DNA of 64,000 nucleotides, taken from an uncultured Anaerolineales bacterium (GTDB lineage: Bacteria > Chloroflexota > Anaerolineae > B4-G1 > SLSP01). Under the pieces are notes generated by a model that saw only the letters and a list, made by a program, of their open reading frames with translations, ran no database searches and had not been told where the DNA came from. Shown in pieces: positions 1-64,000 of the stretch. The translations under genes were made by a program, and so were the position numbers. Positions within the stretch are counted from its first letter, which is position 1; the number at the start of each line of letters is the position of its first letter. The stretch is from NCBI GenBank assembly GCA_964530185.1, contig CAZHBB010000003.1:13563-77562 (forward strand). Reading direction: 5' to 3'.

Positions 1-253
1 AGTCAACCTGGCCCTGGGCGTCGCAGGGATGCAGCCACTTCTCGACCTGCGTGGATTGCAGGATCGTCACGGCTACCGGCTGCGTACGACAAGAGTCGCC
101 CGCGCCGATGAACTGGCCGCTGCCGCCGGCTTACTGAGTGGGCAAGCCGCCGAAGGACTGCCGGTCGTCCTGATCCGCGGCGTGGCGTACCAGCCTGGCA
201 ACGGAAGAGCCGTCGACATGCAGCGATCCATTGAGAAGGATCTCTTCCGCTGA
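1..253 (+). CDS. C-terminal fragment of a likely coenzyme F420-0:L-glutamate ligase (CofE/FbiB-like); the 5' end lies outside the window
   Basis: The open frame enters from the window edge. Its translated end contains [11 protein letters not shown]...GLPVVLIRG, which resembles the conserved C-terminal region of CofE. It sits immediately upstream of a luciferase-like F420-type oxidoreductase. Confidence 0.4.
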
Positions 254-296
254 TGACTGTAACATATTTGTCGAGCGATGGTTTAAGGAGGTAGCG

Positions 297-1304
297 ATGG
301 CTCAGAATGAAATCCCACGAGTGGCGCTTTACCTGCAGGATGCCCACCCCATCCGCGATGGTATGGAATACGCGAAATACGCGGAGGCCAGAGGCTTCGA
401 GGCAGTATGGCAGGCGGAGAGCCGTCTGGTACGCGACGCGATCGTCCCTATGGCTGCCTACGCGGCGGTGACTGAGCGCATCAAGGTGGGAAGCGGCGTG
501 ATCAACAACTGGACCCGCAACATCGGTTTATTGGCGGCCACGTTCCTGACTTTGGACGACCTGGCACCCGATCGCATCATCTGCGGTATCGGTGCGTGGT
601 GGGATCCCCTGGCACGCAACGTGGGCATTCAGCGACGCAAGCCCCTCAAGGCCATGCGCGAAACCGTCTACGTGTTGCGCAAATTGCTGGCGATGGAGCG
701 CGTTACATTCCATGGTGAGTTTCACCATGTCACCGACATCGAACTTGACGTTGTCCACGGACGCCGCGAGCCCCGCAATGTGGCCATCATGATCGGAGCC
801 ACGGGCCCTCGAATGCTTGAACTGACGGGCGAGATTGCGGACGGGGTTGTGCTCAACTACTGCGTACCCCCCGAATACAATGATGTCGCACTCGAACACC
901 TGGCGAGAGGGGCCCGGAAAGCCGGACGAACTCTGGATGACCTTGACAGGCCGCAACTGGTTGTGTGCTCTGTCCATGAGGACCGCGCCGAGGCGATTCG
1001 CGGTGCCAAGATGCTTCTCACCCAGTACCTCGCTCAGCAGCCACACATTGCCAAGGCAAGCGGAGTCAAACCGGAGGTTGTCCAGAAGATCCAAGCGATC
1101 CTTGGCTGGCCAGCCACGAAAGAGCAGATTGAAAGGGCGATGGTCTACGTGCCTGATGAGCTAGTCTTGCGCATCACTGCAACTGGCACCCCGGAGGAGG
1201 TACGGGCCAAGGTCAAACGATACCTGGACCATGGTGCGACCTGTCCCATCCTCTATCCCCTGGGCGACCCTCGACTGATGATCGACACGTTCGCCACTCA
1301 ATAG
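297..1304 (+). CDS. Luciferase-like monooxygenase (LLM) family oxidoreductase, probably F420-dependent
   Basis: The length is about 335 aa and the sequence has LLM-family TIM-barrel character. The preferred start is at [13 protein letters not shown], preceded by an AAGGAGG RBS; the ORF-track start at 231 is less likely. The adjacent cofE-like gene supports F420 dependence. Confidence 0.7.
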
Positions 1305-1311
1305 CCCAGTC

Positions 1312-2136
1312 TCATCCGCCGCGCACCAGGGGAAGCACCAGACAGCTTGGGCCACCGGTGCTTCCCACAAAGGCCGAGAGGTCCAGAGCAGTTACCTGTC
1401 GCCCGTGCGCCTCCAGGGCAGCAATAGCTGCCCGGTTGCGGGCCTCGGCAATCACATGCACACTGTCCACGACGATCACATTGCCACTGATGAAACTGAG
1501 TTGCGGCACGTCGATCGTCTCAAGCCCTGCCAGAGCATCTGACGGCAACACACTTGAGCAGGCGAGAACTGATCGAGGGCCGATCGCAGTGACCACACCC
1601 CCCAGATGTAACGAGGGAGAGGGCACCGAGACCTGACGTACTTCGTACCCCTGTGAGGACAGGATAGATGCTAACTGTCGAACGCCCTCATCGTTGGTAC
1701 GTCGTGATCGCCCCACTAATGCAATGCCATCAAGTAACACGACGTCCCCACCCTCAGCCGTGCCTGGCTGAAGGATCCGCCTCAGCTCGTCTAGTCCCTG
1801 GTCCTGTAAGAGCCCTGCCAGCCAGGCCGGCTCACCTCTTCGAGTTGGCAATCCCATGCACATGCGGACGAAGTATCGGCCAACGACCACTGCCGGGTCT
1901 TGCACAAAGACGCTGTTTGGGTGCCCAGGCATCTCGGGGCGTAACACAACCTCAACGCCCAAATTCACCAATGTCTCGCATAGAGCGCCATGTTGATACT
2001 GTGCCAACGCCAGATCCGGCGGCTGACGAAAGTTGTGAGCAGCGAGGTCAGTGACACCACCAAACGCTGGCCCTGGAGATATCAACAAAGCCCGGCGAAG
2101 CGAAGTTGCATCATGCCACATGACGCACAGGCTCAC
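1312..2136 (-). CDS. Amidinotransferase-superfamily protein (dimethylarginine dimethylaminohydrolase/arginine deiminase-like)
   Basis: 274 aa with a C-terminal GGPSC motif consistent with the catalytic Cys of the DDAH-like fold. It overlaps the upstream M20 hydrolase gene, suggesting co-transcription. The start is uncertain: GTG at 2136 or ATG at 2121. Confidence 0.5.
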   Translation of the reverse strand: MSLCVMWHDATSLRRALLISPGPAFGGVTDLAAHNFRQPPDLALAQYQHGALCETLVNLGVEVVLRPEMPGHPNSVFVQDPAVVVGRYFVRMCMGLPTRRGEPAWLAGLLQDQGLDELRRILQPGTAEGGDVVLLDGIALVGRSRRTNDEGVRQLASILSSQGYEVRQVSVPSPSLHLGGVVTAIGPRSVLACSSVLPSDALAGLETIDVPQLSFISGNVIVVDSVHVIAEARNRAAIAALEAHGRQVTALDLSAFVGSTGGPSCLVLPLVRGG

Positions 2137-3442
2137 GCAGTAGTTCGATGACCAGCGCTCCCAGCAACCTCACGCCCAACGGCAAGGCGCGCTCGTCGAA
2201 GTCAAAGACCTCCGTGTGATGCCCCCATCCACCGAGGTCAGCCCCCAATCCGATATTGACAGCCGATCCACCCCGCTCCTGCACACGGCGCATCATATAG
2301 GTGAAGTCTTCACTACCGCCGCTCGCGCAGGACTGACGGTACTCATAGCCTCCAAGTCGCTCCGCGACGGACCAGACCCGCTCTGCCAGCCGCGCGTCAC
2401 TCTCAGCCGATTCCGCGCTGCCTCTGGGTATAATGGTCAGCTCGCACTGATACATTGCAGCGGCTGCTTCCAGCACCCGGAGCGCTGAAGCGTACATATA
2501 TTCATTCAATGCCGAAGTAGCGCCGCGCGTCTCGACCACCAACTGCGCCTCCGGAGGGATCACGTTGCGCCCTTGACCGGCAATCAATGTCCCCACGTTG
2601 ATCCGGGTGGCTCCTGCTCGGTGTCTTGGGATGGCATGAAGATTGAGTACGGCCGTAGCTGCGGCCAGAAGAGCATTCTTTCCCCCCTCAGGATGTCCAC
2701 CAGCGTGGGCCGGGGCGCCCTGGAACCGAACATCGAACTTCGTTGTAGCGAAGAACCCACTTCGCCCAGGTGCTAGGTGCCCCAGCGGCCAACCGCTGTA
2801 TAGGTGCAGGCCTAGCATCACATCGACATCGTCGACAACGCCTGCCTCGACCATTGCCCTGGCACCACGCACCCCCTCCTCAGCGGGCTGAAAGACCAGC
2901 TTGACAGTCCCAGACGGTACCTCACCGAGCTGCGTAAGCAGCTCTGCCACGCCCAACCCGATGGCTGCGTGTCCATCGTGACCACACGCATGAGTTGCGC
3001 CTTCATTGATTGAGGCAAAACCCTCGGCCGCCGGGCGATGAGAAGGGGCTTTGCTTTCCACCAGATCCAGTGCATCGATGTCGAAGCGGAGCCCTACCAC
3101 AGGGCCTGGCCCACGGTGGAGGATACCAACCACACCCGTAAAACCACCACGCATCCTGCCCAGAAACTCAGGGTCCCCACCTTGCGCTGATGCTCGATGC
3201 CACTGAGCCTCCAGCTCCCCGGGAGAGGGCAGTCCCATTCGCGCACCTGGCTCGAGCACCTCTGGCCCCACTCTGACCTCAAATCCAAGCTCACAGAGCC
3301 GGCGTGCAATAAGGGAGGCGGTACGAAACTCTGTCCACCCAGTCTCCGCGAAGCGATGGAAGTCGCGACGGTCAGCTACCAGCCTGGGGGCCAAGCGGGC
3401 CACACAGTGTTCGAGGGTCTCAAGCTCAGATTGTGACAGCAT
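2111..3442 (-). CDS. M20 family metallo-amidohydrolase (aminoacylase / hippurate hydrolase-like)
   Basis: 443 aa with an ACGHDGH metal-binding motif and M20/ArgE/DapE-like organisation. Confidence 0.8.
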   Translation of the reverse strand: MLSQSELETLEHCVARLAPRLVADRRDFHRFAETGWTEFRTASLIARRLCELGFEVRVGPEVLEPGARMGLPSPGELEAQWHRASAQGGDPEFLGRMRGGFTGVVGILHRGPGPVVGLRFDIDALDLVESKAPSHRPAAEGFASINEGATHACGHDGHAAIGLGVAELLTQLGEVPSGTVKLVFQPAEEGVRGARAMVEAGVVDDVDVMLGLHLYSGWPLGHLAPGRSGFFATTKFDVRFQGAPAHAGGHPEGGKNALLAAATAVLNLHAIPRHRAGATRINVGTLIAGQGRNVIPPEAQLVVETRGATSALNEYMYASALRVLEAAAAMYQCELTIIPRGSAESAESDARLAERVWSVAERLGGYEYRQSCASGGSEDFTYMMRRVQERGGSAVNIGLGADLGGWGHHTEVFDFDERALPLGVRLLGALVIELLREPVRHVA

Positions 3443-3455
3443 GGATAAGCTCTAG

Positions 3456-4250
3456 TCAATGGGGGTCAGGTAGGCGAAGCTCATCGCAGCTCTCGGCAAG
3501 CGAACACCCGCCGCATGTCGCACAGCCAGTAGGCATTGTCGAAGCCAAGTCTATCTCGTGAGTATGCGCAGCCGGAGGCGGCGCGAACAGGATGATCTGC
3601 CGGAGAACCTCCACCGCTTCAAGAGCATCCTCGCAATAATAGACCCCACCCCAGTAAGGCTCGCCCCCTCCAGGTGTAGCGACCCAACGGGCGAACGCTT
3701 CATCGACTGCAGGGCCACCCAGAAGCACAGGAGTACGCAGGCGGCGCCGCTGCAGCAATGAGACAAAAGTCTGAACGTGGGAGCGAGCAAGTCGGCTGTC
3801 CAGATAAAGCCCAAAAGCGTCCACATTCAGCGCCGAGCCCCGAGCTACGGCGATCGCCGGGGGACGTCGTCCGAGATCGTGCACGGTCAGACCGTGTCGT
3901 CTCAGGACAGCGTGCCACAGATAGCGCCCCACATCATGCCTGTCCCCCGCCATCGTCACCAGCGCGATCGAGCCTTCCAGGGACTCAACATCCTCCTGCG
4001 GGGCGTCCTCACAGCCACGAATCAAGGTCACGGCCACTCCTCGCAGGGCATCGGCCACCAGCCGTGCCTCATGGGGGTCAAATTGCGCCAATGACCGCTC
4101 ACCCTCTACCAGCACCACTTCCAGCACTTCGGTGTCGAAACTCGCATCACAGCAGGCCTCAAGGGCCGCCACCACGCCGGTGGCATCTCCCTGGCGTAAC
4201 GCTGTTCGGAGACGCAGAGGGCTTCCCTCTTGCTCTATATCTTTGGACAT
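3456..4250 (-). CDS. Cobalamin (B12)-binding domain protein with an N-terminal helical cap and a C-terminal Cys cluster
   Basis: Contains the canonical DxHxxG motif (MAGDRHDVG) followed by LLGG, typical of a B12-binding Rossmann domain. The preceding roughly 95 aa are helical (B12-binding_2-like). The C-terminus has CATCGGCSLAESC. There is no HTH domain. Confidence 0.6.
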   Translation of the reverse strand: MSKDIEQEGSPLRLRTALRQGDATGVVAALEACCDASFDTEVLEVVLVEGERSLAQFDPHEARLVADALRGVAVTLIRGCEDAPQEDVESLEGSIALVTMAGDRHDVGRYLWHAVLRRHGLTVHDLGRRPPAIAVARGSALNVDAFGLYLDSRLARSHVQTFVSLLQRRRLRTPVLLGGPAVDEAFARWVATPGGGEPYWGGVYYCEDALEAVEVLRQIILFAPPPAAHTHEIDLASTMPTGCATCGGCSLAESCDELRLPDPH

Positions 4251-4526
4251 AGGTTTACCTCCCCCACAATCATAACACCAATCACGCCTCAGACTACGTC
4301 CACCTATCAGGGGACAACGGGAGCAGTGATCTCAAAAAGGGAATGAGTCTGATGAATTGGCCCGCCTCTCCAGCACTGGAAGCTATCGCAACCTATGGTA
4401 TGATGGATCATACCCTTTGGAAAGCAACAAAGCGTGAGTGCATACCCGGCCCCGGCCGAGAGGCCGCATCGGATACCCGTAAAGCGTAATGTCCGATCCC
4501 AAGCATCTAGGAGGAGCGACACAGCA

Positions 4527-5873
4527 ATGAAGAACATCGCTTTAATTGGTGTTGGCTACGTTGGGCTCGTCAGTGGAGCCTGCTTCGCAGACCTTGGCAA
4601 CAAGGTCACATGTGTGGATATCGACGAGCGCCGCATTGCCAATTTGAACAAAGGCGTAATGCCCATCTTCGAGCCTGGTCTCGAGGAGCTTGTCCGTCGC
4701 AACACAAAGGCTGGACGCCTCTTCTTCACCACATCCTACGAAGAAGCGCTAAAGGACGCCAACTTTGCCTTCATCGCCGTCGGCACACCATCGGACGTCG
4801 ACGGTCAGGCCGATCTGCGCTATGTCCGAATGGCTGCAGAGTCCATAGCTGATGTCATTGACCACTATCTGATCATCGTCAACAAATCGACTGTGCCTGT
4901 GGGAACTGGCGACTGGGTCGCAGACATCATCCGAATGCGACGGCCCGATGTGCCAGACTTCGATGTTGTGTCCTGTCCCGAATTTCTCCGCGAGGGATCA
5001 GCCATCAGCGATTTCATGAACCCAGACCGGGTGATCCTAGGCTCCACAAACCGTGACGCAGCCGAAAAGGTCGCTCAGCTCCATCTGCCCCTGCGTACAA
5101 CCATCATGATCACTGACCTGCGTACCGCCGAGATGATCAAATACGCGTCCAACGCCTTTCTCGCCGCCAAGATCTCATTCATCAACGAGATCGCCAACAT
5201 CTGCGAGGCGCTGGGGGCTGATGTCAAAGAAGTCGCTTACGGCATGGGGCTGGATGACCGCATCGGCCATGCGTTCCTGGACGCTGGGTTGGGATGGGGC
5301 GGATCCTGCTTCCCCAAAGACGTCAAAGCCCTGGCTTCCATGGCCGAGATTGAGGGACGCCATCCCCATCTTCTCCATGCAGTCATGGATATCAATCGGG
5401 ACCAACGCTATGCGCCGCTCCGCAAGGCAGAACGTCTCCTGGGCCATGACCTTCGGGGCAAGGTCATTGGTATTCTGGGACTGGCATTCAAGCCCAACAC
5501 CGATGACATGCGGGATGCTCCCTCTATCGACATTATTCGCAACTTCCAGCGCCGCGGTGCGCTGGTCCGCGCTTATGACCCCGTCGCCATGGATAATGCG
5601 GCCCAAATCCTGGACGGCGTCGAGATGATGGAAAGCGCCTATGCGGTAGCGGAGGGCGCAGACGCGTTGGTACTGGTCACAGAATGGAACGAGTTCAAGA
5701 ACCTGGACCTGGAACGCGTTCGTGACCTGATGCGCCAACCTGTGCTCATCGACGGGCGTAACATTTACGACCCGACCCAAGCCCGCGAAGCAGGGTTCCG
5801 TTATTCGGGCATTGGACGCGGTTTTGAAGGACGCGGGGTCCGGGATCCCTGGCAGGCCGACGAGGCCTCTTGA
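4527..5873 (+). CDS. ugd: UDP-glucose 6-dehydrogenase
   Basis: The N-terminus [25 protein letters not shown] is a Rossmann fold, and a catalytic Cys region (GGSCFPKD) is present, giving UDP-glucose/GDP-mannose dehydrogenase family architecture. An AGGAGG RBS lies upstream of the ATG at 4527; the ORF-track start at 4434 lacks an RBS. Confidence 0.85.
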
Positions 5874-5920
5874 CACGCCATGCTGGGCCAGTGACGGCCA
5901 CCTCCGAGAAGGTTGCGATA

Positions 5921-7198
5921 GTGATTCTGCGACAAGAGATCCTGGACAATGGACTCAAGGTGCTGATCAGAGAGGTCCACACAGCTCCAGTGGTCAGTGT
6001 GCGCGTCTGGTACCGCGTGGGAGCACGATACGAGAAGCTGGGGATCACAGGTGCCTCCCACTGGGTGGAACATGTGCTCTTCCGAGGCACCCCGCGTTGG
6101 CCCTCTGGAGAAGCAGACCGAGCTATCTCGCGCCAGGGGGGTGTTTACAATGGCGTGACGTCTCACGACTTCACTGTCTTCTACGAAACACTACCCGCCT
6201 CAAGCCTGGCGCTGGCGATTGACATCGAGGCCGATCGTATGGCCTATGTCACTCTCGATCCCAGCGCTATTGAGAAGGAACGGGCCATCATTATCGCCGA
6301 ACGCCAGGGCAATGAGAACTCCCCTATGTTCCGCCTGACAGAGGAGATCTCCGCTACCGCCTACAGAGTTCATCCTTACGGCCACATGACCATCGGCCAT
6401 CTCTGTGACCTGGAATCCATGACTACGGCAGAGGTACAACATCATCACGCGACCTATTACGGCCCCAACAACGCAATCGTGACCATTGCTGGCGACGTGG
6501 ACGCAGAGCGAGCCCTGGCGCAGGTCGCACAGGTATTTGCTCCCATCCCCCGCGGCCCGGATCCAAGGGAAGTGAAAGCTGTTGAACCGCCTCAGCGAGG
6601 TGAGCGCCAGGTTGTCGTTCGCGGAGCAGGGAGTACCAACTACCTGGAAATCGCCTATCACGCCCCACCAGCCAGCGATCCAGATTTCCAGGCCCTGACC
6701 GTTTTGAATGCGATCCTGAGTGGTGGCTCCGGCTTTGTGATTGGAGGCGGGCACACCACAAATGTCACCAGCCGGCTATACCGGGCGCTGGTTGACACGC
6801 GGATGGTCGTCGATGTAGGCGGGTACCTCACACCCACCATCGATCCCGGCCTCCTGCGCTTTAGCGCCACGCTTGCTCAAGACCAGCAGACTGAGTCAGT
6901 GGTCGCCCGTTTCGAAGAGGAAATCGCGCGCCTCCGGAGTGATCCAGTACACCAAAGCGAGCTTGAAAAAGCTCAACGCCAGGCTCAGGCGCTCTTTGCC
7001 TACGCCAGTGAGAGCATTTCGAGCCAGGCCTTTTGGCTGGGGTTTGCGGAGATCGTGGCCGACCAAACGTGGTTCGAGAACTATCTACAGGACATCGCAT
7101 CCATCACAGCCGACGATATTCAGCGGGTGGCCCAGCAATACCTGACACCGTGCAATCGCACTGTGGGACTCTACCTGACAGACAAAGGAGAGTGTTGA
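5921..7198 (+). CDS. M16 family zinc peptidase (pitrilysin/insulinase-like), active subunit
   Basis: The inverted zinc-binding motif HWVEHVLFRGT (HxxEH) is present. The probable GTG start at 5921 is preceded by GAGAAGG and gives the typical N-terminus MILRQEILDNGLKV. The ORF-track start at 5870 overlaps the ugd stop. Confidence 0.75.
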   Translation: MILRQEILDNGLKVLIREVHTAPVVSVRVWYRVGARYEKLGITGASHWVEHVLFRGTPRWPSGEADRAISRQGGVYNGVTSHDFTVFYETLPASSLALAIDIEADRMAYVTLDPSAIEKERAIIIAERQGNENSPMFRLTEEISATAYRVHPYGHMTIGHLCDLESMTTAEVQHHHATYYGPNNAIVTIAGDVDAERALAQVAQVFAPIPRGPDPREVKAVEPPQRGERQVVVRGAGSTNYLEIAYHAPPASDPDFQALTVLNAILSGGSGFVIGGGHTTNVTSRLYRALVDTRMVVDVGGYLTPTIDPGLLRFSATLAQDQQTESVVARFEEEIARLRSDPVHQSELEKAQRQAQALFAYASESISSQAFWLGFAEIVADQTWFENYLQDIASITADDIQRVAQQYLTPCNRTVGLYLTDKGEC

Positions 7199-7199
7199 G

Positions 7200-8513
7200 A
7201 TGGCAGCGCGCCAATCCCCAGTCACCCTATCCCCTCATGCCCTCCCTGGTCCCAGTAACACCCTGCGCGAGACGCTGCCCAACGGTCTCACCGTGCTGAT
7301 CCGCGAGAACCCTACGAGTCCGAGCGTGGTCATCAGCGGTTACGTTCTGGCAGGAGCTGAGGATGAACCCAGGGATAAGTCCGGCCTGGCGAGCTTCACT
7401 GCCGATGTCATGGAGCGCGGCACCCGTCGACGTCCCTTCTCCGTGCTCTACGAGGAGATCGAATCCATTGGAGCGTCTTTCGGTGTCACAGGAAGCACCC
7501 ACCTGACGCTCTTCGGAGCCAAAGGACTTAGCGAACATCTCCCTCTCCTGCTCGATATCCTGGCCGACGTGCTCCAACACCCGGCGTTTGAGACGCAGGA
7601 GGTCGAGAAGGTACGCGAGGAGATCCTGATTACCCTGCAAGAACGCGCCAACGATACCCGCCAGACCACGCGGCTTCGCCTCAGGCAATTGGCATACCCA
7701 CCAGAGCATCCGTACCATTGGAGTCTATTAGGAGATCCCAAGACCGTGCGCGCACTTTCACGGGAGGATCTACTCGCATTTCACTCTACTTACATTGCCC
7801 CACAAGGGGGCGTGCTAGTCATCGTTGGTGACGTACAACCACAGATTGCACTGGAGGCAGTCCACAGAGCGTTCGGAGCGTGGCAAAAGACCCGACCGCC
7901 TCGCCAGATGCCTCCTCCCGTTCCCAACATCCGCCAGCGGCGCCGAGACCACGTGACGCTGGCTGATAAATCCCAGATCAGCTTTCGCTTGGGATGGATT
8001 GGCCCCAGCCGCTATCACCCCGACTACCTATCTTGTCACGTCGCCAACACCATTCTGGGCGTGTTCGGCATGTATGGCCGTCTGGGAAAGCGCCTCAGAG
8101 AACAACATGGCCTCGCTTATTATGTCTCCAGCCATGTCAACAGCAGCCCTTACCCTGGCCTTTGGTCGATCTCCGCGGGCTTGGATCCGGACGCGGTCCA
8201 ACGGGCGAGGGCGATCATCCTCCAAGAGGTACAGGAACTCCAGGATCGACCTGTCAGCCTACAGGAGTTAGAGGACGTCCAGGCCTATTTAGTGGGCGGG
8301 CTTCCTCTGGCACTAGAGACCAATGAGGGTGTTGCCAGTGGCCTGGTAGGCATCGAGCGTTACGGGTTGGGCCTGGATTATTTCCACCGGTACAGTGATA
8401 TGATTTACGCAATCAGCCCCCAGGACGTGCAGCGTGTGGCTCGGTCATGGCTCGACAGCGATCACTACATCCTGGTAACTGCTGGACCTCGATTACCCTG
8501 TTTTACGGAGTGA
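7200..8513 (+). CDS. M16 family peptidase-like protein (probable non-catalytic partner subunit)
   Basis: It is a paralogue of the upstream M16 gene with the same domain order but no HxxEH motif. The RBS is AAAGGAGAG. This is the usual two-gene M16 arrangement. Confidence 0.75.
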   Translation: MAARQSPVTLSPHALPGPSNTLRETLPNGLTVLIRENPTSPSVVISGYVLAGAEDEPRDKSGLASFTADVMERGTRRRPFSVLYEEIESIGASFGVTGSTHLTLFGAKGLSEHLPLLLDILADVLQHPAFETQEVEKVREEILITLQERANDTRQTTRLRLRQLAYPPEHPYHWSLLGDPKTVRALSREDLLAFHSTYIAPQGGVLVIVGDVQPQIALEAVHRAFGAWQKTRPPRQMPPPVPNIRQRRRDHVTLADKSQISFRLGWIGPSRYHPDYLSCHVANTILGVFGMYGRLGKRLREQHGLAYYVSSHVNSSPYPGLWSISAGLDPDAVQRARAIILQEVQELQDRPVSLQELEDVQAYLVGGLPLALETNEGVASGLVGIERYGLGLDYFHRYSDMIYAISPQDVQRVARSWLDSDHYILVTAGPRLPCFTE

Positions 8514-8520
8514 GAGGGAC

Positions 8521-8970
8521 ATGTTGATCTGTACAACAGGCGTTGACTTGGTAGAGATATCACGGGTAGGGCGTATCCTGGCCCACTATGGAGACAGATT
8601 CCTGAAGCGCATCTACACGCCTGCGGAGTTGCTCTGCAGCAAAGGGCAAGCCACCGAGTTGGCAGCCCGCTTTGCCGCCAAAGAAGCCGTCTCCAAGGCG
8701 CTCGGCGTTGGCGTCAGGCTGCTTTCCCCCTCTGGCATCGGGTGGCTTGACGTCGAGACGCTTAATGACCCTCGGGGCAAGCCCTATCTGGTCCTTCATC
8801 GTAGAGCCAGGGCCCTTGCTGCAGCCCAGGGGCTGACAACCTGGTCCATTAGCCTGAGCCATGATGGAGGCATGGCCATCGCCTTCGTGCTGGCACTTGG
8901 CCTGTCCGAGACGCCAGAAGCTGGCCTAAAGCCCACGCTAACAGCGATCCTACCAGAACGCAAGGAGTAA
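8521..8970 (+). CDS. acpS: Holo-[acyl-carrier-protein] synthase (4'-phosphopantetheinyl transferase)
   Basis: 149 aa, with the [10 protein letters not shown] motif of the AcpS family near the N-terminus. Confidence 0.85.
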
Positions 8971-8977
8971 CGAAATA

Positions 8978-9436
8978 ATGCGAGCAGTCATCCAACGTGT
9001 CACACGTGCTAGCGTCACTGTCGATGGTCACCAGGTCAGCGCCATCGGGCCCGGTCTTCTGGTGCTGCTGGGGATCGCCAAAGGCGACACAGAAGCCGAA
9101 GCCCAATGGCTCGCCCACAAAATCGCCAACCTGCGCATCTTCCCCGATGAGGATGGGCGCATGAATCGTTCAGTTAAAGAGACAGGAGGACAGGTGCTGA
9201 TCGTGTCTCAGTTCACGCTCTGTGCCAATACCCGCAAGGGGTTCCGTCCCTCGTTTGTCTCAGCGGCACCACCGGATATCGCCAATAGACTCGTCGAGTC
9301 CGTTATCGGCTACGTGGCAGCCGAACGAGTCCCTGTGCAGAGCGGAGTGTTTGGTGCCCACATGGAATTGGCCCTCATCAACGACGGACCTGTCACCATA
9401 GTGCTTGATAAGACCCCGCCCCCGGAAGGAAATTAG
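8978..9436 (+). CDS. dtd: D-aminoacyl-tRNA deacylase
   Basis: 152 aa, starting MRAVIQRV and containing the SQFTL motif and a C-terminal NDGPVT motif typical of Dtd. Confidence 0.85.
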
Positions 9437-10420
9437 ATGGCCGACAACCCAGATCTGTGGGCCTGGTTCGTCTTCAAGAGCGGTCTGTCACCGATCCGCG
9501 CAAAGGAGCTTTTGGTCGCCTGGGAGAGGCGTGGATTGACTCTGAGTGAGGCCCTGAGGCAATTACCTCAGGCCGCAGCAGAACTTGGCCTGACACCAGA
9601 CGAGACACATGGCCTGCGGAGGCCGGATCATCTGACCTCGATGAGAGCACTGACCTGGCACCATGAACTCTACCCCGCTGGGTTGCGTCATTTACCCTTG
9701 AGACTACGTCCGGCTCTTCTCTTTTACCGGGGAGAGGTCTCGTTGCTGAGCCGCCCCCTTGTCCTCCTGGGGCCCACGCAGCCTACACAACAGACGCCGA
9801 TAGATCTTCTGGAGGAGACACTGGATCTGATCCTCGGTGAGGCCTGGGCCATTGGAGCCTTTGACCATACACCTCAGGCCACATTGTTGCTGAATGCGTT
9901 GAGCCACACCGAAGGCGAGGCTGTTCTCTTCTTACGCAGCGGACTGGAAGCCAGGCAGTGGTGTGACAAGGAGCTGACCTTCCTTAAGACACAGCGCTTG
10001 GTCGCCCTCTCGCCGTTGCCGCCCCAGACACCTGAAGCGCCTGCGTGGGTCCCGTTGCTTGAACACGTAGCTATAGCAGCCGCCAGCCGTATCATCACAG
10101 CGGGATCTCAAGAAGTCATCACTCAGTTCGCTCAGCGGTGTTTCGACAAACCTCTTCTCGGCCTCACGGAGCATATCCCTGCAAACACAAAGAAGGCAGG
10201 CTATTTCGCGATCACCGACCAACCAACGGATATCCTCATATGGCTGACCGACGAGAGCGCATTGACAAATAGGGACCTACGCGAGACTGACACCCAGCCG
10301 CCGATGGAGCAGCCGAAGCCTGAGTTATCGCCCGGTGAGATTTTGGCCATCTTGGAGAGCGGCGGCAAGATCCCATCAGCCTTGCGAAAACGGCTGACCT
10401 CACACAATCAGGGAGAATAG
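9437..10420 (+). CDS. Hypothetical protein with a degenerate DprA/Smf-like fold
   Basis: The start codon abuts the dtd stop. The region ...LYPAGLRHLPLRLRPALLFYRGEVSLLSRPLVLLGPTQ... resembles the DprA YP..L..I.dPP.vLfvrG....l..p.vAiVGsR block, but the GSR and SGxAxGiD motifs are not conserved. There is a C-terminal extension of about 100 aa. Confidence 0.35.
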   Translation: MADNPDLWAWFVFKSGLSPIRAKELLVAWERRGLTLSEALRQLPQAAAELGLTPDETHGLRRPDHLTSMRALTWHHELYPAGLRHLPLRLRPALLFYRGEVSLLSRPLVLLGPTQPTQQTPIDLLEETLDLILGEAWAIGAFDHTPQATLLLNALSHTEGEAVLFLRSGLEARQWCDKELTFLKTQRLVALSPLPPQTPEAPAWVPLLEHVAIAAASRIITAGSQEVITQFAQRCFDKPLLGLTEHIPANTKKAGYFAITDQPTDILIWLTDESALTNRDLRETDTQPPMEQPKPELSPGEILAILESGGKIPSALRKRLTSHNQGE

Positions 10421-10423
10421 CAA

Positions 10424-10981
10424 TCACTCCCAAGGCGCACCCACAAGGGCAACGGCGTCGATCTGATTCCACCATCCCGTTCGCGATTCATCCAGGTCAA
10501 CCCTCACAACGGCAACAGGATGGTCAGGCGGCAGGAAGCGCGCAACCAGCACGCCCGGGCAGGGCTCGTGAGTATCCTCACCCTCCCAGACAACCGTTGC
10601 AGTCCCCAGCGCATCAATGAGAGTGATGCGAGAGACCGCACCACGCCCATAGCTCTGGACGACTCGCACCTCAAAAGCTTGCACAGGGACAGCATAGCGA
10701 AGCTCCAGCCACTCCACTCCGTTACCTCGCGCCGAGGCCCAGGCCCGCGCGTCATCCTGGCAAGCCGCAATCTCAGGCGCCCCTGTGGCGCGACGCGCGC
10801 TCCAGTCTGGTATCCCATACTGTGAACTTGCTGTTGCTGCAATCGCCCATTGGGTAACCATCGCTGGCGTTGGCGTCGCGTCTGATCCTCGCTCCGAAGC
10901 TTGCAGGAGCACGCAGCCACTCAACAGCGCTGTCAATAGGAGAACACTCACGGGCAGAATTTGCAGTTTCACACCTGTCAT
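10424..10981 (-). CDS. Predicted lipoprotein, possibly with a discoidin/galactose-binding-like domain
   Basis: A signal peptide with lipobox LLSGC is present. The mature region has a W/aromatic pattern reminiscent of F5/8-type-C domains; this is a weak call. Confidence 0.4.
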   Translation of the reverse strand: MTGVKLQILPVSVLLLTALLSGCVLLQASERGSDATPTPAMVTQWAIAATASSQYGIPDWSARRATGAPEIAACQDDARAWASARGNGVEWLELRYAVPVQAFEVRVVQSYGRGAVSRITLIDALGTATVVWEGEDTHEPCPGVLVARFLPPDHPVAVVRVDLDESRTGWWNQIDAVALVGAPWE

Positions 10982-11120
10982 CCGTATCTATTCTAAGACG
11001 GAAGGGCCGATTGCCAAACCTGTGGATCTACACCTCATGAGCTGCGAGACGTGAATTGACTCTAACATTCTTGACAGTCGAAGGTGGTCCCTTGTCGGAC
11101 ACTCTCTTTTGCGGAAAGTG

Positions 11121-11149
11121 TTGACATATGGGCTTTTGCGTGTTAGAAT
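11121..11149 (+). promoter_or_regulatory. Sigma-70-type promoter upstream of the first RpiR regulator (TTGACA-17-TAGAAT)
   Basis: Consensus -35 and near-consensus -10 hexamers with a 17-nt spacer, about 40 nt upstream of the CDS. Confidence 0.5.
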
Positions 11150-11190
11150 GGAATTGAAACAAAAAAATCATCAAGAGACTGGTATACACC

Positions 11191-12135
11191 ATGAGCGCTA
11201 GACGACGATTTGACCCCTTTGCAATGAGACCCGAGGAAGTAGGGCTGTTTAAGGAGCGCATCCGCGAGAACTACGACCGCTTGACCCCAGGTTTCCGCCG
11301 GCTGGCCGATTTCATCATGAACAACACGCTGGACGTCGCCTTTTTCACCGCCACCGAGCTGGCCCGCTATGTGGGAGTGGATGCAGCCACAGTGGTCCGG
11401 TTCTCTCAGGAGATCGGCTATTCGGGCTACAGGGAACTGTCGCGCGAGATCAAACGCTATGTGCGTAATCGGTTGGTCTCCGCACGAGGCGAGGCTGCCA
11501 AGGCAGAGACCACAGAGGGCAAGTTGAGGATTGTCGCCGACTACGCAGCCGAGACCTTGCGAGAGTTCTCCGCTACGGAGCTGGAGAGAGTTGCCAGAGC
11601 GGTGGATCTCCTGACTCAGGCCCGCCACATCTGGCTGGCTGGCGAGTACAGTGAATATTACCTCGCTGAGTTCCTGGCCAAGCGGCTACAATCGATGGGG
11701 ATTGAAGCTACCTCGTTTATGCCCTCTATGGCTGAGGCCAGCACAATCCTGACCCAGATGGAAACCGGAGATGTATTGGTCGCCATTATCGGGCTGGACC
11801 CTGGTGTCGAAGTGGGTCATGCCATCCAGTTGGCCAAGGCCGCAGGTGTGAAAACCATCGCGGTCACCACGTCTGGCCTTGCGTTAGGCGCACGCCACGC
11901 TGATGTGACCCTGCTGGTCCCGGACGATAGCCCCGCAGAAGTGTCAGCGTTTGGCCCGCTGATGCAAGTGTTGAGCCTGATCTGGGAGACCATGATGATG
12001 CAGCAGCCGGAGAGGGTTGCGGAGCACCATCGTGTCCTACCAGAGTTGATGCGCCGCCTCGTGGAACTGCGGGCAACAACCCCAGAACATGAAGTGGGGG
12101 CACCTCAGAGCATCTGGCGGGAGAACATTGGTTAG
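11191..12135 (+). CDS. MurR/RpiR family transcriptional regulator (HTH_6 + SIS domain)
   Basis: An N-terminal RpiR-type HTH (FFTATELARYVGVDAATVVRFSQEIGYSGYRELSREIKRYVR) is followed by a SIS domain. The start could be 11191 or the ATG at 11224. Confidence 0.75.
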   Translation: MSARRRFDPFAMRPEEVGLFKERIRENYDRLTPGFRRLADFIMNNTLDVAFFTATELARYVGVDAATVVRFSQEIGYSGYRELSREIKRYVRNRLVSARGEAAKAETTEGKLRIVADYAAETLREFSATELERVARAVDLLTQARHIWLAGEYSEYYLAEFLAKRLQSMGIEATSFMPSMAEASTILTQMETGDVLVAIIGLDPGVEVGHAIQLAKAAGVKTIAVTTSGLALGARHADVTLLVPDDSPAEVSAFGPLMQVLSLIWETMMMQQPERVAEHHRVLPELMRRLVELRATTPEHEVGAPQSIWRENIG

Positions 12136-12264
12136 GCAGCGACTGCGCCCGACCAAGGGGATAGGCGACCATAAGCACTGACGTGGTTTTAGACCAGCGA
12201 TCGGTCCCAAAGAACAAATATGAAGGCCTGAGGCATGGCCAGATAATTATCATGGAGGTGAAAA

Positions 12265-13140
12265 GTGTTCAAGGAACGCATTCGTGAGTACTACGACGAC
12301 TTGACCCCAGGGTTCAGAAAACTTGCTGACTTCTTGGTCCTCAACACGATGGACGCTGCATTCTTGACAGCCAGTGAGTTGGCGAGACAGGTGGGAGTAG
12401 ACCCCGCTACGGTGGTGCGATTCTCTCAAGAGATCGGCTATTCAGGTTACAGGGAACTCTCCCGTGAAATCAAGCGCTATGTACGGGATCAGGTCACTGC
12501 CACCTACCGGGAGGCCAAGGAAGCCAAGACCGAAGAAGATGTCCTCAATGTGATCCTCGACAACACAGAACAGCAGTTACAGCATTTCCGCGCCACCGAG
12601 ATCCCCTCGCTTGCCAAGGCCATTGAAGTTCTGAAGCAGGCCAGCCGGATATGGATCACAGGTGAATTCACGTCATTCGATCTGGCTGCCTACTTGGCCA
12701 AGGCACTGAGTCCCACCGTCGGCGTGCCAACCAAGTATTTCCACCCCAGCATCTCCGAAACCGCAGCCGCCGTGGCTCAGATGAAGAAAGGTGATGCTCT
12801 GCTTGCACTGGCAATCGGCATCCCTGGCCTGGACACCGGCTATGCAGTCCACCTGGCAAAGGAGAAGGGGCTCCAAACCATCTGTGTGACAAACTCAGGA
12901 ACCGTGCTCCCTGCCCGCGAAGCCGATATTACCCTTGTAATACCGACACGCAGCCCGCTTGCCGTGGCCAGCTACAATCTATCTCTGCTGATCCTTGGTG
13001 TGATATGGGAAGCTCTGGTGGCAAGTCGCGTTGAGAAAGCCGCCGAGGCGTTCACGGCAGTCCACAGCAACATGAGTGAGATCCTTGAGCTACGCGGACA
13101 GACAAAGCCTTTCGAGGTGAGCACATTGGAAACCGAGTGA
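12265..13140 (+). CDS. MurR/RpiR family transcriptional regulator (paralogue of the upstream gene)
   Basis: GTG start with a GGAGGTG RBS. It has the same HTH_6 + SIS architecture as the upstream gene and is near-identical to it in the HTH region. Confidence 0.8.
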   Translation: MFKERIREYYDDLTPGFRKLADFLVLNTMDAAFLTASELARQVGVDPATVVRFSQEIGYSGYRELSREIKRYVRDQVTATYREAKEAKTEEDVLNVILDNTEQQLQHFRATEIPSLAKAIEVLKQASRIWITGEFTSFDLAAYLAKALSPTVGVPTKYFHPSISETAAAVAQMKKGDALLALAIGIPGLDTGYAVHLAKEKGLQTICVTNSGTVLPAREADITLVIPTRSPLAVASYNLSLLILGVIWEALVASRVEKAAEAFTAVHSNMSEILELRGQTKPFEVSTLETE

Positions 13141-13163
13141 TTCTCAGACTGACCTACAGCTTT

Positions 13164-13207
13164 GAGACCCGCTACACCTGGCTCCAAAAGCCTGCGTAGC
13201 GGGTCTC
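13164..13207. repeat. 12-bp perfect inverted repeat with a 20-nt spacer between convergent genes
   Basis: GAGACCCGCTAC-(20 nt)-GTAGCGGGTCTC. There are no T-runs on either side. Confidence 0.35.
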
Positions 13208-13226
13208 TGTCACTAGACTGCCTGAA

Positions 13227-13643
13227 TCAGAACCACCGACTAAACAGGATCCGAACGAGCCAACTGACAGCCCGCACCAAGAGGAAGAAAGCGCCGAACA
13301 AGAAGGCCATACCTAACAACGCTGCTAAGATGTTGAGACCACGCGCATCTTTCCGGGTTAATCGCTTTCCAGCCACGGCTAAAGCATCAGCCCCCCCGAT
13401 CAGACCTCCCACGACCCCACCCCAAAGGACATATTGCATCAAACTTCCACTGATCAGCCCTGCCCCACGCGCGAGCGAGGCCGCCACCAATGCTAGCAGC
13501 CCACCGACAACAGCCCCAAACATCTGGCGGCCCCAACTGTCCGTAGCCTGGGTGGCTGTCTCGTGCCCATCGGTGGCGCTCTCATGTTGCTCTTCATTAA
13601 CTGGCTCAGGTTCTGCCATGTGACCCTCAATTCTGTGTGACAT
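13227..13643 (-). CDS. Small membrane protein with glycine-zipper-like transmembrane segments (hypothetical)
   Basis: 138 aa: an acidic N-terminus followed by three predicted TM helices rich in GxxxG. The alternative start at 13619 has a weak RBS. Confidence 0.4.
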   Translation of the reverse strand: MSHRIEGHMAEPEPVNEEQHESATDGHETATQATDSWGRQMFGAVVGGLLALVAASLARGAGLISGSLMQYVLWGGVVGGLIGGADALAVAGKRLTRKDARGLNILAALLGMAFLFGAFFLLVRAVSWLVRILFSRWF

Positions 13644-13785
13644 CTCAGATACGATTACAGTCTACACGGTGTGGCGAGTGGCGCAAATCGAATCCGTAGG
13701 CAACGTCGTCTCGCCGAAGTTCTTTGCCCGGGGACCACTATGGAAAACATGGGCGCTGCGTCCAGCTGTGCTATACTATTGCACT

Positions 13786-16071
13786 ATGTCCGGATGGCAC
13801 GGTCAACAGTCCACCAGGCGTACACCATCAGCACGACGCGCTCTCAGAGATCGCAGTCTGTGGCTCATCATCATTGCCTTCTGGACCCTCGCGACGGCCT
13901 GGAACTTCATCGTCCCACCTTACGAGAACCTGGATGAACTGGAGCACGCTGAGGTTGTGCGCCATATCGTCATCACGGGGAAATTGCCCATCCATGGTAC
14001 TGCGGAGGCCGCAGGGTATCGCGTACGCCAGGAAGCATCTCAGCCCCCGCTTTATCATATACTTGCAGCTTTGTGGTCGCGGGCCCTGGGACTTCCTACT
14101 GACCCCCATGCCCCCGAGCCCACACCCCCCACTGTCGTGGCATGTGGGCTCACTGGCACTCTGTACAACAAAGCTACATGGATACACAATCCAGCGGAGG
14201 AGGCACTCCCCTGGCACGGTGCGATCCTGACACTCCATGCACTCCGGATCTTCTCAATGCTACTTCAGACCTTCACGCTCCTGGGGACATGGGTGCTGGT
14301 CAGACGGGTGTTTCCCGCGGGACCAACTGCGTGGCTGGCCACCAGCCTGGTCGCCTTCAACCCCCAATTCCTCCTCATGACCGCCGATGTCAACAACGAC
14401 AACGCCGTGGTACCGCTGGCGACATGGGGGCTAGTCCTCGCGTACGATCTCTGGCGCCACGGCCATCAAGGATGGCGAGCCTGGGTTTTGGGCCTCGTCA
14501 GCGGACTGGCCGCACTGAGCAAATTGAGTGGTCTGGGCGTCGCCGGACTGGGGCTTCTCGCGCTCATAGCCCGCTGGGCCCAGCGACGGGAATCCTTCAC
14601 TCGAACCGTATTGCACAGCGCGGCGATCATGCTGCCCGCGGCCCTGTTATTGGTCCCCTGGATCTGGCGCAACCTCCAGCTCTACAGTGACCCTACGGCG
14701 CTCGCGCCTATGTTGGAGAAAGTCGGGTACCGGACCAGCTCCCCAGGATGGGGGGATTTCTGGATGACGTGGGCTTCATTTTGGGGACAACTTCCGTGTG
14801 CTTTCTATCCCCGTGTTTTCTATCTTCCCTATGGCATCGTCACACTGGGCGGGTTAATCGGCCTGGCCCTTCAGTGGCGGCGGCTCTCACCCTCAGTGCG
14901 GGCCTTATCTCTCCTGTCCATCATCTGGTATCTGGTGATCACCGGAGCATGGTGGCGATGGAACACCATCACACCCGCTCCTGGTGGACGGCTCCTCTTC
15001 CCGGCGATAGCCGCAGGTGCCTTCATCCTCGCCACCGGGTGGCGGGTCGCGGGGAAACGTGCCAGCATGATCTGGAGCATTCTCCTCCCAATGTGGGTGG
15101 TGCTCACACTGCGCATAGGGCCAGTGGAGGCTTTTGCCTACCCACGTGTCCTGCCTGCTGCCAAATTCGCTAAGGGAATGTCGGTTGCGCAAGCTGGTGA
15201 CGCCATCAAACTCCTACACTACACGGCGCGTATCATCCCCCATGACCCAGCATGCGTCTTCGTCTCCCATGCGTATTGCCAGCCGACACTCGATCTGACG
15301 TTGACATGGCAGGCAGAGCGCTCCATAGAGCAAAACCTCACCATGGTGGTCCAATTCGTCTCCCTGGCTCCCGGCGACACCACTCTGCGTCTCAACTACA
15401 ACCACTGGCCCGGCCGAGGCAACCTACCCACTCGTCTCTGGCCCGTGGGCCAGCCCCTCCGCGACCATTACCGGATACCCTTGCCCCGATCGCCCTACGA
15501 GACCCAAGCCTGGCGTCTGACCGTGGCATGGGTAGATCCTGTCGACAGCTCCAGACTCCCGACATACAACGCCGCTGGGGAGCCAACGGGTAACGTGATA
15601 GACCTGGGGCTCTGCCGCGTGCCTGGCGTCGCCCCGCCTGAACCGGGCTGGCATCACCCTGCCACCCCCGTCGACTTTCGACTCTCTGGAGCCAGCCCGT
15701 GGGGCCTCCGGTTGAGTGACGCTCGTGTGACGCCCGGCTCACAAGGCGATCCATGGCAGGTCGCTCTCGTCTGGGAGAGCTTAGCGCCAATCGATAGCGA
15801 CCTGACAGTCTTCGTACACGCCTACGACTCGTCTGGGACCCTGTTGACAGGAGGTGACGGCCCACCGCGCGGGGGAACATTTCCGACGCACCTCTGGTTG
15901 CCGGGGGATCGGATCGTGGATAGCCACACCCTGGCGATCACGGAGGACATGGATGTGGAAGCCATCGCAGTAGGCCTCTACGACGCAACAACAGGCGCGC
16001 GCGCCGAGGCCTTGCAACAGGGACAGTTATTACCAGACGGTGCGGTCATCCTCTGGCGCGCCAAGCCATGA
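13786..16071 (+). CDS. GT-C-fold membrane glycosyltransferase (ArnT/PMT-like) with a repeated C-terminal extracytoplasmic domain
   Basis: Multi-TM N-terminal half with a YENLDELEH acidic motif in the first loop, consistent with the DE motif of GT-C enzymes. The C-terminal roughly 300 aa contain repeats of a domain with the pattern VFVH..D..G.L...D..P..G.YPT..W.PG..I.D.H.L. The start is ambiguous: the ORF track gives 13669, and 13786 is the first ATG downstream of a TATACT -10. Confidence 0.6.
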   Translation: MSGWHGQQSTRRTPSARRALRDRSLWLIIIAFWTLATAWNFIVPPYENLDELEHAEVVRHIVITGKLPIHGTAEAAGYRVRQEASQPPLYHILAALWSRALGLPTDPHAPEPTPPTVVACGLTGTLYNKATWIHNPAEEALPWHGAILTLHALRIFSMLLQTFTLLGTWVLVRRVFPAGPTAWLATSLVAFNPQFLLMTADVNNDNAVVPLATWGLVLAYDLWRHGHQGWRAWVLGLVSGLAALSKLSGLGVAGLGLLALIARWAQRRESFTRTVLHSAAIMLPAALLLVPWIWRNLQLYSDPTALAPMLEKVGYRTSSPGWGDFWMTWASFWGQLPCAFYPRVFYLPYGIVTLGGLIGLALQWRRLSPSVRALSLLSIIWYLVITGAWWRWNTITPAPGGRLLFPAIAAGAFILATGWRVAGKRASMIWSILLPMWVVLTLRIGPVEAFAYPRVLPAAKFAKGMSVAQAGDAIKLLHYTARIIPHDPACVFVSHAYCQPTLDLTLTWQAERSIEQNLTMVVQFVSLAPGDTTLRLNYNHWPGRGNLPTRLWPVGQPLRDHYRIPLPRSPYETQAWRLTVAWVDPVDSSRLPTYNAAGEPTGNVIDLGLCRVPGVAPPEPGWHHPATPVDFRLSGASPWGLRLSDARVTPGSQGDPWQVALVWESLAPIDSDLTVFVHAYDSSGTLLTGGDGPPRGGTFPTHLWLPGDRIVDSHTLAITEDMDVEAIAVGLYDATTGARAEALQQGQLLPDGAVILWRAKP

Positions 16072-18392
16072 ATACGATGGACAGAGTAGTTCGCTGGCCG
16101 GGGATTGCACGTGACCTATTGCTGATCCTGGTGGCCTTCACTATCCTGACCGCACTCTACAACCTATTTACTCCTATCTTTGAGGCCCCAGATGAAGTCT
16201 GGCACTACGCCCATCTCCGGTGGTTGGCTGAGGGACATGGATTGCCTTCTCTGATCGACGACCGCAGCGGCGCCTATCAGGAAGCCGCCCAACCCCCACT
16301 CTACTATGCCTCAGCCGCGCTTCTCAGCTACACCATTCCCGATGATGACCTTCCCTCCTTGATGTGGCACAATCCCGGTTTCGGGTTCCAGGCACCAGGG
16401 ACAGTCGCCGACAACAAGAACATGCTTATCCACACGACACGCGAGAGATGGCCCTGGCGAGGGGCGGTCCTGGCTGTCCACGTCGCCCGCCTCACCTCCT
16501 GGCTCTACGGGCTGATAGCCGTTTCCGCAGCCTGGGGCTTAGGAATGGAGACCTTCGGTGACCGCCACGGTGCTCGTCTCACCGCCGCATGGCTCGCCTT
16601 CCACCCACAGTTCGTTTTTATCTCCAGCGTGATCAACAATGACGCCGCCGCCACCGCCCTAGCCACGGTGGTGCTTTGGCGTTGTGCCCGGGCTTTGCGC
16701 CGCGGCATCCAACGATACGACAGCCTGCTATTGGGCATGGCAGTGGGGTTGGCCACCCTGGCTAAGACCAGTCTGCTGGCACTGATCCCCATCGGATTAG
16801 GGGCGATTGCCCTCGCACACGTGCTGCATCGAGGCAAGCACACGTCGTTCACCAACCGGTTCTCTCTCTCTTCTCTGGCCAGCTATCTGCTGGGCGTTGC
16901 CATCATAGGTGGATGGTGGTACGCACGCAACTGGATGCTCTACCAGGACCCACTTGGCCTTAGCACACACCTCAGAACCCCCTGGGGACGTCCAGCAACG
17001 CTTTCCCTGCCAGATCTCATCCCAGAGATCCCCCTGGTCTTGCGCTCATTCTGGGCAGCTTACGGGTGGGGACATGTGACATGGCCTCCAATCTACTACA
17101 TACTGCTCTGGACATTGGCGCTTTGCCTCATCGCCGCAGCCCTTTGGACACTGGGGCGCAACTGGTACACATGGCTTAAACGCCCTCAAGAGAAACGAGG
17201 GACAGGATTCTCCCTTCCAGAGCCATCGGTCCTGATAGCTACGCTCTCTCTCTTCTGGGCAGCCGCGATAGTCGCCGCGCTCGTCCACTGGATGCAACAG
17301 GTGGAGGCCCCTCATGGTCGCCTCCTCTTCCCGGCGTTAGGAAGCTGGGGGATTGTCCTCACATGGGGTGCGTTGGAGTTGCGGCATCGCTCACCCCGGC
17401 TCGGGATCCTCATCACGCGGGGCCTCCTGGGCCTCATGGCGACTTTAAGCATCCTGGCCCCAGGAGCCCGTATCGCCAGCACCTTCAGCATGCCGCGGCT
17501 CCTCTCGCCCTCAGAGATCACGACCCGGTGTGAGACACCGGTCAACCTGCATTACGACGAGCTCGCCCAGCTCTCATGCTTGAAGATCGAGCCACAGCGA
17601 GTCAGGGTAGGAGAAAAGGTCGCCGTAAGCGCCTGCTGGATCGCCCTGGCTCCTATCGAGCGAGACTACACCGTCTTCGTGCACATCCTGGGTCCAGATA
17701 TGATGCGCGTTGGAGAGCGTCATACATATCCAGGGCTGGGCAGGTATCCTACGACACTGTGGTCACCCGGATTGGGGTTCTGTGAGACCTATCGTGTGCA
17801 GATCTCCACCTGGGCTGAGGCCCCCCTGCGCTATCAGGTGGAAATTGGCCTATTCGAGCCCGAGACCGGCGCACGACTGCCCGTCACTGATGCCCTGGGC
17901 CACTCTATGGCTCCCCCGGTGGCAGGGCACCTGGTGATCACGCCACTTGAACCCTTCGAGCCAAGACCCAGCCGCTTACTCGCTGCCCACCTAGGTGAAG
18001 GGATTGAATTACTCGGTGCAGATATTCCCTCAGGCGCTCAAATCGGCGACCGCGTCCCCATCACCCTCTATTGGAAGGCCAAACACACTCTCGCCCACGA
18101 CTATGTCGCTTTCGTCCACCTGTGGCGACCTGGGGACAACGCACCTCTCGCACAACACGACAGTCAGCCCCGCGCAGGTTGGTATCCAGTATCCGCGTGG
18201 GGCCCCAACGACGTCATATCGGACACACACATCCTGGAGATTCCCTCGGCGATGACACCTGGCACGTACCCCTTATGGGCCGGGCTGTACGATCCCGTGG
18301 ATGGGACGCGGCTTGCAGCCTATGGCCCGGACGGGCGTTACACGGACGACTTAGTCCCCCTCGGCACAATCGAAGTGCAATCACCGCCCTAA
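16068..18392 (+). CDS. GT-C-fold membrane glycosyltransferase (paralogue of the upstream gene)
   Basis: The ATGA overlap with the upstream stop indicates translational coupling. An FEAPDEVWH motif is present, with the same multi-TM core and three copies of the C-terminal repeat domain (YTVFVHILGPD..., YVAFVHLWRPGD..., ...). Confidence 0.65.
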   Translation: MNTMDRVVRWPGIARDLLLILVAFTILTALYNLFTPIFEAPDEVWHYAHLRWLAEGHGLPSLIDDRSGAYQEAAQPPLYYASAALLSYTIPDDDLPSLMWHNPGFGFQAPGTVADNKNMLIHTTRERWPWRGAVLAVHVARLTSWLYGLIAVSAAWGLGMETFGDRHGARLTAAWLAFHPQFVFISSVINNDAAATALATVVLWRCARALRRGIQRYDSLLLGMAVGLATLAKTSLLALIPIGLGAIALAHVLHRGKHTSFTNRFSLSSLASYLLGVAIIGGWWYARNWMLYQDPLGLSTHLRTPWGRPATLSLPDLIPEIPLVLRSFWAAYGWGHVTWPPIYYILLWTLALCLIAAALWTLGRNWYTWLKRPQEKRGTGFSLPEPSVLIATLSLFWAAAIVAALVHWMQQVEAPHGRLLFPALGSWGIVLTWGALELRHRSPRLGILITRGLLGLMATLSILAPGARIASTFSMPRLLSPSEITTRCETPVNLHYDELAQLSCLKIEPQRVRVGEKVAVSACWIALAPIERDYTVFVHILGPDMMRVGERHTYPGLGRYPTTLWSPGLGFCETYRVQISTWAEAPLRYQVEIGLFEPETGARLPVTDALGHSMAPPVAGHLVITPLEPFEPRPSRLLAAHLGEGIELLGADIPSGAQIGDRVPITLYWKAKHTLAHDYVAFVHLWRPGDNAPLAQHDSQPRAGWYPVSAWGPNDVISDTHILEIPSAMTPGTYPLWAGLYDPVDGTRLAAYGPDGRYTDDLVPLGTIEVQSPP

Positions 18393-18427
18393 ATCCGGGG
18401 CGCAGAGACAGGCGGATAGTCCCTGCC

Positions 18428-19480
18428 TCACGAACCCACGGTCTGCCTTGAAACAGGTCTGCGTGCCATTGCCCGCAAACTCGACCAACCAGGACCAGCG
18501 CTGAAAAGCGCACTCAGAGCCATACAGATCGCAGAAGTGAGACACCAGGCGCAGGTTGCGCCGATGACAAAAGGCTCCAAGAACGTAAGGTAGATAGAAA
18601 AAGTCAACCCGAAAAGCGACATGAGCAGTCTGAGCGCAGAAGCGTACGTCTTGACAGTAGCCTGCCCCCATGCCACCAACGCTGTTGTCCCCAAGAGAGC
18701 CACATAACCCAACACCCCCAGGACAGCGACCGGCACCACACCAAAGAGCATTGCATACTGGCTCTGCTGTACAGCATTGCAATCGCCGACCGGACCACAG
18801 ACCGCCGTGCTCCCTGTTGTCTCGACGTAAGCCAAGTACGAGGCGGCACCGAGCCCGACTAGAAGTACCAAGAATAGCCCGCCAGCGCCGACGCGCTTCG
18901 CCAACGCTTCCTGCCAACCCCGTGGCTTGATCACCAGAATCAGGACAACGGTTAGCCCCACCAGCACCAACGTGGACAAAGTGTTCCCGACCGGGTCCTG
19001 CAGGAACCGGGCCCGCCAATCTCGATTTACCACCCCATTATCCCCTTCCAAACTGCGTACAGCTTCGACCATCCCAGGCAGGTCTGGCCAATCTGTCCCC
19101 CCCTGTTGCAGGGCATCATCGATAAGCCCCGGTAACTCAGTTGGAATATCCCGCGAGCCCACCAGGATATGCTCTCCAATGATCGCTGTCGGGACACCTA
19201 CCAACGAGGGGTGGTACTTGTCTACCACTGCATGGAATAACCTCTGACCATCAGGAGTGCTGATGTCGATCAGAGCAACGCGCAATTGATCCCCGTAATG
19301 GGACTGTAACGGCGGGAGTACCTCAGTCATCACCAGATGGCAATGTGGACAACTGGGATGATAGAAAAGCACAACGCGTACGATGGCTTGGTCAGCACTT
19401 GCGGTAACCGGCACGCTGAGCACCAGTAGACCTACAAGAACGCACACAAGAGCTCTGGAGCACCATGTCAACGGATTCAT
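18428..19480 (-). CDS. Thioredoxin-like domain fused to a vitamin K epoxide reductase (VKOR) domain
   Basis: Signal/TM segment, then a DsbA/Trx-like domain with CPHC, then a multi-TM VKOR-like domain with a loop Cys pair (CGPVGDC) and a CAWC active site. The likely start is at MNPLTW; the ORF-track start at 19543 adds 21 aa without an RBS. Confidence 0.6.
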   Translation of the reverse strand: MNPLTWCSRALVCVLVGLLVLSVPVTASADQAIVRVVLFYHPSCPHCHLVMTEVLPPLQSHYGDQLRVALIDISTPDGQRLFHAVVDKYHPSLVGVPTAIIGEHILVGSRDIPTELPGLIDDALQQGGTDWPDLPGMVEAVRSLEGDNGVVNRDWRARFLQDPVGNTLSTLVLVGLTVVLILVIKPRGWQEALAKRVGAGGLFLVLLVGLGAASYLAYVETTGSTAVCGPVGDCNAVQQSQYAMLFGVVPVAVLGVLGYVALLGTTALVAWGQATVKTYASALRLLMSLFGLTFSIYLTFLEPFVIGATCAWCLTSAICMALSALFSAGPGWSSLRAMARRPVSRQTVGS

Positions 19481-19692
19481 CAAGTTCCCTCCAAAGACCT
19501 GCAACGAGCTTGAGCCTGAACCGTGTCGACGCAATACACTCAATCATAACCGACACTGCGCAATGGGCAATGCCCCTCAGCACAGACTTCACCAAGCCGT
19601 GTCTCGTGCCACAGACGTCATGTCGCTCACTCAGCCCACTAACTCTCAGGCAGGAGCACGCCCCCAGAGGGCATGCCAGCCTCGAAATTGTG

Positions 19693-19721
19693 TTGACATT
19701 TCTGCGTCCGGAGTCTAAGAT
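19693..19721 (+). promoter_or_regulatory. Sigma-70-type promoter upstream of rubrerythrin (TTGACA-17-TAAGAT)
   Basis: Consensus -35, a 17-nt spacer and an acceptable -10, about 50 nt upstream of the rbr ATG. Confidence 0.45.
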
Positions 19722-19771
19722 ACTGACCACTGATCTATAAGTGTGAATATCCAATAGCATGGGGGGCATAG

Positions 19772-20275
19772 ATGAAGACGATCGACGATCTCAAAGCTGC
19801 GTTCGCTGGTGAGTCACAGGCTAACCGCAAGTATCTGGCATGGGCCAGGCAGGCAGAGCGTGAGGGACACCCCGGTGTGGCCCGTCTCTTCCGGGCCGTG
19901 GCAGCGGCTGAGACCGTGCACGCGCATAATCACTTCCGTACGTTGGGTGAGATCAAGACCACCACCGAGAACCTCAGGGCCGCCATTGAGGGCGAGAACT
20001 ACGAGGTCGTGACGATGTACCCTGATTTCTTAGCTGACGCGCGGGAGGAAGGACACAAAAGGGCGGCCCGCTCGTTTGAATGGGCCTGGGAAGTGGAGAA
20101 GATCCACGAAAAACTCTACGCCGCGGCCTTGGAAAAGCTCTCCGAAGGAGAGGAACCAGAGGAGACCACGTATTGGGTCTGCGGCACCTGTGGACACACG
20201 TTTGTGGGCGATGAGCCACCCGAGCGTTGCCCCATCTGCGGTGCCAAGCGGACTGGCTATATGCGCATCGAGTGA
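19772..20275 (+). CDS. rbr: Rubrerythrin
   Basis: 167 aa: a ferritin-like diiron domain (E..H pairs) plus a C-terminal rubredoxin-like domain (CGTCGH...CPICG). Confidence 0.85.
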   Translation: MKTIDDLKAAFAGESQANRKYLAWARQAEREGHPGVARLFRAVAAAETVHAHNHFRTLGEIKTTTENLRAAIEGENYEVVTMYPDFLADAREEGHKRAARSFEWAWEVEKIHEKLYAAALEKLSEGEEPEETTYWVCGTCGHTFVGDEPPERCPICGAKRTGYMRIE

Positions 20276-20312
20276 CGGATACACGACCAAAGCACATATG
20301 GCGTGAATACCT

Positions 20313-20342
20313 CCGGGGCACCGGAGTGCCCCGGTTGGTGCT
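20313..20342 (+). terminator. Probable intrinsic terminator downstream of rubrerythrin
   Basis: A GC-rich hairpin (CCGGGGCAC-CGGA-GTGCCCCGG) is followed by TTGGTGCTT. Confidence 0.45.
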
Positions 20343-20530
20343 TCTCCTGATGAATGTGGAGAGCCTGCCACCAAAGCCAATACAACGTCTACAGTGCACG
20401 ATCTCCCAGTCTGTCCTGCCACTTCGAAGGGTTAAGCCCAGCTCACACAGCTCATTGCAACGTTTACCAGGTAGGTTTCGTATTTAAGACATATCGAAAC
20501 TGAACCATTACCAAGCAATCAGGAGGACCT

Positions 20531-20758
20531 ATGTCAGCGAATGAGAAACATCAAACGCCGTGGGTTCTGCTCCCATTCCTGACGGTTTGGAACCTGGCAA
20601 CCTGGGCCCTGAGGATAGCTGGCCGTCTCGTCATCGCTCTCTCGGGTATCATCGCCATGGCCCTGGGCATCAGTCTTACTTTGACAGTCATTGGCGCAGT
20701 CGTAGGTGTCCCCTTGATCGTCTTTGGATTCCTCCTAATGTTGCGCAGTATCTTCTAG
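20531..20758 (+). CDS. Small two-TM membrane protein (hypothetical)
   Basis: 75 aa with an AGGAGG RBS and two hydrophobic helices. It lies immediately upstream of the ABC-2 transporter genes. Confidence 0.4.
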   Translation: MSANEKHQTPWVLLPFLTVWNLATWALRIAGRLVIALSGIIAMALGISLTLTVIGAVVGVPLIVFGFLLMLRSIF

Positions 20759-20783
20759 TCGGTTCCCATCATCTCCAATCACC

Positions 20784-21758
20784 ATGGACGTGCAGCATAT
20801 AGCCATCGAGATACAGGGACTGACGCGGCGCTTTGGGGAAACCCTCGCGGTTGATCACCTGGACCTAAATATCCTGGCCGGCGAAATCTTTGGCCTGCTG
20901 GGCCACAATGGCGCTGGCAAGACGACAACCGTGCGGTTACTCAATGGGGTCTTGACACCTACTGCGGGCCATGTGCGAGTTTTGGGCCTCGATCCCATCA
21001 CCCAAGGTACCATCCTGCGTGGGCAGACGGGGGTATTGACCGAGACGGCAGCCGTTGACGAACGACTGACAGGCCGCGAGATCCTCACATGCTTTGCCAA
21101 CCTCTATAGGCTGCCTAAGGACATGATTGAGCACCGTATCGCTGACCTTCTTGACGAGTTTGGCCTGGCGGAATGTGCCGATGATCTCGCAGGCACCTAC
21201 AGTAAAGGGATGCGACAACGACTGCTTCTGGCACGCACCCTGCTCCACAGCCCACGTATCCTTTTCCTTGATGAACCAACCACAGGATTGGACCCTGCAG
21301 GACGTCGTGTCGTCCATGAACTCATTTTACAACAAAGCCATCACGACGATCGGACTGTCGTTCTCTGCACCCATGACCTAGTCGAAGCCCAACGGCTGTG
21401 TGACCGGGTCGCGGTTTTGGAGCACGGACGAATCGTGGCGGTGGGCTCTCCAGCAGCACTCGCCAAGCGACTCCAACAGGGTGTCTGCCTGCGCATTGAG
21501 TTGAGTGAGATCACATCGGCCATCCAAAAAGCAGTCGAGGACTTCAATGACACCCAAGAGGTCGACTGGGACAGAACACACTGCGTGTTGAGCTTGCGAG
21601 TGCCCGTCCGCGAGATGATTCCCCCACTGCTTACCGCCCTGGTAGAAGCAGGAGCTCAGATCTTCAGCGTGGTGCCTCAAGAACCCACGTTGGAGGATGT
21701 CTATTTCGCGCTCCATACAGAGATAAGACCCCACGCGAGCATCGGAGACGAACAATGA
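20784..21758 (+). CDS. ABC transporter ATP-binding protein (ABC-2 type)
   Basis: Walker A (GHNGAGKTT), signature, Walker B and H-loop motifs are present, along with a C-terminal accessory domain. Confidence 0.85.
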   Translation: MDVQHIAIEIQGLTRRFGETLAVDHLDLNILAGEIFGLLGHNGAGKTTTVRLLNGVLTPTAGHVRVLGLDPITQGTILRGQTGVLTETAAVDERLTGREILTCFANLYRLPKDMIEHRIADLLDEFGLAECADDLAGTYSKGMRQRLLLARTLLHSPRILFLDEPTTGLDPAGRRVVHELILQQSHHDDRTVVLCTHDLVEAQRLCDRVAVLEHGRIVAVGSPAALAKRLQQGVCLRIELSEITSAIQKAVEDFNDTQEVDWDRTHCVLSLRVPVREMIPPLLTALVEAGAQIFSVVPQEPTLEDVYFALHTEIRPHASIGDEQ

Positions 21759-22588
21759 AGCCCCTTCAGAAACCAGACTGGCGTTCTGTGTATGCCCTCA
21801 TGGCCCGAGACCTGCTGGTCGTCCGGCGGAGCAAGAGCGTGATACTTCCCATCATCCTTGTCCCTCTGCTTCTCTTGGTCCTCTTACCCGCCGGCATCAG
21901 CATCGCCATGCCTATGATGGACACCGCAGATACATACCAGGACCTGAAGCAGCTTATGGCCATGATACCCCCAGAGATGCAAGCGGATTTTGCCTACGAC
22001 ACTCCCCAGCAGACTCTCCTGGCCTTGATCCTGGTTCACATGTTCGCACCGCTTTTTCTGATCCTTCCCATGATGGTCGCCAGTACCATCGCCGCTGGCA
22101 GTTTTGCCGGCGAGAAGGAACGCAAGACCCTGGAGGCCCTCCTCTACACCCCCCTTTCCGATCTGGAACTGATCCTGGGGAAGCTCATGAGTGCATGGTT
22201 GCCAGCCCTCGGGGTGACTATGGGCGGCTTCCTATTGTATAGCATTGTCGTCAATGTAGCCGGTTGGCCCACCATGGGCCGCGTGTTTTTCCCGAACGCT
22301 CTGTGGGTCGCTTTGGTGATATGGGTCGCGCCGGCAGCCGCCGGCCTAGGGCTGAGCGCCGTCGTCCTCATCTCATCAAAGGTGAGCACGTTCCAGGATG
22401 CTTACCAGCTCAGTGGGATGGTCGTCTTGCCAGTGGTTTTACTGATGCTAGGCCAGGTTGGGGGCGTCATCTATCTGAGCCTGCCATTCGTTTTGCTCAT
22501 TGGCATGCTTCTATGGCTAATCGATGCGGGCCTGCTCTGGCTTGGTGTGCGCACGTTCCGGCGCACAGAGATCATTGCCCGCCTCTGA
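21755..22588 (+). CDS. ABC-2 family transporter permease
   Basis: The ATGA overlap with the ATPase gene indicates translational coupling. The protein is 277 aa with about six predicted TM helices. Confidence 0.7.
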   Translation: MKPLQKPDWRSVYALMARDLLVVRRSKSVILPIILVPLLLLVLLPAGISIAMPMMDTADTYQDLKQLMAMIPPEMQADFAYDTPQQTLLALILVHMFAPLFLILPMMVASTIAAGSFAGEKERKTLEALLYTPLSDLELILGKLMSAWLPALGVTMGGFLLYSIVVNVAGWPTMGRVFFPNALWVALVIWVAPAAAGLGLSAVVLISSKVSTFQDAYQLSGMVVLPVVLLMLGQVGGVIYLSLPFVLLIGMLLWLIDAGLLWLGVRTFRRTEIIARL

Positions 22589-22859
22589 CCCGCAGCAACC
22601 CCAACTGGTTACAACCATTCCTGTTGGGGTGAGGCATATGGGATAATGCCGAAAGATCTGTGAGTAGCAGCCGCCGCAGCCGTCTCATTGGACTTCTGAG
22701 CGCCTTACGATAGAATTTAGTTAATTACTTCACCTACATCCCTGACATCCATTGTCGTCGTAACCTCAGCCCATTGAGGGCAACCAGACTTCACAGGCAG
22801 CCCGACGCCGAAGCATGGCCGTGGCTCGCTTGCTGACCTTACGAGTAGGGAGGTACTGA

Positions 22860-23966
22860 ATGAAGTCTTCCACGATTCCGATTACAGTTATCGGCGCTGG
22901 CAACGGTGGCAAATCCATGGCCGCTGATCTGGCAGTGAGAGGATTTCGGGTCACCCTTTATAACCGAACGGCAGCCAACATCGAGGCGATCAAGCTCCGC
23001 GGTGGCATCGAGCTGATCGATGAAGAGGGACGGCGCCGGTTTGGGCCCTTGGCATGCGTCACGAGCAGCATGGAGGAAGCGTTGGCCGAGGCCTCCCTGG
23101 TGATGGTGGTCATCCCGGCCAGCGGACACCGCGATGTGGCCCGGTTGGCGGCGCCTCACCTCCATGATGACCAAATCATTGTCCTAAACCCTGGTCGCAC
23201 CGGTGGGGCACTGGAGTTCTATGGCACCCTCATGCAGATGGCGTGTCCTGCCCGTCCCATTGTCTGCGAGGCAGAGACTTTCCTTTTTGCCGCCCGCAGC
23301 ACTGGTCCGGCGGAGGCCCACATCTTTCGCACCAAGTTCTCTGTACCAGTGGCCGCGATGCCCACGCGACGCACAGAAGAGGCCCTCTCTCTAATCCGCC
23401 AGGCCTACCCTCAGTTCATCCCAGCGCCCAGTGTGCTCCACACCAGCCTGAACAACATGGGAGCGATCTTCCACCCGGCACTGACGCTCCTAAACGCCGG
23501 ATGGATCGAGAGTACGCGAGGCAACTTTGAATTTTACATGGATGGTGTCACACCTTCGACTGCTCGCGTGCTAGAGGTGTTAGATCGCGAACGGGTCACG
23601 GTGGCGGCCGCCCTCGGCATCCGTGCACAGACAGCTCAAGAATGGCTGCGCCGTGCGTACAACGCTCAGGGGAGGACTCTCTACGACGCCATGCATGCCA
23701 ACTCAGGATACGCAGGGATCAAAGCGCCGCCTATCCTGGATCATCGTTACATCTTTGAGGAGATACCCTGCAGTCTGATCCCCATCACTGAACTGGGCCA
23801 CCAATACGGCGTCGATACCCCTACCATGCAGGCCATGATCCATCTGGCCAATATCATCCACGGCAAGGACTACTGGCGTGAAGGCCGCACCCTGGACAGG
23901 CTGGGAGTGCGCGGCATGTCGGTGCAAGAACTACATCAGTATGTCGCCACTGGCGAACGTCCTTGA
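22860..23966 (+). CDS. NAD/NADP octopine/nopaline dehydrogenase family oxidoreductase
   Basis: An N-terminal Rossmann motif (ITVIGAGNGGKSMAADLAVRGF) and a C-terminal opine-dehydrogenase-like domain in a 368-aa protein. Confidence 0.55.
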   Translation: MKSSTIPITVIGAGNGGKSMAADLAVRGFRVTLYNRTAANIEAIKLRGGIELIDEEGRRRFGPLACVTSSMEEALAEASLVMVVIPASGHRDVARLAAPHLHDDQIIVLNPGRTGGALEFYGTLMQMACPARPIVCEAETFLFAARSTGPAEAHIFRTKFSVPVAAMPTRRTEEALSLIRQAYPQFIPAPSVLHTSLNNMGAIFHPALTLLNAGWIESTRGNFEFYMDGVTPSTARVLEVLDRERVTVAAALGIRAQTAQEWLRRAYNAQGRTLYDAMHANSGYAGIKAPPILDHRYIFEEIPCSLIPITELGHQYGVDTPTMQAMIHLANIIHGKDYWREGRTLDRLGVRGMSVQELHQYVATGERP

Positions 23967-25633
23967 CCACTGTAGGGAAAGGAGATAAGTCCATGCGGAT
24001 CCTCGCAGGAGCTTTGGGAGACTGTGTCCACGTCGCTGGCGTCTTACACTTTCTCACTCTTGCCGAAGGTATGGGGCACGAGGTGCGCTTTACTGGCCCA
24101 GCCACAGATCCAGAGACCTGGGCAGAGCTTGCACGCGAATTTCAGCCCGACCTCATTGGTGTCAGTTATCGTCTGACCCCCGAGACTGCTCGGCGGGCAC
24201 TGCAGGAATTTTGGGAGGTGATGCGGGCGGCAGGCCTCAGCGACCGCACCTTCGTGTTTGGCGGCACCCCTCCGGTGGCTGCGGTTGCGCGTGAGCTCGG
24301 GTTCTTCGACGCCGTATTCGACGGCAGCGAGCCAGCCACTACCATCATCCAGTATCTACAGCAAAAGCCAGGGAAAATGGAAACCCAGGCCACGCCGCCC
24401 CAAGACGTGATAAGTCGTATCCAATGGAAGGCTCCCTACCCGCTATTACGCCACCACTACGGCATTCCGGCTGAGACGATCGAACCCACAGTAGAAGGCA
24501 TCATGCGCATAGCCGAAGCCCAGGCCCTTGATGTGATTTCGTTGGGGGCCGATCAAGAAGCACAGGAGCATTTCTTCCGTCCAGACCTTCAGAATCCCCG
24601 TAGCAGAGGGGCTGGTGGTGTGCCCTTCCGCACCGAGGAGGATCTGCACCGCCTGTACCAAGCCAGCCGCCGTGGCAATTTTCCCCTGATGCGATCCTAC
24701 TCGGGGACTGCTGACCTGCTCCGTTACGCTGACATGCTGGTTCGAACCATTCACAACGCCTGGTGTGCGACCTCACTCTTTTGGTTCAACGCCATGGATG
24801 GACGGGGACCGATGGATCTGGAGACCTCCATCCGTGAGCACCAGGCTCTGATGGCCTGGCACGGGGAGAGGGGCATCCCGGTGGAGGGCAATGAACCCTA
24901 TCACTGGGCCATGCGTGACGCGCCTGACGTCATCTCAGTGGCCGTTTCCTATCTTTACGCACACAATGCCAAGCTGGCTGGCGTGCGGGACTATATCACG
25001 ACCTACATGTTCGAAAGCCCTCCACAACTCTCGAACGCTATGGACCTGGCTAAAGCGTTGGCTCAGATCCGGGTCGCTGAGTCATTTGCTGATCAGGGAT
25101 TCCGAGTTTGGCGCCAAACCCGCACCGGCCTGCTCAGCTATCCGGTGGACCAGGCAAAAGCCCGCGCGCATCTGGCTGAGTCGATTTACCTCCAGATGGC
25201 CCTTCACCCTTCGATTGTGCACGTCGTCGGTTACTGCGAGGCCGATCACGCAGCCACCGCCGATGAAGTGATCGAGTCCTCGGCCATGGCCCAACAGGTC
25301 ATCGAGACAGCCCTCAGGGGACAGCCTGATCCCACCTGTGACCCCAAAGTCCAGGGACGGGCCGAGGAACTGGTGAGCGAGGCCATGACCCTCGTCGAGG
25401 CTATCCGACGCCTGGGTGAGGGAAAGAGCGAGGATCCCTTGAGTGACTCAGCCAACTTGGCACACGCAGTGCGCGTCGGGCTGCTGGATTGTCCCCAGCT
25501 CAAGGCCAATCCTTTCGCTCGAGGCGCAATCCGTACCCGAGCGATTGAAGGTGCTATCGTCGCGGTCGATGAATCGGGGCATCCCCTGTCCGAACGTGAG
25601 AGGATCCGCACCTTGGGACTCGGCCTGGCGTGA
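23963..25633 (+). CDS. Protein with an N-terminal B12-binding-like Rossmann domain and a large C-terminal domain of unknown function
   Basis: ATGA coupling with the upstream opine-DH-family gene. The N-terminal roughly 130 aa follow the B12-binding-domain pattern (ILAGALGDCVHVAG ... DLIGVSY ... FVFGG) but with a non-canonical DxxHxxG. The remaining roughly 420 aa show no motif I can assign. Confidence 0.35.
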   Translation: MTTVGKGDKSMRILAGALGDCVHVAGVLHFLTLAEGMGHEVRFTGPATDPETWAELAREFQPDLIGVSYRLTPETARRALQEFWEVMRAAGLSDRTFVFGGTPPVAAVARELGFFDAVFDGSEPATTIIQYLQQKPGKMETQATPPQDVISRIQWKAPYPLLRHHYGIPAETIEPTVEGIMRIAEAQALDVISLGADQEAQEHFFRPDLQNPRSRGAGGVPFRTEEDLHRLYQASRRGNFPLMRSYSGTADLLRYADMLVRTIHNAWCATSLFWFNAMDGRGPMDLETSIREHQALMAWHGERGIPVEGNEPYHWAMRDAPDVISVAVSYLYAHNAKLAGVRDYITTYMFESPPQLSNAMDLAKALAQIRVAESFADQGFRVWRQTRTGLLSYPVDQAKARAHLAESIYLQMALHPSIVHVVGYCEADHAATADEVIESSAMAQQVIETALRGQPDPTCDPKVQGRAEELVSEAMTLVEAIRRLGEGKSEDPLSDSANLAHAVRVGLLDCPQLKANPFARGAIRTRAIEGAIVAVDESGHPLSERERIRTLGLGLA

Positions 25634-25685
25634 TGACACGGGCAGATCATCCACAATCCCCGCCGGTGCGACGATCACGCCATAC

Positions 25686-25716
25686 AACAAAAAGGGACCC
25701 GTTTGTAACGGGTCCC
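25686..25716 (-). terminator. Intrinsic terminator downstream of clpB
   Basis: The hairpin GGGACCCGTT-TGT-AACGGGTCCC is followed on the minus strand by TTTTTG. Confidence 0.55.
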
Positions 25717-25733
25717 CTCGTGAGTTTCGGAGA

Positions 25734-28337
25734 TCAGACGATGGCTTCTACCTCCGGCTCCAGAGCCTTGGAGAAGCTCAGACCCTCCTGACCTTCGGCA
25801 TAGTCCACGTAGATCGTATCTCCTGGCCCAAACCGACCTTCCAACACGGCCAACGCCAGCGGATCCTGCAATTCACGCTGAAGCGCTCGCTTCAGCGGCC
25901 GCGCACCAAACACCGGATCATAGCCCTTGTCGGCCAGGTACACTTTGGCACCCTCTGAGAGCACGATATCCATCTGTTGCTGCTTCAGCAGCCTCCTCAG
26001 ACGCTCCACCTGGATATCGACGATGGCCAACAGATCCTCCTTCGTCAGGCTGCTGAACAGGATAACCTCATCGATCCGGTTCAGGAACTCCGGCCTGAAC
26101 GCACGATCAAGCTCCTGCATAACCTGACTGCGGGCAGCCTCCGGCCCCATCTCCTTGATCCAGCGGCTGCCGATGTTGCTGGTCATGATGATGATCGTGT
26201 TGGTGAAATTCACCGTTCGGCCATGTCCATCCGTCAGTCGGCCTTCATCTAACAACTGAAGTAACACATTGAAGACCTCGCTATGCGCCTTTTCAATCTC
26301 ATCCAACAGAATGACGCTGTATGGACGACGGCGCACAGCCTCTGTAAGCTGACCACCTTCCTCATAGCCCACATATCCAGGCGGCGCGCCGATTAAGCGT
26401 GACACCGTATGGCGCTCCTGATACTCGCTCATGTCAATGCGGACCATCGCCTCCTCAGTGTCGAAGAGGAATTCGGCCAACGCACGTGCAAGCTCCGTCT
26501 TCCCGACGCCGGTCGGCCCCAGGAACAGGAAGGTTCCGATAGGTCGATTGGGGTCTTGTAACCCGGCGCGTGCCCGACGCACCGCATTGGAGACTGCCGC
26601 CACCGCCTCGTCCTGGCCGACCACCCGCTTGTGCAGTTCCTCCTCCATTCTCAGGAGCTTCTCACGCTCGCTCTCCATCAAGCGCGATACAGGGATGCCC
26701 GTCCAGCTAGAGACAACCCGCGCGATCTCCTCTGGCCCAACCTCGTAGTTGAGCAATGGATGGTCCCCCTGGACCCTGCGCAGGGCCTCTTCAGCTTTAG
26801 CGAACTCCTCCTGAAGCTCATGGGCACGCCCATAGCGCAGCCGCGCAGCCTCCTCGAAGTCCTGGGCCCGCTCAGCGCGCTCGATATCCTGCTGAAGTTG
26901 CTCCATCTCCTTCTGCAGGGCCTGGATTCTCTCAATGTGTTCCTTCTCCTGCATCCATTGCGCTGTCAAGGCCTGGCTTCTCTCGCGTAACTCGGCGAGT
27001 TCACGCTCGAGCTCCTGCAACCGTTTCCGGCTCGCTTCATCCTTCTCCTTGCGCAACGCTGTCCGCTCGATCTCCAACCGCATCAGCCGCCGGTCGATCT
27101 CATCCAGTTCCGTCGGCTTGGAGTCAATTTCCAATCGCAACCGAGCCGCAGCCTCATCGATAAGATCAATTGCCTTGTCGGGCATGTTACGGTCTGTAAT
27201 GTACCGCTCAGCCAGTGTGGCAGCCGCGACCAATGCTGCATCCTGGATGCGCACACCGTGATGTGTTTCGTAGCGCTCCTTCAAACCGCGCAGGATGCTG
27301 ATCGTCTCTATCACGTCCGGCTCATCCACGAAGACGGGCTGGAAGCGCCGCTCCAAGGCCGCGTCCTTCTCGATGTACTGCCGGTACTCATCGAGGGTTG
27401 TTGCGCCGATGGTATGCAGTTCACCTCGCGCCAACATGGGCTTGAGGATGTTGCCGGCATCCATGGCACCCTCTGCACGCCCTGCTCCAACAACCGTGTG
27501 AAGCTCATCGATAAAGAGAATGATCTTTCCCTCCGATTGAGCTATGGCGTTGAGCACAGCCTTTAGGCGCTCCTCAAATTCACCACGGTACTTTGCCCCA
27601 GCGATGAGCGCTCCCATATCAAGCTGGAAGATCTCCTTATCACGCAGACTCTGAGGGACGTCCCCGCGCACGATGCGTTGGGCCAGGCCCTCAACAATGG
27701 CTGTCTTACCTACCCCGGCATCTCCCACCAACACAGGATTGTTCTTGGTTCGCCGGGAGAGAATCTGCATGACCCGTCGGATCTCCTCGTCTCGCCCGAT
27801 GACCGGATCGAGCTTCCCCTGATGAGCCAACTGCGTCAGATTCCGTCCATATTTCTGCAGGGCATCATAGGTCGCTTCCGGCGTAGGTGTCGTCACGCGC
27901 TGAGACCCGCGAATGCCGCTCAAAGCACGTAACACACCCTCACGGTCAATCCCCTGTGCAGCGAGGAACCGCGCGATCTCTCCCGCGCTTGAATCGGCCA
28001 TCGCCATCAGGACATGCTCTGTACTGACATACTCATCGCGCAATGACTGCGCCTCCCGTTCTGCCATCTGCAGAATACGCGAAACCGCTGGCGACACCCC
28101 GACCTGTCCGCCTCGCGCTTGTGGTTTGCGGTCGATCATCTGCTCGAGATCGCTCCGCAAGCGTTGTGGGTCGGCTCCCAGCGCGAGTACAATGCGGGGC
28201 ACGACACCATCAGTCTGCTCAAGCAATGCCAACAGCAGATGCTCTGGGTCGATCTGCGGGTTACCCCGCTCCGTCGCCAACCCCTGAGCTCGTAGCAATG
28301 CCTGTTGTGTCTTCTCTGTATACCGATTAGGATCCAT
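25734..28337 (-). CDS. clpB: ATP-dependent chaperone ClpB
   Basis: A Clp_N domain ([14 protein letters not shown]...), two AAA+ modules with Walker A/B motifs, and a long coiled-coil M-domain. The start at MDPN is preceded by GGAGGTG; the ORF-track start at 28388 is 17 codons upstream. Confidence 0.9.
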
Positions 28338-28597
28338 CCTACACCTCCAACTACCGCCAACGTGGTGTCCCATAAGATGACGCAACATGGCACCACATCA
28401 ACGTTAGCCTTGTTCTTCTCCTACAGTTAGTAGCGGGGATGAGACACGGAGAACTCCCTCTATCCATCCTGATAGAGCAAGATTCCGTACTTCTCCCTCG
28501 CCGTAACCATGGTACGGGTTCAACGTTAGAATAGGATAAACAAAGTATCAGAATCACATTGGAAGCCTATACTCAGCTTGCCAGCCCCAAAAGATCA

Positions 28598-28625
28598 TTG
28601 ACACACTCAAAGGCAAGCCTATAAT
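28598..28625 (+). promoter_or_regulatory. Sigma-70-type promoter (TTGACA-16-TATAAT) upstream of the acyltransferase-like gene
   Basis: Both hexamers are consensus. It sits in the divergent region shared with clpB. Confidence 0.5.
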
Positions 28626-28691
28626 TGATCGCATTATTCTATCCCTGACCGCCACTCATCAGACGGTAGCAGGAGAGAGGGGAGAGTTCAA

Positions 28692-29849
28692 ATGACAGGG
28701 AAGTTGGCAATTATTCCGGCAGAATCGGCCGCGGAGAAAGACGAGTTGATCAAGTTCCAGTGGCAAGTCTACAAAGGAGACCCTTATTGGGTCCCACCGC
28801 TTATGTCTGAGCGACGCACATTGCTCGATCCCGAGCGTCACCCTTTTCACGAACATGCAAAGGTTCGGTACTTCACTGCACGGCGTGATGGCCGCATTGT
28901 GGGCACCATCGCAGGCATCATCAACCACCGGCACAACGAGTACTGGAATGACCACACAGGGTTCTTCGGGCTGTTCGAGGTCCTTCCTGGTGAAGAGGAA
29001 GCCGCCCATGCACTGTTACGCACGGCTGAGGCCTTCTGCCGCGATGAGGGCATGGACGCTATCCGGGGTCCCATGAACTTCTCCCAGAACGAGGAATGCG
29101 GCCTCCTGGTCGACGGCTGGAATGGGCCGCCTGTCATCCTGATGCCGTACAACCCTCGCTACTACGTAGACATGATCGAAAGCGCCGGCTATAGCAAAGC
29201 TCAGGATCTGCTTGCCTACCTGACCGATCTACGGCAGATCCAGCCGGACGGAACAGGGGTCAATCCCAAACTCCTGCGTGTGGCCGACCATGTTCGGCGC
29301 CGGGGTGACATCACCATTCGCACTCTGGACATGAGGCACTTCCAACGGGATGCCGCGCTTTTCAAAGAGATCTACAACAAGGCCTGGTCCAAGAACTGGG
29401 GGTTCGTTCCCCTCACCGAGGGGGAGCTGGAAAATGAGATCATGGAACTGAAGCCCATCGTCGATCCCGAGATTACCTTCTTCGTCTACAAAGGCGATCA
29501 GCCGGTGGCGGCTGGTCTCCCGCTCCCCGATCTCAATCAAGCCCTGCATCGAGCCTATCCAAGGCCTGATGTCCCTGAGTGGTGGACCATGGCCAAATTG
29601 CTCTACTACTGGAAGGTCCGCAAAGTCATCACCACTGTGCGGGCATTCGCGGGCGGCGTCATCGAGGACTACCGCGGCCAGGGTCTCCATGCACTGATGA
29701 TTGTCGAAGGTTTGAAGCGCTGCGTCAAACGCTACCAACAACTGGAGGTCTCCTGGGTGCTCGAGAGCAACATCCCCATGCGGCAGACAGCCGCCCACAT
29801 GGGCGCGAAGCTCTATCGCACGTACCGCATCTACCAGAAACCTCTGTAG
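28692..29849 (+). CDS. GNAT-fold acyltransferase-like protein (FemAB/BioF2-like), function unknown
   Basis: 385 aa. The two-lobed acyl-CoA N-acyltransferase-like pattern is a weak family-level call only. Confidence 0.3.
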   Translation: MTGKLAIIPAESAAEKDELIKFQWQVYKGDPYWVPPLMSERRTLLDPERHPFHEHAKVRYFTARRDGRIVGTIAGIINHRHNEYWNDHTGFFGLFEVLPGEEEAAHALLRTAEAFCRDEGMDAIRGPMNFSQNEECGLLVDGWNGPPVILMPYNPRYYVDMIESAGYSKAQDLLAYLTDLRQIQPDGTGVNPKLLRVADHVRRRGDITIRTLDMRHFQRDAALFKEIYNKAWSKNWGFVPLTEGELENEIMELKPIVDPEITFFVYKGDQPVAAGLPLPDLNQALHRAYPRPDVPEWWTMAKLLYYWKVRKVITTVRAFAGGVIEDYRGQGLHALMIVEGLKRCVKRYQQLEVSWVLESNIPMRQTAAHMGAKLYRTYRIYQKPL

Positions 29850-29980
29850 AGTCCTCTTCGCGCTTGTGACACAGACACAAAGCGCCCATGGGTCTTGTCT
29901 TGAGACCCATGGGCGCTTCTGACATGCCCTCTGAGTTAGTTGGTGCGCACCACCACCACGATTATTGACACGGATGTCCT

Positions 29981-30799
29981 TTAGTATTTCCTCACAATGG
30001 GGCGATAGGCCGCAGGCTGCCGGGCCAATACGATCTGAGACTCTTCACGCCGATGACGGACATCGTCCAGGTCAAGGCGTACAATCACATAGCCTTCCTC
30101 CGGCTCCTCCAGTGCCGCCAACACTTCACCACCAGGCGAGAGAACCGCACTCTGACCAGCAAATAAATAGGACGGCTCCTCTCCAATGCGATTAGCAGCA
30201 GCGATAAAGATGTCGTTCTCGTAGGCCCGAGCCACCAACAAAGTCCGCCAGATGTCAGCGTCCTCCATTTGCCAGGCTGCTGGCAACAGAATGATCTCAG
30301 CACCGCTCAGCATCAGGCTGCGGGCAACCTCAGGAAACGCCAAGTCCCATCCGATCATCACGCCGATGATCCCGACTTCAGTCTCGAAGGGCTTGATCTG
30401 GTAGCCTGGACGGAAGACCAGACGTTCCTCAGCCGGCAGGTGCACCTTGCGATATTCACCTGCGACCTCCCCGTCTGGGCCGATCAAGACAGCCCCATTA
30501 TACAGCACCGTTTCCACACTCTCCTTGACCGCCATGCCCACGAGCACATAGACCCCAAACTCGCTGGCGTGCTGTCCCAGGATATTTGTCACGGCACCTG
30601 GCACCCGTTGGGCCATCTGTGCGAAACGCGCTCCACCCTCATAGCCAGTCACTGCAAGCTCAGGAAACACGATGATGTCCACCGGCTGGTCAGTGGCAAT
30701 ACGAGTAATCATGTCGGCCATCTTGCCGACGTTATCTTCCATCTTGGCAAGCTGAGGCGCCATTTGGACGACAGCAACATTGAGCTCACGCATACCCAC
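29981..30799 (-). CDS. Carbon-nitrogen hydrolase (nitrilase superfamily) homologue lacking the catalytic cysteine
   Basis: The conserved catalytic Glu (FPELAVTGY) and Lys (YRKVHLP) are present, but the nucleophile position reads MIGWDLAFPE where the family has G.GICYD.RFPE. I checked the codon on the DNA: it is GGA. Confidence 0.7.
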   Translation of the reverse strand: MGMRELNVAVVQMAPQLAKMEDNVGKMADMITRIATDQPVDIIVFPELAVTGYEGGARFAQMAQRVPGAVTNILGQHASEFGVYVLVGMAVKESVETVLYNGAVLIGPDGEVAGEYRKVHLPAEERLVFRPGYQIKPFETEVGIIGVMIGWDLAFPEVARSLMLSGAEIILLPAAWQMEDADIWRTLLVARAYENDIFIAAANRIGEEPSYLFAGQSAVLSPGGEVLAALEEPEEGYVIVRLDLDDVRHRREESQIVLARQPAAYRPIVRKY

Positions 30800-30868
30800 T
30801 CCTTTTCATTATGAAGATCAGGCCCTTACAAGTCCGCCCGCGCGGGTTCTCGGTGGTCGCCCACCGAG

Positions 30869-31855
30869 TCACAGCCCCGTCTTGGGACGTCGCATGTAAG
30901 TCAAGATAGAGGCAAGTTCCGGCGGCAGAGGCGACACCAACTGTACCTTCTCACCCGTCAACGGATGTTGCAGCAATGCGCTGCTCAGATGTAGAAAGAG
31001 CCGATCTGGAAGCATCGACTGATACCTATGACCATAGATGCGATCTCCAACAACGGGAAAGCCATACCAGGAGAGATGCACACGGATCTGATGCAAACGC
31101 GCGCGCTCCGGTTGCACCTCCAGCAGGGTATAATACCTGCCCCGGTCCCGGTAATGTTCGTGGCTTCGGACCCTCGTTCGCACTGGACGCCCTGTCCGGG
31201 TGACAGCCAGGCGCCGACGCGTATGGCTCAGGTTGCCGATAGGCTCATCGATCAGATGTTCACCCTGCAGCTTACCTTCGACTAGCACCGAATAGGTATA
31301 GACGACACGACCGTGTTTCAGCGCCCGCCGCAGTTCGCGGTAGACCGCTTCATCCTTGGCAATCACGACCAATCCTGAGGCGTCACGATCTATCCTGGTG
31401 ATCACACCCGCACGTTCAACGCCTCCCACATGCGCAATGGCCGGATAATGGCGGGCCACCCTCTCTGCCACCGACAGAGGCTCTACACCTTGCCGTCGAC
31501 CGACAGCCACACCGGCGGGCTTATCTACGACGAGAAGGGCTGCATCCTCGTAGAGGACCGGGAGTGGTGCGCTTTCCTCATCGGGGATGTTCAACGATGG
31601 CGCCCTTAGGACCCGGTTCACGAGGTTCACTGTCACACCGTCGCCGGCCTGCAGATGCATTCCAAGACTGCGAGGCGCTTTGCCATTCACCAGGATCCTG
31701 CCCTCGGCGAGCAGCGACCGAATATCCTCCTCCCGAAGATCCGGTCGCCATAGCGCCAACAACTGGTCGAGCCGCAGAGGCTCCTCAGCCACCAGCGAGA
31801 CGATATCGGACCGCTGTCGTTCCCCCTCCTCAGTCAAGACCACCGGATCCTTCAA
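30869..31855 (-). CDS. rluD: RluA-family 23S rRNA pseudouridine synthase (RluD-like)
   Basis: An N-terminal S4 domain and a catalytic region (LYEDAALLVVDKPAGVAV ... RIDRDASGLVVIAKD). It overlaps the lspA end, the usual lspA-rluD arrangement. Confidence 0.8.
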   Translation of the reverse strand: MKDPVVLTEEGERQRSDIVSLVAEEPLRLDQLLALWRPDLREEDIRSLLAEGRILVNGKAPRSLGMHLQAGDGVTVNLVNRVLRAPSLNIPDEESAPLPVLYEDAALLVVDKPAGVAVGRRQGVEPLSVAERVARHYPAIAHVGGVERAGVITRIDRDASGLVVIAKDEAVYRELRRALKHGRVVYTYSVLVEGKLQGEHLIDEPIGNLSHTRRRLAVTRTGRPVRTRVRSHEHYRDRGRYYTLLEVQPERARLHQIRVHLSWYGFPVVGDRIYGHRYQSMLPDRLFLHLSSALLQHPLTGEKVQLVSPLPPELASILTYMRRPKTGL

Positions 31856-32399
31856 CCTCCGCCGCGGACAGACGCCGGGGCTCCAACAATATGGAATCCA
31901 GAAGCAGCAGACCCACCCCCACCACTACTGAGGCATCGGCCAAGTTAAACACAGGCCAGGTGCGAAAGGGCCAGAAGTTGACATCCAGAAAATCGACCAC
32001 GTAGCCTCGCAGCAGCCGATCGATGATGTTGCCCAACGCGCCACCCACCACGAGGCCCAATGCGAGGTGACTCCACCATTCAGGTCCCACCACCTTCGTC
32101 CTGAAAATCACCGCACCCAACGCAACGAGAATCGAAAAGACCAGGAAGAGGTGCCCCCATCCCGGGAACAATCCAAAGGCAATCCCCGTATTGTGCACAA
32201 AGGTAAAAGAGAAGACAGGTGCCATCCATGAGATCAGATCGACCGGTTCCATTAGAGGAAGATTGGCCGCCACCAGTGCCTTGGTGATTTGATCCAACAC
32301 CACAACGGCCATAACCGAGCCATAGAATAGGCCCGTCATCCGGCCCGGCTTTGCCACAACGCGCTCATGCGATAAGGACATCGGCCCTATGACGCCCAT
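31830..32399 (-). CDS. lspA: Lipoprotein signal peptidase (signal peptidase II)
   Basis: Four TM helices, with the VHNTGIAFGLF and FNLADASVVVG motifs of LspA. Confidence 0.85.
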   Translation of the reverse strand: MGVIGPMSLSHERVVAKPGRMTGLFYGSVMAVVVLDQITKALVAANLPLMEPVDLISWMAPVFSFTFVHNTGIAFGLFPGWGHLFLVFSILVALGAVIFRTKVVGPEWWSHLALGLVVGGALGNIIDRLLRGYVVDFLDVNFWPFRTWPVFNLADASVVVGVGLLLLDSILLEPRRLSAAEVEGSGGLD

Positions 32400-32406
32400 A
32401 GAGACC

Positions 32407-32754
32407 TCACCGCTGCTGCTCGAGGCGCACCTGACAACTCATACAGTACCGGGCCTCCGGCACCACTTCCAGCCGCGGGAGGTCAATCCGTGTACCGCAC
32501 GACTCACAGATCCCGTACGTACCATCCTCGAATTTCGCGAGTGCGTGTTGTACGTCACGATAGCTCTGCTGCAGGCGCTGAGCCAGGCCGAAATCGCGCT
32601 CCTGCTCGAAGACCTCAGTCGCTGCATCCGCCATGTGGTTGCTGTATCCCACCCCATCCTCACGGACCTCGCGGTGGATGTCCTCCAACTGCGATCGCAG
32701 CGCCACGAGTTTCTCCTCAAGCAATTGACGCAGTTCTGCATAAGATGCTGGCAT
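32407..32754 (-). CDS. DksA/TraR family C4-type zinc-finger protein
   Basis: A C-terminal CESCG...CMSCQ zinc finger and a coiled-coil N-terminus. The start at MPASYAEL is preceded by GGGGAG. Confidence 0.7.
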   Translation of the reverse strand: MPASYAELRQLLEEKLVALRSQLEDIHREVREDGVGYSNHMADAATEVFEQERDFGLAQRLQQSYRDVQHALAKFEDGTYGICESCGTRIDLPRLEVVPEARYCMSCQVRLEQQR

Positions 32755-33025
32755 ACCATCTCCCCTAACCGTTCGATGCCCCAAATTCTACTCGAGTTCA
32801 CATGGAAGACAAGACGTAATCGTTCACAGTCCCTTCGCTGCGATGATCTGTTACGACGGAACTTGGGAGGAAAGGGGGCGTTCTTCACCCTTCCGTAATC
32901 CCTTTGTAACAACAAACCTGCCCCCCTGCTGTACAATGAATGTAGCATGTAAGTGCAGTTTTGTGAGTTTGGTGTAGGATTCTGGAAGAATTATACGTTT
33001 CTTAGCTTATGCGAGGAGGATCGAG

Positions 33026-34036
33026 ATGATCAAGAGGCGCTGGTTACCGCTCGTGGTGGTTCTTACTATTCTTGTCGGTCTATTGCCTCAGATGGTAGCG
33101 GCCCAAAGTCCAAACTATTACACGTCCGTTATCCTGAGCGACATTACATCCGGCGCACCAGTGGTCGGTGGTACATTCACGACTGATCTGAGCCTGTCAA
33201 TTGTGAATAATGCCACCCCACAACTCGGGGTGATGGGCGCAGATGTCTGGATCCGCTTTGATCCCACGATCTTAGCCGTGGATGATGCAGACGACAATCC
33301 CGCCAACGGCATTCAAGTTAGCATTTCGACCGAGTTCTTCGGCGGCTCCGTATTTGTCGCCGCCAACGAGGTCACCACCTGCCCCAGCGGTGGAACCTGC
33401 GTCCATCTGGCATTGAGTCACTCGGGCGCCCCTATCACCAACCGCACCGGAAAAATCGCTACGATCACATGGGCTGGACTGGCAGCGGGAGACGGGGGAC
33501 TTGAGGTCGCACTTCCGGAGACGGTGCTTGCTGACGTGAACGGGGCAGACGTCCCGATCAACAGCACCACCGTACCCGCTATCGCCGTAGTGGAGCCGGG
33601 GACCATCTCGGGTAAGGTTCTGCGTCAGGGGACACGGACCGATCACGCCAATACTGAGGTCGTGGCCTACAACACAGGTGGTGGCGTTGTTGGCACTGCC
33701 ACAACCCTGGCTGATGGTAGCTTCGAGCTGATTGTGCCGATCGGGGGATCCTACCTGGTCCAGGCATCTTACAACGGCTACCTTAAGGCACAGAAGAGCA
33801 GCGTCTATGTGGTGGGAGCTGCTGTTGATCTAGGGACCACCACCATCCTGGGCGGCGATGTCAACGGCGACAACAACGTCAACATCCTCGATATCGTGAC
33901 GATCATCAGCCGCTACGGGACCACAGGCTGGGCCCCAACTGAGCCCGCCGACATCAATGATGACGGCGAAGTGAACATCTTCGATCTGACAATCGCAGCA
34001 GGCAACTTTGGCCGCTACGGCCCGCTGGGATGGTAA
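33026..34036 (+). CDS. Secreted cohesin-like domain / carboxypeptidase-regulatory-like domain / dockerin protein
   Basis: Signal peptide and a GAGGAGG RBS. A cohesin-like beta-sandwich lies at the N-terminus, followed by a CarboxypepD_reg-like domain (GTISGKVL...DGSFEL...GSYLVQASYNGY). The C-terminus has two dockerin calcium-binding repeats (DVNGDNNVNILD, DINDDGEVNIFD). Confidence 0.65.
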   Translation: MIKRRWLPLVVVLTILVGLLPQMVAAQSPNYYTSVILSDITSGAPVVGGTFTTDLSLSIVNNATPQLGVMGADVWIRFDPTILAVDDADDNPANGIQVSISTEFFGGSVFVAANEVTTCPSGGTCVHLALSHSGAPITNRTGKIATITWAGLAAGDGGLEVALPETVLADVNGADVPINSTTVPAIAVVEPGTISGKVLRQGTRTDHANTEVVAYNTGGGVVGTATTLADGSFELIVPIGGSYLVQASYNGYLKAQKSSVYVVGAAVDLGTTTILGGDVNGDNNVNILDIVTIISRYGTTGWAPTEPADINDDGEVNIFDLTIAAGNFGRYGPLGW

Positions 34037-34068
34037 ACGGCCAATCGACCAAGTAGGGGGATAAAGTC

Positions 34069-35088
34069 ATGAAGTCCAATCGAGTGTTACGTTTGCTAAG
34101 CGCATGGCTCCTGCTCGCACTTGCTCTGTTGAGCACGCCAACGCCCCAGGCTCTGGCGGCCGATCCGGTCGTCAAGATCGTGCCCGCCACCAGCACCATC
34201 CAGGTAGGAGAGACCGTCGTGGTGAGCGTGACGGTGGAAAACGTCAGCAACCTCTTTGGAGCCGAATTCCATCTCTCCTTCGACGCCAGTATCCTCGAGG
34301 TCGTTGACGCCGACGCAGGCACCGGAGGCATCCAGATCAGCATGGGGGACTTCCTTGCTCCGGATTTCGTGGCCCAGAACCTGGCTGACAACGCCACTGG
34401 GACCATCGACTTCGCCATCTCTCAAATGGCCCCCCACGCTGCAGTGAGCGGCAGCGGCACACTGGCCACGATCACCTTCAAGGGCAAGGCGGCCGGGACA
34501 GCCAGCGTGAGCTTCACCAGCGTTTTGCTGGCGGACGCGGGCGGAGGACAGATTCCCTCCTCCTCACAGAACGCCACTGTCACTGTGACCAGCGGCGCAA
34601 CGGCAACTCCCTCACCCACCACACCGGCGCCTACGACACCGGCTCCGACCGCTTCGCCGACAACCCCACCTGCGACGACCACCCCACCCTCTTCATCATG
34701 CACTATCCAGGGGTACCACACGGTACGAGCAGGGGAGACGCTCTACTCCATCGGACGCGCCTATGCCACAGATCCCAACGCCATCGCCGCCTGCAACGGC
34801 ATTGTCAATCCCAGCCTTCTTTATGTGGGCACCCGATTGGGAATCCCAGTGGCTCCCTGGTCACCGATCCCACCCGGCCCTGTCGCAGTACGTCAGTTTA
34901 CCCCAGGTGGCAGCACGCCTGCCCCCTCGCCATCGACCGGCTGCCGTTATTACCACACAGTCCAATGGGGAGATACCCTGACCGCCATCGCACTTCGTTA
35001 TGGCTCTGACATCTGGAGCATTGGTCGCGCCAACTCCATCTACAACCTGAACCTCATCTACGCTGGACAGGTGTTGTGCATCCCATAA
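34069..35088 (+). CDS. Secreted cohesin domain protein with a Pro/Thr-rich linker and two LysM domains
   Basis: Signal peptide, then a cohesin domain (VVKIVPATSTIQVGETVVVSVTVENVSNLFGAEFHLSFDASILEV...GTLATITFKGKAAG), a PT-rich linker and two LysM repeats (YHTVRAGETLYSIGRAY..., YHTVQWGDTLTAIALRY...). Confidence 0.7.
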   Translation: MKSNRVLRLLSAWLLLALALLSTPTPQALAADPVVKIVPATSTIQVGETVVVSVTVENVSNLFGAEFHLSFDASILEVVDADAGTGGIQISMGDFLAPDFVAQNLADNATGTIDFAISQMAPHAAVSGSGTLATITFKGKAAGTASVSFTSVLLADAGGGQIPSSSQNATVTVTSGATATPSPTTPAPTTPAPTASPTTPPATTTPPSSSCTIQGYHTVRAGETLYSIGRAYATDPNAIAACNGIVNPSLLYVGTRLGIPVAPWSPIPPGPVAVRQFTPGGSTPAPSPSTGCRYYHTVQWGDTLTAIALRYGSDIWSIGRANSIYNLNLIYAGQVLCIP

Positions 35089-35115
35089 AGACTACACCAG
35101 ACTCAGCCGGTCACA

Positions 35116-35150
35116 CAGTCGCGTCGCGGCGAGCTGCCGCGACGCGACTG
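35116..35150. repeat. 15-bp perfect GC-rich inverted repeat between convergent genes (bidirectional terminator-like hairpin)
   Basis: CAGTCGCGTCGCGGC-GAGCT-GCCGCGACGCGACTG. There is no flanking T-run. Confidence 0.4.
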
Positions 35151-35169
35151 CATCTACCGGGTTACAAGC

Positions 35170-36678
35170 TCAGTGGAACGCACAACGGTACAGGAACAGC
35201 GACACTCCAGTGAAGTAGTAAGCCTCGTCGGTGCGACACGTGGTATCCAACCATGCCTTCACCAACTCACGCGCGTCCCACAGAGCGACTTCAGAGTAAA
35301 CAAGCCATACACGTTGGGTATCCCCTACGATGCGCGCCATCTCCTGGGTGACGTAACTCTCGCCTACCTGATAGCGGCCATCCGGCAACTGCCAGTTCGT
35401 GTATGGGGCTTCCGCCCATCTCCCCAGATCGCCATCTGCATAGAACGCATACACATAATGATTGTAAGGAATCTGAAACAACAGAAGATCGTCCTGTCCA
35501 CGTCGGGCGGTAACGACTTCCACCACGCGCTCGAACTGTGGTTTGATAGGATGAGCCATCTGCATCAACAAGCCATGGAGGTTGACGATCATCAACAGGG
35601 CCAGCAGGACAGCGGCCAGCGAGGGCCATCGGCGCCTCAAGGCATCTAAGCCAACCCCACCTAAGATATAGAAAGCTGGTGCGCTCCAGATCAAATACCG
35701 ATCGGTGAAGATCGGACTGCGCAAGGAGACAAGCCACACGGCCAGTAAGGGGAGAATGAGCCAGACCCCCAACTGAACCAGCCGCACCCTCCGGCTCAAC
35801 GCCAGCCGTACGAGCCCAGCCCATACCAACAGTGCAAAAGCTGTGACGATGACCCATAGTCCCGCTTCCCCACCCCAGCTTCCCTGATAGATGCCAGCGC
35901 TCCACCCCGTCAGCAGCATCTGTGCCATCTGCTCCAGCGAATAGCGGGGAAAACCTGTCTCCCGCTGTTGCAGGAGGAGGGGAAGTTGCCACTGCAGAAG
36001 TGGAAGATAGGGCAACACGAGCCCGGCAAGCACCAGCACGCCCCCAACTAGAGCCCGGGGGTGGCGGTCCCTGCAGAGCAGGAACCAGAGTACCAACACC
36101 GGAACCAAAAGGGCTGTCAGAATGTGGCTGTAGAATGCCAAACTCGCTGCCACCAACACCATTCCCCACCATACCAGGCGAGATGTTTGACAAGCTCTAT
36201 CCAAGGCATAGCACGCCAGGAGTACCAGAAAGGGCACCCAGGTGTACATCTTGATCTCCTGGGCATACCAGACCATGTATGGTGACAGAGCCGTCAACAG
36301 TGCGGCAATCATCGCGCCTCTCTTTCCACAGAGCCGCGTTGACAACCTGAAGAGCAAAGGGACGCTCAGCACTCCCCACAGCGTCGAGAGGAACCGCATG
36401 GCATAAGGGGTATCCCCCGCAAGCTCTATCCACGCCCGTAATAACATCGAATAGAGTGGACCATTCCATCCAGGCCGTGTCAGATTTGCCAGCAGTTCAC
36501 GCCAACCGAAGAATGCAAAGCGCCATTGGTCCACCTCATCCCGCCAGAGCCCCTGGCTTTGGATACCCATGAGGCGGACCAGATACGCCAGCAGGACTAA
36601 AGCGACGAGCACCAGCGTCATCTGGACAGGATGCTGCCTATGCCTACCTTGAACACGTCGCTTGGTCAATTGGTCCAC
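35170..36678 (-). CDS. GT-C-fold glycosyltransferase, ArnT/PMT (GT39/GT83)-like
   Basis: About 12 TM helices, with a WRDEVDQ acidic motif in the first extracytoplasmic loop. The 502-aa length is typical of 4-amino-arabinose/mannosyl transferases. Confidence 0.65.
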   Translation of the reverse strand: MDQLTKRRVQGRHRQHPVQMTLVLVALVLLAYLVRLMGIQSQGLWRDEVDQWRFAFFGWRELLANLTRPGWNGPLYSMLLRAWIELAGDTPYAMRFLSTLWGVLSVPLLFRLSTRLCGKRGAMIAALLTALSPYMVWYAQEIKMYTWVPFLVLLACYALDRACQTSRLVWWGMVLVAASLAFYSHILTALLVPVLVLWFLLCRDRHPRALVGGVLVLAGLVLPYLPLLQWQLPLLLQQRETGFPRYSLEQMAQMLLTGWSAGIYQGSWGGEAGLWVIVTAFALLVWAGLVRLALSRRVRLVQLGVWLILPLLAVWLVSLRSPIFTDRYLIWSAPAFYILGGVGLDALRRRWPSLAAVLLALLMIVNLHGLLMQMAHPIKPQFERVVEVVTARRGQDDLLLFQIPYNHYVYAFYADGDLGRWAEAPYTNWQLPDGRYQVGESYVTQEMARIVGDTQRVWLVYSEVALWDARELVKAWLDTTCRTDEAYYFTGVSLFLYRCAFH

Positions 36679-36807
36679 CCCATCTATAATCGGGAGCGTC
36701 TTCTCCCCGATGGGAGGCTCCCATCCTCATCCTGGACATTGGGGTAAGGGGAGAGTAGGTTGACATCGCATGAGTAGGGAAGTATCAGCACCAAGGAGGT
36801 AAATGCC

Positions 36808-37299
36808 GTGACGTGGCTCGGTACCGCGTTCCGTTTTGTCATCCTGCTCAGCTTGCTCGCCTCCTGGATTGGTATGTTGATTCCAGCATTCCCAGCCCCC
36901 ACCGTGATGTGGGCGTTGACGCTTCTATACGGCTTGAGTGCCGGCTTTGGCACTCTCGGTGCGGTCTGCTTTGGGGTGATCACCGTGCTGACCATCTTCT
37001 CGTGGTTTGTGGACAACATTCTTGGTCTGGCCGGGGCACGCAAAGGAGGAGCTCAAGGGTGGTCATTGCTGATTGCACCGGCAGTTGGGCTGGTGACAAG
37101 CATCCTGCTAACACCCATCGTGGGAATCTTGCTCACCGGACTTAGTCTCTTCCTTCTTGAGTGGCACCTCAAGAAGGATTGGCGCCTGGCATGGCATGCC
37201 ACCCGGGCCATGTTGATCGGCTGGGGCTCAGCCGTAGCCGTACGTCTGGTGATCGGCGCCCTAATTATCGCCCTATGGGCCATCTGGGGGTGGCACTAG
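36808..37299 (+). CDS. DUF456-like small membrane protein (hypothetical)
   Basis: 163 aa with four predicted TM helices. GTG start with an AAGGAGG RBS. Confidence 0.45.
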   Translation: MTWLGTAFRFVILLSLLASWIGMLIPAFPAPTVMWALTLLYGLSAGFGTLGAVCFGVITVLTIFSWFVDNILGLAGARKGGAQGWSLLIAPAVGLVTSILLTPIVGILLTGLSLFLLEWHLKKDWRLAWHATRAMLIGWGSAVAVRLVIGALIIALWAIWGWH

Positions 37300-37306
37300 G
37301 CCGTCC

Positions 37307-37342
37307 CGGCCCATCCGCGTCAGGCTGATGGGCCGACCTTTT
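37307..37342 (+). terminator. Probable intrinsic terminator downstream of the DUF456-like gene
   Basis: The hairpin CGGCCCATC-(11 nt)-GATGGGCCG is followed by ACCTTTTG. Confidence 0.45.
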
Positions 37343-37388
37343 GAGCACGCCCAATCTGACCAAATCAGCACTACACCGGAGACGGTGC

Positions 37389-37616
37389 TCAGTCCCCTTT
37401 CTTGCCAAGCATGCCTGACAGCGCACCCATGCCCTTGTCAGGGAGATCCTCCGCAGCGTCCATCGCTTGCTCACTAGCAAGCAGCCCGTCTAGCTGTTTG
37501 GCAATGGGGTCAGGGAGTTTCTTCTTCAGGAAGCCAACAACGGCGTTCACAGCCTGAGTGGCCTGCTCTTTGCTTAGTCCCACTTTCTTCTGCACAAGCT
37601 CCACCAGTTCGTCCAT
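37389..37616 (-). CDS. Small hypothetical protein (75 aa)
   Basis: The internal start MDELVELVQKK is preceded by GGAGGAGG. The longer ORF-track form (to 37877) has no RBS and overlaps the divergent YibE/F gene. Confidence 0.35.
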   Translation of the reverse strand: MDELVELVQKKVGLSKEQATQAVNAVVGFLKKKLPDPIAKQLDGLLASEQAMDAAEDLPDKGMGALSGMLGKKGD

Positions 37617-37880
37617 CTTGCTTGCCTCCTCCTCGCAATAGAGTGTGCATAGGTTATACCATACCTTGCCACCTACAAGTGAGTCATCACCGTGCAACCA
37701 GGAACCGACGACCTCTCCCACATCGATCCTGACAGTGTATGACTGCTCGATGTTCAATAGGGGAATCCCCGACGTCTCCCCAGATACAGTTGTCATACCC
37801 AAAGGGCTGTGAGCCCTGCGCTCAACGTCAGCGCTGGCGCCCCAGCAACATGCGGTATAATGCGCTATCGAGACCAACTC

Positions 37881-39131
37881 ATGAACACATTAGGCCGATC
37901 CCGTACTATATGCTATGTTTTGGAAGGCGTGGGAGTTCTGACGCTGGCCATACTCGTAGTTGCCACCCTGGCCTTGCACCTGACACAACCACCGATCCCG
38001 TACGCACAACAGCACACTGCACTGGGAATCACTGTCCAGGCCCGGGTAGAGGAGATCCTTGACGAGCATCAAGAGGTCAACTCAGAAGGCCAAGTCACCG
38101 TTGCACAGCGGATGCGAGTGCGGATCCTGACAAAGGGACCACACTACGGCGAAGTCGTAACGGTAACTTACAATGGCACGGGATCGATCCTCAGCGCTGT
38201 GCGCTTTCGACCTGGGGCCCGTGCCCTGATCATGATCTCTGAGCTCCCCAATAACCCACAGGCGCCCTCAGATTCTGGCAGCCGAACTGTCTATCAGGTC
38301 GCCGATCATGTCCGACTTCTGCCGCTGGCGCTCATCGCAGCCAGTTTTGCCCTTCTCACGATCGTCATTGGACGATGGCAGGGAGTCCGCGCGCTCATTG
38401 GGCTGGCCTTCAGTGGCCTGCTGATAGGGGCCTTTATCCTGCCACAGATCCTCGCCCACCGCGATCCAGTCATGGTAACCCTGGTTGGCACAGCTCTGTT
38501 GCTGGCAGTCACCCTCTACTTGATTCAGGGGTGGAACCCTCCCAGCCACGCAGCGCTACTAGGTATGGTGGGTAGTCTGGCACTGACCGGATTCCTCGCC
38601 ATCGTCTGGACGGACATGACCCGCCTGACAGGCTTTGGGTCAGAGGAAACCATGTTCTTGCAGGCTACGGGTGTCACCATTCCCATGCGGGGTCTTCTAT
38701 TGGCCGGAATGATCTTAGGAACCGCTGGCGTCCTCGACGATGTCGTTCTGGCCCAGACAATCACGGTCTTTGAGCTCGCCAACGCGGATCCCACACAGCG
38801 GCCACGTGTGCTCTATACCCGCGGCATGCGAGTCGGTGTCGCCCATCTGGCCTCCATGATCAACACCCTGGTCCTGGCCTACGCCAGCACAGCCCTCCCT
38901 CTCCTGATTCTCTTCTATCTCTACCCAGAGCCATGGTATTTAACGATCAACCGTGAGTTGATCGCCGAGGAGATTCTTCGCGCAATTGTGGGCAGTGTGG
39001 GCTTGATGTTAGCCGTGCCGCTCACTACAGCAGTCGCAGCTTGGGTCGCATTTCACACCCAGGGGAGCAGGGGAACATCACAGCCCGTCCCCAACCCCAG
39101 CACTCAGTCTATCCGCCAAGAACCGCAATAG
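37881..39131 (+). CDS. YibE/F family membrane protein
   Basis: A periplasmic-like N-terminal domain after one TM helix, then a polytopic C-terminal half. This matches the YibE/F-like pattern. The start is at the in-frame ATG of MNTLGRSRT. Confidence 0.55.
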
Positions 39132-40152
39132 CCTCTCGGACAGCGTCCAGCACATAAGCCACGTCCTCGTCGCGGATCCAATAGTGGGTCACCACGCGGA
39201 AGCTTCGGGGTCCGCGATTGGGCAACAGCACGCCCCGAACTCTGAGGGCCTCAGCCAGTTGAGCCCCATCGAACGGGCAGGCCTCGCTGAGTGACATATA
39301 GAAGATGTTGGTGTGCACTGGGCCCACTTGAAAGTAGGGGAAGCTGGCCAGACCTTCTGCCAACGCCCGCGCATGGGCATGGTCTTCAGCAAGGCGTTCG
39401 ATCATCGTCTCCAACGCCACAATCCCAGCCGCGGCGATAATCCCTGCTTGCCGCATGCCGCCACCTAAGACCTTCCGCGCCCGGTGGGCACGGGCGATAA
39501 ACTCAACCCTGCCACAGATGAGCGACCCCACGGGAGCACACAGCCCCTTGGACAGACAGAAAGTCACAGAGTCCACATCGCGCACCAGGGCCTTTACGTC
39601 GACCCCCAGAGCGACAGCCGCATTGAAGATGCGGGCCCCATCCACATGCACTTGTAGCCCCCGCGCGTGCGCCAGTTCGGCCACACTTGCCACGTACTCT
39701 GGCGTCAGAGGCGAGCCATTGCAGGCGTTGTGCGTGTTCTCCAGGCAGATCAGCCGTGAACGTGGGTAATGAGGATTGTCTTCACGAATGGCAGCTTCGA
39801 TGTCCTGCAGCCGCATCGTGCCATCTGGCTGATTGGGCACTGTGTGCGGGACGATGCCACCTAACGCGGCCATGCCCCCCTGCTCATAGAGGAACGTGTG
39901 GCTTCGATCCCCGACGATTGCCTCATCTCCCCGACCACAGTGCGCCAACAGCGAGGCCAGATTGCCCATGGTCCCGCTGGGAACGAACAACGCGGCCTCC
40001 ATTCCCAGACGCTCTGCCGCCATCTCCTGCAGTCGGTTGACAGTTGGGTCCTCGCCGTACACGTCATCCCCCACGGGGGCACGGGCCATCGCCTCACGCA
40101 TTTCCGGCGTAGGCCGGGTCACAGTGTCGCTCCGCAGGTCAACCACGTTCAT
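39109..40152 (-). CDS. ltaE: Low-specificity L-threonine aldolase
   Basis: The N-terminus [15 protein letters not shown] and the PLP-fold motifs of the threonine aldolase family are present. The start is preceded by GGAGGTG; the ORF-track start at 40278 is 42 codons upstream. Confidence 0.8.
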
Positions 40153-40302
40153 CTTCACCCACCTCCACCCCCGATATTCAACAACACGGCTCGAATTATA
40201 GCCCACACCGCAGCAGAACAAGCCGCAAGTCGGCTTGGCAGCGTGGCGACGAAAACGGCCGTAAGCGTCCCATAGCATCGCCGCAGGACTGGTTACCGCG
40301 AT

Positions 40303-40348
40303 TTGACACTGTACCGCGGCATGGTATTATTGCGACTCGTCGCAATAA
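40303..40348 (+). promoter_or_regulatory. Putative cbiMQO promoter (TTGACA-16-TATTAT) overlapped by the inverted repeat TTATTGCGAC-TC-GTCGCAATAA (candidate operator)
   Basis: The 10-bp perfect arms of the inverted repeat cover the -10 and +1 region, about 25 nt upstream of the cbiM RBS. Confidence 0.45.
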
Positions 40349-40373
40349 CTTCGCCAGGAAAAGGAGGTGTCCC

Positions 40374-41348
40374 TTGCTTGCTTCACGAGTCGCGATGCAC
40401 ATCCCAGATGGGTTCCTGTCAGTGTGGCTCTGTTTGGCTCTATGGGTGAGTGCCGTCGTCATACTGGGCTACGCACTGAGACGGACCAACCGTGCTCTTG
40501 GCGAGCGCCATGTACCGCTCATGGGAGTTCTGTCGGCTGCCATCTTCGCTGGCCAGATGCTTAACTTCAGCGTGACCGGTGGCACGTCAGGCCATTTGAT
40601 AGGAGCCGCCCTGGCGACTGCTCTTCTTGGGCCATGGGCAAGCATCATTGTCATGAGCTGTGTCGTGGTGGTACAGGCTCTGGTCTTTCAAGACGGTGGA
40701 CTCCTGGCCCTGGGAGCCAACCTGGTCAACATGGCAGTCATCGGGGTGGCCGTTGCCCACTTTGCTTACACAACAAGCCAACGCCTGTTTCAGCGCAAAT
40801 CCTGGATGTTGACGGCCTCTGCGTTTGTCGCAGGGTGGCTCTCAGTCTTCGTGGCTTCCCTGGCTTGCGCCCTGGAACTGGCCCTCTCTGGCACGTCACC
40901 AGCCAACATCGCCGTGCCAGCCATGGCCAGCGTCCACGCACTGATCGGCATTGGCGAAGGCCTGATCACCGCTGGAGCTCTTCTCTTCGTGCAGGCTGTG
41001 CGCCCTGACTTGGTCCAGAGACGCGCAAGCATATCGTCCACTGGCAATAGGACACGGGCCGTTTGGGTTGGCGGACTGGCCATCGCTGTGATCCTGACGC
41101 TGATCGCACCGTGGGCCTCCAGCCATCCGGACGGACTGGAATGGGTGGCCGAGCAACATGGCTTTCTGGGTAACGCGCGTGGTCCCCTCTATCAGATCAT
41201 ACCCGACTATCTGGTGCCAGGGATTGCCGATGAACGCGTCGCCACCATTCTCGCGGGAATCATTGGGGTGATAATCGTGTCGGTCACTGCGTTCAGCGTA
41301 GGATCCTCCCGTCGAAGACGCAATACCACCGGAGACGCAACGGCGTGA
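40374..41348 (+). CDS. cbiM: ECF transporter substrate-capture component CbiM/NikM with a C-terminal PDGLE domain
   Basis: The hallmark MHIPDGFL N-terminus and CbiM TM core are present. The C-terminal roughly 100 aa contain a PDGLE motif (SSHPDGLEWVAEQ) plus a TM helix, resembling a fused CbiN/NikL-like element. TTG start 4 nt after AAGGAGGTG. Confidence 0.75.
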   Translation: MLASRVAMHIPDGFLSVWLCLALWVSAVVILGYALRRTNRALGERHVPLMGVLSAAIFAGQMLNFSVTGGTSGHLIGAALATALLGPWASIIVMSCVVVVQALVFQDGGLLALGANLVNMAVIGVAVAHFAYTTSQRLFQRKSWMLTASAFVAGWLSVFVASLACALELALSGTSPANIAVPAMASVHALIGIGEGLITAGALLFVQAVRPDLVQRRASISSTGNRTRAVWVGGLAIAVILTLIAPWASSHPDGLEWVAEQHGFLGNARGPLYQIIPDYLVPGIADERVATILAGIIGVIIVSVTAFSVGSSRRRRNTTGDATA

Positions 41349-42154
41349 CGCCGTTTGTTTTAGAACGCCACGTCAGGGGATCGAGCCTGATTCATAGGCT
41401 CGATCCCCGCGCGAAAGTGGGACTCGCGTTAGCCTTTATCCTCTCCGTGGCGTTTCTGCCTGCGGGTGCATGGCCTGCGTACCTCCTCCTCGGCGCGCTA
41501 TGGCTGGCCATTGTGCTGACGGCAGAGCTCCCAGCGCGGCTCATCGTTGCGCGGCTGGCGCTGACAACACCATTCCTCCTAAGTGCAGTTCCTCTTCTTG
41601 TAACCACACCAGGCACTGCACGTTGGACGCTCCCATGGGGATGGGTTATCACTGACGAAGGGGTGACACGGACGACCAGTATCCTGTTGCGCTCCATCCT
41701 CTCCGTTGGGATGGCAATTGTACTCACTGCTACCACACCAACTCTTCAGCTCTTTTCATCCCTTCAGGCGCTCGGTCTCCCTCGTAGCATGGTCGCCATC
41801 TTTAACCTGATGTGGCGCTACTTATTCGTGCTGGTGTCTGAAGCCCAGAGGCTTCTTCGGGCACGGGCAGCCCGCAGTGGTGTACTAAGGTCGACCAAGA
41901 CCAATAAAGGGCGAGTCAGCGGCGGGACACTGGCTTGGCGCGCCAGGGTCACTGGCCATCTGGCCGGCAGCCTCCTCATCCGAAGCTTGGAGCGTGCAGA
42001 GCGCACATACGATGCCATGTGTGCCCGCGGATACGATGGCACAGTGCGCACCCTCCCCCTTCCGCCACTCTCATGGAGGCAGAGGCTCCTCGCCGTGGGC
42101 ACGGCCCTGGGACTTATGCTGATCCCTTGGCTCGCCACGATCTTATGGAAATGA
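41345..42154 (+). CDS. cbiQ: ECF transporter transmembrane (T) component CbiQ
   Basis: Overlaps the cbiM stop. Matches the CbiQ family pattern (RLDPRAKVGLALAFIL...). Confidence 0.75.
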   Translation: MTPFVLERHVRGSSLIHRLDPRAKVGLALAFILSVAFLPAGAWPAYLLLGALWLAIVLTAELPARLIVARLALTTPFLLSAVPLLVTTPGTARWTLPWGWVITDEGVTRTTSILLRSILSVGMAIVLTATTPTLQLFSSLQALGLPRSMVAIFNLMWRYLFVLVSEAQRLLRARAARSGVLRSTKTNKGRVSGGTLAWRARVTGHLAGSLLIRSLERAERTYDAMCARGYDGTVRTLPLPPLSWRQRLLAVGTALGLMLIPWLATILWK

Positions 42155-42166
42155 TACAAGACCGAC

Positions 42167-42877
42167 ATGCATCATAACACGGTTAAAATTAAGCACCTCT
42201 CCTACCGCTACCCCGACGGACGATTGGCGCTGAACAAGGTCTCCCTTCGCATTGAAGCGGGCGAGAAAGTGGCGCTTATTGGGCCCAATGGCGCTGGGAA
42301 GTCCACGCTCCTTCTGCACCTCAATGGCCTTCTACTGCCTCAGACTGGCTCAGTGCACGTTTGCGACATCAAAGTGACTAAAGAGAACGTGGCCCACGTC
42401 CGTTCTGCGGTAGGATTGGTCTTCCAAGATCCTAACGACCAACTTTTCTCCCCTACTGTGTTTGAAGACATCGCCTATGGTCTCATTTACCGCGGTCTGC
42501 CGGAGCCTGAGATCAGAAAGCGTGTGCACTGGGCTCTCGAAGCAGTAGGAATGGGCTCTTATGCTGAGCGGGTAACTTACCACCTTAGTCTTGGAGAAAA
42601 GAAACGCATTGCCATCGCAACAGTGCTCCCGCTTGATCCCGATATCTTGGTCCTCGATGAACCAACCGCAGGCCTTGATCCTCGCGCGCGTCGCGAGCTT
42701 GTCGCGCTTTTGGAAAGCCTGCCCATAACCCAGCTCATCGCCACCCATGACCTGGCCCTGGCCTCCACTTTGTGCTCACGGACGGTGGTCATGGATGAGG
42801 GAGAGGTCGTCGCTGACGGCCCTTCAGAGGTAGTCCTGGCCGACAGCGACTTGCTGCTCGCCCATGGTCTGGCCTGA
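42167..42877 (+). CDS. cbiO: ECF transporter ATPase CbiO
   Basis: Walker A (GPNGAGKST), signature and Walker B motifs in a 236-aa protein. Confidence 0.85.
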   Translation: MHHNTVKIKHLSYRYPDGRLALNKVSLRIEAGEKVALIGPNGAGKSTLLLHLNGLLLPQTGSVHVCDIKVTKENVAHVRSAVGLVFQDPNDQLFSPTVFEDIAYGLIYRGLPEPEIRKRVHWALEAVGMGSYAERVTYHLSLGEKKRIAIATVLPLDPDILVLDEPTAGLDPRARRELVALLESLPITQLIATHDLALASTLCSRTVVMDEGEVVADGPSEVVLADSDLLLAHGLA

Positions 42878-43147
42878 CCTCGCATCCGGATGGCTCCCAT
42901 AGGCACGCAGCGGTTCATCGTTGGTCCTCTGTCAAGTCGGATGGATGATGTCACCTATCCCGAGGGCGAACGGTTACCGCACGGAACACCTTTGACACCT
43001 TGACTCATTGGATTCGCGATGCTATTAAGGACTCTTCGATGCGAGCACCCCGTCTATAGCTCATGAAGCGGTCCAGCAGGAGATACAGGAACTGCGTCTC
43101 CGAGGGGTAGGTTAGCTGTTTCTGGGGCCTGCAGTATACTTTGTCGC

Positions 43148-43608
43148 ATGGGAACGTGTCTATTCGACTTCCACGAGTGCGTCGTCATGATCACAGGTGC
43201 AAGCGGCTACCTGGGGCAAGAGGTCACCCACGCTTTTGCCCGGGCTGGTGCCCAACTCGCGCTCCTGGGGCACCGAGCCGAGAAAGTTCACTCCGTGCTG
43301 GCCGACCCGGTAGATTTACCTGGAACGTGGATCGCTCCCTCTACGGACCTGCTCGACCCTTCAGCGGTATCCCGCGCTGTTAGCCTGGCCCTTGAGCGAT
43401 TCGGGAGGCTTGATGTCCTTGTTAACACAGTAGGGGGGTATCGTGCAGGGACCCCCGTAGCCAACACGCCACCAGAGACGTAGGATGCCATGATGGCCAT
43501 GAACGCTCGCTCTGCTTTTCTGAGGTCGCTGCGGTGGTGCTGTTCCTGGCCTCAGACGCTGCCAATGTCATCAACGGGGCGGCGATCCCAACCTACGGTG
43601 GCACCTAG
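43148..43608 (+). pseudogene. Disrupted short-chain dehydrogenase/reductase (SDR) gene
   Basis: An N-terminal SDR Rossmann region (ITGASGYLGQ ... NTVGG) runs into an in-frame TAG exactly where the family has a conserved Trp (E-T-[stop]-DAMMAMNARSAFL). The C-terminal SDR tail (AVVLFLASDAANVINGAAIPTYGGT) is in another frame. The catalytic Ser/YxxxK middle region is missing. Confidence 0.5.
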
Positions 43609-43650
43609 AGACCCGCTGCGCGTGGTCTGAGTGCTGGTAAGCGCTCGAAT

Positions 43651-45219
43651 ATGGACGATTATATCCTGGCGCTCGACAATGGGACACAGAGTGTGCGAGC
43701 CCTGCTGTTCGACCCGCAGGGCAACCTGGTCGCACGCAGCCGTATCCCCATCACGCCCTATGTCTCCCCCAAACCCGGATGGGCTGAACAGGATCCTGAG
43801 TATTACTGGCACAGTCTGTGCCAGGCCTGTCACGCTCTGTGGCAACAGACCGACGTGCCGCGCGAAGCCATCGCTGGTGTGGCATTGACCACGCAGCGTG
43901 CCACCATGGTCAATGTGGATGCCACGGGACGCCCTCTACGCCCTGCTATCGTGTGGCTCGACCAGCGGCGCACAGAGGGCCTGAAACCAGTGGGCGGGAT
44001 ATGGGGGCTGCTTTTCCGACTGGCAGGGATGAGCGAGACAGTGGCCTACCTCCAGGCGGAGGCCGAGGCCAACTGGATCCGCACTCACCAGCCGGACATC
44101 TGGCGCAGGACACACAAGTACCTACTCTTATCCGGCTACCTGACGCACCGCCTCACCGGTCGCTTTGTGGACTCGGTAGGCTGTCAGGTAGGGTATCTGC
44201 CCTTTGACTACAAGAAACGCACTTGGGCGCCCGCCTGGGACTGGAAATGGCGCGCTGTCCCTATGGATCCCAGCCTTCTGCCTGAGCTCGTGCCGCCGGC
44301 AACCCCCCTGGGGTCCATCACAGGCCCTGCCTCCGAGGCCACAGGGATTCCCGAGGGCCTACCCCTTATCGCAGCCGCTGCAGACAAGGCATGTGAGGTC
44401 ATTGGCGCGGGCGGGCTCTATCCTCACATCGGCTGCTTGAGCTACGGCACAACCGCTACCATCAATACCACCCATCGGCGCTACATCGAGGTCATCCCGC
44501 TGATTCCCCCCTACCCCTCAGCGGTGCCGGATCACTACAGCCTTGAGATTCAGATCTATCGCGGCTTCTGGATGGTGAGCTGGTTCAAAGAGGAATTTGG
44601 ACACCTGGAACGTTGGTTGGCCAACGAGCGTGGCGTCGAGCCCGAGACCCTTTTCGACGAATTGGTCAACCAGGCACCTCCTGGCTCGATGGGCCTCATC
44701 CTGCAGCCATACTGGTCACCCGGCCTGAAGATACCCGGGCCGGAGGCCAAAGGCGCGGTGATCGGCTTTGGAGACGTCCATACGCGTGCGCACTTTTACC
44801 GCGCTATCCTGGAGGGGCTGGCCTATGCCCTGCGTGAAGCCAAAGAACGCATGGAGCGACGAAGCCATGTGTCGATCACAGAGCTGCGAGTATCGGGCGG
44901 AGGCTCGCAGAGCGACGCGGCCATGCAACTCACAGCCGACATCTTCGGCATGCCTACGGCCCGTCCGCACACCCACGAGACCTCAGGGCTAGGCGCGGCC
45001 ATCGACGCCGCAGTCGGGCTGGGCATCCACCCAGATTTCGCAACAGCCACCCAGGAGATGACTCGTATTGGGCGCGTTTTCGAACCCACGCCCCAGAACC
45101 GCGATCTTTACGAGGAACTGTACCAGCGCGTCTACCGCCGCATGTACCGACGTCTCAAGCCGCTCTACGAGGAGATCCGCAAAATCACAGGATACCCAAG
45201 CTATCCAGGCGAGCGCTAG
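43651..45219 (+). CDS. FGGY family carbohydrate kinase (xylulokinase/glycerol kinase-like)
   Basis: The N-terminal [17 protein letters not shown] motif and both FGGY_N and FGGY_C domains are present in a 522-aa protein. Confidence 0.8.
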
Positions 45220-45230
45220 CCCTCGGCAGG

Positions 45231-48200
45231 TCAAGGCAGAGCATAGGCGATCACAATGCCCTGGTGAGGGTCTGTGACGACTAATGCATCTCCAGCGACG
45301 ACGATCGCCTGTGGGAAGCTCAATCCCGCGCCAGCTCTCGCACTCAGTGACCAAAGGAACGCGCCCTGATCGTCGAAAGCCAGGACCCGGCTCATCAACG
45401 GATCGGTCACCAGCAGTTGGTCACCCGCCCAACTCAAAAAAGGTTTGAGATCCGGGTTGGTGACATCCCAGCCTGGAATGCGCCACTGTCGCACGGCGAT
45501 CCCCTCAGAGGTGAAGATCTGGACCCTCTGGTTCCAGGTGTCGGCCACGGCTATCATCCCATCTTCACGCACAGCGATGCCCACTGGTTCATCCAGCTTC
45601 CCCCCAGCCTGCCCCCATCCCCCGAACTCTCGCAGGAAACGGCCACTTTGGTCGAAGATCTGGATCCGTTTGTTCCCGGTGTCCGCCACCAGAAGTCCCC
45701 CCTCTGGAGTCAGAGCAACGCCCCGCGGGCCATAGAACAGGCCCTCCGTGCCGGGCACCCCAAGCTGCACAACCTGCACGGCTCCGCCCCAGACTGCCAG
45801 GACGTTGCCCTCTGAATCAAGATGTTGGATCCGATGGTTCCACGTGTCCGCAACAAAGAGGGTGCCGTCAGCAGCGACCGCAACGTCCCAGGGTTCACTG
45901 AACTGCCCAGGCTCGGTCCCGAATCCACCGAACCCGCCAAGAACGCCCGATGGGTCCAGATGCCAGATCCGATGATTGGCCGTATCGGCTACATAGAACG
46001 TTCCATCGGGCGCTACGTCCAGCCCCCGCAGGGCTGCCCCAGGCAGTGTAACCGACCAGAGGCGCGGCAGAGCACGATCGCTCAGTCCGTAGGGATCAGG
46101 CGGGGGTGTCTCCTCAACGCGCTCGGGCGGCGCGACGCTTTGCTGCGGCCAGTCGAAAGGCCAGGCCTGGGCTGCCACATCGCGCCGCACATAGAGACGA
46201 AACTCCTTTCGATAGGGCCAGGTGTGCAATGTGAAAGGATCCACCGGATTCTTGAGCTGCGCGTAGCGGTGATAATCACGACGCCACACGATATCCCACA
46301 GTGCCCGTCTCATGGCCGGATCGGTCAACGCACGATGGACTCGCTCCCATGTGAGTCCAAAGTAGTCCTGAATGGGCCACCACAGGTAAAGATAATCGTA
46401 GTGGACGTAATCCTGTCCCAGGATGTTCTCCACCACCGTATATTGTGCGCTCCCGGCAATCACCACCGGGCATTTCTGAAGCTGCTCAGGATCAGGGGTA
46501 GTGCCGTAGAAATAGTTGTTGGGAAACTCGACCATATACCAGGTGAATGGCCATGATCCATCTTCGCCATAAGCAACCCGTACCTCATTGGCCGTGCCCG
46601 TCATCTGCCACGAGACATCACGGACCTGCTGTAGGGCAACTTTGATATCGGGCGTTGCGTGAGCGTAGACCAGGAACTCCGTAGCCAGATCATCATTGAT
46701 GAAAGAGAGCATCACCATCGTGCGCACGGTGAGGACGCTCATCAAGAGAAGGATCAAGGTGCCAAGGACCCGCAGGCTCCGGCTTCCGCCTAGACGCCGC
46801 CCACTCCAGTACAAGGCTACCACCGCTCCCACCACCCCGAGGATCCCGCCCAGCATCCGACCTAGGGAACGAAGCGTGACCAGTGCCGGTCCCGCGGGGC
46901 TCATCCCTCCCTCCAGAGCAACACGCAGATCCTGCACACTGTCTCCGACGACGAAAAAGGCTACCAAACCTAGGACCAAGCCTCCGGCCAGGGTCCAGGG
47001 CGTTCCATCCATCCAGGGCACACCAGCAAGGCCTTTGAAGAACCTCCCCAGGAGCCAACCTGCCAGGAAGATACTGGGCAACGCGATATGAACCAGCAGC
47101 CAGGGCATCTTTTCGCCGGCCCAGGTGTACGCCCCCCACGACAGACAGGTCCAACCCGCCAGGAAGAGAGGAAACAACCCGCTGGCCAACTCTTGCGCGT
47201 TCTTATCCCGCCAGCGTTCGGCGATAGCCTGCTTCAAAGCGACGAAGACCCCCACCGACGCCAGGGCCAATGAGAGGTACTCGTACAGTCCCCCGATCAG
47301 CAGGTAATAGTAAGAGGGCTGGTTGCCACGCTTGACGCCTTGCTGAGCAAGCCAGTAGGCCAGGCCGCCTACCAGGCCCGAAAGGGCACCAAAGCCCCAT
47401 GTGAAGACCGTAGTGTACAGAGTGAGGAAGATGGCATAGTGGATGGCGGCAATTCTGAGCCATTGCACGCGGTCCCACCACAGACCCACGGCGATGGAGA
47501 GTACCAACGTCCCTAGGACAACCGCCGCACTGACCCACACAGCCTCACCTGGGATGACCCCAAAGTTTCCAGTGCGCACAGCGTCGTAGACCAGGGACAT
47601 ATCCACACCGGTGCCGAATTTGATCAGAATGGCCGATCCCAACGGCAGCGTCAGCGTACCCAGGACAACCAAGAGGCTGAAAAGGCGGTTCTGACGGAGC
47701 CGAGACTCACCCATCCCTCTCACCAGGGCGATGACCGCCCCCATTGCCAGGATGGCAGCGAGGCCCGCGCTGAGTCGTGCCCATTGCGGCACAAGGACAT
47801 CCGCCAACCGACCATCACCGCTCTCGCTCAGAGGAATCTCTTGCACGGCAGCCTGCTGTAACCCCAGCCCAAAGGCCATGAGCAGGATCATCGATGTCCC
47901 CAGCAGCAAGAGCATCACGGTGCGCAATTCGGAACGCTGCCAGGGCCCGTCCCATATCCAAATCAAGAGAGGGATTGCCAGCAGACCACCGAAGATAGCG
48001 ACATAGATGTACGAGGCCTCCTTAGTGGCATGCATGATGGAAAAGAACGCTGCCATCCACGCCAGCCAGTGTCTCTTGCCCGATGACAGGAAACTGAAGA
48101 TCGTCCAGAGTAGGCAGACAGCCGCCAGCATCAGAAGCACATCGTGGCGGGCATAGCGGGCGTAGTACGTCATTGACGGCGAAATCAACAGCAGCATCGA

Positions 48201-48539
48201 GGTCGTCAGCGCACCAGCCGGCGAGAGCCAGCGACGGAACAGGATCGGTGCCATAACCAGCAGGACCCCGGCCAGCGCCGGCACAACGCGCGAAGTGAAG
48301 TCATTTGGGCCCAACAGATGATATGTCAACGCCGTAAGCTCGAAGAGCAGAGGGCCGTGCATCATGGGATTGTGTTGAAAGCCCAGACCTGAGTAGAGAT
48401 TCCAGGAGAACTTAGTGTGAATACTCTCGTCGTGACTGATTGCCCGCTCGCCCAACGCATAGAAACGCGTGAAGAGGGCAAGCACCAACAGGACCAGGTA
48501 CAGAACACGCTCCCAACGGCTTAGTGGATGCTCCGTCAT
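45231..48539 (-). CDS. GT-C-fold membrane glycosyltransferase-like protein fused to a C-terminal NHL-repeat beta-propeller
   Basis: The N-terminal polytopic region has an HDESIH motif in loop 1, as in the TIGR03663 / PMT-like GT-C family. The C-terminal roughly 300 aa contain at least five NHL repeats (ADTANHRIWHLD, ADTWNHRIQHLD, ADTGNKRIQIFD, ADTWNQRVQIFT ...). The start at MTEHPL is preceded by GGGAGA. Confidence 0.6.
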   Translation of the reverse strand: MTEHPLSRWERVLYLVLLVLALFTRFYALGERAISHDESIHTKFSWNLYSGLGFQHNPMMHGPLLFELTALTYHLLGPNDFTSRVVPALAGVLLVMAPILFRRWLSPAGALTTSMLLLISPSMTYYARYARHDVLLMLAAVCLLWTIFSFLSSGKRHWLAWMAAFFSIMHATKEASYIYVAIFGGLLAIPLLIWIWDGPWQRSELRTVMLLLLGTSMILLMAFGLGLQQAAVQEIPLSESGDGRLADVLVPQWARLSAGLAAILAMGAVIALVRGMGESRLRQNRLFSLLVVLGTLTLPLGSAILIKFGTGVDMSLVYDAVRTGNFGVIPGEAVWVSAAVVLGTLVLSIAVGLWWDRVQWLRIAAIHYAIFLTLYTTVFTWGFGALSGLVGGLAYWLAQQGVKRGNQPSYYYLLIGGLYEYLSLALASVGVFVALKQAIAERWRDKNAQELASGLFPLFLAGWTCLSWGAYTWAGEKMPWLLVHIALPSIFLAGWLLGRFFKGLAGVPWMDGTPWTLAGGLVLGLVAFFVVGDSVQDLRVALEGGMSPAGPALVTLRSLGRMLGGILGVVGAVVALYWSGRRLGGSRSLRVLGTLILLLMSVLTVRTMVMLSFINDDLATEFLVYAHATPDIKVALQQVRDVSWQMTGTANEVRVAYGEDGSWPFTWYMVEFPNNYFYGTTPDPEQLQKCPVVIAGSAQYTVVENILGQDYVHYDYLYLWWPIQDYFGLTWERVHRALTDPAMRRALWDIVWRRDYHRYAQLKNPVDPFTLHTWPYRKEFRLYVRRDVAAQAWPFDWPQQSVAPPERVEETPPPDPYGLSDRALPRLWSVTLPGAALRGLDVAPDGTFYVADTANHRIWHLDPSGVLGGFGGFGTEPGQFSEPWDVAVAADGTLFVADTWNHRIQHLDSEGNVLAVWGGAVQVVQLGVPGTEGLFYGPRGVALTPEGGLLVADTGNKRIQIFDQSGRFLREFGGWGQAGGKLDEPVGIAVREDGMIAVADTWNQRVQIFTSEGIAVRQWRIPGWDVTNPDLKPFLSWAGDQLLVTDPLMSRVLAFDDQGAFLWSLSARAGAGLSFPQAIVVAGDALVVTDPHQGIVIAYALP

Positions 48540-48608
48540 GCATATCTCCCGAAATGATGTGGCCACCCAATGATAGCAGAGCCACCGAAAACCCCAACCA
48601 CGGCTGTG

Positions 48609-51341
48609 TTATGGGCTTTGTACTCTCAGCTCGAGCGGCAGATCCAACGCGTCACTTCCCGTCTCCCAGGGGATCCGGGCACCGCTGTCACCATGGTAGA
48701 GTCCTACCCTCAGGCGCACCGGCCCCTCAGACAAGGGTTGCAGCCATGTGAGTGGATGTACATCCTCGATGATCTCACCAGGGACCCAGCCTGTTGTAGG
48801 GCGGTGCCACAGAGCGGGCTCGGCATCGTGCTGCGCGACCAACGTGCCCGCTTCTGTCACCAGATGTACAAACACCTTCAAGCGCTGTGTCGCGGCTTGT
48901 GGTCCAGCCTCCCAGATCAGCGTCACCGTACACGGCGCCCCTGCCGTGAGAACCGGCTCAGGCGTGACCTCGTAGCCGCGTAACACCGCCACATCGTCCA
49001 TTCGCACGTTCAGGGCATGCGTCATGGGGGGCAGCTCAAACCGGTGCTCACCCTCCAGGATCCGAATCTGATCCAACTCCCAACTTCCACCTTCCATCTC
49101 CACCAGCAGTTGGGCCGGGCCCTCTTTTGCACTCGAGGGAACTGTCAATCGTACATGCTCCAACAGCGGCCTCCCAGGCGGTGTGCCGGAGGCAAGGGCA
49201 GGCAATGGCGTGGCAGTCAGGCGTTGCTCACCTTGCCACAGGGCCAATGTGGCCCCAGTGCATGGACAAGCCCCTTCCTCACGCCGCCACAACAACGTAA
49301 CGACCAGATCACCACCGGGCGCGAGCTCATACTCACTCAATCGGTGGCCCTCCAATTGAAGTCCCGGAAGCAGTTGACGTACTTCACCCTGCCAGGACTC
49401 TTCCGGAAGATACAGCGACGGCTCCTGCCATGGGGTCACCCGTGGTCTGACGGAACCCACGACGACAGCCGGTTGTGGCCCTGACTGAGAAACCAGATCG
49501 ACGGGGGTGATAGTCTGGTTGCCTTCGTACAACCCCGCCTCCAACCTGTGCACCAGCGGCGCGAGCCCCACTGGCAGCGGGACCAGGTGATAAGTGGAAA
49601 TGGGCTTTCCATCCCAGTGATCGGTCCCCCGCAATGTGACGTCCACCAACAGGTCATCCTCTGCAGCCACCAACACACCTTCAGAGTCGTATAGACGAAG
49701 AGCCACACTGAGGCGGGTGGGGGCTGGTTCACCATCCCAACACAGACGCATCGGTAGTGCAGCCCCGCTGATGGGGCGCTCCTGGAAAGCAACACCCACA
49801 AGGCATGGTCCTCCTCCCTCAGCACACCACGCAGGCAGCGGCCGGCAGGGCGGCATGGCTGCCATCCCTTCCATCAGGTACTCCTCCAGGAACACACCCT
49901 GGAACTGCTGTCGGGCAACCAGCCTGCCATGCCACGTCAGTGCGGCCCGGACGCTGCCATAAGCATCCAGCGCGCCACGCTCGTAGTCCAGCGCAAACAC
50001 CCGTCGTGCCCCCTGGTCCTCCAGGAGCACAGCTCCGGCATCATCCGCCCCAAACGCCTCAGGGACCATCATGGGGTGCACAAGCCCGATGTCATACTGC
50101 ACCAGAGACCAATCCGTGTGGGGGATCAGGACCACATCACCTGCTTCGCCCTCCTGGCGGAGGAAGGCCGCAACGGCCCGCACATCGGTGCGGGCATAGC
50201 GTGGATCGACTAGGTAAGCCCGTATGCCCAGCACAGAGCTCACCAGCACCGCAGCCAGCAATCCCATGCGCAGGCCGGGGTTCAGGCGAGACAGCGTTGT
50301 AAGCAGAGCGATCAGCATCCATCCACCAGGGATCAGGGCATACAGGTAGCGAGGGTGAGACTGAGGGCTCAACCACCAGATGCCCATAGAACCCAACAGA
50401 GGAATCAACCAGAGGTACACCCAGGGCTCCAGGCGAGATCTCGTGAGCCTATGCCGCACACCCTCCAACACGGCAACCCCCAACCACGCCCCCACCAGCG
50501 CCGTTGCCCGCATCAGCAGAGGGTCTGCCAGTGCCTGCGGCATCCCCATGATTTGGAAGGCCATGATCAAGCGCAACACATAGAACCACGGGGCCGGTTC
50601 ATCCAACACATTGCCCAGTCCAGCCTGAGACTGCAGAGCCATTGTCCCGACGCGCAGCACGAAGACCGCCCATGGGACCAACAGAACCCATGCTACCCCA
50701 CAAGCCGTCAACCACAGGCGCACCAGATTGCGTCCGACCTCCTGGGCAGTATCCTCCATACCTCCGAGAGGCCGCCATATTCCCAGCAGCCGCGCGGTGA
50801 CCGCCAGCAGAGCACCGCCAAGGGCGATCACGCCCCCGTAATGCGTCAGGAGCAGAGCAGCGATGGCAATACCCAGAAGCACACCCCGACCCCGCCAGTG
50901 GCGCATGTCGGCTCGCAGTGAGGGCCAGGCATGAGCCCACAACACCAGGGAGAATAGGGGTAAGAAAATATAGGCCCGTACCTCTTGACCATACACCACG
51001 ACCGGGGGTGCAAGGGCGATCAAGAGCCCTGCGACATGTCCCGCCCGAGCGCTGACCCGTCCCCGCAGGAAAGCTTGCACCACTGCGGGTAAAAGGGTGG
51101 CCGCGAGCACAGAGAGATAACGCCCGGTGAATGGCGTGCGGCCAGCGGCCATGGCCCACACCTTCAAGGCCACGAAATAGAGGGGGGGGTGAATATTGGA
51201 GGCGCGATCCAAAAGCAGGTCTCGCCAGGGTAGTCCAGCAAGGTGAAGGCTGATCCCCTCATCCCACCAGATAGATTGCATCCTCAACGTGAGCGTGAGG
51301 AGTACGAACAACAGCAAAGTAGGCAGGAGCCTTCGCGTCAC
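48609..51341 (-). CDS. GT-C-fold membrane glycosyltransferase (ArnT/PMT-like) with a large repeated C-terminal domain
   Basis: GTG start. A WWDEGISLH motif is in the first loop and the polytopic core spans about 450 aa. The C-terminal roughly 450 aa carry the same repeat-domain type as the paralogues at 13786 and 16068 (LHLVTEAGTLVAQHDAEPALWHRPTTGWVPGEIIEDVHPL). Confidence 0.6.
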   Translation of the reverse strand: MTRRLLPTLLLFVLLTLTLRMQSIWWDEGISLHLAGLPWRDLLLDRASNIHPPLYFVALKVWAMAAGRTPFTGRYLSVLAATLLPAVVQAFLRGRVSARAGHVAGLLIALAPPVVVYGQEVRAYIFLPLFSLVLWAHAWPSLRADMRHWRGRGVLLGIAIAALLLTHYGGVIALGGALLAVTARLLGIWRPLGGMEDTAQEVGRNLVRLWLTACGVAWVLLVPWAVFVLRVGTMALQSQAGLGNVLDEPAPWFYVLRLIMAFQIMGMPQALADPLLMRATALVGAWLGVAVLEGVRHRLTRSRLEPWVYLWLIPLLGSMGIWWLSPQSHPRYLYALIPGGWMLIALLTTLSRLNPGLRMGLLAAVLVSSVLGIRAYLVDPRYARTDVRAVAAFLRQEGEAGDVVLIPHTDWSLVQYDIGLVHPMMVPEAFGADDAGAVLLEDQGARRVFALDYERGALDAYGSVRAALTWHGRLVARQQFQGVFLEEYLMEGMAAMPPCRPLPAWCAEGGGPCLVGVAFQERPISGAALPMRLCWDGEPAPTRLSVALRLYDSEGVLVAAEDDLLVDVTLRGTDHWDGKPISTYHLVPLPVGLAPLVHRLEAGLYEGNQTITPVDLVSQSGPQPAVVVGSVRPRVTPWQEPSLYLPEESWQGEVRQLLPGLQLEGHRLSEYELAPGGDLVVTLLWRREEGACPCTGATLALWQGEQRLTATPLPALASGTPPGRPLLEHVRLTVPSSAKEGPAQLLVEMEGGSWELDQIRILEGEHRFELPPMTHALNVRMDDVAVLRGYEVTPEPVLTAGAPCTVTLIWEAGPQAATQRLKVFVHLVTEAGTLVAQHDAEPALWHRPTTGWVPGEIIEDVHPLTWLQPLSEGPVRLRVGLYHGDSGARIPWETGSDALDLPLELRVQSP

Positions 51342-51446
51342 CGAATCTTTCCTCGGTCACCTCATGGCATCTGATCAGAGAACCGGACGGCTGGCCAGCA
51401 GCTATGTCAGCCGCCCGCAGGACACCGCAGATCTATATTACGTCGA

Positions 51447-53219
51447 CTAACTCTCCAGGCGAGCCATTTCCTCTTCGATGACACTCTCATCCAGCTTCTT
51501 GAAGAGCGGGCGGGGCTTGGTGAGGATCCAGCCCGCGGGTAGCGTTTCAAAAGCCCAGCGGCCAGAGGCGGCCGAGGCATCATAACGCAGCACCTCGTGG
51601 CCACCATGAGTGTCGTCGACCGAGGCGATCGTTTGCTCTCCAAACAGTGGTGTCTCATAACCCAGGAGGCGATGCAACTTCTCAGATGAGAAAGGCAGGA
51701 ACGGCGCCAACAACGTCTTGAGGGCATTGATGACCTGCAGGGCCACGTAGAGAGTGGTTCCTGCTGACGCACGGTCAGTCTTAATCTCAGACCAGGGGGA
51801 CTTTACCTCGAGATAGCGGTTGGCCTCACGTGCCAGACCCATCGCCTCCGACAATGCAGCCCGGAACCGACGACCCGCCAGATGCCCGCCCACCAGGTCA
51901 AAAGCAGTCTGTGCTTTTGCCAGCATCGCCTCATCGACCTCACTGAGCGGCCCAGGGGTCGGTACCTCACGGAAGTGCCGATAGGTGAACGACAGGACAC
52001 GATGGGCCAGGTTGCCCCAAATACCTACCAATTCACCATTGTTGCGCTGAACGAAGTCGTCCCAGTAGAAGTCGCTGTCGCTCGTCTCAGGCATCACAAC
52101 CGTGATGTAATACCGGATTGCATCTGCATCGTACCGACTCAACACATCCGGCAGCGTGATCATATGCCCCCGGCTCTTCGAAAATTGCGTGCCCGACAGA
52201 TTCATGAACTCATTCGCCGGCACATCAGTGGGAAGGTTAAACCGCTTACCCGGATCTTCCTCATACAGCCGTTCAGCCCCGATGAGCTCGGCGGGCCAGA
52301 TCACAGTGTGGAAGACTGTGTTATCCTTGCCGATGAAGTAATAGGTCTCTGCCTGAGGGTCGTACCACCACTCTTTCCATGCCTCGGGGGTCCCTCTCAG
52401 TCTCATGGCCTCGATGCTCGCGGACAGATATCCGATCACCGCCTCGAACCACACGTAAAGGCGCTTTGTCTCATATCCCTCAATCGGCACGGGGATTCCC
52501 CAATCGATATCTCGGGTGATAGGACGTCCTCTGAGACCGCTCTTCACATAGTTGCGAGAGAAGTTGAGCACGCTGGGGCGCCAGTCCTCCTTGTCCTCCT
52601 CCAAATAGGCCAACACAGCCGGCTCGAGTTTGGGCAAATCCAGAAAGAAATGTTCTGTCTCACGGATCACCGGAATCGATCCATCGATCTTGCATCGTGG
52701 GTTACCCAGTTCGAGCGCATCCAGGATCTTCCCACAGTTATCACATTGGTCACCGCGGGCCTCCTCATAGCCACAGTAAGGGCACACACCCTCCACATAC
52801 CGATCCGGCAAGAAGCGCCCTAGAGTCTCCGAATAGAACTGGCGCTGTGTCTCGATGTAGAGATAGCCATTACGCAGCAACGCCAGGAACATGTCCTGTG
52901 CGACACGGTGGTGATTCGGGGTATCCGTGTGGGTGAACAGATCATAGGAAATGCCGATCTCCTGCTGGGTCTCCAGGAAACGACGATGAAAACGTTCGAA
53001 GACCTCCCGTGAAGTCACCCCCTCCTGCTCGGCACGCAGCGCCACGGGCGTGCCGTGTGAGTCCGAGCCCGACACCATCAGCACATCGTTGCCCGCCAGA
53101 CGATGATAGCGAGCGAAAATATCCGCCGGTAAATATGCCCCGGCCAGATGCCCAATGTGGAGATCCCCATTTGCATAGGGCCAGGCGACAGCAACCAGGA
53201 TCTTCCTTTGTCCGTTCAT
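51447..53219 (-). CDS. metG: Methionine--tRNA ligase
   Basis: HIGH motif ([15 protein letters not shown]), KMSKS region, and the zinc knuckle CPYCG...CDNCG. The start at MNGQRKIL is preceded by GAAGGAGGAG. Confidence 0.9.
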
Positions 53220-53291
53220 CCACTCTCCTCCTTCATCCATACATGCCTAGTATACCAGAGGTCGTTGAAACGCTAAGAAGACCTCACCCAA

Positions 53292-53320
53292 CAAAAAAGC
53301 CGCCAGCGAGGCTGGCGGCC
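53292..53320 (-). terminator. Intrinsic terminator downstream of sigA
   Basis: The hairpin GCCGCCAGC-GAG-GCTGGCGGC is followed on the minus strand by TTTTTTG, separating sigA from metG. Confidence 0.6.
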
Positions 53321-53420
53321 TTCCCATGTCCATGACCCTACAGGGCCTGAGATCCGCCACACCTCCGGAAGGCTGGCAGGCACATCATGCCCATGACTCC
53401 CATCCAGCACCCACTAAACA

Positions 53421-54605
53421 TCATCTGAGATAGTCCTTTAGATCCCGGCTTCGACTGGGATGACGCAGACGACGCAACGCCTGCCCCTCAATCTGGCGAA
53501 TGCGCTCCCGGGTAAGTCCGAACTTCTGCCCCACCTCTTCGAGTGTGTAAGTCCGCCCATTGTGCAGGCCAAATCGCATCCGCAGGATCCGCACCTCCCG
53601 TGGGTTGAGCGTTGAGAGTGCCTCCTCGATACGGTCTCGCAGCATCGCCTGATAGGCAGTGTCGGGTGGTGTCGGTGTCTGATCATCCTCGATGAAGTTG
53701 CTCAGCTCGCTGTCCTCATCCTCACCCACTGGCTTCTCAAGGCTCAGGGGGCGCCATGACACGCGCATCATCCACTGAACCTTCTTGGGTTCCATTCCCA
53801 TCTCCTCAGCCAATTCCTCGGGGGTCGGCCGTGTGCCACGTTCCTGTTCGATCTCCTGAGCCCGCCGGTAGAGCCGACGGATACGGTCGCTCATGTGGAC
53901 GGGAACCCGAATGGTGCGACCTTGATCCGCAATCGCGCGTGTGATCGTCTGCCGAATCCACCAAGTCGCATAGGTGCTAAAGCGATAGCCACGCTGGTAT
54001 TCGAACTTCTCCACAGCCTTCATCAGGCCCAGGTTGCCCTCCTGGATCAGGTCCAAGAAGGGCACGTTACGGCCGATGTATTTCTTGGCAATACTGACAA
54101 CCAACCTGGTGTTGGCGCGGATGAGATGGTCACGCGCCGCCAGACCCTCTGACACGATCTGCTCCAGACAGGCTCGCTCCTCAGCCGACCTCACGCCTTC
54201 CTGCAGCAGGCGTTGCGCTTCCCGCCCCTGCTCGATCTTCTTGGCCAGAGCCACCTCTTCCTCACTGGTGAGCAGGGGCACCCGAGCCATCTCTCGGAGA
54301 TACAGAGCCACCGTGTCGTCGACGCTGATGCCATCCAGACTGTAGATGTCCTCCTCTGTTACATCCTCCGCGGCCTCATCCTCATTCCACGGCTCCCCGA
54401 AGGCCGCTCCGTCTTCCGGACCTCGGAGCCCATCTCCACCTTCCTCCCCGCTGACCTCGATGTCGATGCCCGCCTTTCGTAGCTTCGCCATCACACTTTC
54501 AAGAGAAACTTCTCCGTCCAGGGACGCCAATGCCTCAATCACATCATCGGCAGATAGAAACCCTTGCGACTCCGCCTTCTCGAGCAGATCTGCAATAACG
54601 TCCAT
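53421..54605 (-). CDS. sigA: RNA polymerase sigma-70 family principal sigma factor
   Basis: An acidic region 1.1 is followed by regions 2-4, including the C-terminal [29 protein letters not shown] motif. Confidence 0.85.
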
Positions 54606-54657
54606 AGGCCTCCTCGGATCAAACGACCACGAATCTGCACTTCAGCGAAGCTGAAGT

Positions 54658-55164
54658 CTACGGCGAGACACTGTCTTTTAGCTCTTTCAGGACACTCCAG
54701 CGTGGATCTATAGAAGGTTCTGTGTCACAATGACACTCTCCCAGGTTCCTATTCCCACCGCACACTGGACACAGCCCCTGGCAGTCAGGGGAACAGACAG
54801 GATTCAAGGGTAGATTGACCCAGGCGTATTGACGGATCAAGGGAGAAAGGTCAACCCAACCATCCTCATGCACTCGCACAGGTTGCTCTGAAGTCAACTC
54901 CGAACCTGGCAGGCTGATCACATCTTCAAGCTCAATTTGAATCGGTGAAAAGAAAGGGGTAAGGCATCGAATACACTCGGTTTTGACTGCCGAATCAAGA
55001 ATGCCCTGCACCAAAATACCGTTGTCGACACGCGTAAACTCAAGTGTACCCCGAAGGAAGGCTAACTCGATATCACTGACAACCACATGACCGAGGTCGA
55101 GTACAGTAGACGACCGTGTCCCTACCTTTGCATGGGTCAACGCGGAAAGGTTCACTTTGATCAT
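54658..55164 (-). CDS. yceD: YceD/DUF177 family protein
   Basis: Paired CxxC...CPVCG motifs and acidic regions typical of YceD. The start at MIKVNL is preceded by GAGGAGGT. Confidence 0.6.
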   Translation of the reverse strand: MIKVNLSALTHAKVGTRSSTVLDLGHVVVSDIELAFLRGTLEFTRVDNGILVQGILDSAVKTECIRCLTPFFSPIQIELEDVISLPGSELTSEQPVRVHEDGWVDLSPLIRQYAWVNLPLNPVCSPDCQGLCPVCGGNRNLGECHCDTEPSIDPRWSVLKELKDSVSP

Positions 55165-55418
55165 TGCACGGACGACCTCCTCGTCCTGCCAACATTGCAA
55201 TTATAACATACAAAAGGGCACGCGTCAAGCTTTTGCGAGACGTCGCTCTCGTTTTTTGCGGATCAACATCATGATGGTAACGCTACCAGATCAGAGCCTT
55301 CCCCATTACGTCCCTAACCCTCTCCGCTCAACATAGCCTCACAGAGGCATAAAGAAAACGGCACGAACCATGTGAACGCCATGTCCGTGCCGAGGTCGAT
55401 CGTGTACAGCCGACCAGC

Positions 55419-55667
55419 CTATGTCCCCCCCTGCATCTTCTCAGAGATGAACTTTACCGCTCCTTCTACTGTCGTGATGCTACGGGCATCATCGTCGGAT
55501 ATCTGGCTGCCAAACTCATCCTCAAACGCCATGATCAACTCGACAAGATCCAGGGAATCCGCCCCAAGATCCTCACGGAAACGCGCCTCAGGTGTAATCT
55601 GACCCTCCTCGACAGCCAAAGTATCAATGATAATGGCTTTCACCTTTTCGTAGACTTCCTGGTTCAT
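55419..55667 (-). CDS. acpP: Acyl carrier protein
   Basis: 82 aa with the [11 protein letters not shown] phosphopantetheine-attachment motif. A GAGGAGG RBS precedes the internal ATG; the ORF-track 5' extension of 32 codons is unlikely. Confidence 0.85.
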
Positions 55668-56073
55668 CACGTCCTCCTCATGCACGAAGACCGCGGGCCG
55701 CGCCGCAGTATTTCCATGGTAACAAACTATTGCCATTCTATACGCCGCCTGATGAATTGTCAAGCGCTTGGCCTTACTAACAATTCACCTCCGGGATAAG
55801 GGGGGCGATGATAGAACACCTCAATGGGGTGGAAGACCGCCGGCCGAGGCTCCGCACGTGTGGCATAGACGCGGTGCTGGATGCGCTCGCGCTTTAAGGT
55901 GGCAGCGGGCCAGAGAAATGAAAGCCCTACACTGCCCGACGCAGTGTCATCAATGCGTTGAAAGGACTGCGAACAAGTACATTATCAGCAGACAGGGCTC
56001 CCAATACATCCTCGCCGAGGGAGGATACTTGCCCACCGGTCAACGGAGGTTATAGTCAAATACTAGGGAGATC

Positions 56074-57105
56074 ATGATGACACCAAAGACCACCAGCGTT
56101 CGTAAGGACGAGCACCTTCGCATTAACCTTGAGGAGGACGTTTCATTTGTCGACCTCTCGACTGGGCTGGAACGGTATCACCTGGTACACCAGGCACTAC
56201 CCGAGGTCAATCTTGAGGACGTCGACACGACTACGGTTTTCCTGGGACATCACCTTTCTATGCCGCTTCTCATCTCTTCCATGACTGGGGGCACAGAGGA
56301 AGCGGGACGCCTCAACCGGACTCTAGCAGAGGTCGCCCAAGAGGCTGGCATCGGCATGGGACTGGGCTCAACCCGCGCCATGATCGAGCATCCCGAGACA
56401 ACCAAGACGTTCAAGGTCAGATCTTTTGCCCCAGATATCCTCCTACTGGCCAATCTAGGGGCAGTTCAATTGCAGTATGGCTACGGCCTCGAGATCTGCC
56501 AACGCCTGGTGGCAGAGACCGAAGCGGATGGTCTCTACCTGCACCTCAATCCACTCCAGGAGGCCTTGCAGCCCGAGGGAAACACACGCTTCGCTGGCCT
56601 GCTGCGTAAAATTGAGATGTTGTGTAAGAGCCTGGAGGTACCGGTGATCGTCAAAGAGGTCGGCTGGGGTCTATCGGCTCACGTCGCGCGCCAACTGATC
56701 GATGCAGGTGTGGCCGCGCTCGATGTCGCGGGCGCAGGGGGCACATCATGGAGCCAGGTGGAATTCCACCGATTGCCGTCGGGCGACGATCGAGAGATCG
56801 CGGCCAGTTTCCGCAACTGGGGCATCCCCACCGCGCTTTCGATCCAGATGGTGCGCCAGGTAGATCGGGACATCCCGCTCGTCGCTAGTGGCGGCTTGCG
56901 TACAGGACTGGACATCGCCAAGTGCCTGGCGCTGGGTGCCGACTTAGCGGCGATGGCAGGCGTTCTCCTGCGCGCGGCCGCGGAATCGAAGGAGACACTC
57001 TCCAGACGGCTCCAGATCATACGCCGTCAGCTCAGGATCGTGATGTTCGTGACCGGAAGCCGGGACATCCCCGCGCTCCAACAGGCCCAGGTGATTAAGG
57101 ACTGA
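56074..57105 (+). CDS. fni: Type 2 isopentenyl-diphosphate delta-isomerase (FMN-dependent)
   Basis: A TIM-barrel FMN-oxidoreductase-like fold with the N-terminal RKDEHL motif characteristic of IDI-2. Confidence 0.8.
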   Translation: MMTPKTTSVRKDEHLRINLEEDVSFVDLSTGLERYHLVHQALPEVNLEDVDTTTVFLGHHLSMPLLISSMTGGTEEAGRLNRTLAEVAQEAGIGMGLGSTRAMIEHPETTKTFKVRSFAPDILLLANLGAVQLQYGYGLEICQRLVAETEADGLYLHLNPLQEALQPEGNTRFAGLLRKIEMLCKSLEVPVIVKEVGWGLSAHVARQLIDAGVAALDVAGAGGTSWSQVEFHRLPSGDDREIAASFRNWGIPTALSIQMVRQVDRDIPLVASGGLRTGLDIAKCLALGADLAAMAGVLLRAAAESKETLSRRLQIIRRQLRIVMFVTGSRDIPALQQAQVIKD

Positions 57106-57118
57106 GCGGAGACTACCC

Positions 57119-58129
57119 ATGGATCCCTTCGAACGCTATCTGCCGACCTTGGAACACGAAATGAAACAACTGGTGACAGCCACTGAGGATGGCCCCCAGA
57201 TGCTCTACGGAATGGTTCGCTACCACCTGGGATGGGTCGACGAGAGCTTCCAACCAGTCAAGGTCGAGCGTGGAAAACGTCTGCGGCCGATCATCTGCCT
57301 GCTGGCAACCGAGGCTCAAGGCGGTGACTGGCACCTGGCACTTCCTGCCGCTACGGCCATTGAACTGCTGCACAATTTCACCTTGATCCACGACGACATT
57401 GAGGATAACGACCGGACACGCCGTGGACGGCCCACGCTATGGGCCGTCTGGGGTGTGCCACAGGCCGTCAACGCCGGGGATACTCTGTTTGCCCTTTCAT
57501 ACAGAGGAATGCTGGCGCTCGCGCAGGTTGGCTTGGCAGCCGATCTCATGCTCCAGGCAATCGCAAAGTACACAGAGACAGTGATCCAGATTACCGAGGG
57601 TCAGTGCCGAGATCTGGCATTTGAGACGCAGCCAGATATCACCGAGGCGAGCTACTTGGAGATGATCACCGATAAAACCGCCGCGCTCATCGCCCTGGCG
57701 GCTGAGATGGGAGGCATGATCGCTGGTGCCCCCCAGGAGAACTGCGAGGCCTTGCATAAATATGGCATTGCCCTGGGGCGGGCATTCCAGATGCAGGACG
57801 ACCTCCTGGGTCTCTGGGGGGACCCGGCCAAAACGGGCAAGCCCGTTGGCTCTGACCTGATCAAACGCAAAAAAACTCTGCCCATCCTTCATGCACTGCG
57901 CAGCAGTCCGGTCTTGAGACAGGCTTTCGAACGCGAGACGATCGACGTGGCGACGGTGCCGGCCTTGCTGTCGGAGATAGAACGGGTGGGAAGCCGCGCT
58001 TACACAGAGACCCTGGCTGACAGATACCTGAACGAGGCCCTGGATGCGTTAAGCGCTTCCGGGGGCCAGGGCTGGCCTCAAGAGACACTCCGCGAGCTTA
58101 CGCTGCGACTCGCGAAACGGTGGAAATAG
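57119..58129 (+). CDS. Polyprenyl diphosphate synthase (trans-isoprenyl diphosphate synthase family)
   Basis: Two Asp-rich motifs are present: the first (LIHDDIEDNDRTRRGRP) and the second (FQMQDDLLGLWGD). Confidence 0.8.
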   Translation: MDPFERYLPTLEHEMKQLVTATEDGPQMLYGMVRYHLGWVDESFQPVKVERGKRLRPIICLLATEAQGGDWHLALPAATAIELLHNFTLIHDDIEDNDRTRRGRPTLWAVWGVPQAVNAGDTLFALSYRGMLALAQVGLAADLMLQAIAKYTETVIQITEGQCRDLAFETQPDITEASYLEMITDKTAALIALAAEMGGMIAGAPQENCEALHKYGIALGRAFQMQDDLLGLWGDPAKTGKPVGSDLIKRKKTLPILHALRSSPVLRQAFERETIDVATVPALLSEIERVGSRAYTETLADRYLNEALDALSASGGQGWPQETLRELTLRLAKRWK

Positions 58130-58136
58130 ATCGGGC

Positions 58137-59108
58137 TTAGTCCATAACGTCCGAGAGCTCTAGCAGGCCCAGGTCCAGCGGCCTCAACTGCGCCACGGCA
58201 TCGGCCAGGGGAAAGGGCTCCAGTTGATTGCCCCGCAAGGCCACCATAGCCCCGCTTTCCCCACTTAGCAGACGTTGGGCCGCCATGGCCCCCATGCGCG
58301 TCGCCAGAAGCCTGTCGAAGACTGAGGGACGCCCACCTCGCTGCACATGCCCCAACACGGTCACCCGCACATCGAAGCCCAGATCTTCTCGGTGAGCTTT
58401 CAGGTAGTCGGCAACCGCTCGAGTGCCCGGTTTCCACCCCTCCGCGATGACGATCAAACAGTGATGTTTACCCCGCACGTAGGCATCCACAACGACTTCG
58501 GCGATCTTGTCCATAGGAGGTCCCTCAGCCTCCGGCACAAGGATCAACTCCGCTCCCCCCGCTAGGCCACTCGCCAACGCCAAGTAACCGCAGTTGCGGC
58601 CCATGACCTCGATAAGGAAAGCACGTTGGTGGGAGGTAGCTGTATCCTTGATACGATCGATGGCCTCCAGGATGGTGTTGAGCGCTGTGTCCACGCCTAC
58701 AGACATATCGGTGCCAAAAACGTCATTGTCAATAGAGGCTGGCACGCCGTAGACTGGATAACCCATATCATGCAGAGCCAACGCCCCCGTCAATGACCCG
58801 TTACCACCGATAACCACCAGCCCCTCAATACCGTGCTGATTCAGGTTGCGAATCGCCGTCCGACGCACCTTGATATCCCGGAACTCAGGACAGCGTGCCG
58901 TGCCCAAGATGGTGCCGCCACGGTTCATAATCCCACCGACATCACGGCTGCTGAGCTGCCTAATGTCACCATTGATGAGCCCACGATAACCCCAGGAGAC
59001 ACCATAGACGTCAGCCCCTAACTTGAGCGCCTGTCGGGTCACGGCGCGGATACAGGCATTCAAACCCGGGCCATCCCCCCCGCTCGTCAACATTGCAATT
59101 GCTCTCAT
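58137..59108 (-). CDS. pfkA: ATP-dependent 6-phosphofructokinase
   Basis: The N-terminus MRAIAMLTSGGDGPGLNACIRAV and the PFK-family fold are present. A GGAGGA RBS precedes this ATG; the ORF-track N-terminal extension of 131 codons has no support. Confidence 0.85.
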   Translation of the reverse strand: MRAIAMLTSGGDGPGLNACIRAVTRQALKLGADVYGVSWGYRGLINGDIRQLSSRDVGGIMNRGGTILGTARCPEFRDIKVRRTAIRNLNQHGIEGLVVIGGNGSLTGALALHDMGYPVYGVPASIDNDVFGTDMSVGVDTALNTILEAIDRIKDTATSHQRAFLIEVMGRNCGYLALASGLAGGAELILVPEAEGPPMDKIAEVVVDAYVRGKHHCLIVIAEGWKPGTRAVADYLKAHREDLGFDVRVTVLGHVQRGGRPSVFDRLLATRMGAMAAQRLLSGESGAMVALRGNQLEPFPLADAVAQLRPLDLGLLELSDVMD

Positions 59109-59446
59109 CTCAGCAGGTCCTCCACGGGCCTCAAATCGGACTCCGGCTGCGCATACCAGCCAGGTCCTCCCTAATGACGACATCCATTGTAGCCTGCCCA
59201 CAAGGCGTGGCAAGTGGAAGCGCTCCCGTAACAGCTCCCCATCAGGGAGTGATTGGGAGATGGACCGGGGGAATGACGGTTTCGCAAGACTAGCCGCGGG
59301 AGGCCCATTGCTCTGGGGGGATGAGGAACACTTATGTGACCCCCCTCCACTACGATGATCATATTGCGGCAGACATTGACAGATGCCCACGGATGTTATA
59401 ATCAATCGGCACACAACGGTAATCTCCGTTCTCCAAGGAGTGCAGA

Positions 59447-60436
59447 ATGAATCAGCCCAGGACACCCATAGCTGCACGTATCCCGGAGGCAAAGACACCA
59501 ACAGAGGAACTAAGGGCTATCCTCTCTCGCCTCGAGGCGCAGATCGGCAAGCTGGGAGTCACTCACCTTGATCATCCGGAGGAGATTCTGTTGCTCCTGG
59601 ATCAGGCGCGGGCACGCTTCACGGACCTCCGAGAGCGCGATGCGCAACTCATCCCAGAGCATACGCGCATGACCTCGATCGAGGAGCAACTCCACGGCAA
59701 GCGCCGACAGCTTCTGCGGGCCCTCGGCGGTGCCAGAACCCTCCAGGAACTCCGCGAGGCCCATCAACCACCCGAGGAGCACTGGTGGTGGTTCATTGAT
59801 GTTGCCCTGGCTCATGAACGACGTACCCGCCTGCGTCAAACAGCTCGGGGTGCCATCGTTGGCATCCTGATCTTGGGTGTCCTCACCGCAGCCTACCAGC
59901 TCTTCCTGGCACCTGACAAAGCCACACAGCAGCGGATGACCCATGAATTAGCCGCTGAGGAAGCACTGGGCGCGCAGGACTTCACAACAGCTCTTGAAGA
60001 GGTTGATATGGCCCTGACGCTGGCCCCGGGAGACAGCGACCTCCTCACGCTCAAAGGTGTTGCCCTGGCCCTGTCGGGGCAGGAGGTCGAGAGCGAAGGT
60101 GTCTTTGAGCAGGCCATACAGGCGGCAGGCGACCTGGAGATGTTTCACATCGCGCGGGCACGGTATTTCCTCATAGCCCACCGGCCCGAGCTCGCGTTGG
60201 AGGATGCCCGGTTGGCTATCAAGGCCAACCCGAAATCAGCAATGGCCTACTTCCAGATGGGAAATGCCTACGCAGAGCTGGGAAGGGTCCCCGAGGCCGC
60301 TGAAAGCTATGAGAGAGCCGCGGCACTGGCGCAGGAAGCCGGCGAGACTCAGCTAGAGGCCATGGCCCGTGTTCAGCTAGCTTATCTCTCGATGGTCCCC
60401 AGCTTACCCACAGGCACATCATCCCCCACTCCATAG
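59447..60436 (+). CDS. TPR-repeat protein with one transmembrane segment (hypothetical)
   Basis: One hydrophobic helix (GAIVGILILGVLTAAYQLFL) is followed by TPR-like repeats. Confidence 0.45.
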   Translation: MNQPRTPIAARIPEAKTPTEELRAILSRLEAQIGKLGVTHLDHPEEILLLLDQARARFTDLRERDAQLIPEHTRMTSIEEQLHGKRRQLLRALGGARTLQELREAHQPPEEHWWWFIDVALAHERRTRLRQTARGAIVGILILGVLTAAYQLFLAPDKATQQRMTHELAAEEALGAQDFTTALEEVDMALTLAPGDSDLLTLKGVALALSGQEVESEGVFEQAIQAAGDLEMFHIARARYFLIAHRPELALEDARLAIKANPKSAMAYFQMGNAYAELGRVPEAAESYERAAALAQEAGETQLEAMARVQLAYLSMVPSLPTGTSSPTP

Positions 60437-60641
60437 ACACTTGGGACCGTCCCAGGTGATCTAGTATCGTCTATCGTCGAGGCCGTTGGACGTTTCTCTT
60501 CCTCTCTCCAACAACACACCACAGCTCATCAGACAGCCGCCAACCGGCAGGCCGAGGCAGAGTCCATGTCACACCCGCCGCGAACTGCGGATAATGGCTT
60601 CATCGTCAGGGGGCCTGGGCAGGCCGAGCGTCCCTCCCCGC

Positions 60642-61412
60642 TTACCGCGCCATCCACCCCCCGTCCACCACCACGATCTCCCCGTGTACGTAACGTGAGG
60701 CCTCAGAGGCCAGAAAGACCGCCACACCCTTGAAATCCTCAGGCTTCCCCCAGTATCCAGCCGGGATCCGCTCCAGAATTTGCCGGCTACGGACTGGGTC
60801 ATGGCGCAGTGCCTCGGTGAGCTCGGTCGCAATATAGCCAGGAGCAATGGCGTTGACATTCACACCCTTGGCTGCCCATTCGTTGGCCAACGCCTTGGTC
60901 AACTGGCCGATCCCCCCCTTGCTGGCAGCATAGCCGGGCACCGTGATACCACCCTGGAAGGTAAGTAGCGAAGCAATGAATATGATCTTGCCCTGACCTC
61001 GCTTCACCATCTCGCGCCCGAACTCCCGTGCGAGGATGAACGGCGCATCCAGGTTGACGCTAGTGACGAGGTCCCAATCCTCATCGGAATGCTCGATGAC
61101 CGGCGCACGCCGAATCGTGCCCGCATTGTTGACCAGAATGTCGATCACGGGCACGTCCTGTTTGACCTGCCGGATGAAGGCATACAGTGCCTCCCGGTCA
61201 GCGAAATCACACTGGTAAGCGTAGAAGCGACGCCCTAACGCCGTAACCTGCTCCCCCACCTGGCTACCCGAGAGCGCCAAAGAGCGGCTCACTCCGACGA
61301 TATCTGCACCAGCCTCCGCCAGGCCAACCGCGATAGCCGCGCCAATACCCTGACGACACCCTGTCACCAATGCGATCTTGCCGTCGAGTCTGAAGGTCTC
61401 CAGAATCCCCAT
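60642..61412 (-). CDS. SDR family oxidoreductase (KduD/FabG-like)
   Basis: The TGxxxGIG Rossmann motif (LVTGCRQGIGAAIA), NNAG, and the catalytic S...YxxxK pattern are present in a 256-aa protein. Confidence 0.75.
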   Translation of the reverse strand: MGILETFRLDGKIALVTGCRQGIGAAIAVGLAEAGADIVGVSRSLALSGSQVGEQVTALGRRFYAYQCDFADREALYAFIRQVKQDVPVIDILVNNAGTIRRAPVIEHSDEDWDLVTSVNLDAPFILAREFGREMVKRGQGKIIFIASLLTFQGGITVPGYAASKGGIGQLTKALANEWAAKGVNVNAIAPGYIATELTEALRHDPVRSRQILERIPAGYWGKPEDFKGVAVFLASEASRYVHGEIVVVDGGWMAR

Positions 61413-61415
61413 GAC

Positions 61416-62447
61416 TCACCTCTCCTGTGCTCCAACGTCAATCAAGATCTTCATCACATCACCACCAGATTCCAACAGGCGAAACCCCTCAGCGATTCTG
61501 TCCAGAGGATAGACCGCCGAGATTAGCTGATCAAGCGGGAGATCCTCGCTGGCGGTCAGTTCAATTGCGCGCTCGAAGTCCTGGCGCTCATAGACCCGCG
61601 CACCACGCATCCTGAGCTCCCGCCACACGATTCGCATCAGATCCACCGGCGGAGGGTCTGATGCCAACCCCACGATAACTATGCGCCCACGGGTACGCGG
61701 CAACTGAGTCATGACCGCAGCGCCCGCTTTGGAGGCTGACACCTCGAACACCACATCCGCCCCCGCGCTCCCTGTACGCTCCTCAACCAGGGTTACGAGG
61801 TCCACCTCGAGGGGGTTGACCGCTTCCAAGCCCAGCGTGTGGGCAATCGCGACGCGACTCGGGTTAATCTCCGACACCAATACTCGGGCGCCATCGTGCT
61901 GCGCCACCAGCCCGATAAGGGTGCCGATAGGGCCACCCCCGATCACGACGACTGACTCACCTGCTGCGACCTCCCCGAGCCGGACGTCGTGGCATGCCAC
62001 GGCCAGCGGCTCGATCAAAGCAGCCCGCTTCAAGGAGATCTCTTCAGGCAACGGAAGGACAGCGTACTCTGGCACGACCCAGGCGCTTTGAAAAGCCCCC
62101 GGCGTGTCGATCCCTATGAACTTGAGGTTCATACAGATATGGCTGTGGCCTGCACGGCATGCAGGGCAGGTCCCGCATGGCTTCAAAGGCATAACCGTCA
62201 CCCTCTGCCCTACCCAGACACTCTCCACTCCTTCACCAACGGCACTGACCACGCCTGATGCCTCATGCCCCATAATCTGAGAGGGAGCAACACGCCAATC
62301 CATCCTGCCATGGTAGATGTGCAGGTCGGTCCCACAGATGCCCGCATAAGCCACCTGTATCTGCACCTCGCCTGGACCTGGCGGTTGCACCTCTGCCTTC
62401 CCCACCCGAATCACTCTGTTGCGTTCGTAGTATGCTGCTCTTGCCAT
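61416..62447 (-). CDS. Zinc-dependent medium-chain alcohol/polyol dehydrogenase (threonine/sorbitol dehydrogenase-like)
   Basis: GHEASGVV, a structural zinc Cys cluster (CGTCPACRAGHSHIC), and a GxGxxG Rossmann motif. Confidence 0.75.
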   Translation of the reverse strand: MARAAYYERNRVIRVGKAEVQPPGPGEVQIQVAYAGICGTDLHIYHGRMDWRVAPSQIMGHEASGVVSAVGEGVESVWVGQRVTVMPLKPCGTCPACRAGHSHICMNLKFIGIDTPGAFQSAWVVPEYAVLPLPEEISLKRAALIEPLAVACHDVRLGEVAAGESVVVIGGGPIGTLIGLVAQHDGARVLVSEINPSRVAIAHTLGLEAVNPLEVDLVTLVEERTGSAGADVVFEVSASKAGAAVMTQLPRTRGRIVIVGLASDPPPVDLMRIVWRELRMRGARVYERQDFERAIELTASEDLPLDQLISAVYPLDRIAEGFRLLESGGDVMKILIDVGAQER

Positions 62448-62750
62448 GGTCCTCGCTCCTTGTTCGTGGACGGAGTGCCTGCCACCAAGTCAAACAACCT
62501 CCGAGATATCGAAGACGTTGGGGTCTTCTGCCGAGACCAACCGCGTCCCGATCGACTCCCTGAAGGTTTGCCGCGACGACTTGGGATGGGGCCAGTCTAC
62601 AGCCGTTGCCCATCACCGTCAATAGAAAGTGGCAGACTCCAACCGTGGTTCATCGAAGGAGGATCAGAGGTCAGCGCGCCGCCGACTGCACCCTACTCGT
62701 TGCAGCGTCGGCCGAGGACGCTCATGCCAAGGCCTCTATCACAATGGAAC

Positions 62751-62793
62751 TTGACAATACCAAGAAGGGATGTTATAGTATTACATGTAATAC
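62751..62793 (+). promoter_or_regulatory. Consensus promoter (TTGACA-17-TATAGT) followed by the perfect 16-bp palindrome GTATTACATGTAATAC (candidate RHH operator)
   Basis: The palindrome overlaps the -10/+1 region, immediately upstream of the RBS of the first RHH gene. Confidence 0.5.
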
Positions 62794-62818
62794 ACTTACG
62801 GAAGGAGCTGTTACCATT

Positions 62819-63295
62819 ATGCCGGAGCACGAAGAGGTCCAGGTAGAGATCGAAGAGTCTGAGGAGGGCACAACCGCCCAGGTGGAGGTGGAGGTCACCC
62901 CTGCTGGCGACGCTGCGGATCAGTCAGAGGATAAGTCTGTGCGGGGTCGCACCACCAAGCAACTGAGGGAGGCCTTACGGCAAGCGGAGTCCTTCGCACA
63001 GGCGCTCAGTGAGGCGCTCCAGGGTCGGGGCAACGTCGTCATGGTCAGGGTCAACGATGAGGCATTGGTCCACCTTGATATGTTGGTTGAGGCGGAGATC
63101 ACCAAGAGCCGTTCCGAGAGCGCAGCTTTCCTGATCAGCGAAGGCATCAAAGCGAACCAGGCTCTGTTCGATAAGATCCGAGCTATCACTGAACAGATCA
63201 TGGAACTGCGCGAACAGCTTCGACGGGAAGTCGCCCTGACATCCGCCGAGGACGAGGCTGACGACGAAGAAAATACCCCATCACCGGTCGACTGA
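62819..63295 (+). CDS. Arc/MetJ-type ribbon-helix-helix (RHH) domain protein with an acidic N-terminal region (hypothetical regulator)
   Basis: The internal ATG is preceded by AAGGAG and sits downstream of a consensus promoter. The central VMVRVNDEALVHLDMLVEAEITKSRSESAAFLISEGIKA block resembles the Arc-type RHH (beta strand-helix-helix with a conserved RS). The ORF-track start at 62606 is unsupported. Confidence 0.45.
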   Translation: MPEHEEVQVEIEESEEGTTAQVEVEVTPAGDAADQSEDKSVRGRTTKQLREALRQAESFAQALSEALQGRGNVVMVRVNDEALVHLDMLVEAEITKSRSESAAFLISEGIKANQALFDKIRAITEQIMELREQLRREVALTSAEDEADDEENTPSPVD

Positions 63296-63327
63296 GAAAT
63301 ATGAGACTGCTCTGAGGAGAGTGAGGC

Positions 63328-63693
63328 ATGGTAGCGAAAGAGACACCACCAGAGGTTGTGGTCAACGATGGAAGAACCCACAAGGCCATTGAAATCGCGG
63401 CCGATATGGCCGACCGAGGGCTGAACGTGATCAAAGGGTTGGGTAACATGCTGCTGGACGCAGCCGAGGATGCATCGGGCTTGATGCTCCTGAGGGTGGA
63501 CCGCGATCTGCGATCAGCTCTTGATGTCTTAGTTGAGACAGGGGCCGCCGACAACCGTCGCGTGGCCGCGCGAGCACTGCTCAAGAAGGGGATAGAGGCT
63601 GAAAGCACCCTGTTCGAACGTATCCATCGGACCCACGCACAGATCGCCGATCTCAGACGGCAGATGCGAGATCTGGTCAAAGTTCAGGCCTGA
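63328..63693 (+). CDS. RHH-domain protein, paralogue of the upstream gene (hypothetical regulator)
   Basis: GAGGAG RBS. The block LMLLRVDRDLRSALDVLVETGAADNRRVAARALLKKGIEA aligns with the RHH block of the upstream protein, followed by a similar C-terminal helix. Confidence 0.45.
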   Translation: MVAKETPPEVVVNDGRTHKAIEIAADMADRGLNVIKGLGNMLLDAAEDASGLMLLRVDRDLRSALDVLVETGAADNRRVAARALLKKGIEAESTLFERIHRTHAQIADLRRQMRDLVKVQA

Positions 63694-63723
63694 CAGCAAT
63701 CACTGCTGGCAATACTCATACAG

Positions 63724-63770
63724 CCACACTGCACATAGACTCAATGTCTACGTGCAGTGTGGTGTTTTTC
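63724..63770 (+). terminator. Intrinsic terminator downstream of the second RHH gene
   Basis: A 17-bp stem (CCACACTGCACATAGAC / GTCTACGTGCAGTGTGG, one mismatch) is followed by TGTTTTTC. Confidence 0.55.
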
Positions 63771-63953
63771 CCAGGTGCCCCAAGAGAACCACGATGTAGC
63801 CATATTCTTTAAGCGACTATCCCTTAAATTTGACAAAACTAAAGATGTATGGGTAATTATTGAGGGAATTACCCAAAACCATTTCGTGCATAGACGAGCT
63901 GCGCGGCGCATGCGGGAACCGCCAGGAGACCTTCTAGTCGCGAAGGAGCCACC

Positions 63954-64000
63954 ATGTCCCCCAAAAAAGACCGTCCCACTGGATTCACTGCTTTCATCGT
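63954..64000 (+). CDS. 5' end of an unidentified CDS (continues beyond the window)
   Basis: A GAAGGAG RBS is followed by ATG (MSPKKDRPTGFTAFI...). Only 15 codons are visible. Confidence 0.2.
   Translation, partial: MSPKKDRPTGFTAFI

Follow-up and report, generated by a model that had tools for sequence, protein, structure and literature searches.

Two adjacent GT-C genes

The window, which is the whole 64-kb stretch of uncultured Anaerolineales (Chloroflexota) DNA analysed here, contains five GT-C genes, which are dispersed between housekeeping genes. Two of these are neighbouring open reading frames on the plus strand. Gene A (13786..16071), an A-type GT-C glycosyltransferase paralogue, encodes 761 aa from the ATG at 13786; this start is uncertain, and use of the GTG at 13669, where the reading frame opens, would give 800 aa. 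Gene B (16068..18392), the B-type paralogue, encodes 774 aa, for which no identical record is present in the contig collection. The stop codon of A (TGA) and the start codon of B (ATG) share the 4 nt ATGA (16068..16071, plus strand), as read from the sequence, and a terminator-like site was sought at the junction and not found. Based on the 4-nt overlap, the two genes may be translationally coupled.

Over a full-length alignment A and B are 27 % identical (E 7e-57), in agreement with the preliminary description of two same-strand reading frames encoding paralogues. They fall into separate orthologous groups, with 27 % identity between the groups and 37-54 % within each. The 28 A-type orthologues (37-54 % identity) are in Anaerolineae loci.

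The GT-C core and the first-loop motif

The polytopic core has a GT-C_A fold and superposes on solved GT-C enzymes, and the GT-C-like core that had been proposed is thus upheld. ArnT (lipid acceptor) and ALG12 and AftB (glycan acceptors) score as well as PMT-type enzymes. In the model of B there are eleven long helices and a positively charged N-tail, therefore the C-terminal domains of A and B are predicted to be extracytoplasmic.

Conserved acidic residues are present in the first extracytoplasmic loop after the first transmembrane segment. In A, the putative catalytic site E47-N-L-D50-E51-L-E-H54 (13924..13947, plus strand) directly follows this segment, and in B the equivalent E39-A-P-D42-E43-V-W-H46 (16182..16205, plus strand) is immediately after model helix 11-34. 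The motifs YENLDELEH and FEAPDEVWH of the preliminary description are therefore present, as residues 46-54 of A and 38-46 of B. E47, D50, E51, and H54 are invariant in the A-type sequences (29 out of 29), and the E/D/E/H residues are likewise invariant in a 46-sequence family alignment and conserved in 61 out of 62 B-type sequences. Because the loop motif is retained in both orthologue groups, A and B are probably both active enzymes. After the first transmembrane segment, gene C has WWDEG and gene D has HDES.

None of A, B, and C reaches a Pfam gathering threshold, and PMT_2 (PF13231) and PMT (PF02366) give no match at E <= 0.1. Alone, A has no Pfam or NCBIfam match and C no Pfam match, and the only Pfam signal of B is to DUF2142 (PF09913; 26.6 bits, E 3.4e-6), below the gathering cut-off of 30.1; A and C do not match DUF2142. 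Three orthologues that are 46-51 % identical to B (P0007, P0064, and P0112) do pass PMT_2/PMT, scoring 41-50 bits where the cut-off is 26.1, and P0112 also passes DUF2142 (44.5 bits). Similarly, many of the 239 homologues of gene C, which cover 97-100 % of its length, carry PMT_2 above threshold and are named GT39 or mannosyltransferase. Since A, B, and C miss a threshold that orthologues and many C homologues pass, they are divergent relatives of PMT_2/PMT rather than clear members. The MIR (beta-trefoil) domain of eukaryote-type PMTs (GT39) was not found in these three proteins or in homologues of them. To the Emb/Aft arabinosyltransferases (GT53 and relatives) and their C-terminal CBM there is neither a sequence relationship nor a close structural resemblance.

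The C-terminal repeat

A C-terminal repeat had been described as two or three copies of a domain of roughly 90 aa. The repeat itself stands, as shown by hidden Markov models (HMMs) that match across copies, but the unit is larger, at about 125-135 aa, and A and B carry exactly two copies each. One unit is a complete seven- or eight-stranded beta-sandwich (pLDDT 97.5).

In A, repeat 1 (aa about 467-616; 15184..15633, plus strand) and repeat 2 (aa about 634-761; 15685..16068, plus strand) are both beta-sandwiches, the second of which reaches the C-terminus and includes TVFVHAYD...GDGPPRGGTFPTHLWLPGDRIVDSH. In B, the beta-sandwich of repeat 1 (aa 492-628; 17541..17951, plus strand), with model strands at 491-625, contains a conserved Cys pair, C523 and C572 (each at least 90 % conserved), which fits an oxidising compartment, and the loop ERHTYPGLGRYPTTLW. 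The conservation of its loop block R551-W565 is at least 95 %, and most of this block is outside strands. Repeat 2 of B (aa 638-773; 17979..18386, plus strand), also a beta-sandwich, reaches the C-terminus and has H684, D698, and W711 in its conserved loops.

An HMM built from repeat 1 of B-type homologues only finds repeat 2 of B (i-E 1.2e-15), both repeats of A (1.8e-11 and 1.5e-15), and gene C (3.5e-11). Conversely, the repeat-2 HMM finds repeat 1 of B (1.5e-19), both repeats of A (5e-13 and 3.4e-25), and gene C (7e-25). On these sequence scores the homology is far above chance and the copies make up a genuine domain family. The repeat HMMs have no further match among window reading frames of at least 80 aa.

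Gene C (48609..51341, minus strand; 910 aa) is directly upstream of gene D on the same strand and was previously noted as a third GT-C gene with the same repeat, which is the case. Its canonical copy (aa 777-905; 48627..49013, minus strand) is matched by the two independent HMMs and, by BLASTP, by the repeats of B (1e-7 to 3e-8) and A (1e-9). A divergent copy (aa 505-637; 49431..49829, minus strand) aligns along the whole unit with an independent i-E of only 0.062. The assignment of a degenerate middle copy (aa 656-750; 49092..49376, minus strand) is weak: only the N-terminal strands are recognisable, and the i-E is 6.1, or 0.0059 with an HMM that included C sequences. C-like relatives have three matched stretches.

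The previously reported pattern VFVH...D..P..G.YPT..W.PG..I.D.H is correct in the repeat alignment. The family is defined by a unit of about 130 aa, a beta-sandwich that carries W...VFVH...D..P..G.YPT..W..G...D.H and is present two to four times at the very C-terminus of polytopic membrane proteins; A and B belong to it with two copies each, and C with its canonical copy and the divergent ones. Across all 30 aligned repeats only two Trp columns are invariant, and the most conserved block is not in the hydrophobic core but in the loop that joins strands 4 and 5. Repeats 1 and 2 each have a separate conserved signature that is kept among orthologues.

Distribution and relationships of the repeat

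With the repeat profile, a word-indexed search gave only 21 short fragments that said nothing about domain architecture, which was read instead from an exhaustive profile search that identified 29,114 protein cluster representatives (clusters at 50 % identity). The repeat array is always at the extreme C-terminus, after polytopic GT-C cores. Among the best 148 representatives there are two (30), three (111), or four copies (7), with a median of 2 aa left beyond the final copy. The cores in front of the repeat belong to three or more GT-C families above Pfam threshold (PMT_2, PTPS_related, and TMEM260-like), and there is a faint match to a YfhO core. Because it follows several GT-C cores in so many clusters, the repeat is not specific to the machinery of the A-B pair, contrary to what had been suggested. 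Where the source names an organism, the carriers are all Chloroflexota; in 72,556 plasmids searched by tblastn, repeat 2 has no match.

By sequence, the repeat is unnamed and outside characterised families; the preliminary description could not name it either. Pfam has no match to it on A, B, C, 30 isolated repeats, or 11 homologues, with no significant similarity to Wzt_C, catalogued CBM, or Ig-like families, and NCBIfam has none either. No sequence relative is found in the PDB, even by profile, as A, B, and two profiles gave chance matches only. The precomputed Pfam assignments of 240 homologues are to N-terminal GT-C families, apart from one weak match to PF26626 (DUF8201). This family was rejected as a candidate, because a model covering the repeat would match nearly all homologues. 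The literature searched on GT-C, Chloroflexi, or GT39 C-terminal domains, DUF2142, DUF8201, and Anaerolineae GT39/GT83 contains no account of the module.

For the tandem C-terminal region, the best Foldseek matches are tandem Ig/FnIII scaffolds (RbmA, E 5e-7; transglutaminase C-terminal barrels; complement MG domains). The fold match is generic, with Ig-like domains of complement, arrestin, and transglutaminase scoring nearly equally.

Gene order and neighbourhood

Of 58 informative loci, 27 have an A-type gene upstream of B-type, directly abutting it in 12, and 21 have a B-type gene with no paralogue within 8 kb upstream. Some loci have arrays of five to seven paralogues. Two orthologous pairs (L083 and L084), about 50 % identical to A and B, have the identical 4-nt overlap in their called genes. 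The A-B tandem is recurrent in many Anaerolineae genomes, but it is not universal. L085, for example, is syntenic with the window and lacks A, which is likewise absent at the syntenic position in L015, L016, L039, L053, and L054. An obligate A-B heterodimer or complex is unlikely, because of L085 and the many loci in which the B-type gene has no adjacent A-type gene.

Where a gene is inserted between A and B, it is another repeat-bearing GT-C gene or encodes a conserved secreted protein. About 350 aa long and including a Thr/Pro-rich segment, this protein is encoded directly ahead of the B-type gene in some 25 related loci, its gene overlapping B by 4 nt in L086, and it is absent from the 64-kb window. 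GT2 and GT4 genes are beside the pair in L083 and L086. Near A-B within the window there is no polyprenyl-phosphate sugar synthase (GT2), flippase, or obvious acceptor gene. A functional link of the neighbouring VKOR gene or the RpiR/SIS regulators to the pair was considered and rejected; they are co-located with it only in close relatives with general synteny, and are therefore taken to reflect inherited gene order.

Proposed function and alternatives

The best explanation as a whole, to which a probability of about 55 % is given, is that A and B are co-transcribed, anciently diverged GT-C paralogues found across the Anaerolineae, in which the repeats hold the acceptor. Each enzyme would have a cytoplasmic N-terminus and about 11 transmembrane helices, with E-x-x-D-E-x-x-H as the catalytic motif of extracytoplasmic loop 1 and two C-terminal beta-sandwich modules outside the membrane, past the last helix. 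A polyprenyl-phosphate carrier would supply the sugar on the outer side of the membrane, for transfer onto a glycoprotein or polymer of the envelope. Through a highly conserved loop at its surface (D/H..P..G.YPT..W), the beta-sandwich tandem would hold the glycan or other acceptor and offer it to the active site, as the lectin-like C-terminal domain of mycobacterial EmbC does; such a role for the repeats is plausible. Most likely, two different steps on one product are carried out by A and B, which may form a heteromer, as Pmt1-Pmt2 and EmbA-EmbB do.

It is unlikely that the repeats are instead structural or oligomerisation modules, such as Ig-like spacers or dimerisation domains that join GT-C subunits or form an envelope stalk. 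The Ig/FnIII scaffolds among the fold matches, the variable copy number, as in spacer domains, and the grouping of paralogues in tandem would all be explained in this way. However, the most strongly conserved part is a loop of polar and aromatic residues (H, D, Q, R, T, Y, W, and P-G), not core positions alone, and B-type genes are often without a neighbouring paralogue. The distinct signatures of repeats 1 and 2 are kept in orthologues, therefore specific functions are favoured over a generic spacer. It is similarly improbable that A and B are PMT-like protein O-glycosyltransferases, with repeats that would recognise not a polysaccharide but a protein, such as one secreted to the envelope. 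ArnT, ALG12, and AftB match equally well, there is no MIR domain, and the Thr/Pro-rich secreted protein that could be a dedicated substrate is missing from the window, although orthologues pass the PMT and PMT_2 thresholds and the repeat is also borne by TMEM260-like cores, which belong to a family of protein O-mannosyltransferases.

The tandem may have no functional meaning, with independent enzymes adjacent by duplication and the overlap due to ordinary operon compaction. This is possible, if rather doubtful. The absence of A from syntenic positions, the loci without an upstream paralogue, and the dispersal of the GT-C genes of the window are as expected of independent enzymes, yet A-type and B-type are distinct orthologous groups, their order and abutment are kept in pairs with only about 50 % identity, and the genes inserted between them are not arbitrary, being repeat-bearing GT-C or secreted protein genes. 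The acceptor-holding reading of the pair can also be taken further, as a tentative suggestion: the repeat would be a very large undescribed module family dedicated to GT-C enzymes, setting their acceptor specificity, and the arrayed paralogues, with the secreted partner of other genomes, would work as an assembly line that makes an uncharacterised glycan or glycoprotein of the Chloroflexota envelope, A-B being a heteromeric enzyme.

Among the key envelope polymers made by GT-C enzymes are arabinogalactan, N- and O-glycoproteins, modified lipid A, and the decorations of teichoic acids, and to our knowledge acceptor choice is understood for only a few of them. The Chloroflexota cell envelope is poorly understood. 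Here, one unnamed domain family is joined to the C-terminus of three or more distinct GT-C cores, and its clusters number tens of thousands. Naming and characterising it would improve the annotation of many 'GT39 family' or 'hypothetical' proteins and give a handle on Chloroflexota envelope glycobiology. The principle is not new, since GT-C enzymes with extracytoplasmic carbohydrate-binding beta-sandwiches are already known (EmbC and AftD).

Comparison with known systems

The similarity of the repeat to the C-terminal carbohydrate-binding domain of Wzt (PDB 6o14, 5hno, 2r5o, and 7k2t) is at fold level only, because GH2 Ig-like domains give an equal Z, and there is no detectable sequence homology. 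The A/B repeats are predicted to be extracytoplasmic, whereas Wzt-C is cytoplasmic and joined to the nucleotide-binding domain of an O-antigen ABC transporter. ArnT (GT83) lacks a beta-sandwich domain, and the C-terminal repeats are outside the ArnT and DUF2142 family models. B approaches the DUF2142 cell-wall polysaccharide proteins without reaching their cut-off, which its orthologue P0112 exceeds; DUF2142 proteins occur in streptococcal rhamnose-polysaccharide loci (PMC9746298).

With the protein O-mannosyltransferases (GT39; PMT/PMT_2), A and B share an eleven-helix GT-C core, an acidic D-E motif in loop 1, and paralogue pairing, seen there in the Pmt1-Pmt2 heterodimer. They differ in being below the Pfam thresholds, as is C, in having no MIR domain in the large loop, and in having as their soluble domain a C-terminal beta-sandwich tandem, which PMTs lack.

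The mycobacterial arabinosyltransferases EmbC and EmbA-EmbB (GT53) have no sequence relationship to A-B. They cross the membrane with 15 helices, compared with about 11 in A and B, and their C-terminal domain is of a different build from the two homologous repeats. We know of no arabinogalactan in Chloroflexota. In both systems, however, there are tandem paralogous GT-C genes, and EmbA-EmbB is a heterodimer according to the title of PDB entry 7bvf. In both, too, a polytopic catalytic core is followed by a C-terminal beta-sandwich region with conserved Trp, extracytoplasmic in Emb and predicted to be so in A and B, and in the C-terminal CBM of EmbC the conserved Trp bind the acceptor and are needed for extension (PMC3044687).

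Paired GT-C genes A and B

Gene A (13786-16071, + strand) encodes 761 aa from an ATG start, in a frame open from the GTG at 13669, and gene B (16068-18392, + strand) encodes 774 aa. The two overlap by the tetranucleotide ATGA (16068-16071, +), which holds the TGA stop of A and the ATG start of B, and no terminator-like site was found between them. Alignment over the whole length (BLASTP, 27 % identity, E 7e-57) agrees with the preliminary description of two adjacent paralogous genes; judged from their sequences, these are old paralogues. The acidic motifs were also quoted correctly, YENLDELEH at residues 46-54 of A and FEAPDEVWH at residues 38-46 of B. In B, residues E39, D42, E43, and H46 are directly past the first helix and are invariant in the family alignment; their equivalents are invariant in 29 out of 29 A-type and 61 out of 62 B-type sequences (the orthologue groups of A and B) collected from genomes. 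Given this invariance in both groups, both paralogues look catalytically competent.

On their own sequences, none of A, B, or the third repeat-bearing GT-C gene, C (48609-51341, - strand, 910 aa), reaches a Pfam or NCBIfam threshold. The sole such match of B is to DUF2142, at a sub-threshold 26.6 bits (cut-off 30.1), and neither single-sequence nor profile searches of PDB sequences found a match. In a large protein collection, B has 635 homologues (coverage 95-99 %) from Anaerolineae or Chloroflexota MAGs, named at source as 'glycosyltransferase family 39', 'ArnT family', or 'DUF2142', and orthologues approximately 50 % identical to B pass the PMT_2, PMT, or DUF2142 thresholds. The window sequences themselves are placed in none of PMT_2/GT39, DUF2142, and Emb, PMT_2 being passed by the orthologues.

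The AlphaFold2 model of B, from an input alignment of 46 sequences, is confident (pLDDT 91.1, pTM 0.86), with about 11 long helices and, after these, two all-beta domains. It superposes on solved GT-C enzymes, matching ArnT (22.6), Pmt4 (22.5), AglB (22.4), Pmt2 (21.5), and AftB (21.0), then STT3B, GPI-MT-I, ALG9, PglB, ALG3, AftA, Pmt1, AftD, PIG-U, GAB1, ALG6, DPY19, and PimE; Foldseek is consistent with these matches. With the loop-1 acidic motif also conserved, the GT-C-like core proposed earlier is upheld, and by fold and motif the A/B proteins are GT-C superfamily members. ALG12, ArnT, PMT, AglB, and AftB are almost equally close to the model, therefore the acceptor class is not readable from the fold alone.

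The C-terminal repeat

Two HMMs, one for each repeat of the B-type homologues, detect each other's repeat and both A repeats (i-E 1e-11 to 1e-25), as well as one unit of C (i-E 3.5e-11 and 7e-25); among the remaining window ORFs of 80 aa or more there is no match. Alignment of 30 repeats bears out the conserved pattern first described and gives the consensus L.G...G..v.VtL.W.A......DYtVFVHL.......a..D..P..G.YPTS.W..G....D...L..P.......Y.l..GLY.....G.RL. The unit is 125-135 aa rather than about 90, and there are exactly two in each of A and B rather than two or three. Recurrence in C holds for one canonical unit recognised by the repeat HMMs (aa 777-905); the other two segments are a divergent unit (aa 505-637) and a degenerate segment between the two units. 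Three matched stretches are likewise typical for relatives of the C-like kind.

The isolated unit is modelled as a beta-sandwich of seven or eight strands (pLDDT 97.5), with fold matches to the carbohydrate-binding domains of Wzt (6o14 10.1, 5hno 9.8, 7k2t 9.6, and 2r5o 8.6) and to Spo0M, complement MG domains, the NIS1 effector, and agarase CBMs (8.5-8.7). Scanned against Pfam at E <= 1, the 30 repeats gave chance-level matches only (Nis1, Pga1, DUF4832, and MalQ_N), the repeat profile has no match in PDB sequences, precomputed Pfam assignments for approximately 240 homologues are limited to N-terminal GT-C families bar one weak DUF8201 match, and a literature search found the module nowhere described. 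The repeat, left unnamed in the preliminary description, is a member of no family tested.

When 1.84 billion cluster representatives were searched exhaustively with the repeat profile (HMMER), 29,114 of them matched at E <= 1e-3, 20,492 at <= 1e-10, and 6,062 at <= 1e-30. The best 148 have two (30), three (111), or four (7) copies; these invariably form the very end of the protein, where the last unit is followed by a median of 2 residues. In 102 of these 148, more than 380 residues lie upstream of the repeats, with a median of 9 hydrophobic segments; the others seem to be metagenomic fragments that have lost their N-terminus, or shorter membrane anchors. Ahead of the repeats in eight long representatives, PMT_2, PTPS_related (PF10131), and TMEM260-like (PF11028) cores are above the Pfam threshold, and the C-terminal end of YfhO is matched faintly, below threshold. 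The module thus pairs promiscuously, on the C-terminal side, with GT-C cores at large and is not, as had been suggested, peculiar to this glycosylation machinery. All named sources are Chloroflexota, the taxonomic range resting on these and on a genome scan for the full-length family.

In locus L081 (ENA ERZ25069711 ctg17328, 4.46 Mb; 1529-11669) there are at least seven tandem repeat-bearing paralogues of 505-588 aa, one of them split (389 + 152 aa). All of them combine a short polytopic membrane domain (approximately 250 aa; EWNIP...DEY..HE; no Pfam match on record) with one or two beta-sandwich repeats (i-E 1e-19 to 1e-24). A membrane domain far smaller than a GT-C core can therefore also precede the repeat.

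Genomic context

With each species represented by a single genome, a scan gave 429 relatives of B, of which 80 were retained, all from Anaerolineae, Anaerolineales, Thermoflexia, or Chloroflexota MAGs; one, from an uncultured Anaerolineales bacterium (L080), is collinear with the window at 94 % identity. The A-type and B-type genes form separate groups of orthologues, with 37-54 % identity inside each group and 27 % between the two. Among 58 loci with sufficient upstream DNA, A-type is upstream of B-type on the same strand in 27, directly abutting in 12 and with one gene of about 1.1-1.5 kb between in 7; a repeat-bearing GT-C gene lies between them in 8 of the 27, C-like (about 920-950 aa) in 7 of these 8. 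Another repeat-bearing paralogue is upstream in 10 of the 58, and 21 have no paralogue within 8 kb upstream of B-type. The 4-nt overlap is also present between the called genes of the L083 and L084 pairs, only about 50 % identical to those of the window, and arrays of five to seven paralogues are found in L064, L067, L070, L077, and L079.

The gene of about 1.1 kb found between A-type and B-type codes for a conserved protein of approximately 350 aa, secreted or anchored, whose gene lies immediately upstream of B-type in about 25 loci (for example L002 6932-7948, L023 2965-4038, L026 6916-7953, L030 3508-4599, L056 6719-7858, and L086 8898-10004, where it overlaps B-type by 4 nt). It has an N-terminal signal anchor, a beta-jelly-roll-like N-terminal part (LVNPGFE...), a Thr/Pro-rich stretch, and a weakly FN3/Pur_ac_phosph_N-like C-terminus. 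This protein, which has no homologue in the window, could be a partner or a substrate. In L083, the A-B pair is preceded by a GT4/GT2/GT2/GT4/deacetylase cluster, and L086 has a GT4 and a 316-aa GT2 nearby.

The window pair is flanked by two RpiR/SIS regulators upstream and by a VKOR-type disulfide oxidoreductase and rubrerythrin downstream, a neighbourhood kept only in close relatives; in L085 it is the same with A absent. No polyprenyl-phosphate sugar synthase or flippase is near A-B within the window. The tandem RpiR-family genes (HTH_6 + SIS; 11191-12135 and 12265-13140, +) are directly upstream of A, and such a pair precedes B-type in about 12 related loci, with or without A. Between the second of these and A is an antisense 138-aa ORF with hydrophobic segments (13227-13643, -), conserved only in L080; L085 has a called 125-aa gene there. 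Convergent with B is a 371-aa protein (18428-19543, -) with a C-terminal VKOR domain and N-terminal thioredoxin-like CxxC, likely an extracytoplasmic disulfide-forming enzyme; its gene is conserved downstream of B-type in close relatives. In B-type proteins, repeat 1 has a conserved pair of Cys. Several relatives have three or four LiaF-like, LiaI-LiaF-like_TM1, or Toast_rack genes of cell-envelope-stress type downstream of B-type, with rubrerythrin next (L083 12626-15693, L084 12325-15290, and L085 15778-18675); the window retains the rubrerythrin (19772-20275) and lacks this block.

Elsewhere in the window, C is followed after 42 nt by D (45231-48566, -, 1111 aa), making a second tandem GT-C pair. 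D has an Agl23/TIGR03663-type core (225 bits; PMT_2 34 bits) and a C-terminal NHL-repeat beta-propeller (four repeats, E 2e-33) in place of the beta-sandwich repeats. A fifth GT-C gene (35170-36678, -, 502 aa, PMT_2 63 bits) is without the repeat and lies beside two putative surface protein genes (33026-34036 and 34069-35088, +), one product having dockerin and CarboxypepD_reg, the other cohesin and two LysM domains.

Proposed function

What is established is how the proteins are built, that their core has the GT-C fold, that the acidic motif of loop 1 is conserved, and that the repeats are homologous and fold as beta-sandwiches. A positively charged N-tail followed by 11 helices would put both loop 1 and the C-terminal tandem on the outside, and the two near-invariant Cys of repeat 1 in B-type proteins (C523 and C572, 46-sequence alignment) fit an oxidising compartment. 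Most likely, the tandem would hold the acceptor, because the only invariant columns over all 30 repeats are two Trp, the most conserved contiguous block is the polar/aromatic loop that joins strand 4 to strand 5 (ERHTYPGLGRYPTxLW in repeat 1, QHD..PR.GWYPT..W in repeat 2) and not the hydrophobic core, and the nearest functional precedents, the EmbC C-terminal domain and Wzt-C, are glycan-binding domains on membrane glycan machines. In the lectin-like domain of EmbC, conserved Trp bind the acceptor and are required for polymer extension (PMC3044687). Set against this conservation, the Ig-like tandem is unlikely to serve structure or oligomerisation alone, and it is similarly improbable that the acceptors are proteins and not glycans, a point on which the fold of the core favours neither.

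The conserved order and abutment of A and B, with catalytic residues in both, suggest that each may catalyse a step of its own on one product, perhaps joined in a heteromer as in the known cases of Pmt1-Pmt2 (6p2r) and EmbA-EmbB (7bvf). How often A is missing beside B speaks against an obligate complex, and adjacency without functional meaning, although doubtful, is easier to entertain than the two preceding alternatives. A and B are ordinary divergent GT-C cores joined to modules of a large, apparently unnamed accessory-domain family. This family marks a sizeable annotation gap, and the repeat-bearing GT-C proteins offer a tractable way into Chloroflexota envelope glycobiology. In principle this would be no surprise to specialists; the A/B proteins would work in the manner of known GT-C enzymes with extracytoplasmic accessory domains.

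What the first reader, a model, noticed from the sequence alone, without database searches (positions are those of the whole stretch)
22860..25633. Opine-dehydrogenase-family gene translationally coupled to a B12-binding-like multidomain protein of unknown function
The 556-aa product starts with a Rossmann-like domain following the cobalamin-binding-domain pattern (ILAGALGDCVHVAG...DLIGVS...FVFGG), but with DxxHxxG instead of the canonical DxHxxG. It continues with about 420 aa that I cannot assign; a distant resemblance to the glutamate-mutase E-subunit barrel is speculation only. The ATGA overlap with an NAD(P) opine-dehydrogenase-family gene suggests a two-enzyme pathway, for example an amino-acid rearrangement plus reductive condensation, that is not a textbook module.
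Basis: inference. Interest (0 to 1): 0.5.

Follow-up and report, generated by a model that had tools for sequence, protein, structure and literature searches.

The report
Uncharacterised B12 mutase–opine dehydrogenase gene pair
This two-gene operon encodes an opine dehydrogenase and a single-chain relative of the vitamin-B12 enzyme glutamate mutase; the pair is conserved in many anaerobes, nobody knows what it does, and it probably carries out a B12 radical reaction that has not been described.

Summary
Both genes are real. The upstream gene (22860-23966) is a genuine opine dehydrogenase close to Arthrobacter CENDH (E 2.5e-68). The downstream gene most likely starts at ATG 23993 (546 aa), not at the TTG that gives 556 aa. 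The junction reads TTGA, not ATGA.

At the aligned positions, the glutamate-binding arginine claw and Glu171 of glutamate mutase are replaced or deleted, while the counterpart of Glu330 is invariant. Related loci carry a MutL/GlmL-type gene next to the mutase or fused to it.

The dehydrogenase–mutase pairing holds in about 90% of Anaerolineae loci. It also holds, in either gene order, in Clostridia, Rikenellaceae and one probably archaeal contig. A 2009 genome paper noted what is very probably this operon as "role unknown".

Best reading: an adenosylcobalamin-dependent isomerase with a new substrate, working with an opine dehydrogenase. The substrate remains unidentified.

The parts
22689..22716 (+). 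Weak sigma-70-like promoter match upstream of the operon (TGGACT-16-TAGAAT). Low evidential value.
   Evidence: 1 site found against 1.4 expected from shuffles, so it cannot be told apart from chance.
22860..23966 (+). Opine dehydrogenase family gene (368 aa), CENDH-like, with an NAD(P)-binding GAGNGG motif at the N-terminus.
   Evidence: Pfam Octopine_DH 1.1e-49. PDB 1bg6 CENDH E 2.5e-68 over residues 9-356. H205, R296, Y297 and E300 are invariant in nine mutase-linked homologues.
23980..23984 (+). Shine-Dalgarno AGGAG, 8 nt upstream of ATG 23993.
   Evidence: Read directly from the sequence.
23993..25633 (+). Fused B12-binding/GlmE-like mutase gene (546 aa from ATG 23993). The longest ORF starts at TTG 23963 and gives 556 aa.
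   Evidence: The 98%-identical homologue is 546 aa and the close homologues' consensus starts MRIL. AF2 model pLDDT 86.7.
23993..24367 (+). Cobalamin-binding Rossmann domain (residues 1-125) with no N-terminal cap domain.
24023..24040 (+). C11-V-H13-V-A-G16, a CxHxxG variant of the DxHxxG lower-ligand motif. His13 is the predicted cobalt ligand.
   Evidence: H13 and G16 are invariant in 30 diverse sequences. Cys in 118 of 119 close homologues and 45 representatives, Asp in 29 representatives. Asp in L041 and L051.
24398..25312 (+). GlmE-type (beta/alpha)8 barrel (about residues 136-440) holding the presumed active site, including E416 (nt 25238-25240).
25313..25630 (+). C-terminal helical and beta-hairpin region (residues 441-546), homologous to the C-terminal part of GlmE.
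   Evidence: hhalign aligns residues 441-541 with GlmE 355-441 at the highest confidence of the alignment.
25691..25719 (.). G+C-rich 13-bp hairpin between the convergent mutase and ClpB genes; probable terminator.
   Evidence: scored on the minus strand; 3 terminator-like sites found against 2.0 expected.

Best explanation
The two genes form an operon. The second product is a single-chain, probably adenosylcobalamin-dependent radical isomerase. Its B12-binding subunit (the counterpart of GlmS/MutS) is fused in front of a GlmE-type TIM barrel.

Inferred mechanism:
- Cobalamin binds base-off/His-on through His13 of a CxHxxG motif, with Cys11 taking the place of the Asp that normally hydrogen-bonds the His.
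- The barrel covers the upper face of the corrin.
- Homolysis of the Co-C bond gives a 5'-deoxyadenosyl radical, whose ribose is held by Glu416 (the counterpart of GlmE Glu330).
- This radical abstracts a hydrogen atom from a small anionic substrate, and a 1,2-rearrangement follows.

The substrate is not glutamate bound in the GlmE manner, because the arginine claw and Glu171 are replaced or absent at the aligned positions. Other invariant basic and polar residues (R60, R153, H155, Y236, R271) suggest a carboxylate-bearing amino or dicarboxylic acid.

The upstream CENDH-like opine dehydrogenase acts in the same short pathway, either before or after the mutase. It would catalyse an NAD(P)H-dependent reductive condensation of an amine with a 2-oxo acid (or the reduction of an imine), or the reverse reaction.

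In most genomes the pair stands alone, so its input and output are probably common metabolites. In some lineages the product appears to be handed to ATP-grasp or AsnB-type ligases, sometimes inside glycan or cell-wall gene clusters.

Shown here: the domain identities, the fold, the motif conservation and the gene linkage. Inferred: cofactor use, radical chemistry and substrate class.
For: Fold and domains:
- PF02310 scores above its gathering threshold and PF06368 scores exactly at it.
- The AF2 model is confident (pLDDT 86.7).
- Profile-profile alignment to GlmE gives E about 1e-5.

Cofactor site:
- H13, G16, S58 and G91 are conserved.
- The Rossmann domain starts at residue 1 with no cap domain, as in mutase small subunits.
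- Cys11 is swapped for Asp in two homologues of 67% identity and in two distant clades.
- E416 aligns with GlmE E330 and is invariant.

Accessory gene:
- A MutL/GlmL-family gene (PF13941, 1.9e-173) lies next to the mutase in 11 of 71 Anaerolineae loci.
- It is fused to distant homologues that also carry CxHxxG (P0161, P0169).

Dehydrogenase partner:
- The partner is a catalytically intact CENDH relative.
- It is linked to the mutase in 64 of 71 Anaerolineae loci.
- It is also linked in L085, L087, L089, L090, L094 and L097-L100, in both gene orders.

Ligase neighbours or fusions.

Genome context: the window carries a CbiM-CbiQ-CbiO type cobalt transporter and a second, canonical B12-binding protein.
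Against: - No experiment exists. Nothing shows that this protein binds a corrinoid.
- The Asp of the His-Asp pair matters for catalysis in characterised mutases (my own knowledge). Its replacement by Cys could mean altered cofactor binding or none.
- Neither this window nor most related loci carry a MutL gene.
- No cobalamin riboswitch or any other Rfam element lies near the operon.
- The alignment of the N-terminal half of the barrel to GlmE, on which the R66 and R100 assignments rest, has low confidence.
- The role and reaction direction of the dehydrogenase are pure inference.
- The E330 ribose contact is recalled from the literature and was not verified in a paper I read.
Confidence: 0.62

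Rival explanations
1. It is a true glutamate (methylaspartate) mutase whose S and E subunits are fused. It would convert glutamate to 3-methylaspartate, which the dehydrogenase then processes, for example towards 2-oxobutyrate.
For: The best fold match is GlmE. Pfam Met_asp_mut_E scores at threshold. MutL genes are linked in relatives. The E330 counterpart is kept.
Against: Sequence identity to GlmE is only 14%. At the aligned positions R149 becomes Y236, E171 falls in a GlmE insertion that is absent here, Y177 becomes F265, R66 becomes H155 and R100 becomes Q191 (low confidence). These residues are invariant in real GlmE and bind the substrate (PMC10947579). No methylaspartate ammonia-lyase gene appears in any inspected locus.
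Confidence: 0.06
2. It is a methylcobalamin-dependent methyltransferase or corrinoid protein, as in the 'methionine synthase' annotation that NCBI gives several homologues.
Confidence: 0.07
3. It is a PLP- and AdoCbl-dependent aminomutase of the ornithine 4,5- or lysine 5,6-aminomutase kind, followed by a dehydrogenase in the way Ord and Kdd follow those enzymes.
Against: No Lys is conserved in the Rossmann domain, where those enzymes anchor PLP (my own knowledge). The invariant residues in positions 1-125 are H13, G16, S58, Y59, R60, L61, F89 and G91. The partner is an opine dehydrogenase, not a diamino-acid dehydrogenase. The other ornithine or lysine fermentation genes are absent from the loci.
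Confidence: 0.08
4. The B12-like domain is a degenerate relic. The Asp-to-Cys change abolished corrinoid binding, and the protein uses no cobamide. The barrel would then act as a non-radical enzyme, or Cys11/His13 would bind a metal.
For: The canonical Asp is missing in the whole major clade. One representative (P0153) has lost the motif altogether. Most loci lack MutL. No B12 riboswitch is present.
Against: His, Gly, Ser and GG are strictly conserved, which is not expected of a relic. Cys and Asp interchange between close homologues. CxHxxG proteins are fused to MutL or sit next to it. The counterpart of GlmE Glu330, the reported adenosyl-ribose ligand, is invariant.
Confidence: 0.15

Closest known systems
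Glutamate mutase (methylaspartate mutase, GlmS/GlmE = MutS/MutE; PDB 1cb7, 1ccw, 1i9c, 6h9e)
   Same: - Shared scaffold motifs in the alignments: D89/D180, D96/D187, G124-x-P126/G209-x-P211, G151-T-x-D154/G238-T-x-D241, W167/W257 and E330/E416.
- No cap domain.
- A MutL/GlmL accessory gene in some relatives.
   Different: - One fused chain with the B12 domain first.
- Only 14% identity.
- CxHxxG in place of DxHxxG.
- The arginine-claw positions and Glu171 are not conserved.
- No methylaspartate ammonia-lyase neighbour; the partner is an opine dehydrogenase.
D-ornithine 4,5-aminomutase OraE (3kow) and lysine 5,6-aminomutase KamD/KamE (8t0v, 1xrs)
   Same: - OraE is also a fusion of barrel and B12 domain.
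- In their pathways a dehydrogenase acts next (my own knowledge).
   Different: - In OraE the B12 domain is C-terminal, whereas here it is N-terminal.
- No conserved PLP-anchoring Lys in the Rossmann domain.
- A different partner enzyme.
N-(1-D-carboxyethyl)-L-norvaline dehydrogenase (CENDH, Arthrobacter sp. 1C, PDB 1bg6), compared with the upstream gene
   Same: Full-length similarity at E 2.5e-68. The His and the Arg-Tyr...Glu motifs that align with CENDH H202 and R292-Y293...E296 are conserved.
   Different: The window protein has Glu where CENDH and most homologues have Asp (RYIFEE against RYFFED). To my knowledge the physiological role of CENDH is itself unknown, and no mutase partner has been described for it.
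The 'octopine dehydrogenase + cobalamin B12-binding protein' operon Hore_09740/Hore_09750 of Halothermothrix orenii (Mavromatis et al. 2009, PMC2626281)
   Same: The same gene pair with the same automatic annotations ('distant similarities to methionine synthase'). It was reported in anaerobic and thermophilic genera, among them Roseiflexus, which belongs to the same phylum as this window's relatives.
   Different: I could not fetch the H. orenii sequence, so membership in the same family is very likely but not verified by alignment. The paper offers no fold assignment, no motif analysis and no function.

Membership tests
Cobalamin-binding Rossmann domain (Pfam PF02310; His-on DxHxxG...SxL...GG type) | Profile match above the curated threshold, and the matching fold | tested here: met
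   [not shown]
Cobalamin-binding Rossmann domain (Pfam PF02310; His-on DxHxxG...SxL...GG type) | A His lower ligand followed by Gly at +3 | tested here: met
   H13 and G16 are invariant in 38 close and 30 diverse sequences.
Cobalamin-binding Rossmann domain (Pfam PF02310; His-on DxHxxG...SxL...GG type) | An Asp two residues before the His (the Asp-His pair) | tested here: not met
   Cys11 occupies this position. It is Cys in 118 of 119 close homologues and 45 representatives. Asp appears only in L041 and L051 and in distant clades.
Cobalamin-binding Rossmann domain (Pfam PF02310; His-on DxHxxG...SxL...GG type) | The Ser of SxL and the GG motif | tested here: met
   S58 (in SYRL) and G91 (in FGG) align with the canonical Ser and GG of 2yxb, 4jgi and 4r3u and are nearly invariant.
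Cobalamin-binding Rossmann domain (Pfam PF02310; His-on DxHxxG...SxL...GG type) | Actual binding of a corrinoid | not testable with these tools
   Needs purified protein and UV-vis or EPR spectroscopy.
Glutamate mutase E subunit (EC 5.4.99.1, Pfam PF06368) | A GlmE-type TIM barrel with the C-terminal extension | tested here: met
   [not shown]
Glutamate mutase E subunit (EC 5.4.99.1, Pfam PF06368) | The arginine claw R66, R100 and R149 that binds the two carboxylates of glutamate (PMC10947579) | tested here: not met
   The aligned residues are H155, Q191 and Y236. R149/Y236 comes from the default alignment. R66 and R100 come from a greedy, low-confidence alignment. All three Arg are invariant in true GlmE.
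Glutamate mutase E subunit (EC 5.4.99.1, Pfam PF06368) | Glu171, which contacts the substrate amino group, and Tyr177 | tested here: not met
   E171 lies in the GlmE segment NEGGG, which has no counterpart here. Y177 aligns with F265.
Glutamate mutase E subunit (EC 5.4.99.1, Pfam PF06368) | Glu330, which contacts the adenosyl ribose (from my own knowledge of the GlmE structures) | tested here: met
   E416 aligns with E330 in three alignments and is invariant in 30 diverse sequences. K326 aligns with V412 and is not kept.
Glutamate mutase E subunit (EC 5.4.99.1, Pfam PF06368) | The operon context of mutS-mutL-mutE with methylaspartate ammonia-lyase, as in E. coli O157 | tested here: not met
   No MutL in the window. 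MutL is present in 11 of 71 related loci. No methylaspartate ammonia-lyase in any inspected locus.
PLP/AdoCbl aminomutases (OraSE, KamDE) | A barrel of the same superfamily | tested here: met
   [not shown]
PLP/AdoCbl aminomutases (OraSE, KamDE) | A conserved Lys in the Rossmann domain that forms the internal aldimine with PLP (my own knowledge) | tested here: not met
   No invariant or nearly invariant Lys in residues 1-125.
Opine dehydrogenase family (Pfam PF02317; CENDH/OcDH), for the upstream gene | Profile match and full-length similarity to a solved member | tested here: met
   PF02317 168.8 bits against a cut-off of 30. 1bg6 E 2.5e-68 and 3c7a E 7e-9.
Opine dehydrogenase family (Pfam PF02317; CENDH/OcDH), for the upstream gene | The catalytic His and the Arg-Tyr-x-x-Glu-Asp segment, plus a GxGxxG dinucleotide fold | tested here: met
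   GAGNGG at residues 12-17. H205, R296, Y297 and E300 are invariant in nine mutase-linked homologues. Position 301 is Glu here and Asp in most others.
Opine dehydrogenase family (Pfam PF02317; CENDH/OcDH), for the upstream gene | Reductive condensation of an amino acid with a 2-oxo acid | not testable with these tools
   Needs an enzyme assay.
Cobalamin-dependent methionine synthase (the name some sources give to homologues) | Homocysteine- and folate-binding barrels, a B12 cap domain and an AdoMet reactivation domain | tested here: not met
   [not shown]

The most novel reading that the evidence does not exclude
This may be a representative of a large, phylogenetically broad and still uncharacterised class of adenosylcobalamin isomerases. 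The class is found in Chloroflexota, Clostridia including Oscillospiraceae, Bacteroidota and Asgard archaea.

It would have two new features. First, it uses a Cys-His pair instead of the near-universal Asp-His pair beneath the cobalt. Second, it rearranges a substrate that no known B12 enzyme acts on. Candidates are an opine-type secondary-amine dicarboxylate made or consumed by its obligate opine-dehydrogenase partner, or the substrate of an orphan activity such as the long-reported but never cloned B12-dependent leucine 2,3-aminomutase. In either case the pair would define a new two-step route in anaerobe amino-acid metabolism.
Probability: 0.4. Interest if true: 0.8.

Novelty: new variant of a known kind. 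Interest (0 to 1): 0.6.

Why it matters
To my knowledge only about a dozen adenosylcobalamin-dependent isomerase reactions are known, and new ones are rare.

This family has thousands of members: more than 7,000 database clusters around the window protein and another 7,700 or more around a Clostridia member. They come from environmental Anaerolineae, Clostridia (Oscillospiraceae and relatives), Rikenellaceae and Asgard archaea.

The family keeps the hallmarks of a radical B12 mutase but has a remodelled substrate pocket and a Cys in place of the Asp that tunes the cobalt ligand. It is also tied to an opine dehydrogenase, an enzyme class whose roles in free-living bacteria are poorly understood.

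Identifying the reaction would add a B12-dependent function to models of cobamide demand in anaerobic communities. It would also explain a conserved operon flagged as 'role unknown' since 2009, and test how much the Asp-His pair really matters for Co-C bond chemistry.

Tried and rejected
- To place the GlmE active-site residues I fetched the E. coli O157 glutamate mutase operon by accession, built a GlmE profile and ran hhalign. The N-terminal half aligns only in greedy mode, so the R66 and R100 assignments are tentative. I had no access to model coordinates for a superposition.
- The Foldseek afdb50 library was unavailable. I therefore could not link the family to named UniProt entries such as Hore_09750.
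- The Rfam search found nothing in the window or in six related loci. Permissive scans of the long leaders upstream of two Firmicutes operons gave only chance-level hits.
- Literature searches on opine dehydrogenase with B12, on the Pfam accessions and on 'CxHxxG' found no characterisation. Only the 2009 remark surfaced. The Thermotogales B12 paper does not discuss the pair.
- Source names for 20 distant representatives were uninformative.
- I considered a link to LysW-type lysine biosynthesis, because that cluster lies next to the pair in L097. I rejected it because it is convergent and absent from the other Firmicutes loci.
- Clustering of neighbouring ORFs across 79 loci showed no further conserved neighbour beyond the dehydrogenase, MutL and AsnB.
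Full report
**What is in the sequence.** Two same-strand ORFs occupy 22860-23966 (368 aa) and 23963-25633 (556 aa from a TTG). The junction reads CC-TTGA-CC, so the overlap is TTG with TGA and not ATGA. An AGGAG at 23980-23984 lies 8 nt before ATG 23993. The 98%-identical homologue is 546 aa, other close homologues are mostly 540-575 aa, and their consensus begins MRIL. The second gene therefore almost certainly starts at 23993, giving 546 aa after a 26-nt spacer. A strong hairpin at 25691-25719 separates it from the convergent ClpB gene. Upstream is an ABC-2 transporter pair. None of the flanking genes is conserved next to the pair in other genomes. The related loci identify the organism as an Anaerolineae-type Chloroflexota.

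**The upstream gene.** It is a genuine opine dehydrogenase: Pfam Octopine_DH 1.1e-49 and full-length similarity to Arthrobacter CENDH 1bg6 at E 2.5e-68. Nine dehydrogenases that sit beside homologous mutases in different lineages share 27-63% identity. They keep H205 and R296-Y297-x-x-E300 invariant, and these positions align with the His and the Arg-Tyr...Glu segment of CENDH and octopine dehydrogenase.

**The motif.** DxxHxxG is true of this sequence but is not what is conserved. Across 30 diverse family members H13 and G16 are invariant, and S58 and G91 (the canonical Ser and GG) are nearly so. The Asp at His-3 varies (D/N/E/S/Q/P). The residue at His-2, where every textbook enzyme has Asp, is Cys in 118 of 119 close homologues and in 45 of 75 cluster representatives whose N-terminal motif could be read. 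Another 29 representatives, in two distant clades, have the canonical Asp (NDPHTxG and DAHTLG). Two Anaerolineales homologues of 67% identity read NDVHVAG (L041 and L051). Cys and Asp are therefore interchangeable at this position within the family. That argues for a working His-on site with a Cys-His pair rather than a dead domain. I found no paper describing a CxHxxG variant.

**Is it a glutamate mutase?** No. I fetched the E. coli O157 glutamate mutase operon, mapped it onto the C. cochlearium structure numbering, built a GlmE profile and aligned the profiles. The substrate-binding residues of GlmE are R66, R100, R149, E171 and Y177 (PMC10947579), and all are invariant in true GlmE. Here R149 aligns with an invariant Tyr (Y236), E171 falls in a five-residue GlmE segment that is absent, and Y177 aligns with F265. 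In a greedy, low-confidence extension R66 aligns with H155 and R100 with Q191. Scaffold motifs are shared (D89/D180, D96/D187, GxP, GTxD, W167/W257). GlmE E330, which to my knowledge holds the adenosyl ribose, aligns with the invariant E416 in all three alignments. The family has its own invariant residues: R60 in the B12 domain, and R153, H155, Y236, D269, R271, E298, D312 and H410. Together these point to an adenosyl-radical site kept around a remodelled pocket for a different, probably anionic, substrate. A PLP-dependent aminomutase is unlikely because no Lys is conserved in the Rossmann domain.

**MutL linkage.** A gene with a full-length MutL/GlmL match (PF13941, 1.9e-173) lies beside the mutase in 11 of 71 informative Anaerolineae loci. 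In four of these the dehydrogenase is absent. Distant homologues with the same CxHxxG motif are fused to a MutL domain (P0161, 1226 aa; P0169, 1266 aa). MutL is the accessory gene of glutamate mutase operons. The window itself has none.

**The pairing.** Among the 71 loci with room upstream, the architectures are as follows.

| Architecture | Loci |
|---|---|
| ODH > mutase | 51 |
| ODH > AsnB-type amidotransferase > mutase | 5 |
| MutL > ODH > ODH > mutase | 4 |
| MutL > mutase | 4 |
| Mutase alone | 3 |
| MutL > ODH > mutase | 2 |
| ODH > MutL > mutase | 1 |
| ODH > ODH > mutase | 1 |

The pair recurs far outside Anaerolineae:
- A homologue of 46% identity sits in ODH-mutase-ATP-grasp-peptidase C26-DUF3335-PfkB (L085).
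- A homologue of 44% identity overlaps its dehydrogenase by 4 nt (L094).
- A probably archaeal contig has ODH-mutase-Ddl-like ligase (L089).
- A Clostridiales member of the DxH clade lies beside Alg14/Alg13-type glycosyltransferases and cell-wall-binding proteins (L090).
- A Rikenellaceae member lies inside a polysaccharide cluster with two ATP-grasp ligases, PGA_cap, a DegT aminotransferase and dTDP-sugar genes, with the dehydrogenase 3 kb downstream (L087).
- Four Firmicutes loci (Oscillospiraceae and relatives, Anaerolentibacter hominis) have the order reversed, mutase then dehydrogenase, as a stand-alone pair among unrelated housekeeping genes.
- One representative is fused to a glutathione-synthetase-like ATP-grasp domain (P0127).
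- One cluster belongs to Promethearchaeota.

A pairing that survives inversion of gene order and transfer across phyla is strong evidence that the two enzymes work on one pathway.

[quoted passage not shown] This is very probably the same pair. I found no later characterisation. Database names are 'cobalamin-dependent protein', 'methionine synthase', 'methylmalonyl-CoA mutase cobalamin-binding subunit' or 'hypothetical'.

**Most likely mechanism.** The product is a base-off/His-on adenosylcobalamin isomerase whose barrel caps the corrin. Substrate binding would trigger Co-C homolysis, and the adenosyl radical (ribose held by E416) would abstract a hydrogen atom and start a 1,2-shift in a small carboxylate-bearing molecule. 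The CENDH-like dehydrogenase would either supply the substrate or consume the product through NAD(P)H-dependent reductive condensation or imine reduction, or the reverse. Because the pair usually stands alone, its input and output are probably ordinary metabolites. Where ligases (ATP-grasp, AsnB) or glycan genes accompany it, the product is probably built into peptides or cell-surface polymers. Only the domain identities, conservation and linkage are shown here. Cofactor, chemistry and substrate are inferred (confidence about 0.6 for 'AdoCbl radical isomerase coupled to the dehydrogenase'; the substrate is unknown).

**Genome context for B12.** The window also encodes a CbiM(+PDGLE)-CbiQ-ATPase cobalt or nickel ECF transporter (40374-42874). 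It encodes a second B12-binding-domain protein with a canonical DRHDVG motif (3459-4250, minus strand). This fits a cobamide-using organism. No cobalamin riboswitch was detected.

**Verdict.** It belongs to a very large uncharacterised family that is tightly linked to an opine dehydrogenase. It is a new variant of a known enzyme kind, already glimpsed in 2009, and a good target for finding a new B12-dependent reaction.

Noticed in passing
window 40374-42874 (+): CbiM fused to a PDGLE (CbiN-like) domain, CbiQ and an ABC ATPase. This is an ECF-type cobalt or nickel uptake system, which fits a genome that makes or uses cobamides. No riboswitch was detected upstream.
   Followed up: partly
window 3459-4250 (-): A second B12-binding-domain protein (264 aa; PF02310 3.4e-6, below the gathering score). 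It has a canonical GDRHDVG motif, an N-terminal cap-like region and a Cys-rich C-terminal tail (CATCGGCSLAESC). It lies next to an M20 peptidase (2114-3442) and an arginine-deiminase/amidinotransferase-fold gene (1315-2136).
   Followed up: partly
L045 4497-5981; also four other Anaerolineae loci: A glutamine-hydrolysing asparagine-synthase-type amidotransferase (Asn_synthase 8e-77) is inserted between the dehydrogenase and the mutase. This hints that the pathway product carries a carboxylate that is amidated.
   Followed up: partly
L063 3770-5975; also L064 and others: Two tandem opine-dehydrogenase paralogues (43-45% identical to the window protein), preceded by MutL, lie upstream of the mutase.
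   Followed up: no
P0161 and P0169 (MutL fusions), P0127 (ATP-grasp fusion), P0133 (C-terminal Peptidase_M15-like region): Distant family members are fused to a MutL domain, to a glutathione-synthetase/RimK-like ligase, or to an M15 peptidase-like region. In L092 the MutL-fused form lies after oligopeptide ABC ATPases and an AAT/peptidase C45 gene, with no dehydrogenase.
   Followed up: partly
L097 11723-19674: In one complete Oscillospiraceae-type genome the mutase-dehydrogenase pair is convergent with a full LysW-type alpha-aminoadipate lysine/arginine biosynthesis cluster (HCS, aconitase, Iso_dh, LysX, LysY, LysZ, LysJ, LysK). The other Firmicutes loci do not repeat this, so it is probably coincidental.
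   Followed up: partly
L097 8588-9000 and L098 8338-9000: Non-coding stretches of 400-660 nt lie upstream of the Firmicutes mutase genes. They contain no convincing ORF and match no Rfam family, so an unrecognised leader or regulatory RNA is possible.
   Followed up: partly
window 33026-35085 (+): Adjacent genes encode a dockerin/CarboxypepD_reg protein and a cohesin plus double-LysM protein. A cohesin-dockerin pair is unusual in an Anaerolineae-type genome. The same pair is present in the 98%-identical MAG (L001).
   Followed up: no
window 13669-18392 (+), 35173-36678 (-) and 45234-48566 (-): Several large membrane proteins resemble PMT_2/ArnT-type glycosyltransferases. One (1111 aa) is fused to NHL repeats. 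The two at 13669-18392 had no precomputed Pfam hit for their 98%-identical counterparts in L001 and were not scanned directly.
   Followed up: no

What the first reader, a model, noticed from the sequence alone, without database searches (positions are those of the whole stretch)
33026..35088. Two-gene cohesin/dockerin module with a LysM wall anchor and no enzyme component
The first gene encodes signal peptide, cohesin-like domain, carboxypeptidase-regulatory-like domain and a canonical duplicated dockerin. The second encodes signal peptide, cohesin, a Pro/Thr linker and two LysM domains. Together they look like a minimal scaffoldin system: a LysM-anchored cohesin receptor and a dockerin-bearing partner that itself carries a cohesin. 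No glycoside hydrolase is attached, so this would be a structural or adhesive assembly rather than a cellulosome.
Basis: partly seen in the sequence, partly recalled or inferred. Interest (0 to 1): 0.6.

Follow-up and report, generated by a model that had tools for sequence, protein, structure and literature searches.

The report
LysM-anchored cohesin–dockerin docking pair
Two adjacent genes of an uncultured Anaerolineae bacterium encode a cell-wall-anchored "socket" protein and a "plug-plus-socket" adaptor that probably snap together on the cell surface; it is a cellulosome-style docking system that, in related bacteria, sits beside genes for proteases and wall enzymes rather than cellulases.

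Summary
Both ORFs lie exactly where stated. P1 (33026-34036) has a signal peptide, a cohesin, a CarboxypepD_reg beta-sandwich and a duplicated dockerin. P2 (34069-35088) has a signal peptide, a cohesin, a Pro/Thr linker and two LysM domains. P1's beta-sandwich plus dockerin matches the X-module-dockerin dyads of cellulosomal scaffoldins. Full-length P1 matches the C-terminal cohesin-X-dockerin fragment of C. thermocellum CipA (Foldseek E 1e-19).

In 31 of 32 evaluable Anaerolineae/Chloroflexota genome loci, a cohesin-LysM gene follows the P1-like gene. The dockerin Ca2+ loops are intact in 105 of 120 homologs.

Most likely, P2 anchors to peptidoglycan and P1 is a one-cohesin adaptor docked onto it. 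P1-P2 binding is inferred, not shown.

Clusters in relatives encode dockerin-tagged S8 and M6-like proteases and a peptidoglycan amidase. The same cohesin-X-dockerin cassette ends many proteases elsewhere. No cargo gene lies in this 64-kb window.

This is a new variant of a known kind: non-cellulosomal, LysM-anchored rather than SLH- or sortase-anchored, and undescribed in the literature I could search. Interest is moderate.

The parts
32885..32938 (+). Conserved upstream element of the operon: a GTAAT (32895-32899) / GTAAC (32906-32910) repeat, then 22 nt after the TTGTAA at 32904-32909, then TACAAT (32932-32937). Probably a -10 box plus a regulator site.
   Evidence: An alignment of 260-nt leaders from 16 two-gene-layout loci shows invariant columns only here and at the RBS. 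The motif is unique in the window, although one match is about what chance gives (expected 0.73). The sigma-70 scan did not call it, because the spacing is 22 nt. Function is inferred.
33013..33019 (+). Ribosome-binding site of P1 (GAGGAGG, 6 nt before the ATG)
   Evidence: Read from the sequence; conserved in relatives.
33026..34036 (+). P1 gene: secreted cohesin - X-module - dockerin protein (336 aa)
   Evidence: ORF. Pfam. AF2 pLDDT 91.1, pTM 0.76. Foldseek full-length hits to 4fl4_C and 3kcp_A at E 1e-19. 248 homologs, all from Anaerolineae/Chloroflexota.
33026..33103 (+). P1 signal peptide (aa 1-26, MIKRRW...QMVAA|Q)
   Evidence: Sequence features. AF2 shows a helix at aa 6-18 followed by a low-confidence segment at aa 21-27. 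The mature N-terminus QSPNxYTS is conserved across the family. The cleavage site is inferred.
33107..33595 (+). P1 cohesin domain (aa ~28-190)
   Evidence: Pfam Cohesin is sub-threshold at 16.1 bits. phmmer against P2's cohesin gives E 9e-9. hhalign gives 98.5%, E 2e-15. Foldseek matches cohesins.
33596..33829 (+). P1 X-module-like beta-sandwich (aa ~191-268; Pfam CarboxypepD_reg)
   Evidence: PF13620 at 34.4 bits. The family profile aligns across this domain and the dockerin to X-Doc chains 2b59_B (E 1e-12), 5g5d_B, 4u3s_B and 4wi0_B. Foldseek TMt is 0.68-0.74 to X-Doc chains.
33830..34033 (+). P1 dockerin (aa ~269-336). Ca loops are at 33857-33892 (DVNGDNNVNILD) and 33950-33985 (DINDDGEVNIFD).
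   Evidence: PF00404 at 34.6 bits. All 34 aligned members match it. Both strict loops are present in 105 of 120 homologs.
34055..34061 (+). Ribosome-binding site of P2 (AGGGGGA), inside the 32-nt intergenic gap
   Evidence: Read from the sequence. No terminator-like site lies between the genes.
34069..35088 (+). P2 gene: secreted cohesin - Pro/Thr linker - LysM - LysM protein (339 aa)
   Evidence: ORF. Pfam. AF2 pLDDT 85.6. 220 homologs.
34069..34158 (+). P2 signal peptide (aa 1-30, ...PQALA|AD)
   Evidence: Sequence features. AF2 shows a helix at aa 3-21. A30 is nearly invariant. The cleavage site is inferred.
34165..34584 (+). P2 cohesin (aa ~33-172)
   Evidence: PF00963 at 51.1 bits. The PDB profile search gives 3l8q at 2e-15. 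Foldseek TMt is 0.80 to 2xdh and 0.75-0.79 to type I cohesins.
34585..34692 (+). P2 Pro/Thr-rich linker (aa ~173-208)
   Evidence: Sequence composition. AF2 pLDDT is below 50 for aa 189-206. Its length varies among homologs.
34705..34848 (+). P2 LysM domain 1 (aa ~213-260)
   Evidence: PF01476. The AF2 model shows a beta-alpha-alpha-beta pattern at 213-260.
34849..34947 (+). Conserved inter-LysM segment (aa ~261-293, ...APWSPIPPGPVAVRQFTPG...)
   Evidence: Conserved columns P263, P268, G270, Q276 and F277 in alignment A2. Role unknown.
34948..35085 (+). P2 LysM domain 2 (aa ~294-339), flanked by invariant Cys292 and Cys337
   Evidence: PF01476 best stretch at aa 296-339. C292 and C337 are invariant. 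108 of 120 homologs end in ...CIP.
35116..35150 (.). GC-rich hairpin with a 15-bp stem between the convergent P2 and PMT_2 genes; a likely bidirectional terminator
   Evidence: RNA fold gives dG -41.3 kcal/mol and z -5.8; none of 200 shuffles folds as well. There is no U-tract, so the consensus terminator scan did not call it.

Best explanation
This is a two-gene operon for a wall-anchored, two-tier cohesin-dockerin docking platform in an uncultured Anaerolineae (Chloroflexota) bacterium.

Proposed mechanism:
1. Both proteins are exported through Sec (inferred from the N-termini).
2. P2 binds peptidoglycan non-covalently through its two C-terminal LysM domains. It holds its N-terminal cohesin away from the wall on a ~35-residue Pro/Thr spacer. 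This is inferred from the domain make-up.
3. P1's C-terminal X-module-dockerin dyad binds two Ca2+ ions and plugs into P2's cohesin. This is inferred from near-obligate gene pairing and from structural similarity to the CipA X-Doc / anchoring-cohesin system.
4. P1 thereby presents its own N-terminal cohesin as a second socket.
5. That socket most likely recruits dockerin-tagged secreted proteins encoded elsewhere in the genome. Relatives' clusters suggest these are proteases and peptidoglycan hydrolases rather than cellulases.

In cellulosome terms, P2 works like an anchoring scaffoldin and P1 like a one-cohesin adaptor scaffoldin.
For: Domains:
- Pfam calls for both proteins.
- P1's N-terminal domain is homologous to the P2 cohesin family.

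Structure:
- The P1 model is confident (pLDDT 91, pTM 0.76).
- Its best full-length Foldseek hits are 4fl4_C and 3kcp_A, at E 1e-19 over 327-337 columns. From my own knowledge, these are the CipA Coh9-X-DocII fragment.
- Its C-terminal half superposes on X-Doc chains 2b59_B, 4u3s_B, 4wi0_B and 5g5d_B with TMt 0.71-0.74 and rmsd 2.6-3.4 A.
- The family profile aligns to those chains across both the X-module and the dockerin, E 1e-12.

Functional constraint:
- Both strict Ca loops are present in 105 of 120 homologs, even at ~50% overall identity.

Coupling:
- A cohesin-LysM gene lies 0-3 kb downstream on the same strand in 31 of 32 evaluable genome loci. It persists across two different cluster layouts while the other genes come and go.

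Operon:
- 32-nt gap, RBS before each gene, no internal terminator, a strong hairpin after P2.

Cargo:
- Dockerin-tagged S8 subtilases, an Amidase_2 and an InhA-like protease sit beside relatives' clusters.
- Nine long proteins ending in this cassette or part of it were scanned; five carry C11, M6, M10 or M12 peptidase domains and one an Amidase_2, and none a cellulase.

Plausibility of the LysM anchor:
- Filamentous Chloroflexota have a peptidoglycan layer and use LysM fusions (PMC13319060).
- Engineered LysM-anchored mini-scaffoldins do work on B. subtilis (PMC4049913).
Against: - No binding was tested. Which cohesin (P2's, P1's own, or one elsewhere) takes P1's dockerin is inferred only from gene linkage and analogy.
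- P2's cohesin is compact. Its TMt is 0.80 to the A. fulgidus non-cellulosomal cohesin and 0.54-0.69 to type II cohesins. The model shows no helix in aa 31-175. It therefore lacks the elaborations of the type II cohesins that X-Doc dyads are known to bind.
- There is no cargo gene and no second dockerin in the 64-kb window, and the rest of the genome could not be surveyed.
- One locus (L037) has a P1-like gene with no partner within 8 kb.
- LysM could bind chitin or another GlcNAc polymer rather than the cell's own wall. The best solved-structure match is the fungal chitin-binding effector Ecp6.
Confidence: 0.55

Rival explanations
1. Structural or adhesive assembly with no enzymatic cargo. 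P2-anchored P1 forms part of the envelope, for example a tether between peptidoglycan and the outer proteinaceous or sheath layers of a filamentous Chloroflexota cell. Alternatively it forms a head-to-tail chain, with P1's cohesin binding the dockerin of the next P1.
For: - In the two-gene layout the only linked dockerin is P1's own, yet there are two conserved cohesins.
- P1's cohesin is conserved across both layouts (A1 mean column identity 56%), so its ligand should be present in both. P1's dockerin is.
- The two cohesins are paralogous.
- The AF2 model suggests a fairly rigid three-domain body (pTM 0.76).
- Multilayered envelopes with a proteinaceous layer are documented in a filamentous Chloroflexota member (PMC13319060).
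Against: - Relatives' clusters and the wider Coh-X-Doc family are dominated by enzyme cargo: S8, M6, C11, M10 and M12 peptidases and Amidase_2.
- There is no evidence of self-binding.
- Apart from the cohesin itself, P1 has no recognisable adhesin or repeat domain.
Confidence: 0.2
2. P1 and P2 are co-expressed surface proteins that do not bind each other. P1's dockerin engages a cohesin encoded elsewhere, or folds back on P1's own cohesin as an intramolecular clasp. P2's cohesin receives some other dockerin protein.
For: - Cohesin-dockerin specificity cannot be read from sequence.
- P2's cohesin does not look like a type II cohesin.
- L037 shows that P1-like genes can occur without a linked partner.
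- The four-gene layouts contain further cohesins and dockerins that could be the true partners there.
Against: - The P1-like gene and the cohesin-LysM gene are the invariant core of the cluster. The extra cohesin and dockerin genes are optional.
- In the two-gene layout no alternative partner is linked.
- 31 of 32 loci keep the pair on the same strand and adjacent or nearly so.
Confidence: 0.15
3. It is the anchoring end of a genuine cellulosome or other polysaccharide-degrading complex. The dockerin-bearing glycoside hydrolases would be encoded outside the window.
For: - The closest solved structures are all cellulosomal.
- The genome outside the 64 kb could not be inspected.
- One relative of the cassette carries an Rv2525c-type glycoside-hydrolase-like domain.
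Against: - Neither protein has a CBM, P1 has only a single cohesin, and there is no dockerin-tagged glycoside hydrolase in the window.
- Cargo seen in relatives is proteolytic or peptidoglycan-lytic.
- A published survey found no cohesin or dockerin in six other Anaerolineae genomes and judged the group a minor cellulose degrader (PMC4877987).
Confidence: 0.07

Closest known systems
Clostridium (Acetivibrio) thermocellum CipA C-terminus (cohesin 9 - X-module - type II dockerin) bound to the anchoring scaffoldins SdbA, OlpB and Orf2p (PDB 2B59, 3KCP, 4FL4)
   Same: P1 has the same three-module order and aligns to 3kcp_A and 4fl4_C over its full length (E 1e-19). Its X-Doc half superposes on 2b59_B (TMt 0.71) and aligns by sequence profile at E 1e-12. 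P2 follows the same logic as an anchoring scaffoldin: a cohesin, a linker and a wall-binding module.
   Different: - P1 has one cohesin and no CBM; CipA has nine cohesins and a CBM3 (my own knowledge).
- P2 anchors by LysM, not SLH.
- P2's cohesin lacks type II elaborations.
- The host is a Chloroflexota member, not a clostridium.
- The likely cargo is not cellulases.
Acetivibrio cellulolyticus ScaA X-Doc / ScaB cohesin adaptor system (PDB 4U3S, 4WI0, 1QZN, 3L8Q)
   Same: These are the best sequence-profile matches for P2's cohesin (3l8q, E 2e-15). They are also among the best X-Doc matches for P1. The concept is the same: an adaptor scaffoldin linking tiers.
   Different: It is a multi-cohesin, cellulolytic, SLH-anchored system. 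Sequence identity to it is only ~24-25%.
Non-cellulosomal cohesin-dockerin systems: Archaeoglobus fulgidus cohesin (2XDH), Clostridium perfringens cohesin modules (2JH2, 2W1N), ANME archaeal Coh/Doc proteins (PMC9012536), and those in the survey of Peer et al. 2009
   Same: Cohesin and dockerin modules are used outside cellulose degradation. 2xdh is the best structural match to P2's cohesin (TMt 0.80). In ANME archaea the proposed cargo is also non-cellulolytic (substrate-binding proteins and S-layer proteins).
   Different: No system described in the papers I could read combines a LysM-anchored cohesin with a Coh-X-Doc adaptor as a conserved gene pair. Peer et al. 2009 could not be read here, so prior mention of similar Chloroflexi proteins cannot be excluded.
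Engineered LysM-anchored mini-CipA scaffoldin displayed on Bacillus subtilis (reviewed in PMC4049913)
   Same: The design principle is the same as P2's: cohesin(s) fused to LysM for non-covalent display on peptidoglycan.
   Different: That construct is synthetic and has three cohesins and a CBM. Here the arrangement is natural, has two tiers, and is conserved across a bacterial lineage.

Membership tests
Cohesin domain (Pfam PF00963) | Profile match above the gathering score and a cohesin-type beta-sandwich fold, tested for P2 | tested here: met
   51.1 bits against a cut-off of 24.1. Foldseek TMt is 0.75-0.80 to solved cohesins.
Cohesin domain (Pfam PF00963) | Profile match above the gathering score, tested for P1's N-terminal domain | tested here: not met
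   16.1 bits against a cut-off of 24.1. Only 9 of 34 family members match at E<=0.1.
Cohesin domain (homology and fold, independent of the Pfam threshold) | Demonstrable homology to bona fide cohesins and a cohesin fold, tested for P1's N-terminal domain | tested here: met
   hhalign to the P2 cohesin family gives 98.5%, E 2e-15. phmmer gives E 9e-9. Foldseek hits cohesins 1zv9, 3f2l and 1g1k at E ~1e-6, and the cohesin part of 3kcp_A.
Dockerin (Pfam PF00404 Dockerin_1) | Profile match above the gathering score | tested here: met
   34.6 bits against a cut-off of 22.9. All 34 aligned homologs match.
Dockerin (Pfam PF00404 Dockerin_1) | Two tandem F-hand Ca2+-binding loops (DxNxDxxxxxxD), each followed by a helix | tested here: met
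   DVNGDNNVNILD (aa 278-289) and DINDDGEVNIFD (aa 309-320). AF2 places helices at 287-295 and 318-325. Both strict loops are present in 105 of 120 homologs.
Dockerin (Pfam PF00404 Dockerin_1) | Ca2+-dependent folding and binding to a cohesin | not testable with these tools
   Needs ITC, native PAGE with and without EDTA, or complex structure prediction.
Type II X-module-dockerin (X-Doc) dyad | An Ig-like or beta-sandwich X-module immediately N-terminal to the dockerin and packed against it | tested here: met
   The profile alignment spans both modules against 2b59_B, 5g5d_B, 4u3s_B and 4wi0_B at E 1e-12 to 3e-10. Foldseek TMt is 0.71-0.74 with rmsd 2.6-3.4 A over ~156 columns.
Type II cohesin-dockerin pair | The partner cohesin carries the type II elaborations (an extra alpha-helix and beta-flaps, about 165-175 aa). 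These features are recalled from my own knowledge of type II cohesin structures. | tested here: not met
   P2's cohesin is about 140 aa and the model shows no helix in aa 31-175. TMt is 0.80 to 2xdh and 0.75-0.79 to type I cohesins, but 0.54-0.69 to type II cohesins. By sequence profile, however, it scores best against ScaB type II cohesins.
LysM (Pfam PF01476) | Profile match and a beta-alpha-alpha-beta fold, in two copies | tested here: met
   95.3 bits over 2 stretches. The AF2 secondary structure fits at aa 213-260 and 294-338. PDB hits include Ecp6, LytE and the 4uz2 endopeptidase-related protein.
LysM (Pfam PF01476) | Binds the cell's own peptidoglycan, so that it acts as a wall anchor | not testable with these tools
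   Needs a sacculus-binding assay. Chitin or other GlcNAc glycans are alternative ligands.
Anchoring scaffoldin (SdbA/OlpB/ScaE type) | Cohesin(s) plus an SLH module or a sortase LPXTG signal | tested here: not met
   Pfam finds no SLH domain and the sequence has no LPXTG motif. LysM takes their place. A 2025 review lists SLH and sortase as the anchoring mechanisms and never mentions LysM. P2 works like an anchoring scaffoldin but is not a member of the described classes.
Cellulosome | A multi-cohesin primary scaffoldin with a CBM, plus dockerin-bearing glycoside hydrolases | tested here: not met
   P1 has a single cohesin. Neither protein has a CBM. The window holds only one dockerin. Nothing outside the window could be tested.
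CarboxypepD_reg (Pfam PF13620) | Profile match above the gathering score | tested here: met
   34.4 bits against a cut-off of 32.3, which is marginal. All 34 homologs match, best E 1e-10.

The most novel reading that the evidence does not exclude
The Coh-X-Doc cassette may be a self-propagating connector. Each protein that docks through its X-Doc brings a fresh cohesin of compatible specificity. A LysM-anchored P2 would then seed open-ended chains: P2, then P1, then P1 or an enzyme ending in Coh-X-Doc, and so on. Such chains could build a peptidoglycan-rooted protein layer that carries proteases and wall hydrolases, or that tethers the outer layers of the multilayered Chloroflexota envelope. 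This assembly logic differs from the fixed-valency scaffoldins of cellulosomes.
Probability: 0.15. Interest if true: 0.7.

Novelty: new variant of a known kind. Interest (0 to 1): 0.45.

Why it matters
Cohesin-dockerin systems are understood almost entirely through cellulosomes of Firmicutes, which are anchored by SLH domains or sortase. This locus shows the same two-tier logic (anchor plus X-Doc adaptor) in uncultured Anaerolineae. These are abundant filamentous bacteria of sediments, soils and anaerobic digesters whose surface biology is poorly known.

Here the anchor is LysM and the cargo appears to be proteolytic or peptidoglycan-lytic. If the binding is confirmed, three things follow:
- It would extend the recognised anchoring repertoire.
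- It would suggest how these detritus feeders keep exo-proteases at their surface.
- It would supply a small, naturally orthogonal anchor/adaptor pair (about 340 aa each) for designer surface display on any peptidoglycan-bearing cell.

Nature would also have arrived at the LysM-scaffoldin design that engineers built for B. subtilis.

Tried and rejected
- Cargo census by homolog search: a search with P1's dockerin alone (68 aa), meant to find other dockerin-bearing proteins of the same organism, returned only four short fragments. It was useless for a cargo census.
- Second dockerin in the window: a regex for paired F-hands and phmmer with every domain against all six-frame fragments found only P1 and P2.
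- Regulatory RNA in the leader or operon: Rfam at E<=1 found nothing.
- Regulon search with the conserved upstream motif: only the P1 site matched, and one match is about the chance expectation.
- Source of the sample: run and assembly accessions (SRR15988951/2, GCA_029935855, JAPOGU) are not in the paper library.
- Peer et al. 2009 (PMC3035643), the key survey of non-cellulosomal cohesins and dockerins, is not held.
- Covariation between P1's dockerin and each cohesin, to decide the binding partner: considered and dropped. Only about 33 reliably paired loci exist, the dockerin is almost invariant, and the two layouts form two clades, so any signal would be confounded by phylogeny.
- 'P2 cohesin is type II': rejected as a firm label after the fold search, despite the sequence-profile ranking.
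- A functional link to the neighbouring LspA, DksA-like and PMT_2 genes: these are syntenic only within the two-gene-layout clade, so the link is not established. O-glycosylation of the Pro/Thr linker by the adjacent PMT_2 glycosyltransferase remains a speculation.


Full report
**1. Observation**

P1 is 33026..34036 (+, 336 aa) and P2 is 34069..35088 (+, 339 aa), with a 32-nt gap.

Pfam supports most of the domain calls above its curated cut-offs:

| Protein | Family | Bits | Cut-off | Residues |
|---|---|---|---|---|
| P1 | Dockerin_1 | 34.6 | 22.9 | 277-323 |
| P1 | CarboxypepD_reg | 34.4 | 32.3 | 193-263 |
| P1 | Cohesin | 16.1 | 24.1 | 47-180 |
| P2 | Cohesin | 51.1 | 24.1 | 38-168 |
| P2 | LysM (two copies) | 95.3 | 20.9 | ~215-259, 296-339 |

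The one weak call is P1's N-terminal cohesin. Four further tests settle it:
- phmmer of P1 aa 27-190 against all six-frame fragments of the window finds P2's cohesin at E 9e-9.
- hhalign of the two family alignments gives 98.5% probability, E 2e-15, 28% identity over 153 columns.
- 9 of 34 family members hit Pfam Cohesin on their own.
- The AF2 model matches solved cohesins.

Both Ca loops fit the canonical DxNxDxxxxxxD pattern: DVNGDNNVNILD (aa 278-289) and DINDDGEVNIFD (aa 309-320). Both N-termini look like Sec signal peptides, from sequence features only.

**2. What P1 is**

I built an alignment of 34 homologs (A1, 53-73% identity to P1). Searched as a profile against PDB sequences, its best hits are not isolated dockerins. 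They are X-module-dockerin dyads of scaffoldins: 2b59_B (E 1e-12), 5g5d_B, 3kcp_A/4fl4, 4u3s_B and 4wi0_B. The alignment runs through the second half of the CarboxypepD_reg domain into the dockerin.

AF2 with this alignment gives a confident model (pLDDT 91.1, pTM 0.76). Foldseek against the PDB returns two kinds of hit:
- The top full-length hits are 4fl4_C and 3kcp_A (E 1e-19, 327-337 aligned columns). From my own knowledge, this chain is the CipA cohesin 9 - X-module - type II dockerin fragment.
- Isolated X-Doc chains follow, at TMt 0.71-0.74 and rmsd 2.6-3.4 A.

So P1 has the module order and fold of the C-terminal end of a primary scaffoldin, reduced to a single cohesin. [quoted passage not shown]

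**3. What P2 is**

The P2 family alignment (A2, 34 sequences) shows this order:
- a cohesin;
- a Pro/Thr linker of variable length;
- in 21 of 120 homologs, enough extra length (420 aa or more) for a second cohesin, which is visible in the six long members of alignment A2;
- LysM 1;
- a conserved segment, PWSPIPPGPVAVRQF;
- LysM 2, bracketed by invariant Cys292 and Cys337.

Of 120 homologs, 108 end in ...CIP.

By sequence profile the cohesin scores best against the A. cellulolyticus ScaB type II cohesins (3l8q, E 2e-15). It scores lower against type I cohesins. The AF2 model (pLDDT 85.6, linker disordered) tells a different story. It is a compact cohesin with no helix. It is closest in structure to the non-cellulosomal A. 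fulgidus cohesin 2xdh (TMt 0.80) and to type I cohesins (0.75-0.79). The larger type II cohesins reach only 0.54-0.69. I therefore do not call it a type II cohesin.

The LysM domains match Ecp6, LytE and other wall-binding proteins.

**4. Are the two genes a unit?**

Within the window they look like an operon:
- Each gene has its own RBS (GAGGAGG before P1, AGGGGGA before P2).
- No terminator-like site lies between them.
- A strong hairpin (35116-35150, dG -41 kcal/mol, z -5.8) sits between P2 and the convergent PMT_2 gene.

Elsewhere, each protein has more than 200 full-length homologs. Where the sources name them, the names are generic and the organisms are Anaerolineae or Chloroflexi. The window's own two proteins are in public collections, unnamed.

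Fifty genome loci were fetched with the P1 profile, and I annotated them with tblastn and domain HMMs. Thirty-five carry a full-length P1-like gene. Three of those end before a downstream gene could be seen, or are ambiguous at the contig end. Of the remaining 32, 31 have a cohesin-LysM gene 0-3 kb downstream on the same strand. The exception, L037, has unrelated neighbours.

Two layouts exist:

| Layout | Gene order | Seen in |
|---|---|---|
| Two-gene (this window) | CN_hydrolase - RluD - LspA - DksA-like (minus strand), then P1 - P2, then PMT_2 (minus strand) | About 18 loci, P1 identity ~59-94% |
| Four-gene | P1-like; a ~360-aa cohesin + dockerin protein; a ~205-aa cohesin with a hydrophobic C-terminal tail; then cohesin(-cohesin)-LysM | L006, L023-L036 and others |

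The middle genes of the four-gene layout are optional. The P1-like gene and the cohesin-LysM gene are the constant core.

The system is restricted to certain lineages. A published survey found no cohesin or dockerin in A. thermophila UNI-1 or in five other Anaerolineae genomes (PMC4877987).

**5. Constraint on the dockerin**

Across 120 homologs, down to about 50% overall identity, both strict Ca loops are present in 105, and in 116 under a relaxed pattern. The flanking helices (NILDIV..II and NIFDLTIAAGNFG) are nearly invariant. That is what a functional, partner-binding dockerin should look like.

**6. What it is for**

The window contains no second dockerin and no cargo gene. The rest of the genome could not be surveyed, and my attempt with a dockerin-only query failed. 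Relatives are informative, though.

Genes directly beside the core cluster encode:
- an S8 subtilase-cohesin-dockerin protein and an Amidase_2-dockerin protein (L046);
- an S8-dockerin protein (L015);
- an InhA-like (M6) protein with two cohesins, an X-module and a dockerin, and a beta-propeller protein carrying a cohesin and a dockerin (L049).

An exhaustive profile search found 1,918 cluster representatives at E<=1e-10. Many are long proteins that end in the Coh-X-Doc cassette. Nine of these were scanned. Their N-termini carry Peptidase_C11, M12, M6 and M10 domains, an Amidase_2, an Rv2525c-type domain, or InlB-type repeats; one showed no further domain. None carries a cellulase.

The best-supported reading is therefore a peptidoglycan-rooted docking platform for secreted proteases and wall hydrolases. 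P2 is the anchor and P1 the adaptor.

How far each step is supported:
- Domain identities and gene coupling: shown.
- P1 X-Doc binding to P2's cohesin: inferred.
- LysM binding to the cell's own wall: inferred.
- The identity of the cargo in this organism: extrapolated from relatives.

**7. Rivals**

- A purely structural or adhesive assembly, including a head-to-tail P1 chain or a tether to the outer envelope layers seen in filamentous Chloroflexota (PMC13319060), remains possible. In the two-gene layout there are two conserved cohesins but only one linked dockerin.
- The two proteins might not bind each other at all.
- The pair might be the anchoring end of a true cellulosome. This is the least likely rival.

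The experiments that separate these readings are listed under next steps.

**8. Comparison with known systems, and novelty**

In function, the closest system is the CipA X-Doc / SdbA-OlpB-Orf2p attachment system of C. thermocellum, together with the ScaA/ScaB adaptor system of A. cellulolyticus.

Membership in the described anchoring-scaffoldin classes fails, because P2 has no SLH module or sortase signal. The 2025 review lists SLH and sortase as the anchoring mechanisms, plus a few speculative domains, and never mentions LysM. LysM-cohesin fusions appear in the searched literature only as engineered constructs (PMC4049913; searches).

Non-cellulosomal cohesin-dockerin systems as such are known. 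Examples are A. fulgidus, C. perfringens and ANME archaea, and the survey of Peer et al. 2009 as cited in PMC9012536. I could not read Peer et al., so earlier mention of related Chloroflexi proteins cannot be excluded.

I classify this as a new variant of a known kind, of moderate interest.

Noticed in passing
window 32885-32938: A conserved element lies upstream of P1 in all aligned two-gene-layout loci: a GTAAT/GTAAC repeat 11 nt apart, then TACAAT 22 nt after TTGTAA. It may be a promoter plus a regulator-binding site. It is unique in the window, but one match is about what chance gives.
   Followed up: partly
window 35116-35150: A perfect 15-bp GC-rich hairpin (dG -41 kcal/mol, z -5.8) lies between the convergent P2 and PMT_2 genes. 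It has no U-tract. It is a likely bidirectional terminator that the consensus scan missed.
   Followed up: yes
P1 homologs P0058-P0120 (dockerin region); window P1 aa 284 and 331: A covarying cysteine pair. A Cys at position 7 of Ca loop 1 (DNC) co-occurs with a Cys in the C-terminal tail (RCGP): 54 homologs have both, 61 have neither, 5 have only the loop Cys, and none has only the tail Cys. This suggests a disulfide clasp tying the dockerin's tail to loop 1 in one clade. The window protein has Asn and Tyr at these positions.
   Followed up: partly
L027 10166-10783 (likewise L006 5178-5789 and others): In the four-gene layout, a ~205-aa cohesin-only protein ends in a hydrophobic segment plus a basic tail (...CNPAGALLLGALGMGLVAWPRKRVF). 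This looks like a membrane anchor or an unrecognised C-terminal sorting signal. It would be a second, membrane-proximal docking site.
   Followed up: no
L046 3899-7931 (-), L015 40-1362, L049 7509-14050: Dockerin-tagged cargo genes sit beside relatives' clusters: S8 subtilase-Coh-Doc, Amidase_2-Doc, S8-Doc, an InhA-like MAM-Coh-Coh-X-Doc protein, and a Coh-beta-propeller-Doc protein.
   Followed up: yes
window 35170-36678 (-), 45231-48566 (-); also 13669-16071, 16068-18392, 48609-51341 (-): The window is rich in very large polytopic membrane proteins. Two are PMT_2 (GT-C) glycosyltransferases, one of them fused to NHL repeats. The other three have no confident Pfam match (one has a weak DUF2142 hit). 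The PMT_2 gene next to P2 is syntenic within the two-gene-layout clade. It could glycosylate the Pro/Thr linker, but that is pure speculation.
   Followed up: partly
window 18428-19543 (-): A VKOR-family protein (77 bits) has an N-terminal extracytoplasmic region containing a CPHC motif, which suggests a thioredoxin-like fusion. An exported-protein disulfide system would fit the conserved cysteines in P1's cohesin (C119/C125) and around P2's LysM 2.
   Followed up: partly
window 11191-12135 and 12265-13140 (+): Two tandem paralogous RpiR-family regulators (HTH_6 + SIS).
   Followed up: partly
L037 5065-6129: This is the only evaluable locus where a full-length P1-like gene has no cohesin-LysM gene within 8 kb. 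Its neighbours are a TPR/zinc-ribbon protein, a rhomboid protease and an Fe-S flavoprotein.
   Followed up: yes
L047 7986-10040; L014 9042-9926: In two MAGs of the 'MFD' series the P1-like and/or P2-like genes appear split or truncated by frameshifts. These could be assembly indels or pseudogenes. I did not resolve which.
   Followed up: no
L006 7496-8620, L007 4840-5964: In one four-gene-layout lineage, a CAP-domain (cysteine-rich secretory protein family) gene directly follows the cohesin-LysM gene.
   Followed up: no
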